Origin: a virus
Lineage: Duplodnaviria; Caudoviricetes
Reading direction: 5' to 3' (one strand)
DNA: 64,000 bases
Virus record (IMG/VR): IMGVR_UViG_3300019776_000220
Coordinates: 216 to 64,215 of that record
In this document: positions 1-64,000 of the stretch, in pieces
Layout of the letters: the number at the start of each line of letters is the position of its first letter
Numbering within the stretch: position 1 is the first letter of the stretch
The notes under the pieces: model-generated
The model's input: the letters and a program-made list of their open reading frames with translations, nothing else
Databases searched by the model: none
Told to the model about the DNA's origin: nothing
Translations under genes and position numbers: made by a program

Positions 1-874
1 GTTAACTACTACGGGGTCAAGTGGTGCGGCTACATTCTCATCTAATACATTAAATGTTCCTAACTATACTTTAGCAGGATTAGGAGGGCAGGCAAGCTCT
101 ACAAATTTAACTTCATTGTCTGGATTGTCATTTGTTTCGACTTCATTTGTCAAAATGACTGCTGCGGGAACATTTGCACTCGATACAAATACATATTATT
201 TAAGCTCAAATCCTTCAGGCTATACCGCAAATACAGGTACTGTAACTTCAGTAGGTGGTACAGGAACTGTATCTGGATTAACATTGAGTGGCTCGGTAAC
301 AACATCGGGTAACTTAACTCTTGGAGGTACACTTAGTTTAACAAGTGGTAACGTAACTGGAGCATTAGGCTACACTCCACCTTCGGGCTCAGGAACCGCT
401 AACTCAGTAGTTAAGTTCACAGGGACTTCTTCAATTGGTAATGGTATTGCAACAGATAATGGTACAACATTTGCAGTTGGAGGAGCATTTACTGCTACGG
501 GAGATATCACAGCATTCTCATCTGATGAAAGATTAAAAGAAAATGTAGTTAATATTCCAAATGCATTAGATAAAATTCTTTCATTGAATGGAGTTACATA
601 CGATTGGAACGATAAAGCACTTGCATTTGGTTTTGTATCTGAGAAAAGAAGACACGATGTAGGATTAATTGCACAACAAGTGGAGGCGGTATTACCAGAA
701 GCAATTGCTCCCGCACCATTTGATACAGATGTTGATAGTGGAGATTCTATTAGCGGAGACAATTACTTGACAGTACGCTATGATAAAATGGTTGCTTTAT
801 TAATCGAAGGGATGAAAGAACAGCAAGCTCAAATTGAAGAATTAAAATTAAAACTAAATAGCAAAAATGATTAA
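1..874 (+). CDS. C-terminal part of a repetitive long tail fibre with peptidase S74 (intramolecular chaperone) domain; 5' partial
   Basis: Frame is open from position 2 (LTTTGSSGAATFSSNTLNVPNY...), the same repeat as in the 55680 and 60791 fibres. C-terminal SDERLKEN...GVTYDW...GLIAQQVE...Y.KMVALLIEGMKE is the S74 signature. Confidence 0.85.
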   Translation, partial: LTTTGSSGAATFSSNTLNVPNYTLAGLGGQASSTNLTSLSGLSFVSTSFVKMTAAGTFALDTNTYYLSSNPSGYTANTGTVTSVGGTGTVSGLTLSGSVTTSGNLTLGGTLSLTSGNVTGALGYTPPSGSGTANSVVKFTGTSSIGNGIATDNGTTFAVGGAFTATGDITAFSSDERLKENVVNIPNALDKILSLNGVTYDWNDKALAFGFVSEKRRHDVGLIAQQVEAVLPEAIAPAPFDTDVDSGDSISGDNYLTVRYDKMVALLIEGMKEQQAQIEELKLKLNSKND

Positions 875-1055
875 TCTAACTCAAGAAGAAATTGATGCTC
901 TTTATGTTAGTTTTATCAATAGAACGGTAATATATAAAGATGCAACTGACCAAGAAATAGCAAGGCAAGATTTATTAAACAATGAAACTCATAAAGCTAT
1001 TTTTGTTAATTTTTTAAACGACCCTGACTTTTTTGCTCGTTGGGGAACAGTATAA
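867..1055 (+). CDS. small protein, possible fibre assembly factor
   Basis: 62-aa ORF overlapping the fibre stop; function inferred from context only. Confidence 0.4.
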   Translation: MINLTQEEIDALYVSFINRTVIYKDATDQEIARQDLLNNETHKAIFVNFLNDPDFFARWGTV

Positions 1056-1067
1056 TAATAAGATATT

Positions 1068-2315
1068 ATGGCACTACCAGCTACAGGAGCTTTATCTATA
1101 TCGGCAGTTAAGTTAGAATTAAATAACTCAACTACATATTCTCTTGATACATTAAGTACATATGCAAGCAAGTCTGCCCCAGATTCTATGAGTGAGTTTT
1201 ATAATTATGGCTCTACGGTTGAACTTACAGCAGGATTGGCTACAATTGGTTTTACTGGGAAGTATGCAACTCTTCCACAAGGAGGGTGGGCAGTTGTTGG
1301 CTTTACTACAGCGGGGCTTACAAATTATAGTGTGGTAAAACTATTCCCTAATGGTAAAGTAGATACTTCTTTTGCTCAACAATCTACGCAAGCGATGCGT
1401 GGAGTAAGCTATAGTTATACAAACAATAGATACTACGGTTTTGGAACATTTGGATTTTATGGGTCTTGGAGTAAATCTTTTTTAGTTTCAATATTGCCAT
1501 CTGGTCTTCCTGATACATCATTTAATAGTGGTGGTTCTGGTTTATCTGCAAATGGATTTGTAAATGCCGTAGCACCATTACCTAATGGTCAATTAATAAT
1601 AGGAGGAGATTTTACAAGTTATAATGGAACTACTGTAAATAAAATAGCAAGATTAAATGCAAATGGCACATTAGATACATCATTTAATAGCGGAGGTTCA
1701 GGGGGAGATAATACTGTTTTAACAGTCGTATACGACCCAATTAGTGGTAAATTATTGTGCGGGTCAAATGATGGAGGTATTTGTTGGAATGGGAACTGTA
1801 CTACTGGGCTTTTTAGATTAAATTATGATGGCTCTTTTGATACAACATTTAATTCTGGAGGGGCTGGTATTAGTGGAGGTGGTAATTCAATTTCTGCTAC
1901 TGTTGTAGATTCTGTAGGTAAAATCCATATTATTGGATGGTTTACCCAATATAATGGAGTATCAAGAGGAGGAGGCTATTGCAGACTTAATAATAATGGA
2001 ACTTTAGATACATCTTTTGTTCCCGATGGAGGAAATGCTGTTGATGATGTAGCTGTAGGAGGAGATGACTTGCCCGTAGTTTCACTTAGAAATAATAATG
2101 GTAATGGGTATTGGAGAAAGTTAACCTCTACGGGAGCATATAATAGCACATTTAATACCGCAGGCACATCATTTAACACACAGCCTCCTTTAACTATAGC
2201 TGCCACTAATAATACTTATTTTGTATTTTTAGCTGACAACTATAATGGTACAGGTTTAGGCGGAAGAAACATAGGAAGAATATCGGCTTCGGGAGCATTG
2301 CTTGGTTATTCTTAA
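1068..2315 (+). CDS. putative fibre-tip adhesin with delta-60-type beta-propeller repeats
   Basis: N-terminal MALPATGALSISAVKLEL...SMSEFY fibre-attachment-like motif; repeated RLNxNGTLDTSFNSGG units. Confidence 0.65.
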   Translation: MALPATGALSISAVKLELNNSTTYSLDTLSTYASKSAPDSMSEFYNYGSTVELTAGLATIGFTGKYATLPQGGWAVVGFTTAGLTNYSVVKLFPNGKVDTSFAQQSTQAMRGVSYSYTNNRYYGFGTFGFYGSWSKSFLVSILPSGLPDTSFNSGGSGLSANGFVNAVAPLPNGQLIIGGDFTSYNGTTVNKIARLNANGTLDTSFNSGGSGGDNTVLTVVYDPISGKLLCGSNDGGICWNGNCTTGLFRLNYDGSFDTTFNSGGAGISGGGNSISATVVDSVGKIHIIGWFTQYNGVSRGGGYCRLNNNGTLDTSFVPDGGNAVDDVAVGGDDLPVVSLRNNNGNGYWRKLTSTGAYNSTFNTAGTSFNTQPPLTIAATNNTYFVFLADNYNGTGLGGRNIGRISASGALLGYS

Positions 2316-2333
2316 TCTAAATAATTAATATTG

Positions 2334-2341
2334 TACATTTG
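2334..2341 (+). promoter_or_regulatory. Bacteroidota housekeeping-sigma -7 box (TAnnTTTG)
   Basis: TACATTTG in the intergenic gap upstream of 2359. Confidence 0.5.
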
Positions 2342-2358
2342 TACTATTAAATAATCAA

Positions 2359-4740
2359 TTGATGGCAAACATTCCTGATAATATAGTTGCAATTCTTGGA
2401 GTCGATAATGCGGGGGCAATAACAAACATTGACCCTAATTTAGTATTCAATAAGCAGATTGCTACAGGTTCTCCTATAGTAGTAGAAACAGTTCCGACAA
2501 AAAAAGAAGCAGCTACAGAGCCAACTGTCATTACAAATACAATTGAATCAACGGTAGCGTTGACAATTACTGCTGACCCAACTAATATTCCAATGGTCAA
2601 TAAAGACCAAGACAACCTTGAGAATTCAGTTGTTTGGCAAGTTGCAAAAAAGGTCGGAGTTAATACTAAGAGCCCAAGATTTCTATTTGATGTATATGCG
2701 GGAAGCGTAAACGTAACCCCATCTACGTTAAAAGATGGATATAAATTAAAGAATTTTAACTTTGCATACGCTGACTTTACTACATCTGGTAGTGAGCAAT
2801 TATATTTTGGAGACGACACATCATTGCCTGTTGTTAACGTCAAAAAATTATTAATTAGGGGATTAACTACAACAACATCCCCTACTAAAATAAGGATATT
2901 AGGCATTAACGATACGGGAAATGTTTCGGCATTCTCAATGCCTACAAGCGGTTCTGTATTATTTTCAGATGGTGTTACATTATCTTCTGCTCCAACTAAT
3001 CTATTTTGGGATATTACTAATAGCAGACTTGGGATTCTTACGAATGTTCCTTCGTATCCATTAGATGTAAATGGAACGGCAAGAATTGTAACAAGTTTAA
3101 TTACTCCTGTAATTGGTAATACAGGCGGCATTACTGCAAATAATACTTGGACATTTACATCTAATGTGGTTGTTCCTGTTACCCCAACTGACCCAACACA
3201 CGCTGCATCAAAGCAATATGTAGATAATTCAGCACTAACAGGTCTTAGATTAGGAGCATCTGTTAAAACTGTTGCCACATCAAATATTGGATTAAGTGGG
3301 CTTGCTGCCATTAATGGATACACTCCTATTGCGGGAGATAGAATCTTAGTTATTGGTCAGACGACTCAATCAGCCAATGGTGTTTATGATGCAGCTTCTG
3401 GTGCGTGGACACGTTCTACAGATTCAGATACAGATGCCGAATTGCGTGGATATCAATACTTAGTTACTGCGGGAACTAACGCAAACTATAGATATGGGAA
3501 TACTAACCAATCTGCTATAACAGTTGGTTCTACAGCTATTACATATCAACAAATTTCAAGTGCGGAAACAGACCCTATATTTACTGCCTCCGCTGCATTT
3601 GGCATTACTGCAACTAATATTACAAACTGGAATACCGCTTACAATAGGTCGCTTACAACACTTACAATTACAGGTACAACTACTAAGACAGTTACCCTTA
3701 CAAAGCAGGATGCGACAACATTGACTGCAACATTTACGGATACGGTCACAAGTGTATTTGGTAGAACAGGTGCGGTAACTGCTACAGGTGGAGATTATAC
3801 AACTGCCCAAGTTACAGAAAGCGGAAACTTATATTACACAGATGCAAGAGTTAGAGCAGCAGTAAGTTTTGTTGCAGGTAGTGGGGGATATACTGCAGGA
3901 ACTGGAGTATTTTCAATTCCTACTAATACAAATCAATTAACCAATGGTGCGGGATATATTACGGGTATTACTTATACAAATGTAATTACTGCACTTGGAT
4001 TTACCCCATATGATGGTTCTACAAACTCTAATGGTTATGTTACTGCATCAGGGGCAAGGTCTGCAATATCATTAACTACATCAGGAACAAGTGGTGCTGC
4101 TACATATAATTCGGGAACAGGAGTTTTAAATATACCTATATATCAAGGCGGTGTAACATCATTCAATACAAGAACTGGTGCTGTTACATTAACATCTGCT
4201 GACATTAGTTCCGCTCTTGGATTTACTCCTGTTGCAGCTACCGTTACGTCTGTAGGAGCTACATCAAGTATTGGTTTAACAATTACAAATAGCCCAATTA
4301 CAAGTTCGGGAACATTAGTCATTGGTTCAATTAATGACGATTTAAGGATGCGTTCTCTTGCAGTTGGAACATTTACTGGGTTAACGCTTCCGACTGCCGT
4401 AGATGGTAAAATACAAGCCTCAGCAGACATTGTAGGATATAGTACATCTGATGAAAGATTAAAAGAAAACATTAGAGTAATTGATAATGCTACAGATAAG
4501 TTAAGTCGAATCCGCGGTGTTAAGTTTGATTGGAAAAAAGAATTTGAATACCTTCACGGTTTTGAGGGACCAGATATGGGTATAATTGCCCAAGATGTAA
4601 TGGAGGAATTTCCTGAAGCATTAACTACAAGAGAAAGCGGATATTTGGCGGTTCGCTATGAGAAATTAATTGGTCTTCTTGTAGCAGCAGTTAATGAGCA
4701 ATCAGACAAGATTAAGGAATTGGAATCTAAAATAAAATAG
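2359..4740 (+). CDS. tail fibre with C-terminal peptidase S74 chaperone domain
   Basis: T/G/S-rich fibre repeats (VTSVFGRTGAV, GVTSFNTRTGAVTL), HAASKQYVD motif, C-terminal SDERLKENI...GVKFDW...GIIAQDV...YEKLIGLL. Confidence 0.85.
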   Translation: MMANIPDNIVAILGVDNAGAITNIDPNLVFNKQIATGSPIVVETVPTKKEAATEPTVITNTIESTVALTITADPTNIPMVNKDQDNLENSVVWQVAKKVGVNTKSPRFLFDVYAGSVNVTPSTLKDGYKLKNFNFAYADFTTSGSEQLYFGDDTSLPVVNVKKLLIRGLTTTTSPTKIRILGINDTGNVSAFSMPTSGSVLFSDGVTLSSAPTNLFWDITNSRLGILTNVPSYPLDVNGTARIVTSLITPVIGNTGGITANNTWTFTSNVVVPVTPTDPTHAASKQYVDNSALTGLRLGASVKTVATSNIGLSGLAAINGYTPIAGDRILVIGQTTQSANGVYDAASGAWTRSTDSDTDAELRGYQYLVTAGTNANYRYGNTNQSAITVGSTAITYQQISSAETDPIFTASAAFGITATNITNWNTAYNRSLTTLTITGTTTKTVTLTKQDATTLTATFTDTVTSVFGRTGAVTATGGDYTTAQVTESGNLYYTDARVRAAVSFVAGSGGYTAGTGVFSIPTNTNQLTNGAGYITGITYTNVITALGFTPYDGSTNSNGYVTASGARSAISLTTSGTSGAATYNSGTGVLNIPIYQGGVTSFNTRTGAVTLTSADISSALGFTPVAATVTSVGATSSIGLTITNSPITSSGTLVIGSINDDLRMRSLAVGTFTGLTLPTAVDGKIQASADIVGYSTSDERLKENIRVIDNATDKLSRIRGVKFDWKKEFEYLHGFEGPDMGIIAQDVMEEFPEALTTRESGYLAVRYEKLIGLLVAAVNEQSDKIKELESKIK

Positions 4741-4741
4741 A

Positions 4742-5575
4742 ATGGCAGGTTTACCGTTATCGGGGAAAATTACTTTGAATGATATTCGAACAGAAATCGG
4801 TATATCAGAATCTAATTTTTCCTTAGATACTGCGGAAAATGGTCAATATGTTACAATTAATCCTTGTAGTCAATACAAACCTGCATTAACAAATCCAGCT
4901 TCATTAAGCGAATGGTATGGATATAATCATAGAGCCCCGTGTAATTCTTATGAATTTACTGCTACTATATCGGATATTGGCACATCGGGTTCTTGTGAAC
5001 AAGTTTTTGATTACACAGAGGCAAGATTAAATATTTCAATGATTCCGTTTGCTGTTATTAAAATAGGAACTGACCCTCAAATAAACAGAATGCAAATCAG
5101 AAATATTGAAAAATTCCCAAGCGTAAGAGTTGAAGTAAAAGGGAGTATATATGGTGTAACAACATTGATTTATGCATTTGAAGGTAATGGAGCATCATAT
5201 GTTCCTTGGGATTTAGTTCCGAATACAGGAAGTGCTGGAGCGGGAGATATTAAAAGTTTGAATATATACTCTATAACGATTTGGTATGGAGATGGGTCAG
5301 GTAGAGTATTATCTAATCAGCAAATTTCTTTTACAAATCCTCCTGCTGATGGGTATTATGTAACTCCTGCATATTATTCAGCTTCAGCAGGTACTGTATG
5401 TGCTGTATCAACTTTAGGGGATTATTTTACATTTCAATATCCATTTACAGCAGGGGCATATGTTAGAGACCAATTTGGGGTTTCCGCTCCAAATGGTTAT
5501 TACAGAATGTTAAAAGATTCTAATGTAATTTATCAAGTTACAAGTGGTTTAATTTCAGGAATAACAAGTTGCTAA
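4742..5575 (+). CDS. putative fibre-tip adhesin
   Basis: Directly follows an S74 fibre; N-terminus LPLSGKITLNDIRTEIG...SLSEWYGY resembles that of 1068..2315. Confidence 0.55.
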   Translation: MAGLPLSGKITLNDIRTEIGISESNFSLDTAENGQYVTINPCSQYKPALTNPASLSEWYGYNHRAPCNSYEFTATISDIGTSGSCEQVFDYTEARLNISMIPFAVIKIGTDPQINRMQIRNIEKFPSVRVEVKGSIYGVTTLIYAFEGNGASYVPWDLVPNTGSAGAGDIKSLNIYSITIWYGDGSGRVLSNQQISFTNPPADGYYVTPAYYSASAGTVCAVSTLGDYFTFQYPFTAGAYVRDQFGVSAPNGYYRMLKDSNVIYQVTSGLISGITSC

Positions 5576-5576
5576 T

Positions 5577-7247
5577 ATGGCTCAGATATCAAGGTGGGTA
5601 TGGTCGGATTGTGCTACATTGGTAGTTGGATGTACTTTGTATTCTAACTATGAAAGAACAGCCGTATATGCAAGCAAACAAATTACGATAACTACAGGAG
5701 GAATAAAAAGAGTTTATTCTACAATGTCTTCTGGTGCTATTGTAAGTATATCAGATTGCACTTGGACATCATCTTCTGCATATAATATTTATCAACCAAT
5801 TTATAGTGGTTCAAAAAATAATTGCGGTAACGGTGGAACTGGAAGCACAATAACAGTAAATGATGGAGGAGCATATTCTTTTGCAGGAACAACTACACCA
5901 ATTACATCATATATTTCTCAAGCTGATGCAGATAGTCAAGCTCAGACTGCTTCACAGAATAATTTTTATGCAGGAATACAGAATTACATTAATACTTATT
6001 CAACTTGTACTTGGTCTTATTATAACGGTTCAGCAACATATCCAGCAACAAGTTATACGAGAAATAATTGCGGAGCAGGATGTGATGCAGGAGCTGTAAC
6101 TTATCAAGCAGTAACTAAATCAGGATATGCTGCGACCTCTACAGTTGCTTATCAAAACGGTATTGATGGAGCAGTTGATATAGCTAACGGATATGCATAT
6201 TCTGCCGCACAAGCAGAAAGTCAGACATTAGGTCAAGCATATGCAAATACTTATGGAAGTTGCTGCTGCTGGGTTTCAGATGCTAATTGCAATGGATGTG
6301 ATTACAGAGGAGATAGACAAAGAAATACTTGTTCTGGAGCATATAGATATGAGTATGTTACTGAATATAGTTCTTGTACTTGTAGTGTAGGTTGCAAGGG
6401 AACTAATTACAACAACAACTATTGCGGTGGAGCGGATGGTAAAGATAGGATATATTATGAAATTTATAATTGCAATGGGTCTTCAACAGGAGCATCTTAT
6501 TCTGTGAATTGCGATTGCGATTTAAAACAACCAAGTCTTACTGCTACAACTTATACTACTTGTGTTGGATGCCAAAATGTTACTGTATATAGAGATACAG
6601 GAAATAGATGTTCAACAACATATCTACAATATTATGTTAACGGAGTTGCTGTTGGAGGATTACCTTCTACAGCCCTTTGTAACACAACTCCTGATTATGG
6701 GAATGACCTTGGTATTAAATGTCTATATGGTACAAACTATTATGTTTTAGGAAATTATAATAGTTGTGGAAATTATAGATACAAGTATTATGCTGGAAAT
6801 GAAGTAAATTATACAAATAGTCTGGATAATTTTACAAATGCTTGTACATTCTCTGCATATCGTAGTGGTACATTTACTCGTAATAACTGTGGTAGCGGAT
6901 ATATAGGTGGAAGTGTATCATATTCTAATACATATTATTATTCTGGCATTGATGGTCAATCGGGTGCTGATGCTTTAGCAGATGCAAACTTTAATAATGA
7001 TGGGCAAAATTATGCTAACTCAAATGGGTCTTGTACTGCAATTCCTTCGTGTTATGATTACAATATTGTAGCATATACCGCTGGAGTTACTGTATCGGGA
7101 ACATATACAACTTGTGCTGGCAGCGGTAGCTCATTTAGTTTTTATGCTTATAGCTCAGGAGTAGTTGGGGTGGTATCTTGTGCTCAACAAGGGTCAGTAA
7201 GTGTAACAAGTGGAAATGGAACAAAGACTACAGGTTCTCAATGTTAA
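5577..7247 (+). CDS. cysteine-rich protein with DUF5977-like repeats, putative virion or receptor-binding protein
   Basis: Three (T/S)(R/K)NNC...Q(N/A)Y(A/I)N...C repeats; about 33 Cys in 556 aa by hand count. Confidence 0.6.
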   Translation: MAQISRWVWSDCATLVVGCTLYSNYERTAVYASKQITITTGGIKRVYSTMSSGAIVSISDCTWTSSSAYNIYQPIYSGSKNNCGNGGTGSTITVNDGGAYSFAGTTTPITSYISQADADSQAQTASQNNFYAGIQNYINTYSTCTWSYYNGSATYPATSYTRNNCGAGCDAGAVTYQAVTKSGYAATSTVAYQNGIDGAVDIANGYAYSAAQAESQTLGQAYANTYGSCCCWVSDANCNGCDYRGDRQRNTCSGAYRYEYVTEYSSCTCSVGCKGTNYNNNYCGGADGKDRIYYEIYNCNGSSTGASYSVNCDCDLKQPSLTATTYTTCVGCQNVTVYRDTGNRCSTTYLQYYVNGVAVGGLPSTALCNTTPDYGNDLGIKCLYGTNYYVLGNYNSCGNYRYKYYAGNEVNYTNSLDNFTNACTFSAYRSGTFTRNNCGSGYIGGSVSYSNTYYYSGIDGQSGADALADANFNNDGQNYANSNGSCTAIPSCYDYNIVAYTAGVTVSGTYTTCAGSGSSFSFYAYSSGVVGVVSCAQQGSVSVTSGNGTKTTGSQC

Positions 7248-7256
7248 AATAATTTG

Positions 7257-7275
7257 TATATTTGCGTAACCAAAC
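7257..7275 (+). promoter_or_regulatory. -7 box TATATTTG followed by AACCAAAC leader
   Basis: TATATTTGCGTAACCAAAC; near-identical to 52186-52204. Confidence 0.6.
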
Positions 7276-7284
7276 ATTATAACA

Positions 7285-7566
7285 ATGAATAAATTCTTAA
7301 CAATTGCAAAGGCTTGGGGAATAGCCGTTTACCATACTGAGGAGCAAAAAGCTCTCGCAGATGAACGTATGGAAGAATGCAGTAAATGCGAAAGTCTTCA
7401 GGAGGTTGATGTCAAAAGTATGACAGGAGGTATAGTTAATAACTATTTCCTATGTGGTGCTTGTGGATGCCCAATGCAAGGGAAGATGTACACTCCAGTA
7501 GATGCCCCTAATGAGCATAAGTGCCCTAAAAATAAGTGGAAAGAGCAAAATTTAATCAAACAATAA
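7285..7566 (+). CDS. small Cys-cluster protein (CxxC...CxxCxC...CPxxKW; DUF6171-like)
   Basis: RMEECSKC...LCGACGC...KCPKNKW. Confidence 0.55.
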   Translation: MNKFLTIAKAWGIAVYHTEEQKALADERMEECSKCESLQEVDVKSMTGGIVNNYFLCGACGCPMQGKMYTPVDAPNEHKCPKNKWKEQNLIKQ

Positions 7567-7567
7567 A

Positions 7568-8023
7568 ATGGAAAAGAAAAAGTTAAAATTCATCGAGTTA
7601 TTATCATTAGATGCTGAAGTAAACGGATATTACCGTGAACCTCAAAAAGATGAAGATGGTAATCAAATTGTTCCCGAAATTAGAATTATTGGTATTACTA
7701 ATAGTTTGCCAGCAGAAGTAAATTTCATTTTAAAATATCGACTTGACAAACTAATCCTTGCTATTGCAACTGAAAAGACAGCGTTCTTTGAAATGCAAAA
7801 GGAGTTAGCTAAAAAGTATGGCAAAGAGGTAGATGGGAATATTACTATTGATAAAGAAATTGATGGTAATCCAAATCCTAACTACGACAAATTCCAAAAA
7901 GAAAATGAGGAATTACTACAAGAGGAAATTGAATTATCTTATAAGCCGTTGCCATTAAAGGGAATGGAGGATATCGTTAATTCACAGAAATATTCTATCC
8001 TTTACGATTTTATCGAAGACTAA
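7568..8023 (+). CDS. hypothetical acidic helical protein
   Basis: 151-aa ORF in the operon. Confidence 0.6.
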   Translation: MEKKKLKFIELLSLDAEVNGYYREPQKDEDGNQIVPEIRIIGITNSLPAEVNFILKYRLDKLILAIATEKTAFFEMQKELAKKYGKEVDGNITIDKEIDGNPNPNYDKFQKENEELLQEEIELSYKPLPLKGMEDIVNSQKYSILYDFIED

Positions 8024-8160
8024 TGTCAGAAGAAGACAGATTGGTTTTGTTAGCAAGTATTTGGGGAGGGAGTTGCATTTGTGCAATATCCCTCTTCATT
8101 GGATTTATATGGGCAAAACGCAAAGAACTAAATATTACGTTTAAGAATATTTTGCGATAA
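8023..8160 (+). CDS. small single-TM protein (not in ORF track)
   Basis: MSEEDRLVLLASIWGGSCICAISLFIGFIWAKRKELNITFKNILR, coupled via TAATG. Confidence 0.55.
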   Translation: MSEEDRLVLLASIWGGSCICAISLFIGFIWAKRKELNITFKNILR

Positions 8161-8200
8161 GTTCATTATAGTTTATCTTTGTTCTGTAATATTTAGATAA

Positions 8201-8404
8201 ATGAATGAACATCACCCCTATGTTGGAATCCTTAATATCTGTTTAGCATTTATTGGGGCTGTTATGTCAATTGCATTGGCAAATATTCAGGTGGTTATCA
8301 GTATACTTGCAGGAATTATGGGTATAATTTCAGCAGGGTTTGCAATAAGATACTATTATTACAAAACAGAAGAGGTCATTAAGACCAAAAAAGATGTGGA
8401 TTGA
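8201..8404 (+). CDS. putative holin or antiholin
   Basis: Two hydrophobic segments and a charged C-tail, upstream of the endolysin; -7 box TATCTTTG at 8174-8181. Confidence 0.6.
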   Translation: MNEHHPYVGILNICLAFIGAVMSIALANIQVVISILAGIMGIISAGFAIRYYYYKTEEVIKTKKDVD

Positions 8405-8651
8405 ATTCTTCAAAGATGGCAAAGGCAACTACTCTCATACACGACTCATTTCAATAATTGGGTCGTTTTGTGTTTTTATAATGTTCTTATATATGCCTAC
8501 TAATGATGGTATTCAAAACTTAATGACAATTTTACTTACAGCATCTTTAGTTAACGCTACAGCATCTAAATTTGCAGATAAAACTAAACAAAGACAATAT
8601 GGTAACGAGTCAACAAGCTCTGAAGAAATACGGGGCAGCGAGTCAAACTAA
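8394..8651 (+). CDS. putative holin
   Basis: EFFKDGKGNYSHTRL followed by two TM segments; adjacent to the endolysin. Confidence 0.55.
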   Translation: MWIEFFKDGKGNYSHTRLISIIGSFCVFIMFLYMPTNDGIQNLMTILLTASLVNATASKFADKTKQRQYGNESTSSEEIRGSESN

Positions 8652-9018
8652 TCCTCACTTAACTTTATGGGATGTGCCTACTGAATTAGAAATTGGTATT
8701 ATTCCTAAAAGAATATACTGCAACAAAGATTTAATAGAGCCATTAAAACTTGCATTTAAGAAACTAATTGATACTAAGTGCGTTAATGAATTAAAGACGT
8801 GGGATGGATGTTTTAATATCCGCAACAAAAGAGGTTTATCCTCAATGAGTCTTCATTCTTGGGCTATTGCAATTGATGTAAATGCTTTTGAAAATGGGCT
8901 AAACCAAGTTCCTAAATTATCTAAAGAATTTGTAGAATGTTTTACAAGCTCAGGATTTGATTGGGGTGGTACTTGGACAAGAAAAGATGGTATGCATTTT
9001 CAATTATCTAAAATATGA
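8599..9018 (+). CDS. endolysin, M15 family peptidase (L-Ala-D-Glu peptidase-like)
   Basis: GCFNIR...SLHSWAIAIDVN...WGGTW...DGMHFQ (SxHxxxxAxD plus DxxH Zn ligands); ATG at 8599 preferred over TTG at 8572. Confidence 0.85.
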   Translation: MVTSQQALKKYGAASQTNPHLTLWDVPTELEIGIIPKRIYCNKDLIEPLKLAFKKLIDTKCVNELKTWDGCFNIRNKRGLSSMSLHSWAIAIDVNAFENGLNQVPKLSKEFVECFTSSGFDWGGTWTRKDGMHFQLSKI

Positions 9019-9485
9019 AAAATATTATTCTCCTTATTTTTGCGTTGATTATCGTCGCATCTTGTAAGTCAACCAAGTTGACTAATACTGTCACCGAAAA
9101 AGTTCGGATTGATACACTTCGTGATACAACAATCATTACCAAATTCCAAGCTGTACACGACACTTTAACCATTGATAATCCTTGCGATTCTGCTGGAATC
9201 TTAACGACTTTCTATAGCAAAATAAAGATACCACAAGGACAGATAGTAATTCGTAGCGTACGGGGCAAGATACAGGCTACTGTAAACATTGATTCAATTC
9301 AGAGCGTGTACAAGAATATGTACAGAGCAAAGCAAAGCTCAGATATCAAGATAAGCGAAAAAGTTATAAACAAAATTGTTTATCCATCTTGGATGGTTAC
9401 AGCATTGATATTTGAAACTTTAATCATTTTAGGCTACATTTACTTAAAAGTTTTTTATCCAATAACTTATTTAAGGAAGAAATAA
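9015..9485 (+). CDS. putative unimolecular spanin (lipoprotein with C-terminal TM helix)
   Basis: Lipobox IVAS-C17, C-terminal hydrophobic helix plus RKK, immediately after the endolysin. Confidence 0.65.
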   Translation: MKNIILLIFALIIVASCKSTKLTNTVTEKVRIDTLRDTTIITKFQAVHDTLTIDNPCDSAGILTTFYSKIKIPQGQIVIRSVRGKIQATVNIDSIQSVYKNMYRAKQSSDIKISEKVINKIVYPSWMVTALIFETLIILGYIYLKVFYPITYLRKK

Positions 9486-9622
9486 TGGCAAAGGCATTAA
9501 ACATCACAATCTTCAAGAAGAAGCCTAAAAAAAATAACAAAGGAATTCACGCTAAGACAAAGCAGAGCAAAGCAAAAGGCTCATCTAATTATGTCAAAGT
9601 GTATAGAGGACAGGGTAAGTAA
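9485..9622 (+). CDS. small basic protein ending YRGQGK (not in ORF track)
   Basis: MAKALNITIFKKKPKKNNKGIHAKTKQSKAKGSSNYVKVYRGQGK, coupled via TAATG. Confidence 0.65.
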   Translation: MAKALNITIFKKKPKKNNKGIHAKTKQSKAKGSSNYVKVYRGQGK

Positions 9623-9644
9623 AAATTTAGAACACGGAGTTGCA

Positions 9645-9673
9645 AATGCCTCAGCTTATTAAGTTGGGGCATT
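9645..9673 (+). terminator. stem-loop after lysis cassette
   Basis: AATGCCTCAGCTT-ATT-AAGTTGGGGCATT, 13-bp stem with G-U pairs; weak U-tract. Confidence 0.45.
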
Positions 9674-9726
9674 GTCGTATATAACAAAAAAATTCATAAC
9701 TTTGGGTAAATTAAATAGAAAATACA

Positions 9727-10410
9727 ATGGCAATTTCTATCGTTGATGCTCACGACTTTATTCGTAGTATCATAAAAAAGAATAAAGGCGGTTTTGTTTC
9801 CCCAAAAGATATAGACAGGGCAATTAACAGAGGTGTTGCTGATTGGATGAGTGCGGTTATTACTAAGTATCATAGAACAGGTAAATTTGAATATGACCAC
9901 TTATTAGTTAAGCGAGCTACATTATCTGCTACGGTTGCCAATAGTGGTGTAGTTGATGTTCCTACAGATTATGTAGAAGGATTAACAATCTATCATACCA
10001 ACGCTGATTCTCAATTAATTGAAGGAACTATTTATTCTTGGGATGAATTTTTAGAAATAAAAAACAGTTCAATATTGGCTCCTGATAGAGCATTTCCTGC
10101 TGCTACAATATATTTAGATTCAAGTGGCTCGCCTAAAATAGAGTTTGCTCCAGTTCCTACATCGGGGACTTATACATACACTTTTGTGTATATGCGGAAG
10201 CCTGCTACTGCGTATTATAATGCAGTAGTTTCAAATGGAAACATATCTGCGGCTTTAACAGGAAACATTGATATAGATGTAGCTGATAGATACTATTCTG
10301 ATATTATTACTCGTGCATTAATGTATCTTGGTATTACATTAGAAAATGCAAGTATTGCAGGGGCTGAAGGAATGATGGATGCTAATCAAATAAATGATGA
10401 ACGCAAATGA
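9727..10410 (+). CDS. putative tail ring or head-tail connector protein
   Basis: Lies before the muzzle and ejection genes in crAss-like order; -7 box TAACTTTG at 9697-9704. Confidence 0.5.
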   Translation: MAISIVDAHDFIRSIIKKNKGGFVSPKDIDRAINRGVADWMSAVITKYHRTGKFEYDHLLVKRATLSATVANSGVVDVPTDYVEGLTIYHTNADSQLIEGTIYSWDEFLEIKNSSILAPDRAFPAATIYLDSSGSPKIEFAPVPTSGTYTYTFVYMRKPATAYYNAVVSNGNISAALTGNIDIDVADRYYSDIITRALMYLGITLENASIAGAEGMMDANQINDERK

Positions 10411-11054
10411 TAACTAAATTCAAATTAGCGGAAGAAATTCAAAGAATCTACGCAAGATTCTTAGATAAGGATAACCCATCCGATGTAATTGACATCCGTG
10501 AGGTTAAGTTAGTATTAGAACAATCCTTAAATAAAGTTTTAAAATTACAAGTAGCTGAATCGTTTAAGGCTGGGTTTGTTGATATTCCAAGATGTAATCT
10601 AATTGAGTACACTTGCACAGTAACGTCTGACTCAACTAATTCTCGGTCTTATATCACATTACCTTCAATTCCATTGACATTGCCGATGGATATGGGTGTT
10701 TGGAGCATTAGTGCTCCTTCGGCAGTAGCCACCCCATATATTCCAATCCCTGCACAGGACATTCTTGTATTCGGAACAATTGCTTCTGGTACTAATGTAA
10801 GTTATTTAGAAGGGCAGGTGGGATACTATGTTCAAGGTAAGAAGGTATATTTTACAAAGGATATTACTTTGTCAGCTAATGGTTCAATATCAAGTGTTAA
10901 AGTAAACTTAATTGTATCTGATTTTGACCAATTAACAGACACGGAATTATTGCCAATTTCGCCAGAAGTAGTAACTACAGTAATTAATGAGGTTTTAACA
11001 GTCATTAGCAACGGTAGAGTAGCTCAAGCTGAATTAGGTGCACAACAACAATAA
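10407..11054 (+). CDS. putative tail ring protein
   Basis: Size and context; ATGA-coupled to the previous gene. Confidence 0.5.
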   Translation: MITKFKLAEEIQRIYARFLDKDNPSDVIDIREVKLVLEQSLNKVLKLQVAESFKAGFVDIPRCNLIEYTCTVTSDSTNSRSYITLPSIPLTLPMDMGVWSISAPSAVATPYIPIPAQDILVFGTIASGTNVSYLEGQVGYYVQGKKVYFTKDITLSANGSISSVKVNLIVSDFDQLTDTELLPISPEVVTTVINEVLTVISNGRVAQAELGAQQQ

Positions 11055-11056
11055 AA

Positions 11057-11815
11057 ATGAAAACTAAATCATTAAATATAATTGTTCGGGATGCGTTATT
11101 AGATAACGGATTGCCTTTGCATTATTACACAAGATATTTGCACCACGCTCTCCGCATAATGGATGAGCTATCAATGGATTTTGATTTAGGAAATATTAAG
11201 TCATCGGTTTTATCTGTGACATCTTATCAAAGAGCGTTGCTTCCTACTGATTTTATTGATGTTATAGACGTTTCTGCAAAGCACGGAGAGAGATTGCTAC
11301 CAATGGAGAGAGATAGGGCTTTAAACAAGAATTATAATCGTGATGATAGTGGTAATAAAATCCCATATCCTACGGATACAAATATTAATTACGATGCAGA
11401 ATTCAATTACAATTTAATTTCTGGTGCTAATAACCTAAATACAAGAGGTGAATTAGTGGGGCGGTACTATGGAAAGCAACGCAAGCCATTATTGGTTTAC
11501 GATATTGATACAACTAATTCAGAGATTGTATTTTCAAATACAGTTTCATTAACAGAGGTAACATTAACTTACATTACATCTGCTGTATCAAAATCATCTG
11601 CTAATCTTGTTACTCCATACGCTACAGATGTAATTACAAAGTATGTACAAATGATGGCTTTTAAAGCAGAAGGTGGTACACTTGGCAAGTTCCAATTAGC
11701 AAAACAAGAATATGATAATGCTCGTAGAATTTTTAGAGCAAGAATGAATTCGATGGATTTTGCAGAAATCATTGGAGCTACAAGAAGGGGTATTCACGGA
11801 AGTATCAAGAATTAA
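11057..11815 (+). CDS. putative tail tubular or ring protein (P22 gp4-like role)
   Basis: LPTDFIDVIDV motif and C-terminal helix; immediately before the stabilisation protein. Confidence 0.5.
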   Translation: MKTKSLNIIVRDALLDNGLPLHYYTRYLHHALRIMDELSMDFDLGNIKSSVLSVTSYQRALLPTDFIDVIDVSAKHGERLLPMERDRALNKNYNRDDSGNKIPYPTDTNINYDAEFNYNLISGANNLNTRGELVGRYYGKQRKPLLVYDIDTTNSEIVFSNTVSLTEVTLTYITSAVSKSSANLVTPYATDVITKYVQMMAFKAEGGTLGKFQLAKQEYDNARRIFRARMNSMDFAEIIGATRRGIHGSIKN

Positions 11816-11840
11816 CAAATAGAAATTTAACATTTCACAA

Positions 11841-14800
11841 ATGGCGAAGGTAAGTCTCAGAGCATCAGGGGGTTTGAATAAAGATTTTGACCCAAACAAT
11901 TTACCTGAAGGCGATTATATATCTGCATCCAATGTTATATTTGACTCTGGTAAATCGGGGGGTGGTGGAGCATTGCGTTTGTTAGAATCAATTAGAACAT
12001 CGGGGGTATCCATAACTAATATCAAAGCGACTACGCAAGATGTTGATGGAACTATTTATGTTCTTGGAGATAATGGAGTTACTGCATCTATTTATAAGAT
12101 ACCTACAACGTTAGATACTAAAACTACATTAGTTACATATACACATTCTGTTACAACTACATTTGTTCCTGATTTAAAAATTATTGGACCATCTATTGTT
12201 TGGAATTACGCTGAAGAAGGAACGGTATTAATATGCCCAACTGCAACTGCTATTACAGGAACACTTACTATTTTAGATTTAAAACTACAAAAAGATACTC
12301 CTAATAACGTTGTTAGTATTGCAAAGACAATTGGCACAGGGGTTGATTTTCTTGAATCAAATGATTTTCAATTTGCAAGTAGATATCAGTACAAAGGGAA
12401 AGAGTATTCAGTATTAGGTAACTATAGCCAAGTTTATAAAGGAGAGAAGGGTACATCAAGCTATGTGCTTACATTCAATACGACTGGCAAGCCTTATTTT
12501 GCAGAATATATTGAGATTTATGTTCGAGTTGGCAATGATGGAATCTGGAGAAGAATTAACACTCAATTACTTTCTGCTATTGCCACATTTACTTGGTTAG
12601 GGCAGACATACGAAAGCCTTGATATTGTAACTACGGGTAGCCCTTACGATGCAGTTCCCGTAAATGCAAAACATATTGAGATTGCTAAGAATAGAATATT
12701 CCTTGCTAACATCAAGGATGACTATGATATGACATCTGCTAATTTAGATTTTTCATTAGGATGGGCAAGTGGATATACTTTACCAACGGGAGGAGCATAC
12801 AACTCATATGTTTCTGCTGGATTAACCTCTCCAACAAGTTCAGAAACAGGGTCTGATTATGTAAAGCCATTTGCTAATAACTCTGTGTATGGAGTTGGTA
12901 TTGCTTTTTATGATTCAGCATTAAAGACTCGTGGAGTAGAAAAGTATGAAAAGTTTACTACAGGTAGTTTTACATACCCAATGATTCCTACGTTTAGTGT
13001 TACATTAAATGCAGGATATGTTAAACCAGCTTGGGCAAAGTATGCACAATTAGTATATACTAAGAATATTAGCAAATCTTATTTTTACGAAGGATATGCA
13101 AGCAATATTTATTTTCAAGTAACTCAAACTGATACAAACCTTGTAACAAAAGCAACTACAAATCTATTGGTTGCAAGCCAATCCGTTACTGCGGACCAAC
13201 TTAAAAACGTAAAGTATTTTGTAATTGACTTAATGGGAATGTATCGTGCTGGATACATATACACAGTTGAGCAAGGCGATAGAGTTACAATTAATACTCC
13301 TAACGGAAAACTTGATTTAAAGATTGCGGGGCAAGAAAACAATTTAATTTATTGCGAGTATACGGGCGGGGCAATGACTAACGTTGCAATACCTGACCCA
13401 AAATCATTGTATTTTGAGATATATTCTCCAAAGCAAGTTTCAGAAAATGAGACATTAGTTTTCTATGAATACGGAAATCTAATTGATATGTCGGCTTGGT
13501 CAGCAAGTTCAACAAAAACTATTTCTGCTACAGGAACATTAAATGATGGAGCAGCATCTAAGTTTATTGGGGATACGGTGTTTACTAAATTAGAAATGCC
13601 AACATACACTACTGCACCATTCCTTTATAATACACAGAGAACTACTCCTGCAGTTATTGGTTCTGGTATAGATGAAAATGTAATTACAGTTATAAATGCA
13701 AATATTAATTCATTAGCAAACAGTACAGCGGGTGCAGGCTCTCCAACCGATAAGACTGATATTCCTACAATTGTAGATATCCCATCGGGAACTAATGGGG
13801 ACTCAGCAACAATAGTAGATAGTAGCTCCGCATTTAAGATTGCAGGATTCTACGACATTGGTGTTCAGAAGGCGGGAGTTAATAGGATGACTATTGTTTA
13901 CAATTTAACGGCAACAAAATCATTGTCTATAAACCCTGACCCATCGGGAGCTCCTGCAGGTTCTGGTTCTGGTAGTGCAACTTGGTCTTTAAGAGCTCAA
14001 GTTTATAGAACTCCTTATAATAACACAACAAATAAGTATGATGCTGTTTCAGAAAAAGTAGGAAAAGTATTTGATATTTTCCCGCAAGCTACATTAAGTA
14101 CTACTACTCCTACTCCTGTAACTGAAGCTGCTTTAGCAACTCAAATTATCGAGTTAAATACAGGTATTACAAAATCATTTGAAGCAAATGACAAGTTTCA
14201 TATTGAATTAAGTTTGTCATTGATATCTACGGGAGATATTATTTCTTCTCAAATTTCAATTGCTAAGAATGCTACTTATGCAATGAACATAACGCTAAAC
14301 GGAAACAGAACTATTCCAAAAGTAATTACGACATACGATAACAATTCAACAGTTAGTACGTCTAATACAAAATATTTGATACGTTCTATTTCTAATGCAA
14401 CATCTAATAAGTATTGGAATACGTCTGCTGGCAAGCCATCTATAGCCTCCACTTCTTCGATATCTACAAGAAGAACAAATACAATTAGATATGGTGGTAA
14501 TTATGTATCTGGAACGAATATAAATAATACTTGTTCATTCTTTGCTTTAGATTCAAATGATGTAGCAATTGAGAATGGAGAGATTACTTCATTACAACGT
14601 GCATCTCGTTTACAGGGGAATGGCTCAATGCTACTTGTCTTATGTCAAAAAGAGTCAGCATATATTATGATGGGAGAGCAAGAGCTATCTCAGGGTAATA
14701 ACTCAGCAGTTTATGCTTTGACAGCTAATATGATTGGAACTATCCGTAACTTCGGTAACAATCTTGGGATGCTTGATAAAGCCTCTGTAATGAACTACAA

Positions 14801-15542
14801 GGGTAATATTTGGTGGTGGGATGACTTTAATAAGAAGGTTGTTAAGTATACTCCTGATGGATTAGAAATCCCAAGTGACACATATATGCGGTCTTATTTC
14901 TTAGGCAAATCAGGTGTAGCTAATTTCTCGTATGACCCATTCTATAATATGTGTTATGTGGGCATAGGCTCTGATACAGTTTCTGCTGGATATTCAGATA
15001 ACCTTAAAAGATGGGTTGCTGAATCATATAATTTAAAAAGTGATTTTGCGGAGAGTTATGGAGATAAGATGATTCTGTTTAAGAGTGGAGTTATGTATAA
15101 ACCAATTGCTAACACAACTACAAGTGATTACAATAATTTGCTTGGAACTGCTTATGATGGTTCAATCTCATTTGTATTAAATAGCAGAATACCTGTTAGA
15201 CCTGTAAATGTTGCAATTTCTCACGATATGAATGTAGTTGATTGGACTACAGATAACTATGTGAAATCAAGTTTGCTTACTATTGACATTACAAATGAGA
15301 ATGGTCAATCTACAAATTTGGTTGAATCAAATTTTTTAATGGAAGACAATCGGTTATATGCCCACGTTTTAAGGAATGTAAATAGCTACAGAGCAGGGTC
15401 GTTAATGACTAATGCTATAATAGAAGGCGACTATATTGTTGGCTATCTTAATAAATTTGTTGTAACTTTAAAAGATAAAAGTCAAAATATGAGGATTAAC
15501 TCAATTGACGTTGAGGTAGTTCCTGTATCTGGACACTCGTAA
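11841..15542 (+). CDS. tail stabilisation or muzzle protein (P22 gp10-like, crAss-type)
   Basis: N-terminal GGLNKDFDPNNLPEGDYISASNV, FQFASRYQY..KEYS, NRIFLANI; 1233 aa, beta-rich. Confidence 0.7.
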   Translation: MAKVSLRASGGLNKDFDPNNLPEGDYISASNVIFDSGKSGGGGALRLLESIRTSGVSITNIKATTQDVDGTIYVLGDNGVTASIYKIPTTLDTKTTLVTYTHSVTTTFVPDLKIIGPSIVWNYAEEGTVLICPTATAITGTLTILDLKLQKDTPNNVVSIAKTIGTGVDFLESNDFQFASRYQYKGKEYSVLGNYSQVYKGEKGTSSYVLTFNTTGKPYFAEYIEIYVRVGNDGIWRRINTQLLSAIATFTWLGQTYESLDIVTTGSPYDAVPVNAKHIEIAKNRIFLANIKDDYDMTSANLDFSLGWASGYTLPTGGAYNSYVSAGLTSPTSSETGSDYVKPFANNSVYGVGIAFYDSALKTRGVEKYEKFTTGSFTYPMIPTFSVTLNAGYVKPAWAKYAQLVYTKNISKSYFYEGYASNIYFQVTQTDTNLVTKATTNLLVASQSVTADQLKNVKYFVIDLMGMYRAGYIYTVEQGDRVTINTPNGKLDLKIAGQENNLIYCEYTGGAMTNVAIPDPKSLYFEIYSPKQVSENETLVFYEYGNLIDMSAWSASSTKTISATGTLNDGAASKFIGDTVFTKLEMPTYTTAPFLYNTQRTTPAVIGSGIDENVITVINANINSLANSTAGAGSPTDKTDIPTIVDIPSGTNGDSATIVDSSSAFKIAGFYDIGVQKAGVNRMTIVYNLTATKSLSINPDPSGAPAGSGSGSATWSLRAQVYRTPYNNTTNKYDAVSEKVGKVFDIFPQATLSTTTPTPVTEAALATQIIELNTGITKSFEANDKFHIELSLSLISTGDIISSQISIAKNATYAMNITLNGNRTIPKVITTYDNNSTVSTSNTKYLIRSISNATSNKYWNTSAGKPSIASTSSISTRRTNTIRYGGNYVSGTNINNTCSFFALDSNDVAIENGEITSLQRASRLQGNGSMLLVLCQKESAYIMMGEQELSQGNNSAVYALTANMIGTIRNFGNNLGMLDKASVMNYKGNIWWWDDFNKKVVKYTPDGLEIPSDTYMRSYFLGKSGVANFSYDPFYNMCYVGIGSDTVSAGYSDNLKRWVAESYNLKSDFAESYGDKMILFKSGVMYKPIANTTTSDYNNLLGTAYDGSISFVLNSRIPVRPVNVAISHDMNVVDWTTDNYVKSSLLTIDITNENGQSTNLVESNFLMEDNRLYAHVLRNVNSYRAGSLMTNAIIEGDYIVGYLNKFVVTLKDKSQNMRINSIDVEVVPVSGHS

Positions 15543-15553
15543 ATTATTAATAT

Positions 15554-16369
15554 ATGGACCCGCTATCAATAATTGGAATGGGAACCAGCGTTCTTGGAGG
15601 ACTCGTTGGTTTATTTGGGGCAAGCAAAGCCGCAGATGCAGCTACTGCTCAAAAAGAAAAAGTATCAATGTTCAATCGTAATCAGCAAGCTGGTTGGGAT
15701 GAGAAGATGGCACAAATGATGGCTTTCCAAAAAGCTGCTCCAACATACCAAGCTGACTATGCTCCTTATCAAGCAATGGCTGATAAAGCAGCAATGAATG
15801 AAATCCAAGCAACGGGGCAAACTCGTGCTGCTGGGACTCAATTTGCTTTAGACCAAGCTGACCAAGGATACGCTAATCTTATTCAAGCTACGGGCAAATT
15901 AGGTGGCTCTCGTGCAGATATGGCTACATCATTATTGATGGGACAACAAAATCTTGGTGCACAAAAAGGGCAAACACTCGCTCAAGGTCAACAGATGATG
16001 TTTCAAAATCAGCAACAAGCGAAGATGGCTAATCTTAGTGCATTAGGGCAATTAGCTGCGGGTAAATCAATGGAAAACTACAGAACATTTGCATCTCAAG
16101 CCGCTAACCAACAAGGTATGCTTGGATTGATGGGACAAGATTTATCTGGCAGAACTGCTTTAGCTCAACAAGGATTTCAATCTGAAATGGCTGCACAAGG
16201 TATTATTGACCAAGCTCATCAATCTATGTGGAATGCTGGAGCAGGAATTCTTGGAACAATTGGTGGAGGCTTAAATCAGATTGGTATGCAGAAAATGAAA
16301 ATAAATGATTTGACCAAAATGATGAAAAATCCTGATACAAAAGATGTGGCTCAATTTATTGATGCATAA
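15554..16369 (+). CDS. putative DNA ejection (internal virion) protein
   Basis: Gly-rich hydrophobic N-terminus (MDPLSIIGMGTSVLGGLVGLFG) and A/Q/M/G-rich helical body, typical of podovirus pilot proteins. Confidence 0.6.
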   Translation: MDPLSIIGMGTSVLGGLVGLFGASKAADAATAQKEKVSMFNRNQQAGWDEKMAQMMAFQKAAPTYQADYAPYQAMADKAAMNEIQATGQTRAAGTQFALDQADQGYANLIQATGKLGGSRADMATSLLMGQQNLGAQKGQTLAQGQQMMFQNQQQAKMANLSALGQLAAGKSMENYRTFASQAANQQGMLGLMGQDLSGRTALAQQGFQSEMAAQGIIDQAHQSMWNAGAGILGTIGGGLNQIGMQKMKINDLTKMMKNPDTKDVAQFIDA

Positions 16370-16392
16370 TAAAATTGTTAAAATAAAATAAA

Positions 16393-18048
16393 ATGGCAGA
16401 GTCTTATTTATTTAATCCAACTGAAGGTATTAACAAAGCGGGAGCTCAAATACAGGCAAATCTTGGAAATATATTTACGGGTATTATTGCTCAAAAGCAG
16501 AACGATTACAATGTAGCCGAAAAAACTTTTGAAAATATCAATGCTTTAACAGATAAGTTAGGCGAATATGGTCAAGAAGAAATTACATCTAAAACAGCAT
16601 CTTTATTAGATGATGCCGCTAAAAGTATTATCAAGAATGGTAAAGTTGATTATTCTGAAATAGGTAGAATCCGTAACGGGGTAAGCACTATTAAAAACAG
16701 GAAATCAGCTATCGAAGCGGGCACTCAAATGTACAAAGAGATGGCTCAGACTGCCTTAGCAACTAAAGATGACTTACTTAATCTTGGTCTTACATTAGAG
16801 GGTATGCGTAATGTAATCTTAAATCCTAATAATCTTTCTGCTGAAGATATGGGAAGACAGATGCAGGCTGTGTACCAAAAAAATATTAATACGTCGAAAG
16901 CATCTTCCGATATATTTTCTCGTATTGCCCCATCTCAAACATATGAGCAAACATATACTAAGGATGGAGCTACATACGGAATTGCAGGTAAAAAAATATC
17001 AGATTATGTTTTAGACCCGACTACAAGTAAATTTGCACCTCCATCACAAGTTCAAGCTAAGAATGCAGATGGTACTCCTGCGGTTAATCCAGATGGAACT
17101 CCTAAAATGATTTCATATTCAAGCCAAAAGTTTAATGACTTTATGCAAGCGGGTGGAGCAACTGTACTTGATGCAATTAGAAAACAAATGGGAGATAATT
17201 CTGTATTTCAATCAGATGAACAACTTTTTGAATCTCGTTGGCAAAATTATGTTAATAGTAATAATACTATTCAAAAAAATATTGAAGCTAAATCTTCTGC
17301 TCAAAATATAACAGAACAAAATAAAGCTGAGGCATCTGGAGTTGAATTGAAAAACTTGCCTGATAAAATTAAACTTGAGAATAAAAAGACGCAAGCAGAA
17401 ATCAATTTAACTAATGCAAGAACAGCGGGAGAAAATCTTGATAATCAAATTACAAGAGATACAATTAGCAGTACCGCTCCATTAGAAAATATGGGTATTA
17501 CTGTAAAAGATAATTCAAAAAATGTAAACTTTGGGCAAGGTATTAAAGTAACCTCTCTTATGTGGAATGGTAAAATGACTCCATTTGTTGCAACAGATGT
17601 AGCTTATGATGTAAATACTAAATTACATTATATAAAAGGAAGACCTGCTCCAAAAGGAACTGAAGGGAAATGGGAGGTAGACGATTCAAAAGAAGAAATA
17701 GCAATCCCTGTATCAACAAATTCTATTTCATATAAGAATCTTGTTTCAGCTATTAATGGACCAGCTTTATCAAAGGCAAAAGGGCAAAATGCAAGAGCAA
17801 GATTTAATCGATTTAATTCTATTGAATTAACTGATGCTGGCAAGAAACAAGAAGCTCCTGCTCAATCTCCTGAGAAAAAAGAACCTGAGAAGCCATTTAT
17901 AACAGCTACAAAAATTGGACAAATTTTACCTCAATATCTTAATCAAACGCTTACAGATAAAAAAGGTAAAAAGCACACAATTAAAAGCGGAGCAGACCTT
18001 AGAAAGTATTTTATTGGAAATGATGTGAATGTTAAAATAAACGAATAA
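16393..18048 (+). CDS. putative second ejection or internal virion protein
   Basis: 551 aa, between the pilot-like gene and the giant protein. Confidence 0.5.
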   Translation: MAESYLFNPTEGINKAGAQIQANLGNIFTGIIAQKQNDYNVAEKTFENINALTDKLGEYGQEEITSKTASLLDDAAKSIIKNGKVDYSEIGRIRNGVSTIKNRKSAIEAGTQMYKEMAQTALATKDDLLNLGLTLEGMRNVILNPNNLSAEDMGRQMQAVYQKNINTSKASSDIFSRIAPSQTYEQTYTKDGATYGIAGKKISDYVLDPTTSKFAPPSQVQAKNADGTPAVNPDGTPKMISYSSQKFNDFMQAGGATVLDAIRKQMGDNSVFQSDEQLFESRWQNYVNSNNTIQKNIEAKSSAQNITEQNKAEASGVELKNLPDKIKLENKKTQAEINLTNARTAGENLDNQITRDTISSTAPLENMGITVKDNSKNVNFGQGIKVTSLMWNGKMTPFVATDVAYDVNTKLHYIKGRPAPKGTEGKWEVDDSKEEIAIPVSTNSISYKNLVSAINGPALSKAKGQNARARFNRFNSIELTDAGKKQEAPAQSPEKKEPEKPFITATKIGQILPQYLNQTLTDKKGKKHTIKSGADLRKYFIGNDVNVKINE

Positions 18049-18049
18049 T

Positions 18050-21000
18050 ATGTCTAAGCAAAGATTAGTTGACCCAATGTCATTTGTTTCAAATGCTAAT
18101 GTTTCAAAACCTGATACACAAGAGCTACCTGACCCAATGTCATTTGTTGAGACATCTCAAAAAAAAAATCCAATCGAGAAAAAAAGCGTTACGGTATCAT
18201 CTGGGCAGGAAGATTCTGGGGGTTTATTCTCTGATATTGCAGACTATTTTTCAAGAGCACAACCTTCTGTTTCAGGCTTAGGAACAGCTACTTTTGCTCA
18301 AGATTTAGCAAAGAAAACAGGGTCTATGAGACTTGGTATTTATGACCAAGTTGATAATCCCGAGATGACTGCTGAAGAAAGATTAGCTTATCAAAAAGGA
18401 TTAAAGCAACGTGCTGCAATAGATGACATTGTTACGTCAAATCTATTGAAATCAGATGTTCAGACATCTGCATTATCTTTTCTTGCTGAAAAAACAAACA
18501 CTACTCCTATGTTGGAATCCCTTGTTTCGGGGACATTTGGAACATTAGGAGCAAGTGCAATGAATATTCTTGGTGGGGCTGCGGATTGGATTCAGAATGT
18601 AGGAGCTCGGACATTAGATACTATTGCAAAAGGTCAAATTGGTACGGGTTATCAAAGCGATATCAAGGTGGCATCATCGGAAGGTGTTGCTGGGGCATTA
18701 TATGAGGCTGGGCAGAATCTTCAAAATGTTAGCAACTCATTTATGAGGCAAGCTAAAGTTGATACGGGGATTGCTAATGAAGATGTAGATAAAACTTTTA
18801 CTCAATTACTTTCAGAAGGCAAGACAGCGGATGCATTTACAACTCTTGGATTAAGCTCAATTCAACAAATGCCTCAGATTGTAGCACTTGGCTTAACAGG
18901 TGGTTCTGCGGGAGCGGTATTTGCTGGTTCAGCGGCAATGGGGATGGGGGCTTCATTAGGAGAAGAATATGCTAAAGATGCAGATATTACAGGAAAAGAT
19001 GCATTAGTATCTATTGCAAAGGGTGTTGTTGAAGGCTTAACAGAAACTATATTTAGAACAGATGTAAACGCATTTAATAGTTTGCGTAATATCATTGCTA
19101 CAGAAGGGAAAGAAGCCACAAGAGAAGCGATTGTTCGTGGCTATGGGCAAGTTATGAAGAAAGCACTTTCGGGGGCGAATGAAGAAGGTGTCGAAGAAAT
19201 AATTGCAAACGTAGGTGGATTTATTGTAGATGGAGTAGCGGACCCTAAAAAATTCAATCCAACAGAATACAATAAGTTACTTGAAAGCTCAATTGATGCA
19301 TTCGTATTAGGTGCTGCATCAGGTGGAATAGTAAGTGGTGCTGCAACTTTAGCATCAAAAACTAATTTAACAGATGAGCAAAAGCGTTCCATTAGAAGAT
19401 ATAAAGAGGTTGCAGAAAACGAATCTTTCTCTGAAGATATTCGTAAGGCAGCAATGGATAAAATTAAGGATATTCGTGATTTAGATGCTGGTAAAACATA
19501 CGATAACTATCGATTAATTACTGATATCGAAGATGTAAATAAGAGAGCTGATGTAATCAAGACTCTTAATGAAATTAAAGCAGAAGAAGAATCTCAGAAA
19601 GAGCTTAAAGATGAGAGCTTAATTGAAGCATCTAATCAAATTATTGAGGAAAAGAAAACAAAGGTTGATTCTATAATCAGAGAGAATATTGATGCAATAT
19701 ATTCAAGAAGCTCTAAGGCTATCAAAGAGCAGCAAAAAGCATCAAGAGAAAAGGCTGCAAACTACCTTTCTGAAAACAATTACTATATTGGATTCAATGA
19801 GAATAACGCTGACCTGCTTGATAGTATACAGTCTGGCGAATTAGTTGATATCAATGACATCAATAAAGCTACTTCATCATTATATGATTTAGAAGCAAGC
19901 GTAATGGCTGACGATAAGTTATCTAACCAAGAAAGAAACTATGTTTTGCGTGAGGTTTATGCAAAATTAGATTCATTGGAATCATATGATAAGATAACAA
20001 AGAATGGCAAATTACTTGCTCAAGATAACGCAGAACCCAATCGTACCACTAACATTGATTTAAGGGCTGAGAGGGCAAAGAAAGTGCGTAATAATAGATT
20101 TGAGGGGGAGTTATTTAAGTTTCAAGCAGAGGATGGAAGAAACATTTCTTTAAGAGCTTCTGTAGATGAGAAGGGAGATGTTACAATGACTCCTATTCGT
20201 AAGTCATTTAAATATAAAACAGAGAAAGAATCTAAAGCAAATGAATCGTTTAAAATCAAAGGCAACTTAGAGGTCGGTGAAATTAAACGCAATGAGGATG
20301 GAAACTTAATTTCTGCAACCATTACAGATACAAAAGGAAAGCGGTCATTCAATACTAACAACGAAGAACTTGTTTCTTATTTGCAAGCTATGCAAGCAAG
20401 ACAATCTTTAGTTAAGGCATCGAATGTTGGATATTCCGTTAGCGATGACATTGAATCTGTTCAAGGAAATGAGATATTAGGCAAATTAACCCCTAACCAA
20501 AAAGCCCGTTTTGCTAATTACTATAAAGCATTACAGACTGTAAATCCAAATGCTCAAATCATATTATATGATAACGAGAAGCAGATGGCAAGGGGTCTTG
20601 TTGCTCAAGGATTTAGTAGAAAGCAAGCAAAAGAGGCTGCTACGGGGTCAATGGGATTACAGCATAGCGGTGTTATTCACGTTAACATATCCGTTGCAGA
20701 TGATGCAACTGTCCCTCACGAAATATTCCACGAGGCAGTTAAGGAGATAACTAAATCTAATCCAGAGGCATTTGTTGATATGGTGAAAAAGTTGGAAGCA
20801 ATGCTTTCTCCAGCAGAACTTGCTTACCTAAAAAACTTTTCAAACTTATATGAAAACAAAGGCGAAAACGTAGTTGCCGAAGAATTCTTATCTGAATTAT
20901 TGGGTGTGCTTACTGCTAAGAGATTAACATTCTCTAAAGTAAATGCTGAGGGAGAAAGAATTAATGTTGAGGTAGATTTCGCTTTAAATCGTTCTATTGG

Positions 21001-24000
21001 ACATAAGTTTATATTAGCACTTCGTGAGCTTGTTAAAAAGTATGCTGATAAAATAGGTAACAAAACATTAATTGAACTTGCTGACAGAGTTGGTAAAACA
21101 ACTAATTCTGCTGAGGAGCTTGCATCATTCTTCGAATCATTTGCTAAATCATTGAGAGAAGGAACAGATGTAAATTTAGATTATACAAAACAATTTACTA
21201 AGGAAGGTGTAGTTGCTTCATCTAATGAGATTCGCCAGAAGATTGATTCTGATGCAACATATGATGAGGGTATTGCTATACCATTCCCATCTGAAATCGA
21301 TTACGCTCCTTTAGATGAAATAAATCAAAAGCGTATAGGGGATTATACATACCCTAAGACCATTCCTATGCTTGAGACTGTATCTCATCCTGTAATGAGC
21401 CTTAATAGCGTAGTTGAGAAATATGATGGCAAGGTGATTATTATTACAAGTGATGCTACAGGATACGGGGTTGATAGCAAAGGAGACCCTATCTATGGTG
21501 GATTTGGATTCTCATTAAATGCTCAGAACGTAAAAGATGGGATTGGATTTGCGAGTTTGAATGTAGGAACAGTTAAATCTACATATGCCTCCGCATTTAA
21601 TAATTACGGAGAAGGCAAAGTTGCTGTGTTGATTATGGTTCAAACCCCATCAACAGCAATTAACAATGCTTATGGTACTAAGTATTTGTTTAGAGGATTG
21701 TCTGAGATTGCAAATAGCAATGAAGAGGATTTAGCTAAATCAAAAGAGGCTATTGCTGAATTTATTAACTCAAGTAAAGATGTTGCTAAATATATAAAAT
21801 CTGCAGATGAAAAACAGAAAATAATTGATGTAATCAATAAGATTACTCCAAATATGTCTGAAAAAGCATTAACGGATTTACAGCAAGAATATATTGACAA
21901 AACTACATTCGATGTAAGAAAAGTTATTGGACTTGGGATTTTACCTAAAAATTCAAGCACAAAAACTGATGTCGGCACAAGATATAGTAAAATAGCATTT
22001 AATAAAATTGATTATAGTTTTTATAATTTCCTTAAAGAATACGGAGATAATACAATATTAACTGATGATTTAATTAATAATGATAAGGGAGGATATGTAG
22101 TAGGTGGATTTGAATTAAATGTATTGCCTGAAGGAGAGGAGAGAGATAATCAAATCAAGGAATTGCAGGATAAAGGTATCGTACACGATATGTTTAATGC
22201 AAAACTTGGAGGTGTTAATCATTTTACTCTTGATGGATTATATGATGTAAATGAGAATTTCGCACGTTTTGCAGAGCCAGAAACGGAAATTGATAAATCA
22301 AAACTTTCTGATGAAGAAAGAAATAAATTAGTTAGAGAAAACTATACTGAAGATAAGTATTATTTTGAAGAATTTCATAATAAGCCTTTATCTGAAAGAA
22401 CATATACTCAATTAAAAAACCCTTATAAAATAGAGTTTAAAGCGGAAATACTTGCTCCTAAAGGGTTTTTGAAGCCAAAAACTCCTTCTTTATCTGCCAA
22501 TATTGCCAGAGGGATAGGATTTATTCCAAGTGAGCAAGGCAAATCTGAAATAGCAAAAGCCAATTACAATAAATTGCCTGTTTCTGAGAAAGTAATTTCA
22601 AAAGAAATAGATGAGATGGTTAATGATGGCTCAGAAAACAGAGTTGAATTTATCTCTCAAAAAAGAATCCTTTATCACGGGTCTCCTTGGAGCTTTACTC
22701 AATTTAACAATCAAAAAATTGGTACGGGCGAAGGTGCTCAAGCATATGGTTGGGGAATCTATTTAAGTGAAGACTTTGATGTAGCTCAAGCATACGCTAT
22801 GAGTAATCAAGGGAATAAAATGAATCAACAAGGATATCTAAATTTTATTCCAAACGATTTAAGAAACAAAGCATATAAAATTTTACAAAATCCCAAAACA
22901 AGACTTGCGGATTGGAAAAAGTTTCTTGAAGACAATAAAGGATTTCTTGGATTAAATATCTCAAAATCTAATCGAGAGAAACTATATAATGCATTTGGAG
23001 AAAGAAATCATTATACAGCTCACGTTACAGGTCAAAATCTTAGTGATGGTATATGGTTTGATTGGCACAATGAAGGCAATCTAAATATGATGGCAGCAGC
23101 TACTGCTTATCGTGGTATTTTATCAATAGTATCTTCTTTAGAACAAATGGATAAAATGCAAGGGTTAAATCAATACCAAAGAGATACATTGGATGTCGCT
23201 AAGAAAGTTGTAACTATGAAGCAATTTTCTGATAGAGATATGGGGATGAATTTCTTTTTACGTCAAACTGGCGGAGAAATGTATACAAGACTTGCTGGTT
23301 ATTTTTTAGGTACTCGTACTGCTAAAGATGGCAAAGATTATAATCAACAACACGCTACCGCACAACAAATGGCTTCTTGGCTACTACAGCAAGCTGGAGT
23401 TGATGGAATTAGAGTTCCTACATATTATGCTCAAGGAGGAAGACAAAATGGATTAATGAACTATGTTGTATTCGATGCAAATGCAATTAAGATTACAAAT
23501 AAACAAACTATTCGGGCAAAAGTATCGGTTGATAAGGCAGCGTTAATGGGGGTTGATTTACTTCATTCTGCTCGTCAATCTATGGAAGCTCGGCAAAACG
23601 ATAGCTTCTTAAAATGGTTTAATAAAGATTTTTTAAATAGCCAATACTTAGGTCTTTATAAGAAATGGTTTGAGCGTAACGTTACAATTAGAAAAGAGCT
23701 TGAGAAAGCACAGATGCTCTATGCTATGCAGATGATGTATAACAAAGCTGGTGCATCTCAATTTGCTCAACTTAAATTTGGTAAATATCGTAAAGAGATT
23801 TATGGTGGGCTAAATAAGGATGAGGTAAATATCTTTGATTCAATTGCTCAGTTACGCAGGGTTATTGCCATTGATACTAATTTTGATAACCAAAGAAATG
23901 AATTCTTAACAAAAGCGGAAGCGGTTAATGAGCAGATTCAGAATGCCAAATTAGTTATAGCTAATCCTAACTCTACTCCAGAGCAAAAAGCAATTGCAGC

Positions 24001-26620
24001 TCAATCTATCCCATCACTAAAAGATGATTTAGCTAAGTTGATAAAAAAGGCTAAGGGTAAAGAAAGACCTATGCACGGGAAGCATAATGACGTAAATGAT
24101 AGAAATAAGAAAATCGTTTCTAACAAAGAATCAGCTACGGCATCTCTTGCTAAATTAGAAAAGAAGATTGGAGCGGAGGCATATGCTGAATTAAATAGGA
24201 GAGTTGATTTATACTTCAAGGCATTTAGTGACTTGTTAAAATATAAATTAGATAATGGCTTGATTAATGAGGCGACATATGAGATGTTTAAGAATTATGA
24301 TTACCAGCCAAGAAATTTCTTGAAATTTGCTTATGGTCAATTATATGAAGATGCAAATGGCAACCTTGTAAAAGAAACTCCATTAGATTCTAATTCATTT
24401 ATAAATAGAGGTTCGATGATTGGCTCTGAGGAATTAAGAAAAATTCAAGGAGGAGATATGGATTATCTGGATACTGATTCGGCTCGATTACTTCAGTCGG
24501 CTCTTGTTACCGCAGAGATTCGTGTGTCAACAAATAAAGCATTGAAAGCCCTTGCTGATGAATCTAAATTAGCTAATTACGGATTTATTAAAGAAGCAGA
24601 ATACGAAAGATATAAGGATGGTACTATCAAATTAGATTCAGATGGTAGCCCTAAATTCAAAGAGCCTTCTGATAATAGATTCACTAATATGATTTATAAG
24701 ATTGATGGCAAAAAATATGCATTCCAATTAAAGAATACAAAAGAAATGCCTTTAGCTGATGAATTCAATGATATTGAAATGCGTGACCTAAAGAGTAAGG
24801 GATACAGAGCTTGGACAAGAGGGCTTGGTGCTGGAGTATTAAAGTCATTAGCGACTGGTATAAACATTGCGTTCCCAATTACAAATATTCCTGTCGATGT
24901 AATGTCTCAAATACATTTGACAGATATTTACGAAGGAACTATTGCAGAAAGATACAAGCAGGCAATGGCAGGAACTCTTGAAATGGCTAAAAAGTTAACT
25001 GCTGCCGAATTCAATTTAGGTGATAACTCTGAAATAAGTGATTTGATTTATGAGTTTGCTGAGACAGGTGGATTAATGATGAGCTTAACTCGTGAATACT
25101 CTCCTCAAGTAGAGGGTAGATGGGGAAAAGTAATTGATGGGTTAGGTACTTTTGGTAACATATCTGAATTAGCATCTAAATTAAATGCATACAAAACTGT
25201 CAAAGATAGACTTACTGAAGAATATTATAAGAAGAATGGCATTGAAGCGGCTAATGAAGATTTAGAGAAAATCAAGGCGGAGGCGGCTTATAAGTCGAGA
25301 GCAGCTATGGATTATCATAGAGGTGGTACTTCAGCTAAATGGTTAGATGGATTTGCTCCTTACTTCAACGTATTGATGCAAGCGAATAAGATTACTGCAT
25401 CATATATTGCAAATAACAAAGTTGAATTCGCTAAAAAAATTGCAGGTGCTGGAATATTTGTAATGGCGGTTGTTATGTACAATATGATGGCTGCGGGGGA
25501 TGATTATGACAATGAAGATGTTCAAAGAGATTTGATAAACAATCTTGTTATATTCAATACCTATAAGAATGAAGATGGCACAAGAGGATATACTAAGGTT
25601 GCAGTACCTCCAACAGTAAAATGGTTTTTAAATAAATTCCAGCATATCGCAGAAGGTGTTTATTTGAAAGAGATATTGCAAGACCCTAAGCGTATCGAGA
25701 AATGGCAAAAAAGAACTAAGTTTATTCAATTGCCAGAAGGTAAAATTGAACAACAAGTTTTATCTGTTATTTCTCCATTGATGCCTCCTGTATTAAAAGG
25801 TATTCTTGAGTATGGTACTAATTATGATTTTTGGAGAGAAAAAGAAATTGTTAAGCAATACGAAAATCGTCAGACATCTCCATTTAAAGAAGGGGTTAAA
25901 AATAAAAATGTAGCTGAGTTTTGGAAAGTAATTGCGGGGACAGAAATGGGTAAAGGAATGGGGTTGTCACCTATTAAATTGCAAAAATTGGCTGATGATA
26001 TGCTTCCTTTAACAAACCCGCTTATTTCTATGGGATATTCATTGCTTGATAAATCGGTAAATCAGTTTACTGATGTTCCAGAATCTTATCGTTCAAAGTT
26101 TAATAAGGAAAATACTTGGACCGCTGTGCCAAGTTCGATAGTAGATGGTGTTAAAAACCGTTTTCAAGGTACAACAGACCCAAATAAAAACTTTGAAAAT
26201 AAGGAGTACGCTAAGATTAAAATGGAAGAAAATGATAGATTGTTTGATATCCACGACAAAGTCAATTCTATGATTGATAGCGGAGCATCACTACACGATA
26301 TCAGAGTTTATGCTAAGAGTCAAGGCAGAGAGTATGTTCAAGGAATTCAGAATTATGCTATGAATCTTATGAAGAAAGATAGAATTCAGTATAAGATTTA
26401 TGAGCCCGATTACTTTGCTATGGTATTTGCTCCTGATGCAAGAGCTAAGGCGGAAATAATGATTGAATTCGAAAAGACTAATGAGATTCCTAATATGGAA
26501 TTGTACAGAAAAGACTTGAGAAGATTCGGTATTCTAAACTCAAATGTTCAGCATATCTACGAAAAATTGAAAGAAGAAAGTAAATCTCCAACTGGTGTGC
26601 AAACATCTGAAAACGAATAA
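18050..26620 (+). CDS. giant polyvalent internal virion protein (zincin-like metallopeptidase, ADP-ribosyltransferase-like domain, LPD38-like C-terminus)
   Basis: 2856 aa; HEIFHE...EEFLSE near 20716; YHGSP...GTGEGAQAYGWGIYL...GVDGI...NYVVFD at about 22670-23480; hydrophobic Gly/Ala segments in the N-terminal part. Confidence 0.7.
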   Translation: MSKQRLVDPMSFVSNANVSKPDTQELPDPMSFVETSQKKNPIEKKSVTVSSGQEDSGGLFSDIADYFSRAQPSVSGLGTATFAQDLAKKTGSMRLGIYDQVDNPEMTAEERLAYQKGLKQRAAIDDIVTSNLLKSDVQTSALSFLAEKTNTTPMLESLVSGTFGTLGASAMNILGGAADWIQNVGARTLDTIAKGQIGTGYQSDIKVASSEGVAGALYEAGQNLQNVSNSFMRQAKVDTGIANEDVDKTFTQLLSEGKTADAFTTLGLSSIQQMPQIVALGLTGGSAGAVFAGSAAMGMGASLGEEYAKDADITGKDALVSIAKGVVEGLTETIFRTDVNAFNSLRNIIATEGKEATREAIVRGYGQVMKKALSGANEEGVEEIIANVGGFIVDGVADPKKFNPTEYNKLLESSIDAFVLGAASGGIVSGAATLASKTNLTDEQKRSIRRYKEVAENESFSEDIRKAAMDKIKDIRDLDAGKTYDNYRLITDIEDVNKRADVIKTLNEIKAEEESQKELKDESLIEASNQIIEEKKTKVDSIIRENIDAIYSRSSKAIKEQQKASREKAANYLSENNYYIGFNENNADLLDSIQSGELVDINDINKATSSLYDLEASVMADDKLSNQERNYVLREVYAKLDSLESYDKITKNGKLLAQDNAEPNRTTNIDLRAERAKKVRNNRFEGELFKFQAEDGRNISLRASVDEKGDVTMTPIRKSFKYKTEKESKANESFKIKGNLEVGEIKRNEDGNLISATITDTKGKRSFNTNNEELVSYLQAMQARQSLVKASNVGYSVSDDIESVQGNEILGKLTPNQKARFANYYKALQTVNPNAQIILYDNEKQMARGLVAQGFSRKQAKEAATGSMGLQHSGVIHVNISVADDATVPHEIFHEAVKEITKSNPEAFVDMVKKLEAMLSPAELAYLKNFSNLYENKGENVVAEEFLSELLGVLTAKRLTFSKVNAEGERINVEVDFALNRSIGHKFILALRELVKKYADKIGNKTLIELADRVGKTTNSAEELASFFESFAKSLREGTDVNLDYTKQFTKEGVVASSNEIRQKIDSDATYDEGIAIPFPSEIDYAPLDEINQKRIGDYTYPKTIPMLETVSHPVMSLNSVVEKYDGKVIIITSDATGYGVDSKGDPIYGGFGFSLNAQNVKDGIGFASLNVGTVKSTYASAFNNYGEGKVAVLIMVQTPSTAINNAYGTKYLFRGLSEIANSNEEDLAKSKEAIAEFINSSKDVAKYIKSADEKQKIIDVINKITPNMSEKALTDLQQEYIDKTTFDVRKVIGLGILPKNSSTKTDVGTRYSKIAFNKIDYSFYNFLKEYGDNTILTDDLINNDKGGYVVGGFELNVLPEGEERDNQIKELQDKGIVHDMFNAKLGGVNHFTLDGLYDVNENFARFAEPETEIDKSKLSDEERNKLVRENYTEDKYYFEEFHNKPLSERTYTQLKNPYKIEFKAEILAPKGFLKPKTPSLSANIARGIGFIPSEQGKSEIAKANYNKLPVSEKVISKEIDEMVNDGSENRVEFISQKRILYHGSPWSFTQFNNQKIGTGEGAQAYGWGIYLSEDFDVAQAYAMSNQGNKMNQQGYLNFIPNDLRNKAYKILQNPKTRLADWKKFLEDNKGFLGLNISKSNREKLYNAFGERNHYTAHVTGQNLSDGIWFDWHNEGNLNMMAAATAYRGILSIVSSLEQMDKMQGLNQYQRDTLDVAKKVVTMKQFSDRDMGMNFFLRQTGGEMYTRLAGYFLGTRTAKDGKDYNQQHATAQQMASWLLQQAGVDGIRVPTYYAQGGRQNGLMNYVVFDANAIKITNKQTIRAKVSVDKAALMGVDLLHSARQSMEARQNDSFLKWFNKDFLNSQYLGLYKKWFERNVTIRKELEKAQMLYAMQMMYNKAGASQFAQLKFGKYRKEIYGGLNKDEVNIFDSIAQLRRVIAIDTNFDNQRNEFLTKAEAVNEQIQNAKLVIANPNSTPEQKAIAAQSIPSLKDDLAKLIKKAKGKERPMHGKHNDVNDRNKKIVSNKESATASLAKLEKKIGAEAYAELNRRVDLYFKAFSDLLKYKLDNGLINEATYEMFKNYDYQPRNFLKFAYGQLYEDANGNLVKETPLDSNSFINRGSMIGSEELRKIQGGDMDYLDTDSARLLQSALVTAEIRVSTNKALKALADESKLANYGFIKEAEYERYKDGTIKLDSDGSPKFKEPSDNRFTNMIYKIDGKKYAFQLKNTKEMPLADEFNDIEMRDLKSKGYRAWTRGLGAGVLKSLATGINIAFPITNIPVDVMSQIHLTDIYEGTIAERYKQAMAGTLEMAKKLTAAEFNLGDNSEISDLIYEFAETGGLMMSLTREYSPQVEGRWGKVIDGLGTFGNISELASKLNAYKTVKDRLTEEYYKKNGIEAANEDLEKIKAEAAYKSRAAMDYHRGGTSAKWLDGFAPYFNVLMQANKITASYIANNKVEFAKKIAGAGIFVMAVVMYNMMAAGDDYDNEDVQRDLINNLVIFNTYKNEDGTRGYTKVAVPPTVKWFLNKFQHIAEGVYLKEILQDPKRIEKWQKRTKFIQLPEGKIEQQVLSVISPLMPPVLKGILEYGTNYDFWREKEIVKQYENRQTSPFKEGVKNKNVAEFWKVIAGTEMGKGMGLSPIKLQKLADDMLPLTNPLISMGYSLLDKSVNQFTDVPESYRSKFNKENTWTAVPSSIVDGVKNRFQGTTDPNKNFENKEYAKIKMEENDRLFDIHDKVNSMIDSGASLHDIRVYAKSQGREYVQGIQNYAMNLMKKDRIQYKIYEPDYFAMVFAPDARAKAEIMIEFEKTNEIPNMELYRKDLRRFGILNSNVQHIYEKLKEESKSPTGVQTSENE

Positions 26621-26624
26621 AAAG

Positions 26625-26771
26625 ATGATAAAAAAGACAAATGGAGGCTACAAGTTAGTCTCCAAAACTACTGGCAAAAATCTTGGAACTGCTAAAACTA
26701 AAGCAGGAATCGAGAAAAGAGAAAAACAAGTAAACTATTTTAAGTATCTTGCATCAAAAAAGAAGAAATAA
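26625..26771 (+). CDS. small basic protein (not in ORF track)
   Basis: MIKKTNGGYKLVSKTTGKNLGTAKTKAGIEKREKQVNYFKYLASKKKK. Confidence 0.65.
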   Translation: MIKKTNGGYKLVSKTTGKNLGTAKTKAGIEKREKQVNYFKYLASKKKK

Positions 26772-27238
26772 TGGACTTAGTATCTATGCAAAAAGCTAAA
26801 GTCGTACAAGGTGCGTTTAGCAAATTGATGAGTAGCGACTACTCTCAGCCTGCTTCAGAAAACGAAGGAGCAGAAAATCCACAAGAGGAATTATTGTGTG
26901 AGATGTTAGAGGCATCTGCTCAAGCTAAAGTATTCCATTGGCAAACAAGTTCTTTTGCAGAACACGAAGCTATGGGAGAATTCTATGATGGATTCAATCC
27001 TTTGATGGATAAGTTCATTGAATCATATCAAGGTTGCTACGGAAGAATTATGCTTGGATGCGATTTAGAGGTTAAGCCGTATACAATGGATGCCCCACTT
27101 GCATTTATGGAATCATTTAAGCAATTCATTCAATCAGATGCTCGTATGATGGTTATGGGTAATTCTGCTTTATCTAACATCTTAGATGAAATTAATGGAT
27201 TGGTAGAGCAAACTTTATACAGACTAACTTTCAAGTAA
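26771..27238 (+). CDS. ferritin/Dps-like protein (DUF5856-like)
   Basis: HWQTSSFAEHEAMGEFYD...DKFIESYQG...NILDEI...TLYRL. Confidence 0.7.
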   Translation: MDLVSMQKAKVVQGAFSKLMSSDYSQPASENEGAENPQEELLCEMLEASAQAKVFHWQTSSFAEHEAMGEFYDGFNPLMDKFIESYQGCYGRIMLGCDLEVKPYTMDAPLAFMESFKQFIQSDARMMVMGNSALSNILDEINGLVEQTLYRLTFK

Positions 27239-27239
27239 A

Positions 27240-27386
27240 ATGAAAAATGGCTTATACGCTAATATTCACGCTAAAAGAGAACGAATTAAAGCTGGTTCTG
27301 GTGAAGAAATGAGAAAGGTTGGAAGCAAAGGAGCTCCAACTGCGAAGCAATTTAAACAAGCAGCTAAAACTGCTAAAAAGAAATAA
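27240..27386 (+). CDS. small basic protein (not in ORF track)
   Basis: MKNGLYANIHAKRERIKAGSGEEMRKVGSKGAPTAKQFKQAAKTAKKK. Confidence 0.7.
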   Translation: MKNGLYANIHAKRERIKAGSGEEMRKVGSKGAPTAKQFKQAAKTAKKK

Positions 27387-27387
27387 T

Positions 27388-27669
27388 ATGGGGGCTTGGC
27401 AACGTAAAGAAGGCAAAAATCCTAAAGGGGGATTAAATGCCAAAGGAAGAGCATCGTATAATGCTGAAACAGGAGGGCATTTAAAAGCCCCTGTTAAATC
27501 AGGAACTAATCCAAGACGTGTTTCATTTGCGGCTCGTTTTGCTGGGATGGCTGGTCCTATGAAGAAACCTAATGGAGAGCCGACAAGAAAGGCATTAGCT
27601 TTAAAGGCTTGGGGATTCGGTAGTGTGGAGGCAGCAAAGAAATTTGCAAACTCTCATAAAAAGAAATGA
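27388..27669 (+). CDS. small basic protein (DUF6321-like)
   Basis: AWQRKEGKNPKGGLNAKGRASYN...LKAPV...RRVSFAARF; ATG at 27388 preferred over TTG at 27319. Confidence 0.65.
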   Translation: MGAWQRKEGKNPKGGLNAKGRASYNAETGGHLKAPVKSGTNPRRVSFAARFAGMAGPMKKPNGEPTRKALALKAWGFGSVEAAKKFANSHKKK

Positions 27670-28142
27670 GCGATAAAAAGTTCATAAAGTATTGCCAAAA
27701 TTGTGGGAAAGAGCAATCGTATTCAAACAATTCTGGCTTTAGAAGGGCTGTAAGAAATAATGCTCCTTGCGTTACTTGTCGCAATATTCTTAATGGCAAA
27801 AAACATATATTAGAAACGGGGTACAAAGGTATCCCGCTTTTTTGGTTTAATTCAAAAAAGAAATGGGCGGAGGCAAAGGGAAGGGAATTTTCAATTGATA
27901 TCGAATATATTTGGAGACTATATGTCAAACAAAATAAAGTTTGTGCATTGTCTGGGTTGCCATTAGATTTTGATAAGCAGACCGAAAATGGGATGGTTTC
28001 AATTGATAGAATTGATAACAATAAAGGTTACATTAAAGGTAACATTCAATTACTTCACAAAGATGTGAATTATATGAAATGGACATACGAACAAAGCCAT
28101 TTTATAAACTTGTGTAAATTAATAGCGAAAAATAAAAGCTGA
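27666..28142 (+). CDS. HNH-type (putative homing) endonuclease with N-terminal Zn finger
   Basis: CQNC...CVTC; CALSGLPL...SIDRIDNNKGYIKGNIQLLHKDVNYMK. Confidence 0.7.
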   Translation: MSDKKFIKYCQNCGKEQSYSNNSGFRRAVRNNAPCVTCRNILNGKKHILETGYKGIPLFWFNSKKKWAEAKGREFSIDIEYIWRLYVKQNKVCALSGLPLDFDKQTENGMVSIDRIDNNKGYIKGNIQLLHKDVNYMKWTYEQSHFINLCKLIAKNKS

Positions 28143-28148
28143 TAGTGA

Positions 28149-28418
28149 ATGAAAAAGTCTGCCAAGTATTATGCTACCCATCCCGAAGCTAAAGCAAAGA
28201 AGGATGCCTATAATAAAGAATTCAATAAGAAGCCTGAGCAACGGGCTAAACGTGTTGAATTAGTTAAGGTCAATCGTGAGCGAGGAACTTATGGTAACGG
28301 AGATGGCAAGGATGCATCACATACAAGCAAAGGTATTGTAATGAAAAAAGCCTCCGTAAACAGAGGCTCTAAATCAGATTCAGCGGGTGATAAGCGGGCT
28401 CGTGGAGGTAAAAAATAA
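28149..28418 (+). CDS. small basic protein, degenerate HNH-like motif
   Basis: K/R-rich; GDGKDASH...ASVNRG. Confidence 0.55.
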   Translation: MKKSAKYYATHPEAKAKKDAYNKEFNKKPEQRAKRVELVKVNRERGTYGNGDGKDASHTSKGIVMKKASVNRGSKSDSAGDKRARGGKK

Positions 28419-28826
28419 TTACCCTTCGATTCTTTCTATCGCAAGTCTTCGATGATAATAAATTGGCTCTCCTGCATTAGTAACGTGATATAGTATAGAA
28501 GCCCCATCATTGCTAAATTTACTCATTTGTCGAAGAACAACTACTTCTACTTTTGCAATTCCTCCAAGTAATATAACCCTACTATTAACATACCCCTCTA
28601 TTACAGGGATATATGTTCCATCATTATCTTTGCTTGGCTTCATTATCCAGACCAAGTCTTTGTCTAATATCTTACCTACATCTCCAACTTGAAGCATTGT
28701 TAATGTGACCACACTTGATTTAAATTCTTCTATATTATCAGAAATTTCAGATTGTACATCTTTTGATAATAGCTTTGGGGCTAAACCAAGAAGCCCAAGT
28801 GACATTAAAAATTCTTTCCTTTTCAT
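28419..28826 (-). CDS. hypothetical protein with Tat-like N-terminus
   Basis: MKRKEFLMSLGLLGLAP. Confidence 0.5.
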   Translation of the reverse strand: MKRKEFLMSLGLLGLAPKLLSKDVQSEISDNIEEFKSSVVTLTMLQVGDVGKILDKDLVWIMKPSKDNDGTYIPVIEGYVNSRVILLGGIAKVEVVVLRQMSKFSNDGASILYHVTNAGEPIYYHRRLAIERIEG

Positions 28827-28827
28827 A

Positions 28828-29364
28828 TTATTTCATTTCGATTAAATCTGATTCATAAATTGCGTGGGCAATTGTAGTGGCATTGAATGGCTCTTTATAT
28901 TTGCCAATCAAATCAGTCGCTTTCACAAAGTATGCTTCAAATAATTTAGGTACACTCATCATAACAAAGGCAACTATATCATTCTCAGATGGCTTTGTAA
29001 CAATTTTATCTTCAGTAGAAAATAACCACGATGGCTCTCTGCCATCTACAACAATACAACTTTTAACGTGAATCAATTTATCATCTGATATGATGTCTGC
29101 ATCGTGAGATTTACGATTTCTTTCATAAATCATTATATCAGGAGGAGAAACCTTTTTGTAATTTGGGAAACTTAATAAGGTATTGAATACCGCATATTCA
29201 GACATCTTGCCATTATAAGCCCAATGCTCAAGTTTAGCTATACCTCTTTCCCCCTTTGTTTTATAGTAATCTCTTTGATTGATTGCACTATTCTTTGCGA
29301 ATGTACTGCACAACGTTTCCTGATATAAGTCAGGAGCGATAAGATTTAGTTTCCTTATTTGCAT
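28828..29364 (-). CDS. putative PD-(D/E)XK-fold nuclease-like protein
   Basis: GKMSEYAV...DADII...IHVKS. Confidence 0.45.
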   Translation of the reverse strand: MQIRKLNLIAPDLYQETLCSTFAKNSAINQRDYYKTKGERGIAKLEHWAYNGKMSEYAVFNTLLSFPNYKKVSPPDIMIYERNRKSHDADIISDDKLIHVKSCIVVDGREPSWLFSTEDKIVTKPSENDIVAFVMMSVPKLFEAYFVKATDLIGKYKEPFNATTIAHAIYESDLIEMK

Positions 29365-29737
29365 AGGATAGGATGTGAACTATTAGTAGGTAATTTTTCT
29401 TCCCCATTGTTTCATCAGGGTAAATTTCAATCCCTTTGCAGAATTTCTTAGAGTCATCAACAATGTAATGTGCTTTCTTCATAGTATCCTCAAGGATTTT
29501 AATCATAGGCACGGTATTGCTTGCATCTAATCGACTATTAAAGTATAATGTAATCATATACTTGTCAATCTTTTTTGTTCTCTTAGGGAGCAACTTTAGA
29601 AATAGGTTAGCCCAAAATTCTTTCTCTTTGTTTCTGAATGACCAATGGCGGTTTGCGTACCATTTGTTTAGAGATAAATCTACACCTTCCCATTCTATTG
29701 TAATATGGGCAATCGAATCATCTTTATCAGTTGTCAT
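29330..29737 (-). CDS. RusA-like Holliday junction resolvase
   Basis: SLNKWY...RLDASN...KILEDTM...IVDDS. Confidence 0.7.
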   Translation of the reverse strand: MTTDKDDSIAHITIEWEGVDLSLNKWYANRHWSFRNKEKEFWANLFLKLLPKRTKKIDKYMITLYFNSRLDASNTVPMIKILEDTMKKAHYIVDDSKKFCKGIEIYPDETMGKKNYLLIVHILSYANKETKSYRS

Positions 29738-29927
29738 ATCTTAGTCTTGAGATGAAATCTTCTCGAACTTCTTTCCAATAGCATTCATCAGAAAATTCTT
29801 TGTGTTTACTATTGATAGCTAATTCTTCAAGTAGATACGAGATAACTGCAAGTCTCCCACTATGATAGGAAATCTTCAGTATCTCGTCTACTCTTTCATC
29901 GGGTTTTAAATTAAGCGGATTGTTCAT
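29727..29927 (-). CDS. hypothetical protein
   Basis: 66-aa ORF in a tight operon. Confidence 0.5.
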   Translation of the reverse strand: MNNPLNLKPDERVDEILKISYHSGRLAVISYLLEELAINSKHKEFSDECYWKEVREDFISRLRYDN

Positions 29928-29929
29928 AG

Positions 29930-30163
29930 CTATTTGATTCCTCTCATTACTAATGATTCGGGATATTTATTTGCGAAATCAATGAAATCCGCAATCATTT
30001 TCCTTGTGTATCGGATTGGTCTTGTATCGATATATGCGATATACATATTCTTGCGATACCAAGCTAATACCCGATACGTTACACCAAGCATTGCCCTCAA
30101 CTCCTTGTCGGTGTACAATAGCTTTTCCAATTTCAATTCTTCCATTTCAGATTTTCTTATCAT
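29930..30163 (-). CDS. excisionase/MerR-like HTH protein
   Basis: LLYTDKELRAMLGVTYRVLAWYR...IRYTRKMIADFI. Confidence 0.65.
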   Translation of the reverse strand: MIRKSEMEELKLEKLLYTDKELRAMLGVTYRVLAWYRKNMYIAYIDTRPIRYTRKMIADFIDFANKYPESLVMRGIK

Positions 30164-30371
30164 TGAGTGTAACTGTTATGTCAAGTGAAATCAAATATCC
30201 GTTAGCCGCTAAATTGCATACCATCCTATTCAATAGATTGTATCCAAGTTTTCTTCTTCCTGACTCGTATAGCCAAACCTGTTGGAATGAATTAATCCCG
30301 CAGGCTTTTGCAAAGTCTACTTGAGTCATCCCCAATTCAGTTCTTATTTTTTTTATTAAGTCTTTCTTCAT
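30147..30371 (-). CDS. XRE/Cro-family HTH regulator
   Basis: IKKIRTELGMTQVDFAKACGINSFQQVWLYESGRR. Confidence 0.8.
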   Translation of the reverse strand: MKKDLIKKIRTELGMTQVDFAKACGINSFQQVWLYESGRRKLGYNLLNRMVCNLAANGYLISLDITVTLNDKKI

Positions 30372-30478
30372 ATTCTTTTTCTAATTTGAACTTTAGTTTT
30401 GCTTGCTCAATCTTAATGCGATGAGACAATTCTAATTGATTATGGATATTTGTCCATACTTGATTAAATGCATTCATA

Positions 30479-30949
30479 TTATTTAAGGGTTACACGGATG
30501 GTTGTTGAACTTGATTTGGTTGGAGGAAAGTAATCGAATATCTCTCCTGTATTTGGGTCCACTATGGTAGTCTTTTCTTTACAAGCCTTAGCAAATGTTT
30601 CGATTTCTTTTAGCTTTGCCGTAGCTTCATCAACTACTTTCTTTTGGGCAACCCAAGCAGAAGATGCTGAATAATCATATTTAGCAGGGGTATCTACTTC
30701 TTTTAAGGTAACATCTGATATATTGGCTTCATTATTATCGTAGGTTTTTAATTCGTTCATTGCGAACTCCTTTAATCCTTTCTCTAACTCCTCTAATACG
30801 AAGATGTACTTACGACACAACACTAAATCCTTTAGAGGCTCGCCTCCGCTAAAAGCTATCTCCTCAAGATAGCGATTAACCATCCCAACCATCTCCGACT
30901 TGTTTGCGGAGAAGATTGAGGATTGCTTTAATTGAACTATTTCTGACAT
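30479..30949 (-). CDS. hypothetical protein, recombination module
   Basis: ATG at 30949 (MSEIVQLK...); follows the SSB-like gene. Confidence 0.55.
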   Translation of the reverse strand: MSEIVQLKQSSIFSANKSEMVGMVNRYLEEIAFSGGEPLKDLVLCRKYIFVLEELEKGLKEFAMNELKTYDNNEANISDVTLKEVDTPAKYDYSASSAWVAQKKVVDEATAKLKEIETFAKACKEKTTIVDPNTGEIFDYFPPTKSSSTTIRVTLK

Positions 30950-30950
30950 A

Positions 30951-31661
30951 TTAGAATGGTAAAGGGTTATCTTCTGACTCAAATACAGGCTCCTCAAAAG
31001 CAGGAATTAATGATGGCTCTTGTGATGGAGTCTCATCTTGTGGATTAGAATTGCCTTGTGCCTTACGAGCAACAAAATATGCTTGCAAATCATCGAACAA
31101 TAAATCTCCTAACTTTCCATCAGCAGAAGAAATTTCTCCACCTAATGTGAATACAGGAACTGAATACTTAACCGACCCCTTCTTAGCATCTAATGCTGAT
31201 GGGATTACAATTTCATTGTGTAAGAATTTCTTGAAATTGTCTTTTGTAAATTCAGACCAATGCTGAAGCACAGACCCTTTCATCTCGATGTTAACGATTT
31301 CTCCATCAATCATCCCATAAATACTTGCACTATAGTGTCCGCCTTCCTCAACAACTTTGAGTTTGATATCTTGATAAAGACCGCTTGCAATCTCCCCCTT
31401 ACCTTTGAATGAACGAACAAATAATGGCTCTGTCTTGGTAGATTTAACTTCGTTAGAATAGATAGACGATTGTGTCTTGTCGCTAAAACCTTTGATGGTA
31501 GAATACGAATCAAAGTAAATTAATGTTAAAGGCAATTTAACATCTCTGTCAGTTTTCAAATTCTTGTCGTAGAATGTGAAACATTTTTTGTTAGAAGACC
31601 ATTTTAGGTACTTCTTAACAGGTGTCTCGGCTTTAGCCGAATAAGCATCTGAACGTGCCAT
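30951..31661 (-). CDS. putative ssDNA-binding or annealing protein
   Basis: Acidic disordered tail ending EDNPLPF, typical of SSB C-termini. Confidence 0.5.
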   Translation of the reverse strand: MARSDAYSAKAETPVKKYLKWSSNKKCFTFYDKNLKTDRDVKLPLTLIYFDSYSTIKGFSDKTQSSIYSNEVKSTKTEPLFVRSFKGKGEIASGLYQDIKLKVVEEGGHYSASIYGMIDGEIVNIEMKGSVLQHWSEFTKDNFKKFLHNEIVIPSALDAKKGSVKYSVPVFTLGGEISSADGKLGDLLFDDLQAYFVARKAQGNSNPQDETPSQEPSLIPAFEEPVFESEDNPLPF

Positions 31662-31679
31662 AATTGTTTGGTTTTGGTT

Positions 31680-31850
31680 TTAAAAGTTATTATTAATTTC
31701 AAATTGACTGAGAAACGCAATCTTGTTTGTCAATCGGGTTAGTCTACGCTGAACTGGTCTTTTAAATTGTCCATCTCTACGCAAATTTTTGGGGTCATTT
31801 GCGATAGCCTCCGCCTTGCAGAGCACATCGCTGTAGCTTTTTCTTTTCAT
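31680..31850 (-). CDS. small basic protein (not in ORF track)
   Basis: MKRKSYSDVLCKAEAIANDPKNLRRDGQFKRPVQRRLTRLTNKIAFLSQFEINNNF, directly downstream of a promoter. Confidence 0.5.
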   Translation of the reverse strand: MKRKSYSDVLCKAEAIANDPKNLRRDGQFKRPVQRRLTRLTNKIAFLSQFEINNNF

Positions 31851-31867
31851 TTTGTGTTAATCTGTGA

Positions 31868-31888
31868 GCAAATATAATACAATTATTT
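31868..31888 (-). promoter_or_regulatory. promoter with -7 box TATATTTG; 21 bp identical to 38646-38666
   Basis: + strand GCAAATATAATACAATTATTT at both sites. Confidence 0.7.
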
Positions 31889-31914
31889 TATAAAACAATA
31901 CTTTTAATTAAAAT

Positions 31915-31943
31915 AAAAATACCCCGCAAGGCAGGGTACTTTT
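31915..31943 (-). terminator. intrinsic terminator
   Basis: - strand GTACCCTGC-CTT-GCGGGGTAT-TTTT. Confidence 0.7.
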
Positions 31944-31973
31944 AACTCTCTAAACACAATTATGAAAAAACAA

Positions 31974-32384
31974 TTAATAATGCCAACCTCGTGGTTTCTT
32001 TTCGAGGTCTGTGTAAGTTTCGTTTGGTTTCGGTATAATATTATATACAACTCCTGTGCCAACTCTTGTTCCTGTCAGGGTAGATTCTGATGCTTTTTTT
32101 AATGCATCTTCTTCCAACTTCTCTTGAATCATTTTTTGGGTCTTAAATGCTCTCAACTCCTCCTCCATTGCAAGCATATCTTTCCTTAATCTCTTTAGAT
32201 AGATAGCCATATCTAATGCCTCCTCGTAAGCGTGTTGTACCCAATCAGATGCGATTAGGTCTTCCCTATCCATCGTGGTGTTATACTTCTTTAAACCAAC
32301 CTCTGCTCTGTGAGCAATATCTTTGATTACATCGAACACGATGCTATCAGTAAATGTTGTTATATTCTCGTTATTCGACTCCAT
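31974..32384 (-). CDS. conserved phage helical protein (possibly MazG-like fold)
   Basis: RAEVGLKKYNTTMDREDL...WVQHAYEEALDMAIYL. Confidence 0.55.
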   Translation of the reverse strand: MESNNENITTFTDSIVFDVIKDIAHRAEVGLKKYNTTMDREDLIASDWVQHAYEEALDMAIYLKRLRKDMLAMEEELRAFKTQKMIQEKLEEDALKKASESTLTGTRVGTGVVYNIIPKPNETYTDLEKKPRGWHY

Positions 32385-32724
32385 AAGATTTTAAGATTTC
32401 GGAAACTTTAGTAGCACACTCAATTTTTTTATCATTATCCAACATCTCCATTTTTAATGCGATATCAAATAAGTAATCTGATTGAATCGAAGCGTTAACA
32501 AATTGGTCTAATACTGCACCTTGACTATCCCCGCCTTCAGCTTTCATTAGAATGTCAACTTGTTTTTCAAGTTCAACAACCAAATTATTTGTAATCAATT
32601 TAATTTTTTGGAAATAAAAGTTTGATGCAACAACTTTCTCATCAATAAAATCCCGTAGTGACTGACATTTTGCGTAATAGCAAATCATATCACGCATCTC
32701 TTTGTCATTTAACAATCGCTTCAT
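32371..32724 (-). CDS. hypothetical protein
   Basis: 117 aa with AACCAAAC leader. Confidence 0.6.
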   Translation of the reverse strand: MKRLLNDKEMRDMICYYAKCQSLRDFIDEKVVASNFYFQKIKLITNNLVVELEKQVDILMKAEGGDSQGAVLDQFVNASIQSDYLFDIALKMEMLDNDKKIECATKVSEILKSYGVE

Positions 32725-32776
32725 TTGTGTTTGGTTTTTGAGTCGATTAATCTCTATATTCGGCTCATATGTTTAT

Positions 32777-32977
32777 TTATCTCATTAATGATTCAATTGT
32801 TTCATTGAATCCAACGATAGGAACAATTGCTCCATTAATAGTTTCGAGAGTACCTTCATCATTGCCCCATTGTGTAGCTGAGTTTTGAGTTAATTCTACA
32901 ATGATATCAGAATCAATCCATTGTCTCATAAAATTTCCATCGGAAAGTCTTGTTGTAATCTTTACAAATTTTTTCAT
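32777..32977 (-). CDS. hypothetical protein
   Basis: 66-aa ORF. Confidence 0.5.
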   Translation of the reverse strand: MKKFVKITTRLSDGNFMRQWIDSDIIVELTQNSATQWGNDEGTLETINGAIVPIVGFNETIESLMR

Positions 32978-32999
32978 TATATATATTAAATATGATTTT

Positions 33000-33040
33000 A
33001 AAAAGAGGGATAAGCAGTTCTAATGGTATGCTTACCCCTA
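33000..33040 (-). terminator. terminator-like hairpin downstream of the tRNA-like gene
   Basis: - strand GGGTAAGCA...TGCTTATCCC-TC-TTTTT. Confidence 0.5.
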
Positions 33041-33047
33041 CATTTAG

Positions 33048-33120
33048 AAGCGTGTGAGGGATTCGAACCCCCATTACAAGCAATATCGACTTGCGTTTTT
33101 TCCTTTCAAACTAACACGCT
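33048..33120 (-). tRNA. tRNA-like cloverleaf with non-canonical anticodon loop (nominal anticodon ATA); possible pseudo-tRNA
   Basis: Acceptor AGCGTGT/ACACGCT, D-arm GTTT/AAAC with GG, anticodon stem CAAGT/GCTTG, loop CGATATT, T-arm GGGGG-TTCGAAT-CCCTC; no encoded CCA. Confidence 0.65.
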
Positions 33121-33161
33121 TTCCGCAATTAACCCCTTAATTTGACCTAAAATTACAAAAA

Positions 33162-33413
33162 CTATTTAATTAAGCAATCAATAGTATTAGTTTTTTCTAA
33201 AAATTGCTTAAATATTCTAATTCTATTGTATGAAGCGTGTTTTTCTCTACCAGAATTATGCTTCAATCGGTCTAAAGATGTTGAAACAAATTGAATATCA
33301 TTGTCAATTGTCTCCCCTTCTCTATATCTAAATGGTTTTGGCTCGGTATTTTCTTTTAAATAATTCTCTGCCCAAGCAATTGCTATTGCGTAGTAATCTA
33401 TCTTTTCTTCCAT
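33162..33413 (-). CDS. hypothetical protein
   Basis: 83-aa ORF. Confidence 0.55.
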   Translation of the reverse strand: MEEKIDYYAIAIAWAENYLKENTEPKPFRYREGETIDNDIQFVSTSLDRLKHNSGREKHASYNRIRIFKQFLEKTNTIDCLIK

Positions 33414-33560
33414 AACTTAACCATATAAATAAAATATCCATTAAATCTGATATGGCGAATTGAATGAGTAATTAATTCCCACGGGATATTGCGTGTATAT
33501 TTTTCGCAACGAATAAGATATCCCAGAATATTAATTTCGTATCCAATTAGATTTCTGTAC

Positions 33561-33827
33561 TTATACTTTCGTATCATCTTCTATTTTCTTTTTAAGGGTT
33601 TGGTAGTCGCAATTGCAAATGAATGTAATTCCACCAACGCTTAATTCGCAATATACTTTTGCGGAATTATATGGGTCAGGGTATGGCGAAATCATATCTA
33701 TGCTATAAAAAGTAACAATTTGGACATCGCAAGATTCCAATTCAAATCCGATTCTTAAATCAGATAAAACGTTTGATGTCTCACTCTGTATGAAACATTC
33801 TAATTCAATTCCATTTTTAATTACCAT
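33561..33827 (-). CDS. hypothetical protein
   Basis: 88-aa ORF. Confidence 0.55.
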   Translation of the reverse strand: MVIKNGIELECFIQSETSNVLSDLRIGFELESCDVQIVTFYSIDMISPYPDPYNSAKVYCELSVGGITFICNCDYQTLKKKIEDDTKV

Positions 33828-34035
33828 AGATGTATTTTTTTATTCCTCCTTTGTCCCAGCAAGGATTGCCTGTGGTCCAGCCCGTTTGTCGAATTAGATT
33901 TTCGTTCCAAACAACGATTGTACCATCATTGCATTCGCATCCTGTTTTATTCTTTAAAGGCAGAATTTGTTCTTGCTCGGTACATCCGACAAGTAATAAG
34001 CCCAAGCCTATCAATAGGCTAATCTTTTTCTTCAT
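33817..34035 (-). CDS. small lipoprotein
   Basis: MKKK, hydrophobic core, lipobox LVG-C; mature part has GCECNDG...PCWDKGG. Confidence 0.7.
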   Translation of the reverse strand: MKKKISLLIGLGLLLVGCTEQEQILPLKNKTGCECNDGTIVVWNENLIRQTGWTTGNPCWDKGGIKKYIYGN

Positions 34036-34312
34036 AGTCAGTTCGCATTAAAAAGTTAGAGATAAGTGATTCGTCTGTGATTAAATGCTCGCCATTGGAA
34101 TACATTTTTACATCATCGTATATGACTAATTTAAATCCTTTTACAAATGTAATAAAGTCCCTAAGAATATTTTTTGGGTCCGCAAGCCTTTTATTTACTT
34201 CGTTTTGTTTTTCCATCCCGTGAATGACTCCTCTTTCGTATGCATCAACAACTGCAATGGTTGATTCTGATATAAGGTCATCGATTGGTTCGGTCCTATT
34301 TTTTCTTTCCAT
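34019..34312 (-). CDS. hypothetical protein
   Basis: 97-aa ORF overlapping its neighbours. Confidence 0.55.
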   Translation of the reverse strand: MERKNRTEPIDDLISESTIAVVDAYERGVIHGMEKQNEVNKRLADPKNILRDFITFVKGFKLVIYDDVKMYSNGEHLITDESLISNFLMRTDYEEKD

Positions 34313-35123
34313 TAGTTTCTGGTTGTTTAAACATTAACTCAATTACATCTTGGTAATCTTTACATTCAATTACTTGATACGTTTCATTTTCCTCGTGAAT
34401 CCACACCAAGTAGCATTTACCTATCTTGATATCGGTATTCTTTTCGATAATATACTTGTACAAATTAAGCTGAAGGGAATATGTCTCGTACTCGCATTCT
34501 TCAATGAAAGTAATTGGGAAAGAAAAACGCTTTTTGTAATCAGAATTAAATCTAATTTTGCCATTCGTTTTGTAATCCCAAATCTGATACTCTTGGCTCT
34601 TGTCATTCCAAAATAATCCATCGACCATTCCCGCTACACCATAAGATTCGACTTCGCCTTTCTTATTGTAAATGGGTAGCAGCGGGTCCCCAATTACTAA
34701 TTCAGATGCAATTGGGATTAGGTTTACGGATGCCTCCTCATAGAACTGCTTAAACATACGAACACATTCCTCGTATCGTTCCTTTAGATTCATTGCACCA
34801 TCGCCCGCAAATCTTTCTTCGGGGATTCGATTGTTGTAAGGGAATACCTTATTCTGCCAATAGTTTTCAGCAAAATTATGCAAGAAAGTGCCTTTCATAG
34901 CACTAAAGTCTCGCTTGTAATCCCACTCCTCAAGAACTGCTTCGACTGAACGATTCGTTTTCTTTGCCGTTCCAAATGCCATTTTCTTTGAATCGAAAGC
35001 AGATTTAAATCTACCAAGATAAGATGTGCCACTCGTTAACTCTTGTTCGCCAATGTAATACTTATGTGGTTCATCATAGTATTTGATGTGTTTAAACTTC
35101 GCTAACTCTTTATATATTTCCAT
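34296..35123 (-). CDS. PD-(D/E)XK exonuclease (RecE/lambda-exo-like role)
   Basis: HKYY...TSGT...GTFLH...SELVI...AGMVDGL...IWDYKTN...YSLQLNLY. Confidence 0.8.
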   Translation of the reverse strand: MEIYKELAKFKHIKYYDEPHKYYIGEQELTSGTSYLGRFKSAFDSKKMAFGTAKKTNRSVEAVLEEWDYKRDFSAMKGTFLHNFAENYWQNKVFPYNNRIPEERFAGDGAMNLKERYEECVRMFKQFYEEASVNLIPIASELVIGDPLLPIYNKKGEVESYGVAGMVDGLFWNDKSQEYQIWDYKTNGKIRFNSDYKKRFSFPITFIEECEYETYSLQLNLYKYIIEKNTDIKIGKCYLVWIHEENETYQVIECKDYQDVIELMFKQPETNGKKK

Positions 35124-35328
35124 AAGTTTCTTCGTAGTATTGTTCGGAATTTTTATTTTGTTTTAGCCCTTGATTTACTCGCCCATCATTATAAGCCATC
35201 ATTATCTGTTCTTTCTCCATTGCTTTGGCTTGATTAAATAATTCTTCATAATGAATGGTAAAAATAAATCCATTTCTTTCATTAATTTCTTTTAATAGCC
35301 ACTCTATTGCCGTTTGTTTATTTTCCAT
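35110..35328 (-). CDS. hypothetical protein (KQTAIEWL...QAKAMEKEQI family)
   Basis: 72-aa ORF. Confidence 0.6.
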   Translation of the reverse strand: MENKQTAIEWLLKEINERNGFIFTIHYEELFNQAKAMEKEQIMMAYNDGRVNQGLKQNKNSEQYYEETYGNI

Positions 35329-35521
35329 TGTCTTGTTTGTAAAATGGTAGTTCTTTATGCACTTGAAATATGTTATCGTTTCCCATAAAAGCTAACGTAT
35401 ACCACCATTGAGCTGGTTGGTAATATCTAACCCCATCAATTTCTACCATATTAGAATTCATTCGTAAAAATTCACTAACCTCATCTGAGAGCTTAATGTT
35501 AATCATTGGTTTGTTCTTCAT
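35318..35521 (-). CDS. hypothetical protein
   Basis: 67-aa ORF. Confidence 0.5.
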   Translation of the reverse strand: MKNKPMINIKLSDEVSEFLRMNSNMVEIDGVRYYQPAQWWYTLAFMGNDNIFQVHKELPFYKQDNGK

Positions 35522-35828
35522 TTTCTTGTTGTTTAAAACGTTTCATTAACCAATATGCCATTCTTTTAGCACCTTCATCTAAACCTTCATAATGATTCCT
35601 TTGCATAACAAAATAGTTATGAGCAATACTTTCCGCTTCATCGCATACTTCATCATCACTTGGTAATTCAAAAGGTGTTAGATTAACCATTTTTTTTAAT
35701 GTTTCTCTAACAATATCTTTCCAACATCCCATACAATGTGCCCCATCGCATTCTAAATTTTCGGGCAAAAATGATTTTTGTAATAAAACCATTAATTCAT
35801 TTACTTGTTCTTCTGTGTATAGTTTCAT
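35499..35828 (-). CDS. hypothetical protein
   Basis: 109-aa ORF, MKLYTEEQV start. Confidence 0.55.
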   Translation of the reverse strand: MKLYTEEQVNELMVLLQKSFLPENLECDGAHCMGCWKDIVRETLKKMVNLTPFELPSDDEVCDEAESIAHNYFVMQRNHYEGLDEGAKRMAYWLMKRFKQQENEEQTND

Positions 35829-35835
35829 TGCTTTG

Positions 35836-36201
35836 TTATTTCTTTAGAAAGTTAACTAACCCATCCTTTGCGTGTAAGATAGCATCTGCTCTCTCCTCCA
35901 TCGATTTGATTTGGTCTGCGATTTCTTCTCTATCGAATGAAACATAATACCCTCGTGACGTAGCAATTACGGGAAGAATAGATTCGCTTCGAATGAAATT
36001 TACAATCTTACGCAACTTAACTTCATTGAATCGAATACCCGCACCGATTTTATCTCGATTGCGATTAATAACCGAAACGATTTCGTTTGACTTCATCGGT
36101 TTCTCGTAGGATGCCGTATAAAGAACTCTGATTAATGGCATTATTACGATTACTTCATCGGCAGATAATGACTTTGTGATTGACTCGAAATTTGTTATCA
36201 T
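35836..36201 (-). CDS. winged-helix-like DNA-binding protein
   Basis: EVKLRKIVNFIR...PVIATSRGYY. Confidence 0.55.
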   Translation of the reverse strand: MITNFESITKSLSADEVIVIMPLIRVLYTASYEKPMKSNEIVSVINRNRDKIGAGIRFNEVKLRKIVNFIRSESILPVIATSRGYYVSFDREEIADQIKSMEERADAILHAKDGLVNFLKK

Positions 36202-36218
36202 TGTTTTATTTGTTTGGT

Positions 36219-37652
36219 TTAAAATGGAGAAACTTTTACATCATCAAAATTACTTTTCATTGTCTTGATGACACTATTTTCATAAAGAACTTCGGGGGCA
36301 GAGAATCTAAACAATTCTTCTTCACTATCAGCAACTCGATTTGTCTTCACATCAACGTATCTACCAATGTCTCCGACTTCGCCATCCCTATTCTTTAATA
36401 TAATGAACTTCAACGTGTTGTCCATTGGGGCAACTGCTTGATTGTTTGCCTTTGCATCAACGTACTTGTAGTAGTCATCACGATACAACCCAATTACAAC
36501 GATTGCATCTTGTTCAATGTTACCCGATGAACGCAAATCCGATAGCATAGGCTGACGATTCGTTCTCGACTCAACTGACCTTGACAACTGCGATAGGCAA
36601 ATGATTGGGATGCCCAACTTCCTTGATAGCTTCTGAATCTTATTACTTACTTTAGATACTTGCGTGAAATCATCTTGACCTTTAACTTGGTTATCACTCA
36701 TCAACTGCAAGTAGTCAATTACAATCATATCAATTCCATTCTTGCGAACTTCGGCAGTCATCATCATTGATAAGTAATTGACATCTCTGTTATCGGAATC
36801 GTAAAAGTAAATGGGAAGATTCTTTAACTCTTTTGCGTTAGACCGCTTAATCTTCTCAACATCTTCGGGCTTAATCCGATTAGCTTTTAAGTCAGAGTAA
36901 TTGTATTCGAATGCTTCCGATGAAATGTATCGGTAAATCAGAGACTCCTTTGGCATCTCAAGGGATAGGTACAAACATTTCTTCCCTGATTTAGCACACG
37001 ATTTTGCAAAATCAAGCCCAACGATTGTCTTGCCCATCGAGGGTCTTGCAGATATAATTGACATACCTTCTTGCCAACCACCTAATGCGTAATTTAATTT
37101 ACGACTACCTGTGTCTATCCCGCTAAAAGTTTTCTCGCTTCCAGCGGAGGCTTCCATCTTCTCAATTACTTCATCGTATATCTGCTCAATAGAATAAACT
37201 TCTTTAGATGCGGAGGCATCAACCATATCAGTTAGCCCATTCTCTATTAATGTAGTCATTGTGGAAACTTCTTCCCCTTCCTCAATGGATGATACAAGAC
37301 CGATTGCTAACTCGTAGATTCTTCTCTTATTCTCTAACTCTTTTAACTCGAATGCGACTTGCATATAATCGATAGCACGATTAGGCATTACCGAAAGTAG
37401 TTTAGAACTATTAATTCCTAATTCAGATTCTTTCGATTTAAGAAACCGAAATACATCGAATCGAGTAAAGACACCTTTCGATAAAGATAAGTCAACCATC
37501 GCAAAGAATGATGCCTTAAACAAAGGGTCTGTAAATGATTCGTAAGACGTAACACGAACAACTTCGTTAATAACGTGTGAATTCTCAAGCAAGTAGGCTA
37601 TTAAGTCTTGCTCTAAGATTGTGTCGATAATTTGGGATGATTTTTTTACCAT
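36219..37652 (-). CDS. dnaB: DnaB-like replicative helicase
   Basis: Walker A ARPSMGKT, SLEMP, VIDYLQLM, LSQLSRSVE.R...P.LSDLRSSGNIEQDA, KNRDG. Confidence 0.95.
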   Translation of the reverse strand: MVKKSSQIIDTILEQDLIAYLLENSHVINEVVRVTSYESFTDPLFKASFFAMVDLSLSKGVFTRFDVFRFLKSKESELGINSSKLLSVMPNRAIDYMQVAFELKELENKRRIYELAIGLVSSIEEGEEVSTMTTLIENGLTDMVDASASKEVYSIEQIYDEVIEKMEASAGSEKTFSGIDTGSRKLNYALGGWQEGMSIISARPSMGKTIVGLDFAKSCAKSGKKCLYLSLEMPKESLIYRYISSEAFEYNYSDLKANRIKPEDVEKIKRSNAKELKNLPIYFYDSDNRDVNYLSMMMTAEVRKNGIDMIVIDYLQLMSDNQVKGQDDFTQVSKVSNKIQKLSRKLGIPIICLSQLSRSVESRTNRQPMLSDLRSSGNIEQDAIVVIGLYRDDYYKYVDAKANNQAVAPMDNTLKFIILKNRDGEVGDIGRYVDVKTNRVADSEEELFRFSAPEVLYENSVIKTMKSNFDDVKVSPF

Positions 37653-38347
37653 TGGTCAGGAATTGTAATTTCGTAAGATGTGTTAGTTTGATTTTCTTGT
37701 GGTTTAGGAACTGAATTAGATGTTGGTAATTCATCTTCCCATACCCGATGTGATAAATATCTCTCGGGGTCTTTGCGATACTGCGGGTCAGGTCTTGCAA
37801 TTTTGTAATTAGGGATTGCTAATAGGCAAGCACTCTTATCAGATTCTTTCAGCTTCATCCATTTAGATTTAGCTTTCTCCTTCCCTACCTTCTTGCCATA
37901 CAACTCCCAAAACTCATCAAACCTATCGGGCAATATATTTACTTTATTATTCTCTTTATTATTATCTTTATTATATGGTGATACTATAGTAGCACCCCCC
38001 TGATACTCGGGTAGCACCCCCCCTGATACTATAGTAGCACCCCCCTTCTCTTTAGAATCCTCCTTCATTAGCTTTAAATCCACTAAACGTATCGTTCTAT
38101 TACCCGATTCTCCTATTTTTTTTGATGAAATTTCTCGAACTATAATTTCTTTGTCTTCTAACTCTTTTATCAAGGCTCTAACGTAGGCTAATGATACCCC
38201 TAAAGTTTCTGAAATGTACTGATTAGATGCAAAGCAATACCCCTTCTTATTAGACAAGCTAATGAGAACTCCCACCAATAATTTACCGCTTGAAGACAAC
38301 TCCTTTGACGAAAGAATTTCGCTTGGAATTACTGCGTACCACCTCAT
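37646..38347 (-). CDS. replication initiator (lambda O-like, N-terminal HTH) with internal iterons
   Basis: YAVIP...LSSSGKLL...GYCFASNQYISETLG; central GGATIVS repeat and KDNNKENNK linker; FDEFWELYGKKVGK; upstream of dnaB. Confidence 0.85.
   Translation of the reverse strand: MRWYAVIPSEILSSKELSSSGKLLVGVLISLSNKKGYCFASNQYISETLGVSLAYVRALIKELEDKEIIVREISSKKIGESGNRTIRLVDLKLMKEDSKEKGGATIVSGGVLPEYQGGATIVSPYNKDNNKENNKVNILPDRFDEFWELYGKKVGKEKAKSKWMKLKESDKSACLLAIPNYKIARPDPQYRKDPERYLSHRVWEDELPTSNSVPKPQENQTNTSYEITIPDQW
37932..38045. repeat. putative origin: three 16-bp iterons plus AT-rich tract inside the initiator gene
   Basis: TGATACTATAGTAGCA at 37979 and 38024, variant TGATACTCGGGTAGCA at 38001, separated by C-runs; AT-rich tract 37932-37976. 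Confidence 0.8.
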
Positions 38348-38541
38348 TATACTTCGTTTAGTTTGGCTTCTAAAAACTTAATTTCTTTGTACAAATTCTC
38401 GATAATATCCAATAGCTTATCAAATGCTTCCATCTCGGGAGTAGCGAACTGCATTACATACTCGTATTGCTTCAACTCTATCTCAAAATGTCTTTTCTTT
38501 AACTTAACTACCGCTAAAAATGCTTCTAATTCTAAATCCAT
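38347..38541 (-). CDS. hypothetical coiled-coil protein
   Basis: ATG at 38541 (MDLELEAF...) preferred because the upstream extension is a terminator/hairpin region. Confidence 0.55.
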   Translation of the reverse strand: MDLELEAFLAVVKLKKRHFEIELKQYEYVMQFATPEMEAFDKLLDIIENLYKEIKFLEAKLNEV

Positions 38542-38546
38542 TGTCG

Positions 38547-38640
38547 AAAAAAAAACCCCAAGACCTTCGAGGGAAAGAATCTTGGGGATAGGACACCTCC
38601 TATAGTTTGTCATCTAACCCCTCAATCAGATGACTAACTC
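38547..38640 (-). ncRNA. putative structured leader or small RNA: three hairpins ending in an intrinsic terminator
   Basis: Hairpins at 38609-38634, 38588-38603 and 38556-38587, then a T-run; downstream of the promoter at 38646-38666. Confidence 0.55.
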
Positions 38641-38645
38641 GACTC

Positions 38646-38666
38646 GCAAATATAATACAATTATTT
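38646..38666 (-). promoter_or_regulatory. promoter with -7 box TATATTTG
   Basis: Same 21-mer as 31868-31888. Confidence 0.7.
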
Positions 38667-38954
38667 GATTCTATCACAACTAATTATATTCATTATTGGA
38701 ATACCAATAGTTTTCGTTAACTCTTTTGGATTAGCGAACAACAATGTTCTATAGTCATCCGTAGAATCTAAATAAGTAGCTATAATTTCTTGCGTAGACC
38801 AACCCAATCTATACACAACTCGATACCGATTAGGTTTACCATACTTAACTACAACGAATAAATCCTTTAGGTTAACTCTATGATTCTCAACTGCGTAAAT
38901 CGGCTTAATTATTCCATTCTCTGCCGATATTGTACCAATAATTTTACGTTCCAT
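38661..38954 (-). CDS. hypothetical protein
   Basis: 97-aa ORF. Confidence 0.55.
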   Translation of the reverse strand: MERKIIGTISAENGIIKPIYAVENHRVNLKDLFVVVKYGKPNRYRVVYRLGWSTQEIIATYLDSTDDYRTLLFANPKELTKTIGIPIMNIISCDRIK

Positions 38955-38958
38955 AATT

Positions 38959-39444
38959 TTAATTGTTTTTAAGTGTTAAAAATAAATCGTGAGGATAATC
39001 GTTTGACCATCCATAAAGTTTACCATCTAAATTCCACGCATATACCTCCGTAGAATCAACTCTAAACGCAAGCCATCCGATGATTTGATGACCTTCGATT
39101 GCATCAAAATTTACCCCCGCAATGCGTACGGATTTACTTTCTCTTGTTACGACATCGTACTCCCCCGACTCGTACTCCTTTAATGTGAACTTCTTTAGTT
39201 TACTCATTCTTGAAACCCCCTTCTCAATGTTTTTAAAGGCTCTCTTTCTATCGCTTTGGTATGCTGAAAAGAAACCAAGTTTACTTACCCTAAATGTTAA
39301 TGGCATCTTACATTTCCAGCAAGGTCCAGACACCCGAACTCGTTTACAATTACTTATTCGGATGCCCACCTCTAAAGGATTCTGCTCTGCCGTACACCAC
39401 CCACAAGTGAGACGATGTTGCGTTTGTGCGTTAGTGAACTCCAT
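38959..39444 (-). CDS. hypothetical protein with Zn-ribbon-like N-terminus
   Basis: CGWC...CWKC. Confidence 0.55.
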   Translation of the reverse strand: MEFTNAQTQHRLTCGWCTAEQNPLEVGIRISNCKRVRVSGPCWKCKMPLTFRVSKLGFFSAYQSDRKRAFKNIEKGVSRMSKLKKFTLKEYESGEYDVVTRESKSVRIAGVNFDAIEGHQIIGWLAFRVDSTEVYAWNLDGKLYGWSNDYPHDLFLTLKNN

Positions 39445-39710
39445 TACTTATGAGTGTATACAAGACAACCCGTAGTTTTATCAACATAGGATGTGTCAAA
39501 GTTATCTTCCCACTCAATGTAATTGGAATCAATTGGCAAAACGCTTACGGACCTAAACTTCTCGTATCCAATTACTTTTTCAATTGACTCTGACTTCAAG
39601 GTCGTGTTGAACCAAATGATGATTCCACAAATAAGTAATATAGCTATCGCAATTACTTCAACAACGTGCATTCTATTTCTCATCTTTCTTTTTGTTTTGC
39701 AATCCAACAA
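39444..39710 (-). CDS. membrane-anchored hypothetical protein
   Basis: One TM segment, VIAIAILLICGIIIWF. Confidence 0.5.
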   Translation of the reverse strand: MLDCKTKRKMRNRMHVVEVIAIAILLICGIIIWFNTTLKSESIEKVIGYEKFRSVSVLPIDSNYIEWEDNFDTSYVDKTTGCLVYTHK

Positions 39711-39852
39711 GATGCGATGAATAAATTAACACGAACAAGCACATCAACCCAAAGGCAAATAGGTCGGTCTTAAAATTTGTATCATCTGATACCTCGCATC
39801 CGATAAAATCGAATACAATACTTACAATTGATGCAATCTGAATTGTTTTCAT
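39673..39852 (-). CDS. small membrane protein
   Basis: ATG at 39852 (MKTIQIASIV...) after an AACCAAAC leader; two hydrophobic segments. Confidence 0.45.
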   Translation of the reverse strand: MKTIQIASIVSIVFDFIGCEVSDDTNFKTDLFAFGLMCLFVLIYSSHLVGLQNKKKDEK

Positions 39853-39959
39853 TTTCGTTTGGTTTAATATACAACTATAAAAAAATACGCAAGTGCGACA
39901 AAGATTAGGCATAATGCAAACTCTAATGCATCTCCTAACGTGATTGGTTTTTTGCTCAT

Positions 39960-40214
39960 TTACTTTAGTGAGATTTCTAATTTAACTGATTGTTCCGTGC
40001 CATCTTCGGCATCCTCTACCACAACTGATAATACTCCATCATAATTGAATACGATATCATACACCCTTCCACCCAATTCAAATGTGTACCAAATATTACC
40101 GAAATCGTAGGGAGAGAAAACAACTTCTGCTCTCTCCTCTACCTTATTAATCTTTGCCGATATCTTGGCAACCATCGTGAACGGATTCACATCTACTATC
40201 ATTTTCATATTCAA
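39960..40214 (-). CDS. hypothetical protein
   Basis: About 84-aa ORF. Confidence 0.5.
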   Translation of the reverse strand: MNMKMIVDVNPFTMVAKISAKINKVEERAEVVFSPYDFGNIWYTFELGGRVYDIVFNYDGVLSVVVEDAEDGTEQSVKLEISLK

Positions 40215-40643
40215 TTACTTTATATGGTCTTCTTCAAAAATTACATTCTTAATGTCTTCGTCTCTAAAAATTATGTAATTAGATATGACACCATTGATTA
40301 GCAAATCTTCAGCTATCGCATCCGCAAATGGATTGGGCAATTTAATATGCTTGCAACCCTTACGGATAATCTTAACCCTATCGTTAATATATATATCATT
40401 GATATACACGTTAACCCATTCGGGCAAACACATATTCTGATTGGATAGATTATACCAATAGTAATAACCTTCTTCGCTTAAATCAAATATGAACCCTCCT
40501 GATAAGAACATCTTTATAGAAAAACATTCTTGCTTGAGGAAATCCTCGAAACTCGGCTTATCGTTCTGCCGTAGGTATTCTGCTTTGTATTTGTCTTGTT
40601 GGTCAAATGATAGCAACTCAAAATAATCTTTTCTTGTAGGCAT
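40215..40643 (-). CDS. hypothetical protein sharing a domain with 40674..41105
   Basis: SFEDFL...SIKMFLSGGFIF..SEEGYYYW. Confidence 0.6.
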   Translation of the reverse strand: MPTRKDYFELLSFDQQDKYKAEYLRQNDKPSFEDFLKQECFSIKMFLSGGFIFDLSEEGYYYWYNLSNQNMCLPEWVNVYINDIYINDRVKIIRKGCKHIKLPNPFADAIAEDLLINGVISNYIIFRDEDIKNVIFEEDHIK

Positions 40644-40673
40644 AATATTGTTTGGTTAAAATGTAATTGAATG

Positions 40674-41105
40674 TTATTTATTTCTAAGGTCCGTTTCCAG
40701 CTCAAGCCAAAATGGTAAGCCTTCATTAGATGTCATAAATACAAATCCTCTCCGAAGAAATTTACTTATTGATTCGTAGTCTCTATCAAGAAATAATTCA
40801 AAACTACCACCCCAATCTCCTCCTCTTTCTTTATTGAAATTAGCTATAAACTTTTTCTTCTCGCTATTCGTTAGCAAATCAAACCAATAGTGACCATTCT
40901 TCTCGCCACTCTGACTCTTTTGGCTATTTGGGAATTCAATATCATTTACGATATCAACTAACTTGTCAATTAGTTTTTCATCACTCGAATATGCAAGGTC
41001 TAAAAGGAATTCTTTCTGCTCTGCCAATGTAAATGGCTTACCTCCTTCGAAATGCGATACTAATGCACTAACTACGTCTGTTCGATTTTTCATTTTATAT
41101 ATCAT
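40674..41105 (-). CDS. hypothetical protein sharing a domain with 40215..40643
   Basis: SFELFL...SISKFLRRGFVF..SNEGLPFW. Confidence 0.6.
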   Translation of the reverse strand: MIYKMKNRTDVVSALVSHFEGGKPFTLAEQKEFLLDLAYSSDEKLIDKLVDIVNDIEFPNSQKSQSGEKNGHYWFDLLTNSEKKKFIANFNKERGGDWGGSFELFLDRDYESISKFLRRGFVFMTSNEGLPFWLELETDLRNK

Positions 41106-41310
41106 TTGAATTGGTTAATAACATTATTGATGTCAATGTAGTATTGTCATCCTCATCGTATAAATCATCTTCGACATCGTATACGATTTCTACATCTGAA
41201 TCTCTATCGAATCGATAATAAATATTGATTTTACTTAAATCAAAATATTCTTCTGCACTAATTAGAAAATCTAATAACTTCTTTGCAGTCAATGGCTTTT
41301 TGTTTTTCAT
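41095..41310 (-). CDS. hypothetical acidic protein
   Basis: ATG at 41310 after AAACACA leader (MKNKKPLT...). Confidence 0.55.
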   Translation of the reverse strand: MKNKKPLTAKKLLDFLISAEEYFDLSKINIYYRFDRDSDVEIVYDVEDDLYDEDDNTTLTSIMLLTNSNDI

Positions 41311-41321
41311 TGTGTTTTTAT

Positions 41322-41561
41322 TTAAAATTTTATGTAAACGTATGTAACCCAAAAATTCTCAATATTTAACTCTTGGTTATTAAGCAAATCGCAGAAATCA
41401 CTCATCTTTTCTAATCGCAACTTATTTATTCGACAATGGTCAGATAACTTGTTGCAAGAGTATACTCGATTCTCCATATCCTCAACAACCCTTCTATCAA
41501 TTTTATTGACTTCGCCCAAAACCACCCACATCATTTTATTTAATCCTAAATATTTTTTCAT
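41322..41561 (-). CDS. hypothetical protein
   Basis: AAACACA-ATG leader. Confidence 0.55.
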   Translation of the reverse strand: MKKYLGLNKMMWVVLGEVNKIDRRVVEDMENRVYSCNKLSDHCRINKLRLEKMSDFCDLLNNQELNIENFWVTYVYIKF

Positions 41562-41584
41562 TGTGTTTTTTATTTAAATTGTGA

Positions 41585-41827
41585 TTATAAACTTGGTAAA
41601 ATTCCGCAATAATTCTCATCTCGATAGTAATCGATAACACCCATATCATTACCCTCATCATCGCTAAGGATAGTAATTTGTGTGCCATCATCTAATAGCA
41701 TCTGAATGCCTCGCTTGTACCATCCATTATCTTCGGCATCTTTTTGACTAAGGTATTGAACTTGCTTGATAGTCTTGCCTTGCAAAACTTCAATGGCTTT
41801 GTCTTGCCAAAATCTTTCTAATGTCAT
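41585..41827 (-). CDS. hypothetical protein
   Basis: MTLERFWQDKA...SDDEGNDMG. Confidence 0.55.
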   Translation of the reverse strand: MTLERFWQDKAIEVLQGKTIKQVQYLSQKDAEDNGWYKRGIQMLLDDGTQITILSDDEGNDMGVIDYYRDENYCGILPSL

Positions 41828-41973
41828 TATTCTTCTTCTGATTGAGACTTCCAATAAAATGCTACATTGACTAACATCGTGACTAATTCAGATTCATCTA
41901 AACGAACTAAATCATTTGCATCGTACTCATCCCCCAATAAATCTTCGAGGGCATCGATTAATTGCTTTCTCAT
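41827..41973 (-). CDS. small acidic protein (not in ORF track)
   Basis: MRKQLIDALEDLLGDEYDANDLVRLDESELVTMLVNVAFYWKSQSEEE, TAATG-coupled. Confidence 0.5.
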   Translation of the reverse strand: MRKQLIDALEDLLGDEYDANDLVRLDESELVTMLVNVAFYWKSQSEEE

Positions 41974-41981
41974 AATTGCTA

Positions 41982-42407
41982 TTATTTAAATTGTGAAACT
42001 CCTATAAATCTAATTGAGACATTATCGTATCCAGCATTAGCACCCACAATCTCACATATATCCTCCCAAGTATGGGATTTCTCGAAATCATCTGCATACA
42101 AGGATAGAACTCCTTTGACTTCATCAAACTCTCCATTAGATTCATCTTCATCTAAATCAGGCATAAAATCCTCGAACATCTCATAGCACTCCTCATACAC
42201 CTCTATCTTTTCATTAATAGATAGGTTATTCCATTCTTCACGCAATGCATCTAAATACTCTTGGAACTTCTCCTCTGACATTGTTGTCGCTTCGTGAACG
42301 ACATCTTCAAAGTGAATACGACTTAACGCTACAAATGGCATACATCCGTACCATTCGTTCAACTGCACATCGATAGCAGTTATTTGGTCTGAAATTGATT
42401 TTTTCAT
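41982..42407 (-). CDS. very acidic early protein
   Basis: ATG at 42407 (MKKSISDQ...) after AACCAAAC and AAACACA leaders; D/E-rich. Confidence 0.6.
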   Translation of the reverse strand: MKKSISDQITAIDVQLNEWYGCMPFVALSRIHFEDVVHEATTMSEEKFQEYLDALREEWNNLSINEKIEVYEECYEMFEDFMPDLDEDESNGEFDEVKGVLSLYADDFEKSHTWEDICEIVGANAGYDNVSIRFIGVSQFK

Positions 42408-42627
42408 TGTGTTTGTATTTGTTTGGTTTGAAATAATGATGCAATATATAACAATTGATATATTCGTGTCAAGCATTTCTTAATATTTATTTTTACAGGC
42501 AACGTTGTTTTTTCCTGTAAGTTTAGCGGAACCTCTTACTCAATTACTTTTTTAGATTAGCCTAAAAATCTAATTGAATCTGCTGCTGCTGTGAACTTTG
42601 GAATCTGAACTGCTTGCTGTCGATTAA

Positions 42628-42709
42628 AATTATGCCTTACGATTAGCTAATGATGATAGTGGTTTTCCGCAATTTTGCCCTACGGATAGCTAATGATGAT
42701 AGTGGTTTT
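42628..42709. repeat. imperfect 43-bp-period direct repeat in a non-coding region
   Basis: Core TAGCTAATGATGATAGTGGTTTT occurs twice, ending at 42666 and 42709. Confidence 0.8.
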
Positions 42710-42796
42710 GGATTTTTTTGGATTTTCTGGGACCTTACTTTTTCTGGGACATTACTCTTTTCAATTACTTTCTGCTCAATTAGATTTTGTATGGAC

Positions 42797-42829
42797 AAAA
42801 AAAAATCCCCCACATTTCTGCGAGGGATT
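42797..42829 (-). terminator. intrinsic terminator after the GATase
   Basis: - strand AATCCCTCGC-AGAAAT-GTGGGGGATT plus T-run. Confidence 0.75.
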
Positions 42830-42848
42830 CTGATTTGATTAGGGATTG

Positions 42849-43682
42849 TTAGATGCAATACCATTTGAGATTCTCTAATTCATCCCATTCTGCGATGGTC
42901 ATTGATGCGATGTCTTTGGCTTTCAATTCATCGTATCGTTTCTGCAAATCATCTTCGAATTGTTTATAGTCATCATCCGAATCTACATAATCATCTACGA
43001 TTGGCGGATATGATTTCTTGGGCATTTCCCATTTCGTTGAATCATTCCAAGAATACTTTTTGTCGCTATAGTATTTCTTGGTATTGTTATTATAGACCTT
43101 TGTGCCACCATAATCGACATATGTAACTTTCTTATATGTCTCATTGGAAAACCAACATCCCTCGAATTCCGCATCACGTTTACCATTCTGCTCATTTACA
43201 ATTGTGTATTCGTTATAGGCATTAAGGAAAACTAATTTACTGCTACCAATGAATTTCTTAATCAGCATAACGATTGCCTCATTGTACAAGAAATCAGATG
43301 GAAGTTTACGAAGATATGTTTCATTGAATAGATTCGTATCTGAACGTTTAGCATCAATGCCATTCAATTCTGATATGACTCCATTGTGAACGAATGCTAA
43401 ATCCTTGTTAACTTGGAATGGATGACAATTCGTTTCATTGATTCCTCCGCTTGTACTGATGCGGAAATGTAATACGACATTAGATTTTGGATGATGCTTT
43501 CTGACCTCGACATATTTATTATAGAATGCCTTGAACGATTGAATCTCTTTGTAGATATGTAATTGATTTGTCTTTACATCGGACCAAATCATTCCTGCTC
43601 CATCTTTGTTGTTGTTCCAACAATTGCGAAGTAATGATTCATTGAAAGTAATGTTAGGGGAATTTAAAATTGCGATACACAT
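42849..43682 (-). CDS. class II (Ntn) glutamine amidotransferase
   Basis: N-terminal Cys2 (MCIAI), NKDGAG, HFRISTSG, NCHPF, FVHNGVI, SDT. Confidence 0.9.
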   Translation of the reverse strand: MCIAILNSPNITFNESLLRNCWNNNKDGAGMIWSDVKTNQLHIYKEIQSFKAFYNKYVEVRKHHPKSNVVLHFRISTSGGINETNCHPFQVNKDLAFVHNGVISELNGIDAKRSDTNLFNETYLRKLPSDFLYNEAIVMLIKKFIGSSKLVFLNAYNEYTIVNEQNGKRDAEFEGCWFSNETYKKVTYVDYGGTKVYNNNTKKYYSDKKYSWNDSTKWEMPKKSYPPIVDDYVDSDDDYKQFEDDLQKRYDELKAKDIASMTIAEWDELENLKWYCI

Positions 43683-43748
43683 AATATTATTTGTTTTGAT
43701 TGTTTGAAAAAATTTTATGAATGGGGAGAATTAATCCCCCCAATTAGA

Positions 43749-45482
43749 TTACAAATTGTTTACTGATTCTTCTATTCTTGAGAAATCAAAATTTCTGAAA
43801 TCGTTATCGAATCGTTTACATAATTGGATAGCATCCAAGATTCTCTGCTTGATTTTGCTTGGGCTAAATTCCTTTAGCATATGCTTGTACAAATCAGATT
43901 CCTTGTTGCACAAATCATTCGCCACATCAGGAAAACGATTTGTTGGATTCATTGCAATGATGCGAAGTAAATCAATTCGCCATTGTAATTGGTCAATGTT
44001 TTTAACCAATGGAAAGATGCGGAATTCAATGCGAGGATTCACAATGTCTTCAATGATTCGTACTGCTTGCATCTTCTCCGTAGAATTTTTCATTTGCGAT
44101 TTCTCTTTCGCAATTGAGTAATACGTTTCTGAACGTTTACGATAGATGGCATAGATGAATGGCATATAACCACTAACCATTTCGAATGTATCTTTAGCAG
44201 ATGTATAGCTTCTGCTGAAATGGATATGCCCTCCGCAAGATGAATTATCCTTGTCGGATGAAATCAATGTATGGTCATTTCCATTGATTAACTCAGGGAA
44301 TGCTTGCTCAATCTCTTTTGCCTCATTGATTAGGTCATCAGTGAACAATGGATAACAAGGACTAACTAATTCGTATCCGATTGTGCCACATAAACTGCCA
44401 TCACGTTCTTTCTTCCATCCAAATTGCTGACCAATTGCAACATTCGAATGCTTACTGCCAAAGTAAGATTGTTTCTCGATTTCTACTCCAACTTTGAAGA
44501 CAACTTTCTGCTCCATCTGAATCTGCTTTGCTTGGAAATCTCTTGAATGATATTCATATCTTGGATTACGATGATTTCTTCTTGCACAAGCATTTGTGTC
44601 GTGAATTCCGAATTCGTATTCGTGTCCACAAGATGGACAAGCTACATTGTTGGAAACGTATCCCTCTTGCTCTGCTGAATTAGAATCGAAATACACATAA
44701 TTATTGTGATTGATTCCTCGATATGTAATGTTACGATGTGATGTACCATCAGAAAGAAACAACATATATTGCTCTCCTCGAATCATTCGATATTGGAATC
44801 TATCCGCATAGATTTTGTGGCAAATTCCATCAACAATAAACAATGTCATTGGATGCGAATCTGATTTGACAATCATTCGATTTCCCAATGAACAATGAAC
44901 GACATTATCCGCATCATTTTTGTAGTAACTAATGCGGAAAACTCTTGATGGACATTGTTCCATAAACGTTCTTTGTCTCGATTCAATTACTTTATCTGCA
45001 ATTGTAGAATGATATGCAGAATACCTTTCGATTAGTTTTCTTTTGCCATCCTTGATTACGATAAACGAATTCGAATACATATGCTTGTCAGTTACTTTCA
45101 AATCTAACCATCTATCCGCTGACAATGAGAAGATATAGCCCGCATCAAATGCTTGTTGTTCACTTATAAAGTACAATTGCTTGTTGTCGTATAGAATTGT
45201 GAACGTTTTATCCAATGAGATATTGGCAATGTAGGTATTGCCCTCATTTCTTGGATTACGATGATATCGTACACAATCAGATTTTAAAAACCAAGCCCTC
45301 TGCCAAACATTCTCATCGTTATTGAAGAAATAGGCAGATGTGACCTTTTTAAATTCGTTTGAATTACGATTGAATCTAATTGCATCCCTCGAAATGAATG
45401 CAGAATCGCCATAAGATGAATGCATTTGAGATGCATCGTACATTGGAATTGATTGACCGAAAATTGAAGTTACGTTTGACAT
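43749..45482 (-). CDS. putative amidoligase (COOH-NH2 ligase) with a long unknown N-terminal region
   Basis: C-terminal VGVEIE...ERDGSL...YELVSP...SCGGHIHFS...IEFRIF; adjacent to the GATase. Confidence 0.8.
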   Translation of the reverse strand: MSNVTSIFGQSIPMYDASQMHSSYGDSAFISRDAIRFNRNSNEFKKVTSAYFFNNDENVWQRAWFLKSDCVRYHRNPRNEGNTYIANISLDKTFTILYDNKQLYFISEQQAFDAGYIFSLSADRWLDLKVTDKHMYSNSFIVIKDGKRKLIERYSAYHSTIADKVIESRQRTFMEQCPSRVFRISYYKNDADNVVHCSLGNRMIVKSDSHPMTLFIVDGICHKIYADRFQYRMIRGEQYMLFLSDGTSHRNITYRGINHNNYVYFDSNSAEQEGYVSNNVACPSCGHEYEFGIHDTNACARRNHRNPRYEYHSRDFQAKQIQMEQKVVFKVGVEIEKQSYFGSKHSNVAIGQQFGWKKERDGSLCGTIGYELVSPCYPLFTDDLINEAKEIEQAFPELINGNDHTLISSDKDNSSCGGHIHFSRSYTSAKDTFEMVSGYMPFIYAIYRKRSETYYSIAKEKSQMKNSTEKMQAVRIIEDIVNPRIEFRIFPLVKNIDQLQWRIDLLRIIAMNPTNRFPDVANDLCNKESDLYKHMLKEFSPSKIKQRILDAIQLCKRFDNDFRNFDFSRIEESVNNL

Positions 45483-45521
45483 AATTGTGTTTGTTTAAAT
45501 GTTGTTAAAAATGTGATTGAA

Positions 45522-45683
45522 TCAGTTTTCTTTTTGACCTATAAAAATTGTAATTGCACTAATGCCGACATAGGCAATAACGCAGAAAATAGCTTCGGCA
45601 AATCCACTATGCTTTGCACAAAAGATTGCCATTGGAAGTAATCCTTGAATGATTACCATTGGGAGAATGAATTGTTTTTTCAT
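45522..45683 (-). CDS. small two-TM membrane protein, first gene of the early arm
   Basis: ATG at 45683 after AAACACA leader (MKKQFILPMVII...). Confidence 0.55.
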   Translation of the reverse strand: MKKQFILPMVIIQGLLPMAIFCAKHSGFAEAIFCVIAYVGISAITIFIGQKEN

Positions 45684-46399
45684 TGTGTTTGTGTTTAAAT
45701 TGTTTTTTATGATTGAATTAGATTTTTGTGAGCATAACGGATTAGCATCTAAATAGCTGATTTTCAATGAGTTACGCTTTTTCATATGTTGTTCTATTTT
45801 GCCCACATTCGAAGTTAATACAATAGTTTTAATTTACAATACATAGGGCAAAAAAAATTATGCTTTGAATGTAATCTGATTGGATAGATTTTCTCTTAGC
45901 AGATTTCCCTTGAAAAAAAATATGTGTATCAGAATCGAAATGTAATTGAATCAGAATGTAATTGAATGCCTACATTTTGTTTTATGTTCTATGTCTTGGC
46001 GGATTGTTCGCTTTCCTTATTGATACGATTGGAAAAATATAAAATGAATAAGAAAAGTAATTGGATGATGCGACAAATATATGTTGGAACATATTTTATG
46101 TGGAAAAAGTAATCTGATTGGGCAGAAATTAGGATTTTGAAATCTGATTTGACTATGTACCCGATGCAAAAAACCGATTTCGCAAAATTTTGGTTGAGGG
46201 CTGGGTTAATATATATAACCCTTCGTCTATAACCCTACGCTTAAAAAATAATACACTTACCGCACAAACTCTGCTACGCAAGGATTAAGCCTCCGCATTT
46301 GGCATCTGTTGCAACATAACCTATGCTACCATATGATACTATCATTTAAGATAAAATCGTTGCTTACGTCAAGTATTATGAAAATTGGATATGATTCTA

Positions 46400-46424
46400 T
46401 AACTTTGGATTGATATAACCAAAC
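46400..46424 (+). promoter_or_regulatory. -7 box TAACTTTG plus AACCAAAC leader at the start of the late arm
   Basis: TAACTTTG at 46400-46407; AACCAAAC at 46417-46424. Confidence 0.6.
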
Positions 46425-46433
46425 AGACAAAAT

Positions 46434-47096
46434 ATGTTACAATACGAGCTTACTCAAGCATCGCCTAATAGTTTGATAGTTGAGGTTGGTGCACAATATG
46501 ATGACACAGTACAATACGGGTCATTATCTATCTTTATAGACCCATTATTTAAACCCACACACAATGCAAGAATATACGGAGTGGTTAAGGCTGTCCCGAA
46601 AGGCAAGTGCTATAATGAGGATGGTATTGAAATTGAAGCGGATGTTAGGGTCGGTGATAAGGTATACTTTCACTACCTTGCTACGTTTGATGAGAACGCT
46701 TGTTTATACGGTAACTACTATCGCATCCCTTACTGTTGGATTTTCTGTGTTGTTCGTGACAATGATATTATACCTATTGGTGGGTGGACATTCTGCGAGA
46801 AAGTTATTGAAGGAGAAGATGAATTTGAAGATATAGAAGTTGGTGGAGTCAAGATATCTGGTATCAAAAATTCTGCTGGGTTAGTGACATCTGTTACAAA
46901 AAAAGATTCAAATAAGTATGCAATTGTTCAACATATTGGCAAAACATTGAAAAATGTTGAATCGTTAAATTTAAAATCAGGTCAACGAGTTTTAATAGAA
47001 AAGAATACAAACTTTGAAAACGTAATAGAAGGAAAAACCTACTATACGATACGTCAAGGGGATATTTTAGGAGTAGTTAATACAATTGATGGATGA
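46434..47096 (+). CDS. GroES-like co-chaperonin with two tandem GroES-like domains
   Basis: GVVKAVPKG...ADVRVGDKVYF and PIGGWTFCEKV...SAGLV...GQRVLI...IEGKTYYTIRQGDILGVV. Confidence 0.7.
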   Translation: MLQYELTQASPNSLIVEVGAQYDDTVQYGSLSIFIDPLFKPTHNARIYGVVKAVPKGKCYNEDGIEIEADVRVGDKVYFHYLATFDENACLYGNYYRIPYCWIFCVVRDNDIIPIGGWTFCEKVIEGEDEFEDIEVGGVKISGIKNSAGLVTSVTKKDSNKYAIVQHIGKTLKNVESLNLKSGQRVLIEKNTNFENVIEGKTYYTIRQGDILGVVNTIDG

Positions 47097-47212
47097 TACT
47101 ATAATAGCATCCAACAAATGATTGGGTGATACTATAGTAGCAGGGGGGTGATACTATAGTAGCACCATAATAATAGAATATAATAATAAAGAATAATATA
47201 ATAATATATATT
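47094..47212. repeat. second iteron and AT-rich origin-like cassette
   Basis: TGATACTATAATAGCA at 47094, TGATACTATAGTAGCA at 47127 and 47149 (G6 spacer), AT-rich tract 47167-47212. Confidence 0.8.
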
Positions 47213-47321
47213 GCTCAAAAAGTTTTGAAAATATTTTTGAAGAAGAAAACGACAGTTTTCCATTAAAAGAAAAAAAAAGAAATATGTATTGTTTCTCCCG
47301 CCCGCCCAAACCAAATATGAT

Positions 47322-47879
47322 ATGGCATTATTTACTGAAGATGATTTTAAAGTTTTAACAGTTGACCCGTTTGCAAAGAGCTTTGCTAAACAGAAGGTGG
47401 TCGAACAAATATTTGGTAAAGTCAATCCATCTGAGGAGGCAATTATCAAGTATGTGATATTGTTATACGATAGCAAGTCTCCGCTTCGATTGAAGATACC
47501 TCTGCTATCAGATAGGAAGAAGGAATGTGCTGAGTTAGCAGGTTTGAAAGCAAGTGAGCAAATCTTCGATTTAAGCCACGCAAATATAGTGGGCTATGTG
47601 AATGCCTATCTTCGGTATCAACAGTCGAAGGTATGGTCAATATTGGCGGCTAACGAAGAGGTATTGTGGCAGTATCAACAAGAACTTTTGAATCCGATTA
47701 AGGATTTCAAGAATGACAAGGATAAACTGCAAGCATTAGAGATTAAATCAAAGTTGATGGGCGAGTGCGATGCTATCATTAAAAGGATTGAGGCTTACGA
47801 AGAAAAGTTGTTTGGAGATAATTCTGATAAGAAGGATAAGATATTGAATATGACACCTGAAGCTATTGCCAATGTATAG
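47322..47879 (+). CDS. putative terminase small subunit
   Basis: Helical protein of about 185 aa overlapping the TerL start; ATG at 47322; assigned by context. Confidence 0.45.
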   Translation: MALFTEDDFKVLTVDPFAKSFAKQKVVEQIFGKVNPSEEAIIKYVILLYDSKSPLRLKIPLLSDRKKECAELAGLKASEQIFDLSHANIVGYVNAYLRYQQSKVWSILAANEEVLWQYQQELLNPIKDFKNDKDKLQALEIKSKLMGECDAIIKRIEAYEEKLFGDNSDKKDKILNMTPEAIANV

Positions 47880-49881
47880 AGCTCATAAGAATTCAAAGAC
47901 ATTAGAGGTTAACGGGATAATGGTTAACCTTCCTCCTGTTGGGATGGTATACAATGTGCTGACAAATGAATGGGAAAAAAGAGACCCTGTTAAGCGGTCT
48001 ATGAGAAAAGAGAATCAGTATTGGGAAAGACCATTGCCACCCGATGACTACGAGACCAAGCGTAAGAAAGAAATGCTTGCTCAAAAAACCAACCCTGATT
48101 ATTATAACACGGAACTACAGAACTACCGCAACCAAGAATGGGATAGGAGATTGAATGGGTTTTGGTTTTATAATAATGGTCACGCAACTTATGTTACGGG
48201 GCTTCATTACTTTTATCTGGTCCATTGGAAAATTGATGTTGGTTATCCAGACTTCCGTATTACCGATACGCACTTCTTTTACTTTTTGGATTACGTTTGC
48301 CAAGACCCACGCAGTCTCGGAATGATTGAGGTAACAAAACGTCGTCAGGGTAAGACAATGAGGGCGGGGGCATTTTTGTTTGAACTTACATCGAGGAGTA
48401 AGAATAAGAATGCAGGTATACAATCTAAGACATTTGAAGATGCTAAGGAGAACGTATTTGCAAAGGGTGTGATTATGCCATTCAAGTACCTACCCGATTT
48501 CTTTATTCCAATTTACGATACGGAAAAAGGTATGACCCCTAAAGGAGAACTTCGTTTCTTCAAAACAAATAAGAGGGGTGCTACAGATTTTGATTTTGAT
48601 AAGAAGGTAGAACTTGAATCAAGTATTACCTTTAAGTCAGCAGATAAATTCTCATACGATGGAACGAAATTACATAGATACCTTGCGGATGAGGCGGGCA
48701 AAACAAAGAATGTTGACGTATATGACCGCCATCAAGTTGTTCAGTTCTGTCTTCAGCAAGAAGAAAACATTATTGGAAAGGCTCTTTATACGACAACTGT
48801 TGAGGAGATGGAAGATGGTGGTGCAAGTTTTAAGCAACTATGGATGGCTTCAGACCAATCAAAGCGAGACAAAAATGGTCGCACGATGTCGGGGCTGTAC
48901 CAATACTTTATGCCAGCGTACAAAACGTTGTTCTACGATAAATACGGCTACCCCGACGAAGAGAAGGCGAAGGAATATTATGTAAATGCAAGGGAGGCAT
49001 TGTCATCTGATAGCAGAGCATTAGCCTCATACATTCGCAAGAACCCATTTACTATCGAGGAGGCATTCTTTAGCGAAGGCGAGACTTGCTTATACGATGC
49101 AATGGCAATCAATCGTCAAATTGAAACAATAACGTGGATTGATAAAAAAGAATTATATTTGCAAGGAGAATTTGTTTGGGAGAACGGAGTTCGTGACAGC
49201 AAGGTTGTATTTAAGGAAAGTTCAAGTGGGAAATTCCTTGTTGTTAAGCAAGTGAACCCGTTTGATACAGATTCTTATAACCAAGTTGAGGAGTACGGAA
49301 CTAAAAAGATTCCGAAAGCTAAAACTAAATACGCTATCGGAGTTGACCCCTTCGACCATTCAATCACAACCAGTAATGAACGCTCTGATGGAGCAGCGTA
49401 TGTCTATAGGAGATTCGATGCGACAGATGATTTAAGTGAAACATTCTTGGTAGAATATTTGAACAGACCTGATAAGGCTGAAATATTTTACGAGGATATG
49501 ATTAAGCTATGTCATTTCTTTGGTTGTGAGATATTATCTGAGGACCAGAAGATTGGTTTGATTAAATATTTTGAGTACAGGGGCTATGAAAAGTTCTTGA
49601 TTAAAATGCCTAATTCTACGAAATACGGCATATCTGCAAGCACAAAGGTGCACCAACAGATAGCTGAAGAAACGGAGACTTATATAATGGATAATTTGCA
49701 CAAAGTAAAATTTGTGAGACTTTTAAATGACTGGTTGCACTTTGATATCAATAAAACTACTAAATTTGATGCAGCAATGGCGAGTGGTTACACATTAATT
49801 GCATCGAGTAAATCAAAGTTTACTCAAAAGATTGAACAACAACAAAAACTATATGAAATACGAGATGTATTTCCGTTTTAA
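47872..49881 (+). CDS. terL: terminase large subunit
   Basis: Walker A KRRQGKT, Walker B LADEAGK, RNase H-like IGVDPF...FDAAMA; precedes the portal. Confidence 0.9.
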   Translation: MYRAHKNSKTLEVNGIMVNLPPVGMVYNVLTNEWEKRDPVKRSMRKENQYWERPLPPDDYETKRKKEMLAQKTNPDYYNTELQNYRNQEWDRRLNGFWFYNNGHATYVTGLHYFYLVHWKIDVGYPDFRITDTHFFYFLDYVCQDPRSLGMIEVTKRRQGKTMRAGAFLFELTSRSKNKNAGIQSKTFEDAKENVFAKGVIMPFKYLPDFFIPIYDTEKGMTPKGELRFFKTNKRGATDFDFDKKVELESSITFKSADKFSYDGTKLHRYLADEAGKTKNVDVYDRHQVVQFCLQQEENIIGKALYTTTVEEMEDGGASFKQLWMASDQSKRDKNGRTMSGLYQYFMPAYKTLFYDKYGYPDEEKAKEYYVNAREALSSDSRALASYIRKNPFTIEEAFFSEGETCLYDAMAINRQIETITWIDKKELYLQGEFVWENGVRDSKVVFKESSSGKFLVVKQVNPFDTDSYNQVEEYGTKKIPKAKTKYAIGVDPFDHSITTSNERSDGAAYVYRRFDATDDLSETFLVEYLNRPDKAEIFYEDMIKLCHFFGCEILSEDQKIGLIKYFEYRGYEKFLIKMPNSTKYGISASTKVHQQIAEETETYIMDNLHKVKFVRLLNDWLHFDINKTTKFDAAMASGYTLIASSKSKFTQKIEQQQKLYEIRDVFPF

Positions 49882-49883
49882 TT

Positions 49884-52181
49884 ATGGATGATAACGTAAC
49901 TTCGACACTTGGATTTCCAAGCCATTTAGTAGACTCCTCTCAGAAGGATAAGAAATGGATTGCTCAGTACATTAAAGCCGCTTGGATGGATTTCTCCACC
50001 TACTACCCTAATCAGTTGTACAACGGGCGGGATAAGTACCACGAAACAAAATTGTATATGCTTGGTAAGCAATCTGTTAGCAGATACAAAAAACTGTTTC
50101 AACCAAATCAAGTTGCTAACGAAGACCAATCTTGGATTAATATTAACTGGGACATCCTCCCAATTATCCCAAAATTTCGCAGAATCGCATTGGCTACATT
50201 GTTAAAAACCGATTATACAATATCTGTTGATGCAATTGACCCGATAGCACAGGATGACAAGAAAGAGTTTTATGCTCAGAACGCAGCAAGAATTATGCTG
50301 AAGGAGGAGTTTAAAAAACAAGGAGTTGACCCATCAGAAGTACCTGACCCAGAAGTAGATGCAGCTAACTTAAAAGAGTTAGATATTTATATGACGTATT
50401 CGTATAAGCATCGGATGGCGATTGAAATGGAGCAAGCATTACAATTGATTTTGAGTTTAAATAAGTTTGAGCAACAAAGAGAAAAAGCAATAGAAGATTT
50501 AATCGACTATGGAATCACAGGATATAAAGAGTATTTCGACAAATCAGGAAATATTAAAACTCGGCACGTCTCTCCTGCTAATATGGTTATGTCGTATTCT
50601 ATTGACCCAAATTTTGAAGATGTTCAATACTTCGGAGAAATAATTGAGATTACAATAGCTGACTTAAAAGAAATGGCGGGAGACCAAATCTCTGAAGCTC
50701 AATACGAAATCATAGCAGCTAAGTACACAAACAAATTGGGTAATCCTGCATTACTTAAAAATGTTAATTCTAACCAAAATAGAAACTACGATGGATTTAG
50801 AATTCGTGTACTTGATTTAGAGTTCTATTCTGTTAACAGCTTAATTCAAGAGGAAAGAGTTAATTCCAAAGGAAATTTAGTAGTAGGCAGAACAAATAAA
50901 GTTAAAAGCAATAAGCCAGATAAGAAATACACAAAAACTGATTACAAAGTTGTCTATCAAGGCAAATGGATTGTAGACTCAGATGTATTCTTTGATTGCG
51001 AATTAGCTACAAATATGAAGCGGGCAAAGTCATCGATGACAGAGACCACAATGTCTTATCACGTTGTTGCTCCGCAAATCTACCAAATGAATACATATTC
51101 TTTGGGAGAGCAGATGAAAACCATTGCAGACCAGATTCAAATGGCTTGGTACAAATTGCAGAATGTTATGCTTCGTGCAAGACCAAGAGGTATTATGATT
51201 GAATTGGGAGCTTTGGAGAACGTGCCACTTGGAAGAGGAGGCAAGGCAATGAAGCCAATGGAAATTATCGACTTATATAATCAAACAGGTAATTTAGTTT
51301 ATCGTAGATTAAGCGAAGAAGGAAATGCAAGTAATTATAAGCCAATTGAAGAACTTGATAATGGTATTGGGAATGAAGCTATACAATATTTTAATATTAT
51401 TACAAACAATATTCAGCTCCTAAGAGACATTCTCGGATTCAATGAAATAACAGATGGTTCAACACCAGACCCTCGCACATTAAAGGGTGTGGCTAAGTAT
51501 GCTTCTGAGTCAACAAATAACTCTTTGGACTTTATTAGACGTTCAGAGCGTAATTTGCTTGAGCGGATGTGCTATTCATTGACTTTGCGTATTCAAGATG
51601 CTGCCCAAATGGGTACTATTGATGGATTTGTGAGAGCTCTTGGTTCAAATTCAGTACAATTCTTTAAGTTAGACCCTAATGTATCGGCATATGAGTGCGG
51701 ATTGATTATCCAACAAAAGCCAACGGAAGCCGAAAGAGAGAAATTAGCAAGAAGAATTGAGCAAGCTATTCAGGCAAATCAAATTACACTTGCAGATGCA
51801 ATGATGGTTGAGAATCTTGATGATTTAAAGTATGCAGAACTATTACTTGGATACAAGATTACTAAAAACCAAGAAGATGCTCAAGAAAGAGCTATGCAAC
51901 AGCAGCAAATGAATGGTCAGATTCAACAACAATCGGCAATGACCGCTGCTCAAGCACAACAGCAAACGATTCAAATTGAAACTCAAGCTAAATTAGCAGT
52001 TATCCAGAAAGAGAAAGAGCTTGAGGCTCAGATGCTTATGATGAAATTAAAAATGGAGGCAGAGATTGAGCAAATGAAGATTATGGGTAAAATTGATATG
52101 AGTAAAATTGAAGCTGACTCAAGAGAGTACATAGCAGAAATTAAGAAATCGGCAATAAAAATGTCAGATTATAAAAAATAA
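49884..52181 (+). CDS. portal protein
   Basis: 765 aa after TerL; ININWDILPIIPKF, LGFNEITDG, Q-rich C-terminal coiled coil as in crAss/P22-type portals. Confidence 0.85.
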   Translation: MDDNVTSTLGFPSHLVDSSQKDKKWIAQYIKAAWMDFSTYYPNQLYNGRDKYHETKLYMLGKQSVSRYKKLFQPNQVANEDQSWININWDILPIIPKFRRIALATLLKTDYTISVDAIDPIAQDDKKEFYAQNAARIMLKEEFKKQGVDPSEVPDPEVDAANLKELDIYMTYSYKHRMAIEMEQALQLILSLNKFEQQREKAIEDLIDYGITGYKEYFDKSGNIKTRHVSPANMVMSYSIDPNFEDVQYFGEIIEITIADLKEMAGDQISEAQYEIIAAKYTNKLGNPALLKNVNSNQNRNYDGFRIRVLDLEFYSVNSLIQEERVNSKGNLVVGRTNKVKSNKPDKKYTKTDYKVVYQGKWIVDSDVFFDCELATNMKRAKSSMTETTMSYHVVAPQIYQMNTYSLGEQMKTIADQIQMAWYKLQNVMLRARPRGIMIELGALENVPLGRGGKAMKPMEIIDLYNQTGNLVYRRLSEEGNASNYKPIEELDNGIGNEAIQYFNIITNNIQLLRDILGFNEITDGSTPDPRTLKGVAKYASESTNNSLDFIRRSERNLLERMCYSLTLRIQDAAQMGTIDGFVRALGSNSVQFFKLDPNVSAYECGLIIQQKPTEAEREKLARRIEQAIQANQITLADAMMVENLDDLKYAELLLGYKITKNQEDAQERAMQQQQMNGQIQQQSAMTAAQAQQQTIQIETQAKLAVIQKEKELEAQMLMMKLKMEAEIEQMKIMGKIDMSKIEADSREYIAEIKKSAIKMSDYKK

Positions 52182-52185
52182 ATTA

Positions 52186-52204
52186 TAGATTTGCGTAACC
52201 AAAC
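52186..52204 (+). promoter_or_regulatory. -7 box TAGATTTG plus AACCAAAC leader
   Basis: TAGATTTGCGTAACCAAAC. Confidence 0.6.
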
Positions 52205-52213
52205 AATACAAAT

Positions 52214-53320
52214 ATGGCAGAGCCAATTAATTTAGATGAACTATTGGATAAAAAACCCATAGTAGATGAAGAGACAGCAGAGTCAACAGATACCGAACAA
52301 ATTGATGAAACAAATGATGTTTCTCAAAGCGAAGGAGTTGGCGATGTTGATGAAAATAATGATTCTCAGAACGATGAGAATTTAACAAACGAAAATGCGG
52401 GTGAGGAGGAAGATGAAGAAGTTTATATTAACACAGATGGAAGCCAAGAGGCAACCATTGAATCAGATAGTCAGGAGACTTCTGATGACGTTGATAAAGC
52501 AAATGATTCAGAACCTAAGCCTACAGAATATAAATTCAAGGATGACTTTATAAAAAAGGCGGTTGACTATTACGAGAAGTACGGTACACTACAACCTTTT
52601 TTAGAAGCCACTCAGACTGATTATGATACTGTTGATGATTCACAGTTGTTAAGAATGAAGTTCGATAAGGACAATTCAGACTTGCCAGCTAAAACCAGAG
52701 ATAGATTATTTCAGAAAGAACTTGAAAAGTATAATCTTGATTCGTATGAAGAAGATGATATTGAGTTAGGTCAAGCGTTATTAAAGCGAGATGCCAATAA
52801 GCTAAGACAAACACTCAAGGAAGAGCAACAGCAATTCTTACAATCTATTCAACCTGCGGCACAAGAACAACAGAGTACGGTTTCACAAGAGCAGTTGGAA
52901 GCTCAAAGAGAGCAAAACAAACAACTTGCAAAAAGTGGAGTCGAAAGTGTACTAAAAAACAACTATATTAAAGTTGGAGCTAACGGGGAAGGTATTAATT
53001 TCCAAGTTGCAGATACTAATAAAGTCGTTGATTTTGCACTTGACTCAACTCAGTTTCTATCTACGTTTGCAAAACAAGATGGAAGTATTGATTGGGACAA
53101 ATGGGTTAAAGTGGTTGCCTTTACGGAAAACCCTGATTTATTTGTCGGAGAACTAATCAAGCACGGAAAATCTTTAGGCAGAAAAGCAATGGAGGCAGAG
53201 TTGAAAAATTTCAAACCAGAAAATAAATCTAAGGCAGTTGTGCAGGGGGATGAAGGAAGCGACAACCCTTTTGACGATAAATTAGGTTTCTTAAAAGGAA
53301 TGAAAGTTACAAGAAAATAA
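52214..53320 (+). CDS. putative capsid scaffolding protein
   Basis: Very acidic N-terminal third and coiled-coil remainder; between portal and capsid. Confidence 0.65.
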   Translation: MAEPINLDELLDKKPIVDEETAESTDTEQIDETNDVSQSEGVGDVDENNDSQNDENLTNENAGEEEDEEVYINTDGSQEATIESDSQETSDDVDKANDSEPKPTEYKFKDDFIKKAVDYYEKYGTLQPFLEATQTDYDTVDDSQLLRMKFDKDNSDLPAKTRDRLFQKELEKYNLDSYEEDDIELGQALLKRDANKLRQTLKEEQQQFLQSIQPAAQEQQSTVSQEQLEAQREQNKQLAKSGVESVLKNNYIKVGANGEGINFQVADTNKVVDFALDSTQFLSTFAKQDGSIDWDKWVKVVAFTENPDLFVGELIKHGKSLGRKAMEAELKNFKPENKSKAVVQGDEGSDNPFDDKLGFLKGMKVTRK

Positions 53321-53347
53321 TTTTTTAACTTTTAAAAAGAAATTGAA

Positions 53348-54676
53348 ATGGCTATTGCAGCAGGTAATATTGACCGTACCTTTTTATCAACGGTATCGTT
53401 CACAAACACGCTTGAGCAGCGTGAGATTTTAAAAGACGTTCTTGACATCTATGATGAAGAAGCGTCTATGCTTGACATTTTAGATTGGACAGGTCGCTCT
53501 AAGGCTACTGCTCAAACTGAATATTTTACAGTACAAAACAACTTCTTGTATGCTGTTGCTACAGTTAAGACGTTGACTACTGCTGGTTCTGCGGGTGCTT
53601 CTGCATCTATCACTTGTACTGGTGCAACTTCTGTTAAGCCTGTAGTTGGTGAATTAATGTTGTTCTCTAACGGTGTTGTTGGTTATGTATCTGCTGTTGA
53701 TTCAGCTACTGACTTTACAATTACTGTTAAGCCAGTTAACTCTGCGGATATTATCCCTGCGGTTGCTGTTGGAGCAAAATTATCTTTCTTCTCTAACTCA
53801 TACGCTGAAGGTACTGGTTCTAACCAAATGCGTAAGTCTGACTTGGTTAAGCGTTCTAACAAACTTCAAATCTTCAAAACTAAGACATCTATCACAGATA
53901 TCGCTTATGGTTCTAAGATTGAGGTTGAATTTAAGGGCAAGCCTTACTACTTCTTAAAGCAACAACACGATGCATATTTGAAGCACCGTATGGATATCCT
54001 TTACGCTGTATTGTTTGGTCGTGAGTCTGCTGGTTTGACTGATGCTGCTGGTAATGCAATTAACACAACTCGTGGTTTGCGTGATACTATTACTAACGCA
54101 GGTGGTATCGTATCTAACACAGGTACTGGTGGTGCAATTGCTTTGGCTGACTTATCTGCATTGTCTCGTTTGATGGATGCTAACCGTTGCCCAATTGAGT
54201 ATCAATTATGGGCTGGTGCTGATTTTGATAACGCATTTGATACAAATATTTCTTCTACTTCTCCATTCTTGAATGGTGGTATTAATTATGCTTCTTACAA
54301 TGGAAATAAAGACATCGCTGTAACATTGGGTATCCAATCATTTAATGCTTATGGTCGTACTTTCCACAAGAAGCGTTTGAATGCATTATCGCATCCACAA
54401 ATCACTTCTACTGCTACTAATACAAACTTTACTAAGGAGGCTTATTTAATTCCTGCTGGTAAAGTTAAGGTTGAGCAAGGTGGAGGTCAAGTAGACCGTA
54501 TGCAGTTGCGTTACTTAGAAATGGCTGATGGTATCAACTCTCGTTTCCGTGAGAAGATGTTGGGTGGTCTTGCACCAACTCCAACTTCAGATACTGATAC
54601 ATTGGATATCGTTTACAGCTCAATCGAAGGATTAGAGACTGTAGGTAACGAGCATTTCGTTAAGTATTCAATCTAA
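53348..54676 (+). CDS. major capsid protein
   Basis: 442 aa after the scaffold; strongly biased codons (CGT, GCT, TTC); NKLQIFKTKTSIT, AVLFG...TTRGL; followed by a terminator. Confidence 0.8.
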   Translation: MAIAAGNIDRTFLSTVSFTNTLEQREILKDVLDIYDEEASMLDILDWTGRSKATAQTEYFTVQNNFLYAVATVKTLTTAGSAGASASITCTGATSVKPVVGELMLFSNGVVGYVSAVDSATDFTITVKPVNSADIIPAVAVGAKLSFFSNSYAEGTGSNQMRKSDLVKRSNKLQIFKTKTSITDIAYGSKIEVEFKGKPYYFLKQQHDAYLKHRMDILYAVLFGRESAGLTDAAGNAINTTRGLRDTITNAGGIVSNTGTGGAIALADLSALSRLMDANRCPIEYQLWAGADFDNAFDTNISSTSPFLNGGINYASYNGNKDIAVTLGIQSFNAYGRTFHKKRLNALSHPQITSTATNTNFTKEAYLIPAGKVKVEQGGGQVDRMQLRYLEMADGINSRFREKMLGGLAPTPTSDTDTLDIVYSSIEGLETVGNEHFVKYSI

Positions 54677-54692
54677 TTAGGTTTGAGTGATT

Positions 54693-54725
54693 AAAGGGAG
54701 GGGGCTAAAAATCCCTCCTTTTTTT
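54693..54725 (+). terminator. intrinsic terminator after the capsid gene
   Basis: GGAGGG...CCCTCC stem followed by a T-run. Confidence 0.75.
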
Positions 54726-54757
54726 AAAAAAAAATAATACAACCAAACAATAAAAAA

Positions 54758-55573
54758 ATGAAAGCATCAGAATACAATCAATTCTCTCCATCTTTGAAGA
54801 GAATGTTAAAGCCAGATGAAAGAGCAACTTACAGAGTATTAAGTGTAAGACCTGACCCTGATAATTACGGCAAATTTTTAGTTCCAGCAGCACACCTTAT
54901 TAGACCTACTGACATTATTTACGATAAAGTAAAGAATGAGTATATTACTATTGCAGCAATTGACCGTGTAGATAATGAGGGAAATCCTGTGTTTTTAGAT
55001 ATTGTTTTTACAGCACAAAATCTTGGGTATATTTTTCTTAATGGGAACAATCCAACTCATCAAAAAATTTATCAGTTCTTAGAATTAGCAAATTGCAACG
55101 CATCTAATAAAGATAGAAACCAAGATACTGAACCTATTTTCCAAAGAATTGATACTCAGAAAGAGGCTAAAGAAGAACGTGCTATGCGTAAATTAATTGT
55201 TAAAGCAGTTAATATTGCGTTAGAATTAGATGATTTAAAAGTAAAAGAAGTGTCTATGGCACTTGGTATTGATGCAGAAACTATTGATGAGGTTCGCAAT
55301 CAATTAGAAGATTATGCAGAGGAGAATCCAGAAGATTTCATTTCAGTTGTTGAACGAGCATCTCTTGGAGCAGAATCTATATTAAAAGAAGCAGTTAAGC
55401 GAGGAATTATTAAAAATAATGTAAATTCGCAAGTGTTTGAATGGACAGATACTGAAAAAGAAATTTATAAGTATAAAAAAGCTCCAAACAAAAACTACTT
55501 CAAAGAATTAGCCGATTACTTGGAAGAAAACAATCCAGATGAGCTAAATGCCATCAAGACCCGCTTAGGGTAA
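54758..55573 (+). CDS. conserved post-capsid protein (position equivalent to the crAss post-MCP gene)
   Basis: 271 aa; assigned by context. Confidence 0.5.
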   Translation: MKASEYNQFSPSLKRMLKPDERATYRVLSVRPDPDNYGKFLVPAAHLIRPTDIIYDKVKNEYITIAAIDRVDNEGNPVFLDIVFTAQNLGYIFLNGNNPTHQKIYQFLELANCNASNKDRNQDTEPIFQRIDTQKEAKEERAMRKLIVKAVNIALELDDLKVKEVSMALGIDAETIDEVRNQLEDYAEENPEDFISVVERASLGAESILKEAVKRGIIKNNVNSQVFEWTDTEKEIYKYKKAPNKNYFKELADYLEENNPDELNAIKTRLG

Positions 55574-55646
55574 ATCCGACAACAGGATTGATTGTTTGGT
55601 TTCGGTTAATTAGAGGAGGTCGCATATTGTGACCTCTTTCTTTTTT
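55573..55646 (+). ncRNA. candidate 3'-UTR small RNA: 5' hairpin, anti-leader seed ATTGTTTGGTTT, intrinsic terminator
   Basis: AATCC-GACAACA-GGATT hairpin; seed at 55591-55602; terminator GAGGTCGC-ATATT-GTGACCTC plus T-run at 55612-55646. Confidence 0.4.
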
Positions 55647-55679
55647 AGTATATTTACACAAATTATATTTGGCTTTGAA

Positions 55680-58600
55680 ATGGCAATAGGATTTAATATA
55701 CAATTTAGGATTAACGAAAAGACCTCTTCAAGAGTTATTCGCCTAACAGATGCCTCGTCAAATGGCGGAGGATTCACTTTTGGTAAGGGAAACTTCTCAA
55801 TTGTATTTCCTGATGGCTCAACAATTAATCATACCGACTTTCTTAGTCCAGATATTACTGCTATTGGAGGGTCTTATGATTTCCAATTGCCAACTGATAT
55901 ATATAATAATGTTCTTACAGGGCAGTATTCAGTAACTTATGTTGTTTTAAATAGTCTTGGTGTAGCCCAAACTCCTGTTGTTTTAACAATTCCTGATTTC
56001 AATTGGATAAAGCCAACCACAACTATTCAGAACAAATCGGATGTATTTATTCCAGAGGTTCAATTTTATGATGCAACATCATATACTCCTGTAGGAAATT
56101 TTGTTGGGTCATTATTCAGAACATTTTCTGTTCCGTATCCAACTAATTCAGAGGCTTATGGGCAAACAACTCCATCTGTTTCGTCTGCTACATTAACCCC
56201 ATCTTATGCATCCAAATATTACGAAGGTTTATATAATTTAAGCCTTGATGTAACAGTTAATTATACTCACGATACATATTCTTGGTTAAGTGTTTATTAC
56301 ACAAATTTAACTACTAAAACATACGATATCCGACAAGTTCCAACTCAAACTCAGTTGGTAACTAAATTGAATGCATTCCGTGCAGATGTAGATGCGTATA
56401 AAGAAAATAATGACACTCAATTCGAAATAATGAGTGAGAATTATGATATAGCTATCGCTCTATATTCTCATTTGATTGCTCGATTTGACACAAATACTCT
56501 TGATGGCTCACAACCATTACTCGAAGAATTATTATCTATTCTTGAGCCATACAATGGATTGTATACATATAAATCTACGCAATTAACCCCTTTTACATTA
56601 GGGATATCCCAAACTTCATACTTTACATTATCTGATGGCACAAATACTGACAACTTCCCTTTACAGAGCACATTATTATTTAGTTCGGGGAGTGCAGCAC
56701 TTGGTATACTTGTTACAAATAATACTGTAACATTTACTCCAAATTTTGGGACAACTAATGGAAAGTTTGCAGCAGGAGATGATTCAAGATTTCATAGTGC
56801 CGTTACATTAGGTACTGCTAATGGTCTTTCTTTGTCATCTCAGGCAATATCTCTTGCACTTGCTACTTCTGGTACATCTGGGGCAATGAGTGCCGCTGAT
56901 AAGGCAAAACTTGATGGTATAGCTACAGGTGCAACAGCTAACCTTGGAACAGTTACAAGCGTAGGTATTTCAATGCCAAGTGCATTTACGGTTACTAACT
57001 CTCCTGTAACAACAAGCGGTACTTTGACTATTGCAGGTGCGGGCACTTCTTTACAGTATATCAAAGGAGATGGTACTTTGGGAACGTTGAATACTGTATC
57101 AGTAGTTGAATCAACTAATTTATACTATACAGATTCAAGAGCTCGTGGTGCAATATCATTAACAACTACGGGTACAAGTGGAGCAGCAACTTATTCTTCT
57201 GCTACGGGTATTTTAAATATTCCACAATATCAAGGTGGGGTTACAAGTTTTAATACAAGAACAGGTGCGATTGTATTATCTTCTTCAGATGTTACTACTG
57301 CATTAACATTTACACCTGAAAATTCAAGTAATAAGGGTATTGCTGGGGGTTATGCTTCCTTAGATGGAACAGGAACAGTACCTGCTGCTCAACTACCATC
57401 ATATGTTGACGATGTTGTAGAATATGCAAATCTTGCATCTTTCCCAGCAACTGGTGTAACAGGTAAGATTTTTGTTGCACTCGATACTAATAAAATTTAC
57501 CGTTGGAGCGGCTCTACTTACATTGAAATAAATGCAAGTTCTGGTGGAGGCACTTGGGGGTCAATTACAGGAACATTGTCAAACCAAACTGATTTAGCAA
57601 CGGCTTTATCAGGGAAGCAGGGTACAATTACTCTTACAACAGTTGGCTCAACGGGAACTGCAACATTAATTGGGAATACATTAAATATTCCTAATTACTC
57701 TGGTGGTACGGGAACAGTTGGCACAATTAGTCGAAATGTTCAGAACTTTATTGCAACTGCGGGGCAAACTACATTTACAATTTCTGGCGGATACGCCGCT
57801 GGATATATTGATGTATTTGTTAACGGAGTTCGTTTAACATCTGTTGATTATGCAGCAGCTAATGGAACTACCGTTGTAATGACTGCTGGATTATTAGTTG
57901 GAGATATTGTTGATGTAATGGTATATACTGGAATTGCTCTCACGGGAACTGCTCCAATGTCATTTAATACAACAACAGGTGCGATATCAATCTCTCAAGC
58001 AACAACATCTACTAACGGATACTTATCATCTACGGATTGGAATACATTTAATAGCAAACAAGCTACAATATCTTTAACTACAACAGGTTCAAGTGGCTCT
58101 GCTACATTTATAACAAACACGCTTAACATTCCAACTTATACGTTATCAGGCTTAGGAGGTCAAGCATCGTCAACCAACTTAACGAGTTTATCAGGATTAA
58201 CTTATGTATCAGCTTCATTTGTTAAGATGACTGCTGCCAACACATTTAGTCTTGATACAAATACATATTACTTAGCAAGTAATCCTTCGGGATATACCAA
58301 TAATACGGGAACGGTTACATCTGTAGCAGCATTAACATTAGGTACAACAGGAACTGATTTAACATCTACTGTTGCCACAGGAACTACAACTCCAGTCATT
58401 ACTCTTAATGTACCATCTGCCTCAGCAACTAATCGAGGAGTATTAACTTCTGCTGATTGGTCAACTTTTAATAATAAGCAGGGTACAATTACTTTAACTA
58501 CAACAGGCTCAAGTGGGGCGGCTACATTTTCAACTAATACTCTTAATATTCCAAATTATACCCTTGCGGGGTTAGGCGGTCAAGCATCATCAACTAATTT

Positions 58601-60572
58601 AACAAGTTTAAGTGGTCTAACTTTTGTTTCTACATCATTCGTGAAGATGACTGCTGCGGGAACATTTGCATTAGATACAAATACTTACTACTTAGCTTCA
58701 AATCCAAGTGGTTATACTAATAATACAGGAACTGTAACTTCAGTCGCTGCTTTAACATTAGGTACAACAGGAACTGATTTATCAAGCACAGTTGCAACAG
58801 GTACTACCACTCCAGTAATTACGCTGAATGTTCCATCTGCCTCCGCTACAAATAGAGGAGTTTTAACTTCTACAGATTGGAGTACATTCAATGGAAAACA
58901 AGGGGCATTAACCCTTACTACTACAGGAACATCAGGAGCGGCTACATTGGTTGGGAATACTTTAAATATCCCTAATTATGCATCTGGAGGAGGTAGCGGA
59001 ACTGTAACAACGGTTTCAGTTGTATCCGCAAATGGTTTTGCTGGAACTGTTGCAACTGCAACATCAACACCTGCTATTACAATTTCAACTTCTATATCAG
59101 GAGTTCTTAAAGGTAATGGTACAGCAATATCAGCAGCAGTTGCTAATACTGATTACTTGGCTGTAAACAATCCTGTTTACACAGGAACATTAGGAACAGG
59201 TACATTATCCTATACTCCTGCTAACTTATTTCAGTATGCACAACAAGCTGCAAACTCTTATATACAAGCTGTATTCCAAAATACAAATGCTAACCCACAG
59301 GCATCCACAGACATTGTTGTAAATAATAACTTATCAACAGATACAACAAACTATGGAGACTTTGGTATTAATAGTTCTGGATTTACAGGTTCTGGCTCTT
59401 TAAATTTACCAAATGCTATATATTTAACTGCTACCACAGGCGATTTAGTATTAGGAACAACAACTGCAAATGCAGTTAGAATTGTCATTAATAGCGGAAC
59501 AACAGATGCTGCGATTATCAAAACAACATCACAATTACAATTACCAAGTTATACAACTACAACATCTTTTTCAGGAACAGTTGTTGGTTATTTAGCTTTT
59601 GATAGTAGCGGTAACGTAATAACAACAGCAGCCCCAACTGGTAGCGGTTCTCCTGCTGGTTCAACAGGTCAGCTACAGTATAATAATGCGGGAGCATTTG
59701 GTGGTGCATCAAACGTACAGATAAACTCCAATGGTCAATTATTATTAATAGATGCTGCAACACCTCCAACAACACCTGCCGCTGGAACAATGGTGTTATA
59801 TACAGAGAATCACGCTGGCAAAACATTGCCTTCGGTAATGTCTCCAACGGGAATTGACTATAACTTACAAGCGGCATTGTATGGTACTTCTACTTATATG
59901 TGGCTTGCATCTACGGGTACAACAGTTGCAATTAACTGGGGAACTTCATTTACAGCACTAAATGCTGGTACTGCCGCTGCTCAATCACATCCTACTAAGG
60001 CAAGTACAAGTGCAATTACTTCAATGAACCGTGCCAACTTTGGTACAGGTTCTACCGCTACAGGTTCTTCTGGAATTGTGTCAGCAGCCACGGTTGCTTG
60101 GCTTGGTAATGCAGCGGGATTGGGGGGTTTCTTGTTTTTTGCTCGTTTTGGAGTTGAGACTATATCTGGTACGCATCGTGTATTAGTTGGTTTATCAGCA
60201 AATACGGCAGCATTAGCAGCAGAACCTTCTACATTAGCAAATACAATTGCTCTTGGATATGATTCAACAGATACTACTTGGCAAGTAATTACAAGAAGTG
60301 CTACAACGTTGACTAAAACTAATACGGCAATTACAATTACTGCTGGGCAAATTCTTGATTTGTATATTCATTCTGCCCCAAATAGCCAATCTGTTCAATT
60401 CCATATTAAAAATGGAGCAACTGGTGCAGATTTATATGTTGGAACTGCGATTACGACAAATATTCCATCCAGTACAACATTCCTTTCAATGCAGGCTCAG
60501 ATACAATCTGCATCTGGAACAACGGCTAAATTGTTGGCACTTAATCGTATGTATCTTGAGACAGACATTTAA
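55680..60572 (+). CDS. large repetitive tail fibre or structural protein
   Basis: ATG at 55680 (MAIGFNIQF) preferred over GTG at 55629, which lies inside the terminator; T/S/G-rich 140-aa repeats; LPSYVDDVVEY motif; -7 box TATATTTG at 55664. Confidence 0.8.
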   Translation: MAIGFNIQFRINEKTSSRVIRLTDASSNGGGFTFGKGNFSIVFPDGSTINHTDFLSPDITAIGGSYDFQLPTDIYNNVLTGQYSVTYVVLNSLGVAQTPVVLTIPDFNWIKPTTTIQNKSDVFIPEVQFYDATSYTPVGNFVGSLFRTFSVPYPTNSEAYGQTTPSVSSATLTPSYASKYYEGLYNLSLDVTVNYTHDTYSWLSVYYTNLTTKTYDIRQVPTQTQLVTKLNAFRADVDAYKENNDTQFEIMSENYDIAIALYSHLIARFDTNTLDGSQPLLEELLSILEPYNGLYTYKSTQLTPFTLGISQTSYFTLSDGTNTDNFPLQSTLLFSSGSAALGILVTNNTVTFTPNFGTTNGKFAAGDDSRFHSAVTLGTANGLSLSSQAISLALATSGTSGAMSAADKAKLDGIATGATANLGTVTSVGISMPSAFTVTNSPVTTSGTLTIAGAGTSLQYIKGDGTLGTLNTVSVVESTNLYYTDSRARGAISLTTTGTSGAATYSSATGILNIPQYQGGVTSFNTRTGAIVLSSSDVTTALTFTPENSSNKGIAGGYASLDGTGTVPAAQLPSYVDDVVEYANLASFPATGVTGKIFVALDTNKIYRWSGSTYIEINASSGGGTWGSITGTLSNQTDLATALSGKQGTITLTTVGSTGTATLIGNTLNIPNYSGGTGTVGTISRNVQNFIATAGQTTFTISGGYAAGYIDVFVNGVRLTSVDYAAANGTTVVMTAGLLVGDIVDVMVYTGIALTGTAPMSFNTTTGAISISQATTSTNGYLSSTDWNTFNSKQATISLTTTGSSGSATFITNTLNIPTYTLSGLGGQASSTNLTSLSGLTYVSASFVKMTAANTFSLDTNTYYLASNPSGYTNNTGTVTSVAALTLGTTGTDLTSTVATGTTTPVITLNVPSASATNRGVLTSADWSTFNNKQGTITLTTTGSSGAATFSTNTLNIPNYTLAGLGGQASSTNLTSLSGLTFVSTSFVKMTAAGTFALDTNTYYLASNPSGYTNNTGTVTSVAALTLGTTGTDLSSTVATGTTTPVITLNVPSASATNRGVLTSTDWSTFNGKQGALTLTTTGTSGAATLVGNTLNIPNYASGGGSGTVTTVSVVSANGFAGTVATATSTPAITISTSISGVLKGNGTAISAAVANTDYLAVNNPVYTGTLGTGTLSYTPANLFQYAQQAANSYIQAVFQNTNANPQASTDIVVNNNLSTDTTNYGDFGINSSGFTGSGSLNLPNAIYLTATTGDLVLGTTTANAVRIVINSGTTDAAIIKTTSQLQLPSYTTTTSFSGTVVGYLAFDSSGNVITTAAPTGSGSPAGSTGQLQYNNAGAFGGASNVQINSNGQLLLIDAATPPTTPAAGTMVLYTENHAGKTLPSVMSPTGIDYNLQAALYGTSTYMWLASTGTTVAINWGTSFTALNAGTAAAQSHPTKASTSAITSMNRANFGTGSTATGSSGIVSAATVAWLGNAAGLGGFLFFARFGVETISGTHRVLVGLSANTAALAAEPSTLANTIALGYDSTDTTWQVITRSATTLTKTNTAITITAGQILDLYIHSAPNSQSVQFHIKNGATGADLYVGTAITTNIPSSTTFLSMQAQIQSASGTTAKLLALNRMYLETDI

Positions 60573-60574
60573 TT

Positions 60575-60787
60575 ATGGCACTTACAAAATACTATATCAT
60601 TCAAGATGCTACCAATGGGCAGTATTATACAGACAATCACGATAATGAATTGCCTGACAGATGGAGTTCAGATATTGGCGAAGCTCATAGATATTCGTTA
60701 ATTTCGGATGCTGAAACAGAATTGAATGTAGACGATTTTAGTACAACAGATTTTATTATTATAGAAATTGCAGTTAAAACAAGTTAA
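60575..60787 (+). CDS. small acidic protein, possible fibre chaperone
   Basis: 70 aa, between two fibre genes. Confidence 0.5.
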   Translation: MALTKYYIIQDATNGQYYTDNHDNELPDRWSSDIGEAHRYSLISDAETELNVDDFSTTDFIIIEIAVKTS

Positions 60788-60790
60788 TAG

Positions 60791-63700
60791 ATGAGCAATA
60801 ATACAAGATTAGCCGAATTGATGAATTACATCACAATTGATACCACATCGGGTAATCAGTTGCAGATGTCTGGCAGTATCAAGCAAACATCCGTAACATC
60901 TGCCTTATTGAAAGCAAGTTCTACGGGAGTTCTTGTTGCGGCTACTGCTGGCACAGATTATCTTACATCTGTTGGCATTTCAAATTTAACGGCTACAGGA
61001 ACACCTTCTGCTACAACATATTTGCGTGGAGATAATACTTGGGCTACTATTTCTGGAGGGGGAGGAGGTTCTCTTCCTGTAGGCGGAACTGCTGGGCAAA
61101 TTCTTTCTAAAATAGATGCAACTAATTATAATACTACTTGGATTGATAACTTTGCAAGTCAATTAAAGCACGATGTAAAATTAGGTGCTACATTAACAAA
61201 AGGAACTGCTGTATATGTATCAAGTGCGGATGGAACAAATATGGTTGTTACCGCTGCATCTAATACATCTGAGGCAACATCTTCTAAAACACTTGGGTTA
61301 TTAGAGACAGGTGGAGTTACAAATGACCCAGTAAAGGTAATTACGGAAGGTTTACTTTCTGGGCTTGATACATCTACTGCAACTGCTGGAGACCCCGTTT
61401 GGTTAGGCACAAATGGTGCTTTAATATTTGGTTTAGCAAATAAACCTGTAGCACCTGCTCACTTAGTATTTATCGGTATTGTTACTCGTGTGCAATCTAA
61501 TAATGGAGAAATATTTATTAAGCCTCAGAATGGGTTTGAGTTACACGAGCTTCATAATGTTTTAATAACATCTCTTGCAAACAATGAAGGATTATTCTAT
61601 GATTCGGCTACAAGTTTGTGGAAAAATAAATCGATTGCAACCGCACTTGGATATACACCATATAATGCAACAAATCCTAATAATTACATTGCATTAACTG
61701 CGTTATCATCTACTGCAACAGGGTTAACTTATACCAACACTACGGGAGTATTTAGTTTAACTTCTGGGTACTCAATTCCTACTACGGCATCACAAACTAA
61801 CTGGGATACTGCATATACGAATAGAATTACCTCATTAACTACTACGGGTAGTTCAGGGGCTTCGACTTTAATATCTAACGTATTAAATATCCCTAATTAT
61901 ACATTAGCAGGATTAGGAGGGCAAGCAAGTTCTGCTAACCTAACATCTTTGTCGGGGCTCACTTATGTATCAGCATCATTTGTAAAGATGACTGCTGCAA
62001 ATACATTTACCTTAGATACCGCTACATATCTTACCGCTAACCAAAGTATTACTTTATCGGGAGCTGTAGCAGGAAGCGGTACTACTGCAATTACTACAAC
62101 ACTTGCAAATAGCGTGGTAGGCATTGCTAACCTATCTGCTACAGGAACTCCTTCTGCTACTACATATCTAAGAGGTGACAATACTTGGGCAACTGTAGCT
62201 GGTGGAGGCGGCGGAACAGTTACATCCGTAGCTGCCTTAACATTAGGAACCACAGGAACAGACTTAACATCTACAGTTGCTACATCAACTACAACTCCTG
62301 TAATTACATTAAACGTACCGAATGCCTCCGCTACTGCAAGGGGGGCATTGACATCTACCGATTGGTCTACATTCAATAGTAAGCAAGGTGCAATTACTTT
62401 GACAACTACAGGCTCAAGCGGTGCTGCAACATTTGCTACAAATACTCTTAACATCCCAAATTATACATTAGCAGGATTAGGAGGGCAAGCATCGTCAACT
62501 AACTTGACCAGTTTATCAGGTTTAAGTTACGTCTCAGCATCATTCGTAAAGATGACCGCTGCGGGCACATTTTCTCTTGATACGACCACTTACTATGCTG
62601 CATCAAATCCAAGCGGTTACACGTCAAATACGGGTACTGTAACAAGCGTTGCTGCGTTAACATTAGGTACGACAGGAACTGATTTGTCAAGTTCGGTAGC
62701 AACAGGAACTACGACTCCTGTAATTACCCTAAACGTACCAACTGCATCGGCGGCGAATCGTGGAGCATTGAGTGCTGCTGATTGGTCTACATTTAACGGA
62801 AAGCAAACTGCAATTTCATTAACCACAACAGGTTCAAGTGGAGCAGCTACATTTGCAACAAATACGCTTAACATACCAAATTATACGTTAGCGGGATTAG
62901 GTGGTCAAGCATCGTCAACTAACTTGACGAGTTTGTCTGGATTGTCATTTGTTTCCACATCATTTGTTAAAATGACTGCGGCTGGAACATTTGCATTAGA
63001 TACAAATACTTATTATCTATCTTCTAACCCAAGTGGGTATACAAATAATACAGGAACAGTTACATCTGTTTCGGTTACAACTGCAAACGGAGTATCTGGC
63101 TCAGTAGCAACTTCTACAACAACTCCTGCAATCACATTGACTCTTGGGGCAATTACCCCTACAACAGTAAATGGATTAACCCTTGCTGCGGCAGTTACAG
63201 GATTTACAATAGCGGGTGGTTCTACAACATCTAAGACACTAACGATTTCAAATACGTTAACCTTAGCGGGAACAGATACATCTACTTTAAATATTGGGTC
63301 AGGGGGAACTTTGGGTTCAGCGGCATTCACCGCATCTACTGCATATCAGGCATCTAATACTAACTTATCATCCCTTGCGGGATTAAGTTTCGCATCAACA
63401 TCATTTGTTAAAATGACTGCTGCGGGTACGTTTGCTTTGGATACAAATACTTATTACCTATCAAGTAACCCAAGTGGTTACACAAACAATACGGGAACGG
63501 TAACGTCTGTTTCAGTTACAACCGCTAATGGTGTTTCTGGAACAGTTGCAACGTCTACTACAACTCCTGCAATAACATTATCTCTTGGGGCTATCACTCC
63601 AAGTACAGTCAATGGATTAACATTTACTGCTGCTGCTGCTGGATTTACAATTGCGGGTGGAACAACATCTAAAACGTTTACCGTATCTAATACACTTACA

Positions 63701-64000
63701 TTCTCAGGAACAGATACTGCAACGTTGAACATTGGAGGAGGTGGAACATTAGGGTCTGCTGCATTTACTGCATCTACTGCATACCAAGCGGCAAGCACGA
63801 ACTTAACTTCATTATCTGGCTTATCATTTGTCTCAACATCTTTTGTTAAGATGACTGCTGCTGGAACATTTGCCTTAGATACAAGTACATATTATTTAGC
63901 AAGCAACCCTTCGGGATATACTGCAAACTTGGGAACTGTTACTTCAGTTGCTGCTTTAACATTAGGTACAGCAGGAACTGACCTATCAAGTTCAGTTGCA
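60791..64000 (+). CDS. long repetitive tail fibre, 3' partial (absent from ORF track because there is no stop in the window)
   Basis: MSNNTRLAELMNY..., open for 1070 codons to the window end; 140-aa and 147-aa repeat units. Confidence 0.85.
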   Translation, partial: MSNNTRLAELMNYITIDTTSGNQLQMSGSIKQTSVTSALLKASSTGVLVAATAGTDYLTSVGISNLTATGTPSATTYLRGDNTWATISGGGGGSLPVGGTAGQILSKIDATNYNTTWIDNFASQLKHDVKLGATLTKGTAVYVSSADGTNMVVTAASNTSEATSSKTLGLLETGGVTNDPVKVITEGLLSGLDTSTATAGDPVWLGTNGALIFGLANKPVAPAHLVFIGIVTRVQSNNGEIFIKPQNGFELHELHNVLITSLANNEGLFYDSATSLWKNKSIATALGYTPYNATNPNNYIALTALSSTATGLTYTNTTGVFSLTSGYSIPTTASQTNWDTAYTNRITSLTTTGSSGASTLISNVLNIPNYTLAGLGGQASSANLTSLSGLTYVSASFVKMTAANTFTLDTATYLTANQSITLSGAVAGSGTTAITTTLANSVVGIANLSATGTPSATTYLRGDNTWATVAGGGGGTVTSVAALTLGTTGTDLTSTVATSTTTPVITLNVPNASATARGALTSTDWSTFNSKQGAITLTTTGSSGAATFATNTLNIPNYTLAGLGGQASSTNLTSLSGLSYVSASFVKMTAAGTFSLDTTTYYAASNPSGYTSNTGTVTSVAALTLGTTGTDLSSSVATGTTTPVITLNVPTASAANRGALSAADWSTFNGKQTAISLTTTGSSGAATFATNTLNIPNYTLAGLGGQASSTNLTSLSGLSFVSTSFVKMTAAGTFALDTNTYYLSSNPSGYTNNTGTVTSVSVTTANGVSGSVATSTTTPAITLTLGAITPTTVNGLTLAAAVTGFTIAGGSTTSKTLTISNTLTLAGTDTSTLNIGSGGTLGSAAFTASTAYQASNTNLSSLAGLSFASTSFVKMTAAGTFALDTNTYYLSSNPSGYTNNTGTVTSVSVTTANGVSGTVATSTTTPAITLSLGAITPSTVNGLTFTAAAAGFTIAGGTTSKTFTVSNTLTFSGTDTATLNIGGGGTLGSAAFTASTAYQAASTNLTSLSGLSFVSTSFVKMTAAGTFALDTSTYYLASNPSGYTANLGTVTSVAALTLGTAGTDLSSSVA

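Follow-up and report, generated by a model that had tools for sequence, protein, structure and literature searches.

Base-pairing small RNAs (sRNAs) that derive from the 3' untranslated regions (UTRs) of mRNAs are known from enterobacteria, with CpxQ, SroC, and DapZ as examples. Among phages, the T4 proteins RegA and RegB shut off the translation of early genes at the start region, and the c4 RNA of P1 and P7 is a structured antisense RNA that is processed from the 5' part of the operon whose ribosome-binding sites it masks. To our knowledge, the phylum Bacteroidota has no Hfq. An sRNA of Bacteroides thetaiotaomicron, GibS, is described as using an extended seed that pairs over start codons to bring about repression, and for the same species 21 sRNA candidates derived from UTRs are reported (PMC7366714). 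Translation initiation in F. johnsoniae is described as being tuned by mRNA structure and by upstream nucleotides (PMC6847099). The R1 seed of GcvB is given as 88% G/U and as targeting C/A-rich translational enhancers (PMC7769764). According to the account of Staphylococcus aureus icaR, a 3'-UTR motif pairs with the ribosome-binding region of the mRNA, blocks initiation, and makes a substrate for RNase III (PMC3868564). Furthermore, the start-associated sequence (SAS) of Cluster K mycobacteriophages is a phage-specific conserved box found immediately upstream of many starts in the non-structural half; copies in the opposite orientation are rare, and the passages that mention a single complementary-strand site in three genomes leave it uninterpreted (PMC3203893).

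The locus described here lies in the window, by which we mean the whole 64,000-nucleotide stretch of DNA analyzed, nearly the entire 64,215-bp IMG/VR virus record of an uncultured phage. In a comparison with the phage collection, nucleotide matches were confined to weak ones with Flavobacterium phages. The G+C content of the genome (33-42%), the TAnnTTTG promoters present in the window, and the A/C-rich leaders without Shine-Dalgarno (SD) sequences are all typical of Bacteroidota. Leftward genes span positions 28419-45806. Counted from the 46-kb end, they encode a small membrane peptide, a 577-amino-acid (aa) protein, and a class-II glutamine amidotransferase. A terminator (42831-42802) comes next, and beyond it are many small genes and then those for a replication initiator, a DnaB-type helicase, and a PD-(D/E)XK nuclease, with a 136-aa gene after them. 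The labels "early" and "middle" for these genes are ones that we infer from gene order only. Early genes have in common a longer leader cassette, ACAATTTAAAYA (at 41582, 41994, and 45703, and also 45500; minus strand), with ACACAAT(TA)TG following 3-8 nt later, and the relatives G001, G002, and G006 have it likewise. Two long non-coding stretches (42640-42740 and 45850-46160, minus strand) contain direct repeats, namely two copies of ccactatcatcattagcta and several ccaatcagattac-like units, which may be iterons or operator sites. The 2856-aa protein encoded at 18050-26620 (plus strand) has a sub-threshold match to ART-PolyVal (30.3 bits versus a cutoff of 31.2) and another sub-threshold match, to DUF3990 (residues 1540-1638). 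At gathering score, Rfam matched only a tRNA, at 33047-33120 on the minus strand (45 bits); ARAGORN calls this gene tRNA-Tyr with the anticodon ATA, in which the A at position 34 is unusual. Weak matches to GcvB (RF00022; 20.9 bits by cmscan versus a gathering score of 42, with 97 model positions skipped, the R1 region among them) and to the rteR sRNA (RF04181; 20.4 bits versus a gathering score of 72) are at chance level and were rejected.

The 136-aa gene (31974..32384, minus strand) is the last gene of the replication block. Its C-terminal W-H-x-stop is conserved in the alignment; it has no Pfam family, and its PHROG matches are to families of unknown function. Within its 3' UTR lies a 24-mer, 5'-AAUUGUUUUUUCAUAAUUGUGUUU-3' (31952..31975, minus strand), that is the reverse complement of a typical early-gene start and that we call the anti-start (anti-TIR) element. 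The minus-strand transcript at 31975..31952 reads AATTGTTTTTTCATAATTGTGTTT. It is 82% G/U over UUGUUUUUUCAUAAUUGUGUUU, and it contains a CAU at 31964..31962 that mirrors AUG and a conserved core, UUUUUCAUAAU, at 31969..31959. With up to 3 mismatches allowed, the full 24-mer has no match but itself. The 5' end of the element falls within the TAA stop codon (31976..31974) of the 136-aa gene, and the RNA between that codon and the terminator hairpin is UUGUUUUUUCAUAAUUGUGUUUAGAGAGU. As the sequence-only reading had claimed, the element is placed just before a terminator: its 3' end is 8 nt ahead of an intrinsic terminator hairpin (31944..31914, minus strand; 14 pairs, then a U-tract to about 31905; z, -3.84) that has the top score of 13 sites in the region and in which, across 10 lineages, 7 of 11 pairs have had both partners replaced without loss of pairing. 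The next operon has a Bacteroidota-type promoter (TTG..N..TAnnTTTG; 31869..31898, minus strand), whose twin at 38647-38679 (minus strand) has 24 nt in common with it (AATAATTGTATTATATTTG core). The word TTGTATTA occurs more often than it should by chance (14 copies versus 6.5 expected). We tentatively interpret 31952..31975 as a conserved G/U-rich anti-start element in the 3' UTR of the last replication-block gene that would block early starts by RNA pairing, and we give this interpretation a little less than an even chance of being correct. A keyword search of the open-access literature returned no description of such an element for Flavobacterium or other Bacteroidota phages.

The exact matches that had first drawn attention to the element were reproduced. 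It is complementary over 14 nt to the start of the first early gene (45683..45670, the ATG plus 11 nt) and over 13 nt to the start of the 577-aa gene (45480..45492, minus strand), although the energy of the latter duplex is ordinary (-16.5 kcal/mol). The 9-mer AAACACAAT is present in six copies in the window, five of which are on the minus strand at starts (45690, 45492, 42414, 41568, and 41317), the sixth being the inverted copy in the anti-start element. Enrichment of matches at starts is not independent evidence, and was counted against the pairing interpretation, because any sequence that mirrors the start consensus matches starts. The sequence-only reading had itself cautioned that A/T-rich sequence makes coincidental matches more likely. 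A lone inverted match of 13-14 nt is uninformative, because the window holds 98 exact inverted pairs of at least 13 nt; a targeted test was significant. In that test, the 32-nt UTR was compared with 81 start regions, and 300 dinucleotide shuffles of the UTR served as the control. The best energy, -26.8 kcal/mol with the start at 41973, was matched by 0/300 shuffles (mean, -16.9; standard deviation, 1.9), and the top-5 mean was likewise matched by 0/300. The comparison of pairing energies with shuffles that had been suggested as a check is thus favorable for the window UTR.

The list of partners proposed earlier holds up only in part. The energies for the proposed partners at 41561 (-16.4) and 42407 (-15.9), like that for 45482 (-16.5), are at the shuffle mean, and 41310 is outside the 8 best. 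Only the 45683 start (-23.7) of the listed partners for which energies are given stands apart from the shuffle mean, and the best partner, the 41973 start of a 48-aa gene, was missing from the list. When the UTR alone was scanned against 5310 sense-strand windows, the 41973 start scored -27.1 (z, -7.1) and the 45683 start -24.6 kcal/mol (z, -6.1), with the next site at -20.3; only these two starts are outliers within the window. The best predicted target, at 41945..41995 (minus strand), is the leader plus the first 10 codons of the 48-aa gene (ATG at 41973, coding 41973..41830), and the second, at 45670..45696 (minus strand), is the leader and start of the first early gene, which encodes a 53-aa membrane peptide (ATG at 45683). 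Pfam and PHROGs gave no function for the target genes. At the 41973 start, CAAUUAUGAGAAAGCAAUUAAU and AUUAAUUGUUUUUUCAUAAUUG form a predicted 22-bp continuous helix with two G.U pairs that uses 31978..31957. If 30 nt of coding sequence are added to the UTR, the duplex lengthens to about 45 nt and -41.7 kcal/mol (z, -7.2 of 4243 windows; next, -30.0). The full arm of this long duplex (31945..31992, minus strand) runs from the final codons of the 136-aa gene (CGAGG..GGCAU) across its stop codon and through the UTR, and its coding-side extension alone scores -20.3 with the 41973 start (2nd of 81 starts). Two properties of the RNA were counted against pairing: the seed of the element has only moderate accessibility (about 0.2-0.8 in unpaired probability), and the UTR is able to fold into a weak A/U hairpin of its own.

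The 11-nt core TTTTTCATAAT is present in 11/43 relatives, which comprise 4/11 IMG/VR relatives (L003, L006, L007, and L011) and 7/32 metagenome relatives (L074, L077, L080, L081, L088, L094, and L098; some of the metagenome loci are duplicates of IMG/VR records). The search for relatives kept the best 80 of 482. Nine non-duplicate sequences have an identical core with flanking 12-nt bins that are 28-47% identical, a contrast that is inflated, as is the apparent conservation of the core, by the use of an exact match to the core as the anchor. At its four-fold degenerate sites, the upstream gene has an identity to the window of only 38-71%. On this comparison, an 11-nt stretch would not survive neutral drift unchanged in nine non-duplicate sequences whose flanks have diverged. 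The core would accordingly provide the conserved seed of a 3'-UTR-derived base-pairing sRNA, with an accessibility that is only moderate. The exact core is absent from 32/43 relatives, which was counted against the pairing interpretation; these relatives have other UTR types, most of which are again G/U-rich with leader-mirroring words (e.g., GTTTAATTGT, GATTTGTTTTG, and TTTTTTTGTTTAAAA).

The conservation of the core could also have a cause other than pairing, with the likeness to a start being secondary: the core might be a site for a protein or an RNase on the RNA, a regulator site on the DNA, or the plus-strand start of a tiny ORF or an antisense transcript. We consider this unlikely, but it has several observations in its favor. 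The 11-nt core is the most conserved part, whereas the leader-mirroring part varies; the relative G004 keeps the core without a strong partner; and CAYAATTRTG, read from the sequence, is nearly palindromic. On the plus strand, AAACACAATT followed by ATG AAAAAA resembles a start site, and with a matrix derived from the 78 called starts, the ATG at 31962 ranks 43rd of 2453 ATGs and is the sole non-coding-strand site among the top 45. It had been pointed out earlier that the segment might simply be the start of an expressed ORF on this strand. The ORF (31962..32090) has 42 codons in the window, but its counterparts in seven relatives have 11 (L003), 19 (L004), 19 (L005), 20 (L008), 25 (L006), 5 (L007), and 20 (L011) codons, the frame is shifted in L006, and there is no common peptide beyond MK(K/N). 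A plus-strand gene at 31962 was rejected because neither length (5-42 codons) nor frame nor peptide is conserved, and no TAnnTTTG promoter was seen upstream on the plus strand, either in a scan or by eye. On the minus strand, no TAnnTTTG promoter was found inside the 3' end of the 136-aa gene; the sole nearby match, a sigma-70-like TTGGCA-16-CATAAT that would speak for another cause, was rejected because its spacing is 15-21 nt in relatives, because it is not of the Bacteroidota promoter type, and because it would fire straight into the terminator. Finally, any of these causes would leave unexplained the long complements specific to individual lineages (the window, G003, and L106).

These complements emerge when each UTR is compared with the starts of its own genome. 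An anti-leader 7-mer score, computed for the UTR against the start-region 7-mers of each genome and compared with 1000 dinucleotide shuffles, has p<0.05 in 6/8 genomes: the shuffles scoring at least as high number 15 in the window, 2 in G001, 19 in G002, 0 in G004, 43 in G005, and 12 in G008, while G003 (113) and G007 (115) miss. When all 30-nt sense windows are ranked, the 31.9-kb UTR is second in the window, first in G003, and third in G004, and it is outside the top 8 in G001, G002, G005, G007, and G008. The mirror property thus appears, in part, to travel with the lineage even where the UTR sequence differs. Pairing energies against a genome's own starts beat shuffles in G001 (top-3, 0/80), G003 (0/80), G005 (1/80), and G002 (3/80 by the top-3 measure); they are no better than shuffles in 3/8 genomes (G004, 37/80; G007, 53/80; and G008, 49/80). 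Ungapped scores are not significant in G001, G004, G007, G008, and G009, and G004 retains the core, yet no real start of it carries ATTATGAAAAA. The earlier proposal of a terminator-stabilized RNA that silences a whole class of early mRNAs is therefore borne out insofar as the pairing in the window beats shuffles, but not in its breadth: only the 41973 and 45683 starts are outliers, and in three genomes the pairing energies are no better than those of shuffles.

The UTR of G003, which has a different sequence, is exactly complementary over 19 nt to the leader of the first early gene, 12.7 kb upstream, and over 16 nt to that of a 248-aa gene, 11.9 kb upstream; among the inverted repeats of that genome, the two rank 2nd and 4th in length. 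Of 1358 windows in L106, the best match (z, -5.7) falls on the leader of the early amidotransferase (GATase) gene, which lies 9.9 kb upstream; in its sibling L104, 0/4 top matches are at a start. In L090, a 77-aa ORF starts at the site of the top match (z, -5.3). For the 48-aa target, orthologues were found only in G001, in G002, and, weakly, in G005, with none in G003, G004, or G006-G010. With a long query (the UTR plus 30 nt of coding sequence), the top match in G002 is the orthologous 48-aa start (z, -5.2), which is outside the top 5 when the UTR alone is used; in G001, the orthologous start is outside the 11 best-scoring distinct sites with the long query. Because long-query scans are dominated by G+C-rich chance matches in G001, G004, and G005, they were repeated with the UTR alone and with an ungapped score. 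Covariation in related phages, another check suggested at the outset, is thin: there is one compensatory change, CAATTAAT/ATTAATTG in the window versus CTATTAAT/ATTAATAG in G002, and it is offset by G001, in which the UTR has changed without a change in the target. In G001 (L043), the longest inverted repeats (46237-46311 and 56512-56619; up to 39 nt) consist of C-rich TACCCCGCTATCACCCCCC-type units and are separated by about 10.3 kb. In G008 (L064-L067), two more intergenic windows, near 65716 (plus strand) and 30364 (minus strand), mirror starts (TTTTTTCATTTTGTTTAGGG and CCATTTTAATATTTGTTTAAGGGG); they may be more anti-start elements or else real starts of small opposite-strand genes missed by crude gene calling.

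A second element of the same design follows a 271-aa late gene on the plus strand (55574..55639). It consists of a small hairpin (55574-55588), an anti-leader, AUUGUUUGGUUU (55591-55602; 92% G/U over GAUUGUUUGGUUU), and a terminator (55613-55639). What the anti-leader mirrors is the AACCAAAC leader class, to which the leader of the 271-aa gene itself belongs, and 10/14 occurrences of the AACCAAAC word in the window are real leaders. The second element is kept in 8/8 genomes and is always complementary to its own gene's leader over 10-12 nt, so that a motif complementary to its own start region, as in icaR, is present here at the sequence level. In the ranking of 30-nt sense windows, it is fifth in the window, second in G003, first in G005, third in G007, and seventh in G004, and both elements are among the 5 highest-scoring distinct sites in a scan of 12796 windows. 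Its energy test is weaker (best, 23/300; top-5, 2/300). Because terminators lie on either side of it (54700-54717 and 55613-55639), the 271-aa gene is probably monocistronic. Such an element is not a feature of all terminators; the one at 42831 lacks it.

The second element bears on an alternative that we regard as distinctly improbable for the first one, namely, that the 31.9-kb element pairs within its own transcript, either (i) by icaR-type pairing of the 3' UTR with a start or (ii) by masking the next start (31850) on a read-through RNA. For the former, there is the reported precedent of icaR, where such pairing within one mRNA blocks initiation and feeds RNase III (PMC3868564), and the second element, with its probably monocistronic gene, has the corresponding arrangement. 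Moreover, the starts at 41973, 42407, 41561, and 41310 lie in a leftward unit that may end at the 31.9-kb terminator. However, weak terminator-like sites (39132 and 38572) and a promoter at 38679 are situated between 42.4 kb and 31.9 kb, and 45683 belongs to a different unit, which ends at the terminator at 42831-42802. For the latter, the 31850 start pairs at -15.3 with the UTR alone and at -23.7 with the extended arm; the pairing with the UTR is ordinary (8th of 81), and read-through masking of the next gene was rejected. In G003, the leader of the next gene has no match evident by eye, whereas a distant leader matches over 19 nt.

It is quite improbable that the element has no function at all and is left over from an inverted gene start or resembles one by chance in A/T-rich DNA. 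Inverted pairs are admittedly plentiful in the window, and phage genomes are mosaics in which the UTR-terminator-promoter block may be exchanged in one piece (it is nearly identical in the window and L006, whose upstream proteins are 78% identical). However, nine non-duplicate sequences keep an identical core between flanks that have diverged, no shuffle matches the pairing in the window, and the same design occurs twice in the genome, both times among the highest-scoring sites.

According to the pairing interpretation that we favor, a polymerase that reaches the end of the long leftward unit would produce an RNA carrying a stretch able to pair with start regions that were transcribed 10-14 kb earlier and that are A/C-rich and SD-less. 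The active form could be the 3' end of the mRNA itself or a fragment protected by the terminator, and its main partners would be the starts at 41973 (the 48-aa gene) and 45683 (the first early gene). The predicted pairing covers the AUG and its flanks; translation would be blocked because these must stay unstructured for initiation in Bacteroidia, and the 22-bp helix could also be a substrate for RNase III. The existence of the RNA as a stable species, its pairing in vivo, the timing, and the repression are what we infer from the sequence, the complementarity beyond shuffles, the conservation, and the absence of a conserved ORF.

A wider and more speculative generalization, which we consider unlikely, is that SD-less Bacteroidota phages use a distance-delayed RNA feedback. 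Each long transcription unit would end in a terminator-protected, G/U-rich mirror of earlier starts, and two such RNAs would operate here, one from the replication block against early starts and one from the late gene against the AACCAAAC class. The result would be a cascade without a protein repressor, in which 10-14 kb of transcription serve as the delay. If the pairing is real, the element would be an RNA-only counterpart of the protein-based early shut-off of T4 by RegA and RegB. It would operate in a phylum whose ribosomes ignore SD sequences and rely on open A/C-rich leaders, the regulator and its targets could be read directly from the genome sequence, and the conservation of phage 3' UTRs beside terminators would be explained.

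Like the 3'-UTR-derived sRNAs, the anti-start element is a single-stranded conserved stretch directly upstream of the parental terminator with complementarity to the starts of other mRNAs. It differs from them in being a phage-encoded candidate that would be aimed at the phage's own genes, and its predicted main duplex (22 bp and up to about 45 nt) is far longer than the usual seed. With T4 RegA and RegB it would have in common a phage-encoded shut-off of early-gene translation at the start region, but those are proteins. The c4 RNA of P1 and P7 likewise comes from the same operon whose ribosome-binding sites it masks, but it is structured and 5' derived. The likeness to GibS, as that sRNA is described, lies in a Bacteroidota setting without SD sequences and in an extended A/U-rich seed that pairs across the start codon and represses; GibS, however, is an intergenic host-gene RNA that bears its seed in the 5' portion, and the two are unrelated in sequence (PMC7366714). 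The R1 seed of GcvB, in the account cited, resembles both elements (82% and 92% G/U) as a G/U-rich seed directed against C/A-rich leader elements common to many mRNAs (PMC7769764). The SAS is similarly a start-associated phage box with rare inverted copies, but it has an SD core, GGGATAGGAGCCC, its function is given as unknown in the passages on the box, and it has no sequence relation to the element (PMC3203893). The icaR 3' UTR, as reported, is likewise a mirror of a start region, and the second element, which mirrors its own gene's leader, is like it in this respect as well; the icaR motif, however, is an anti-SD UCCCCUG in the long 3' UTR of a monocistronic host mRNA (PMC3868564), whereas the mirror described here is that of an SD-less start region, and the partners of the 31.9-kb element are 10-14 kb away.
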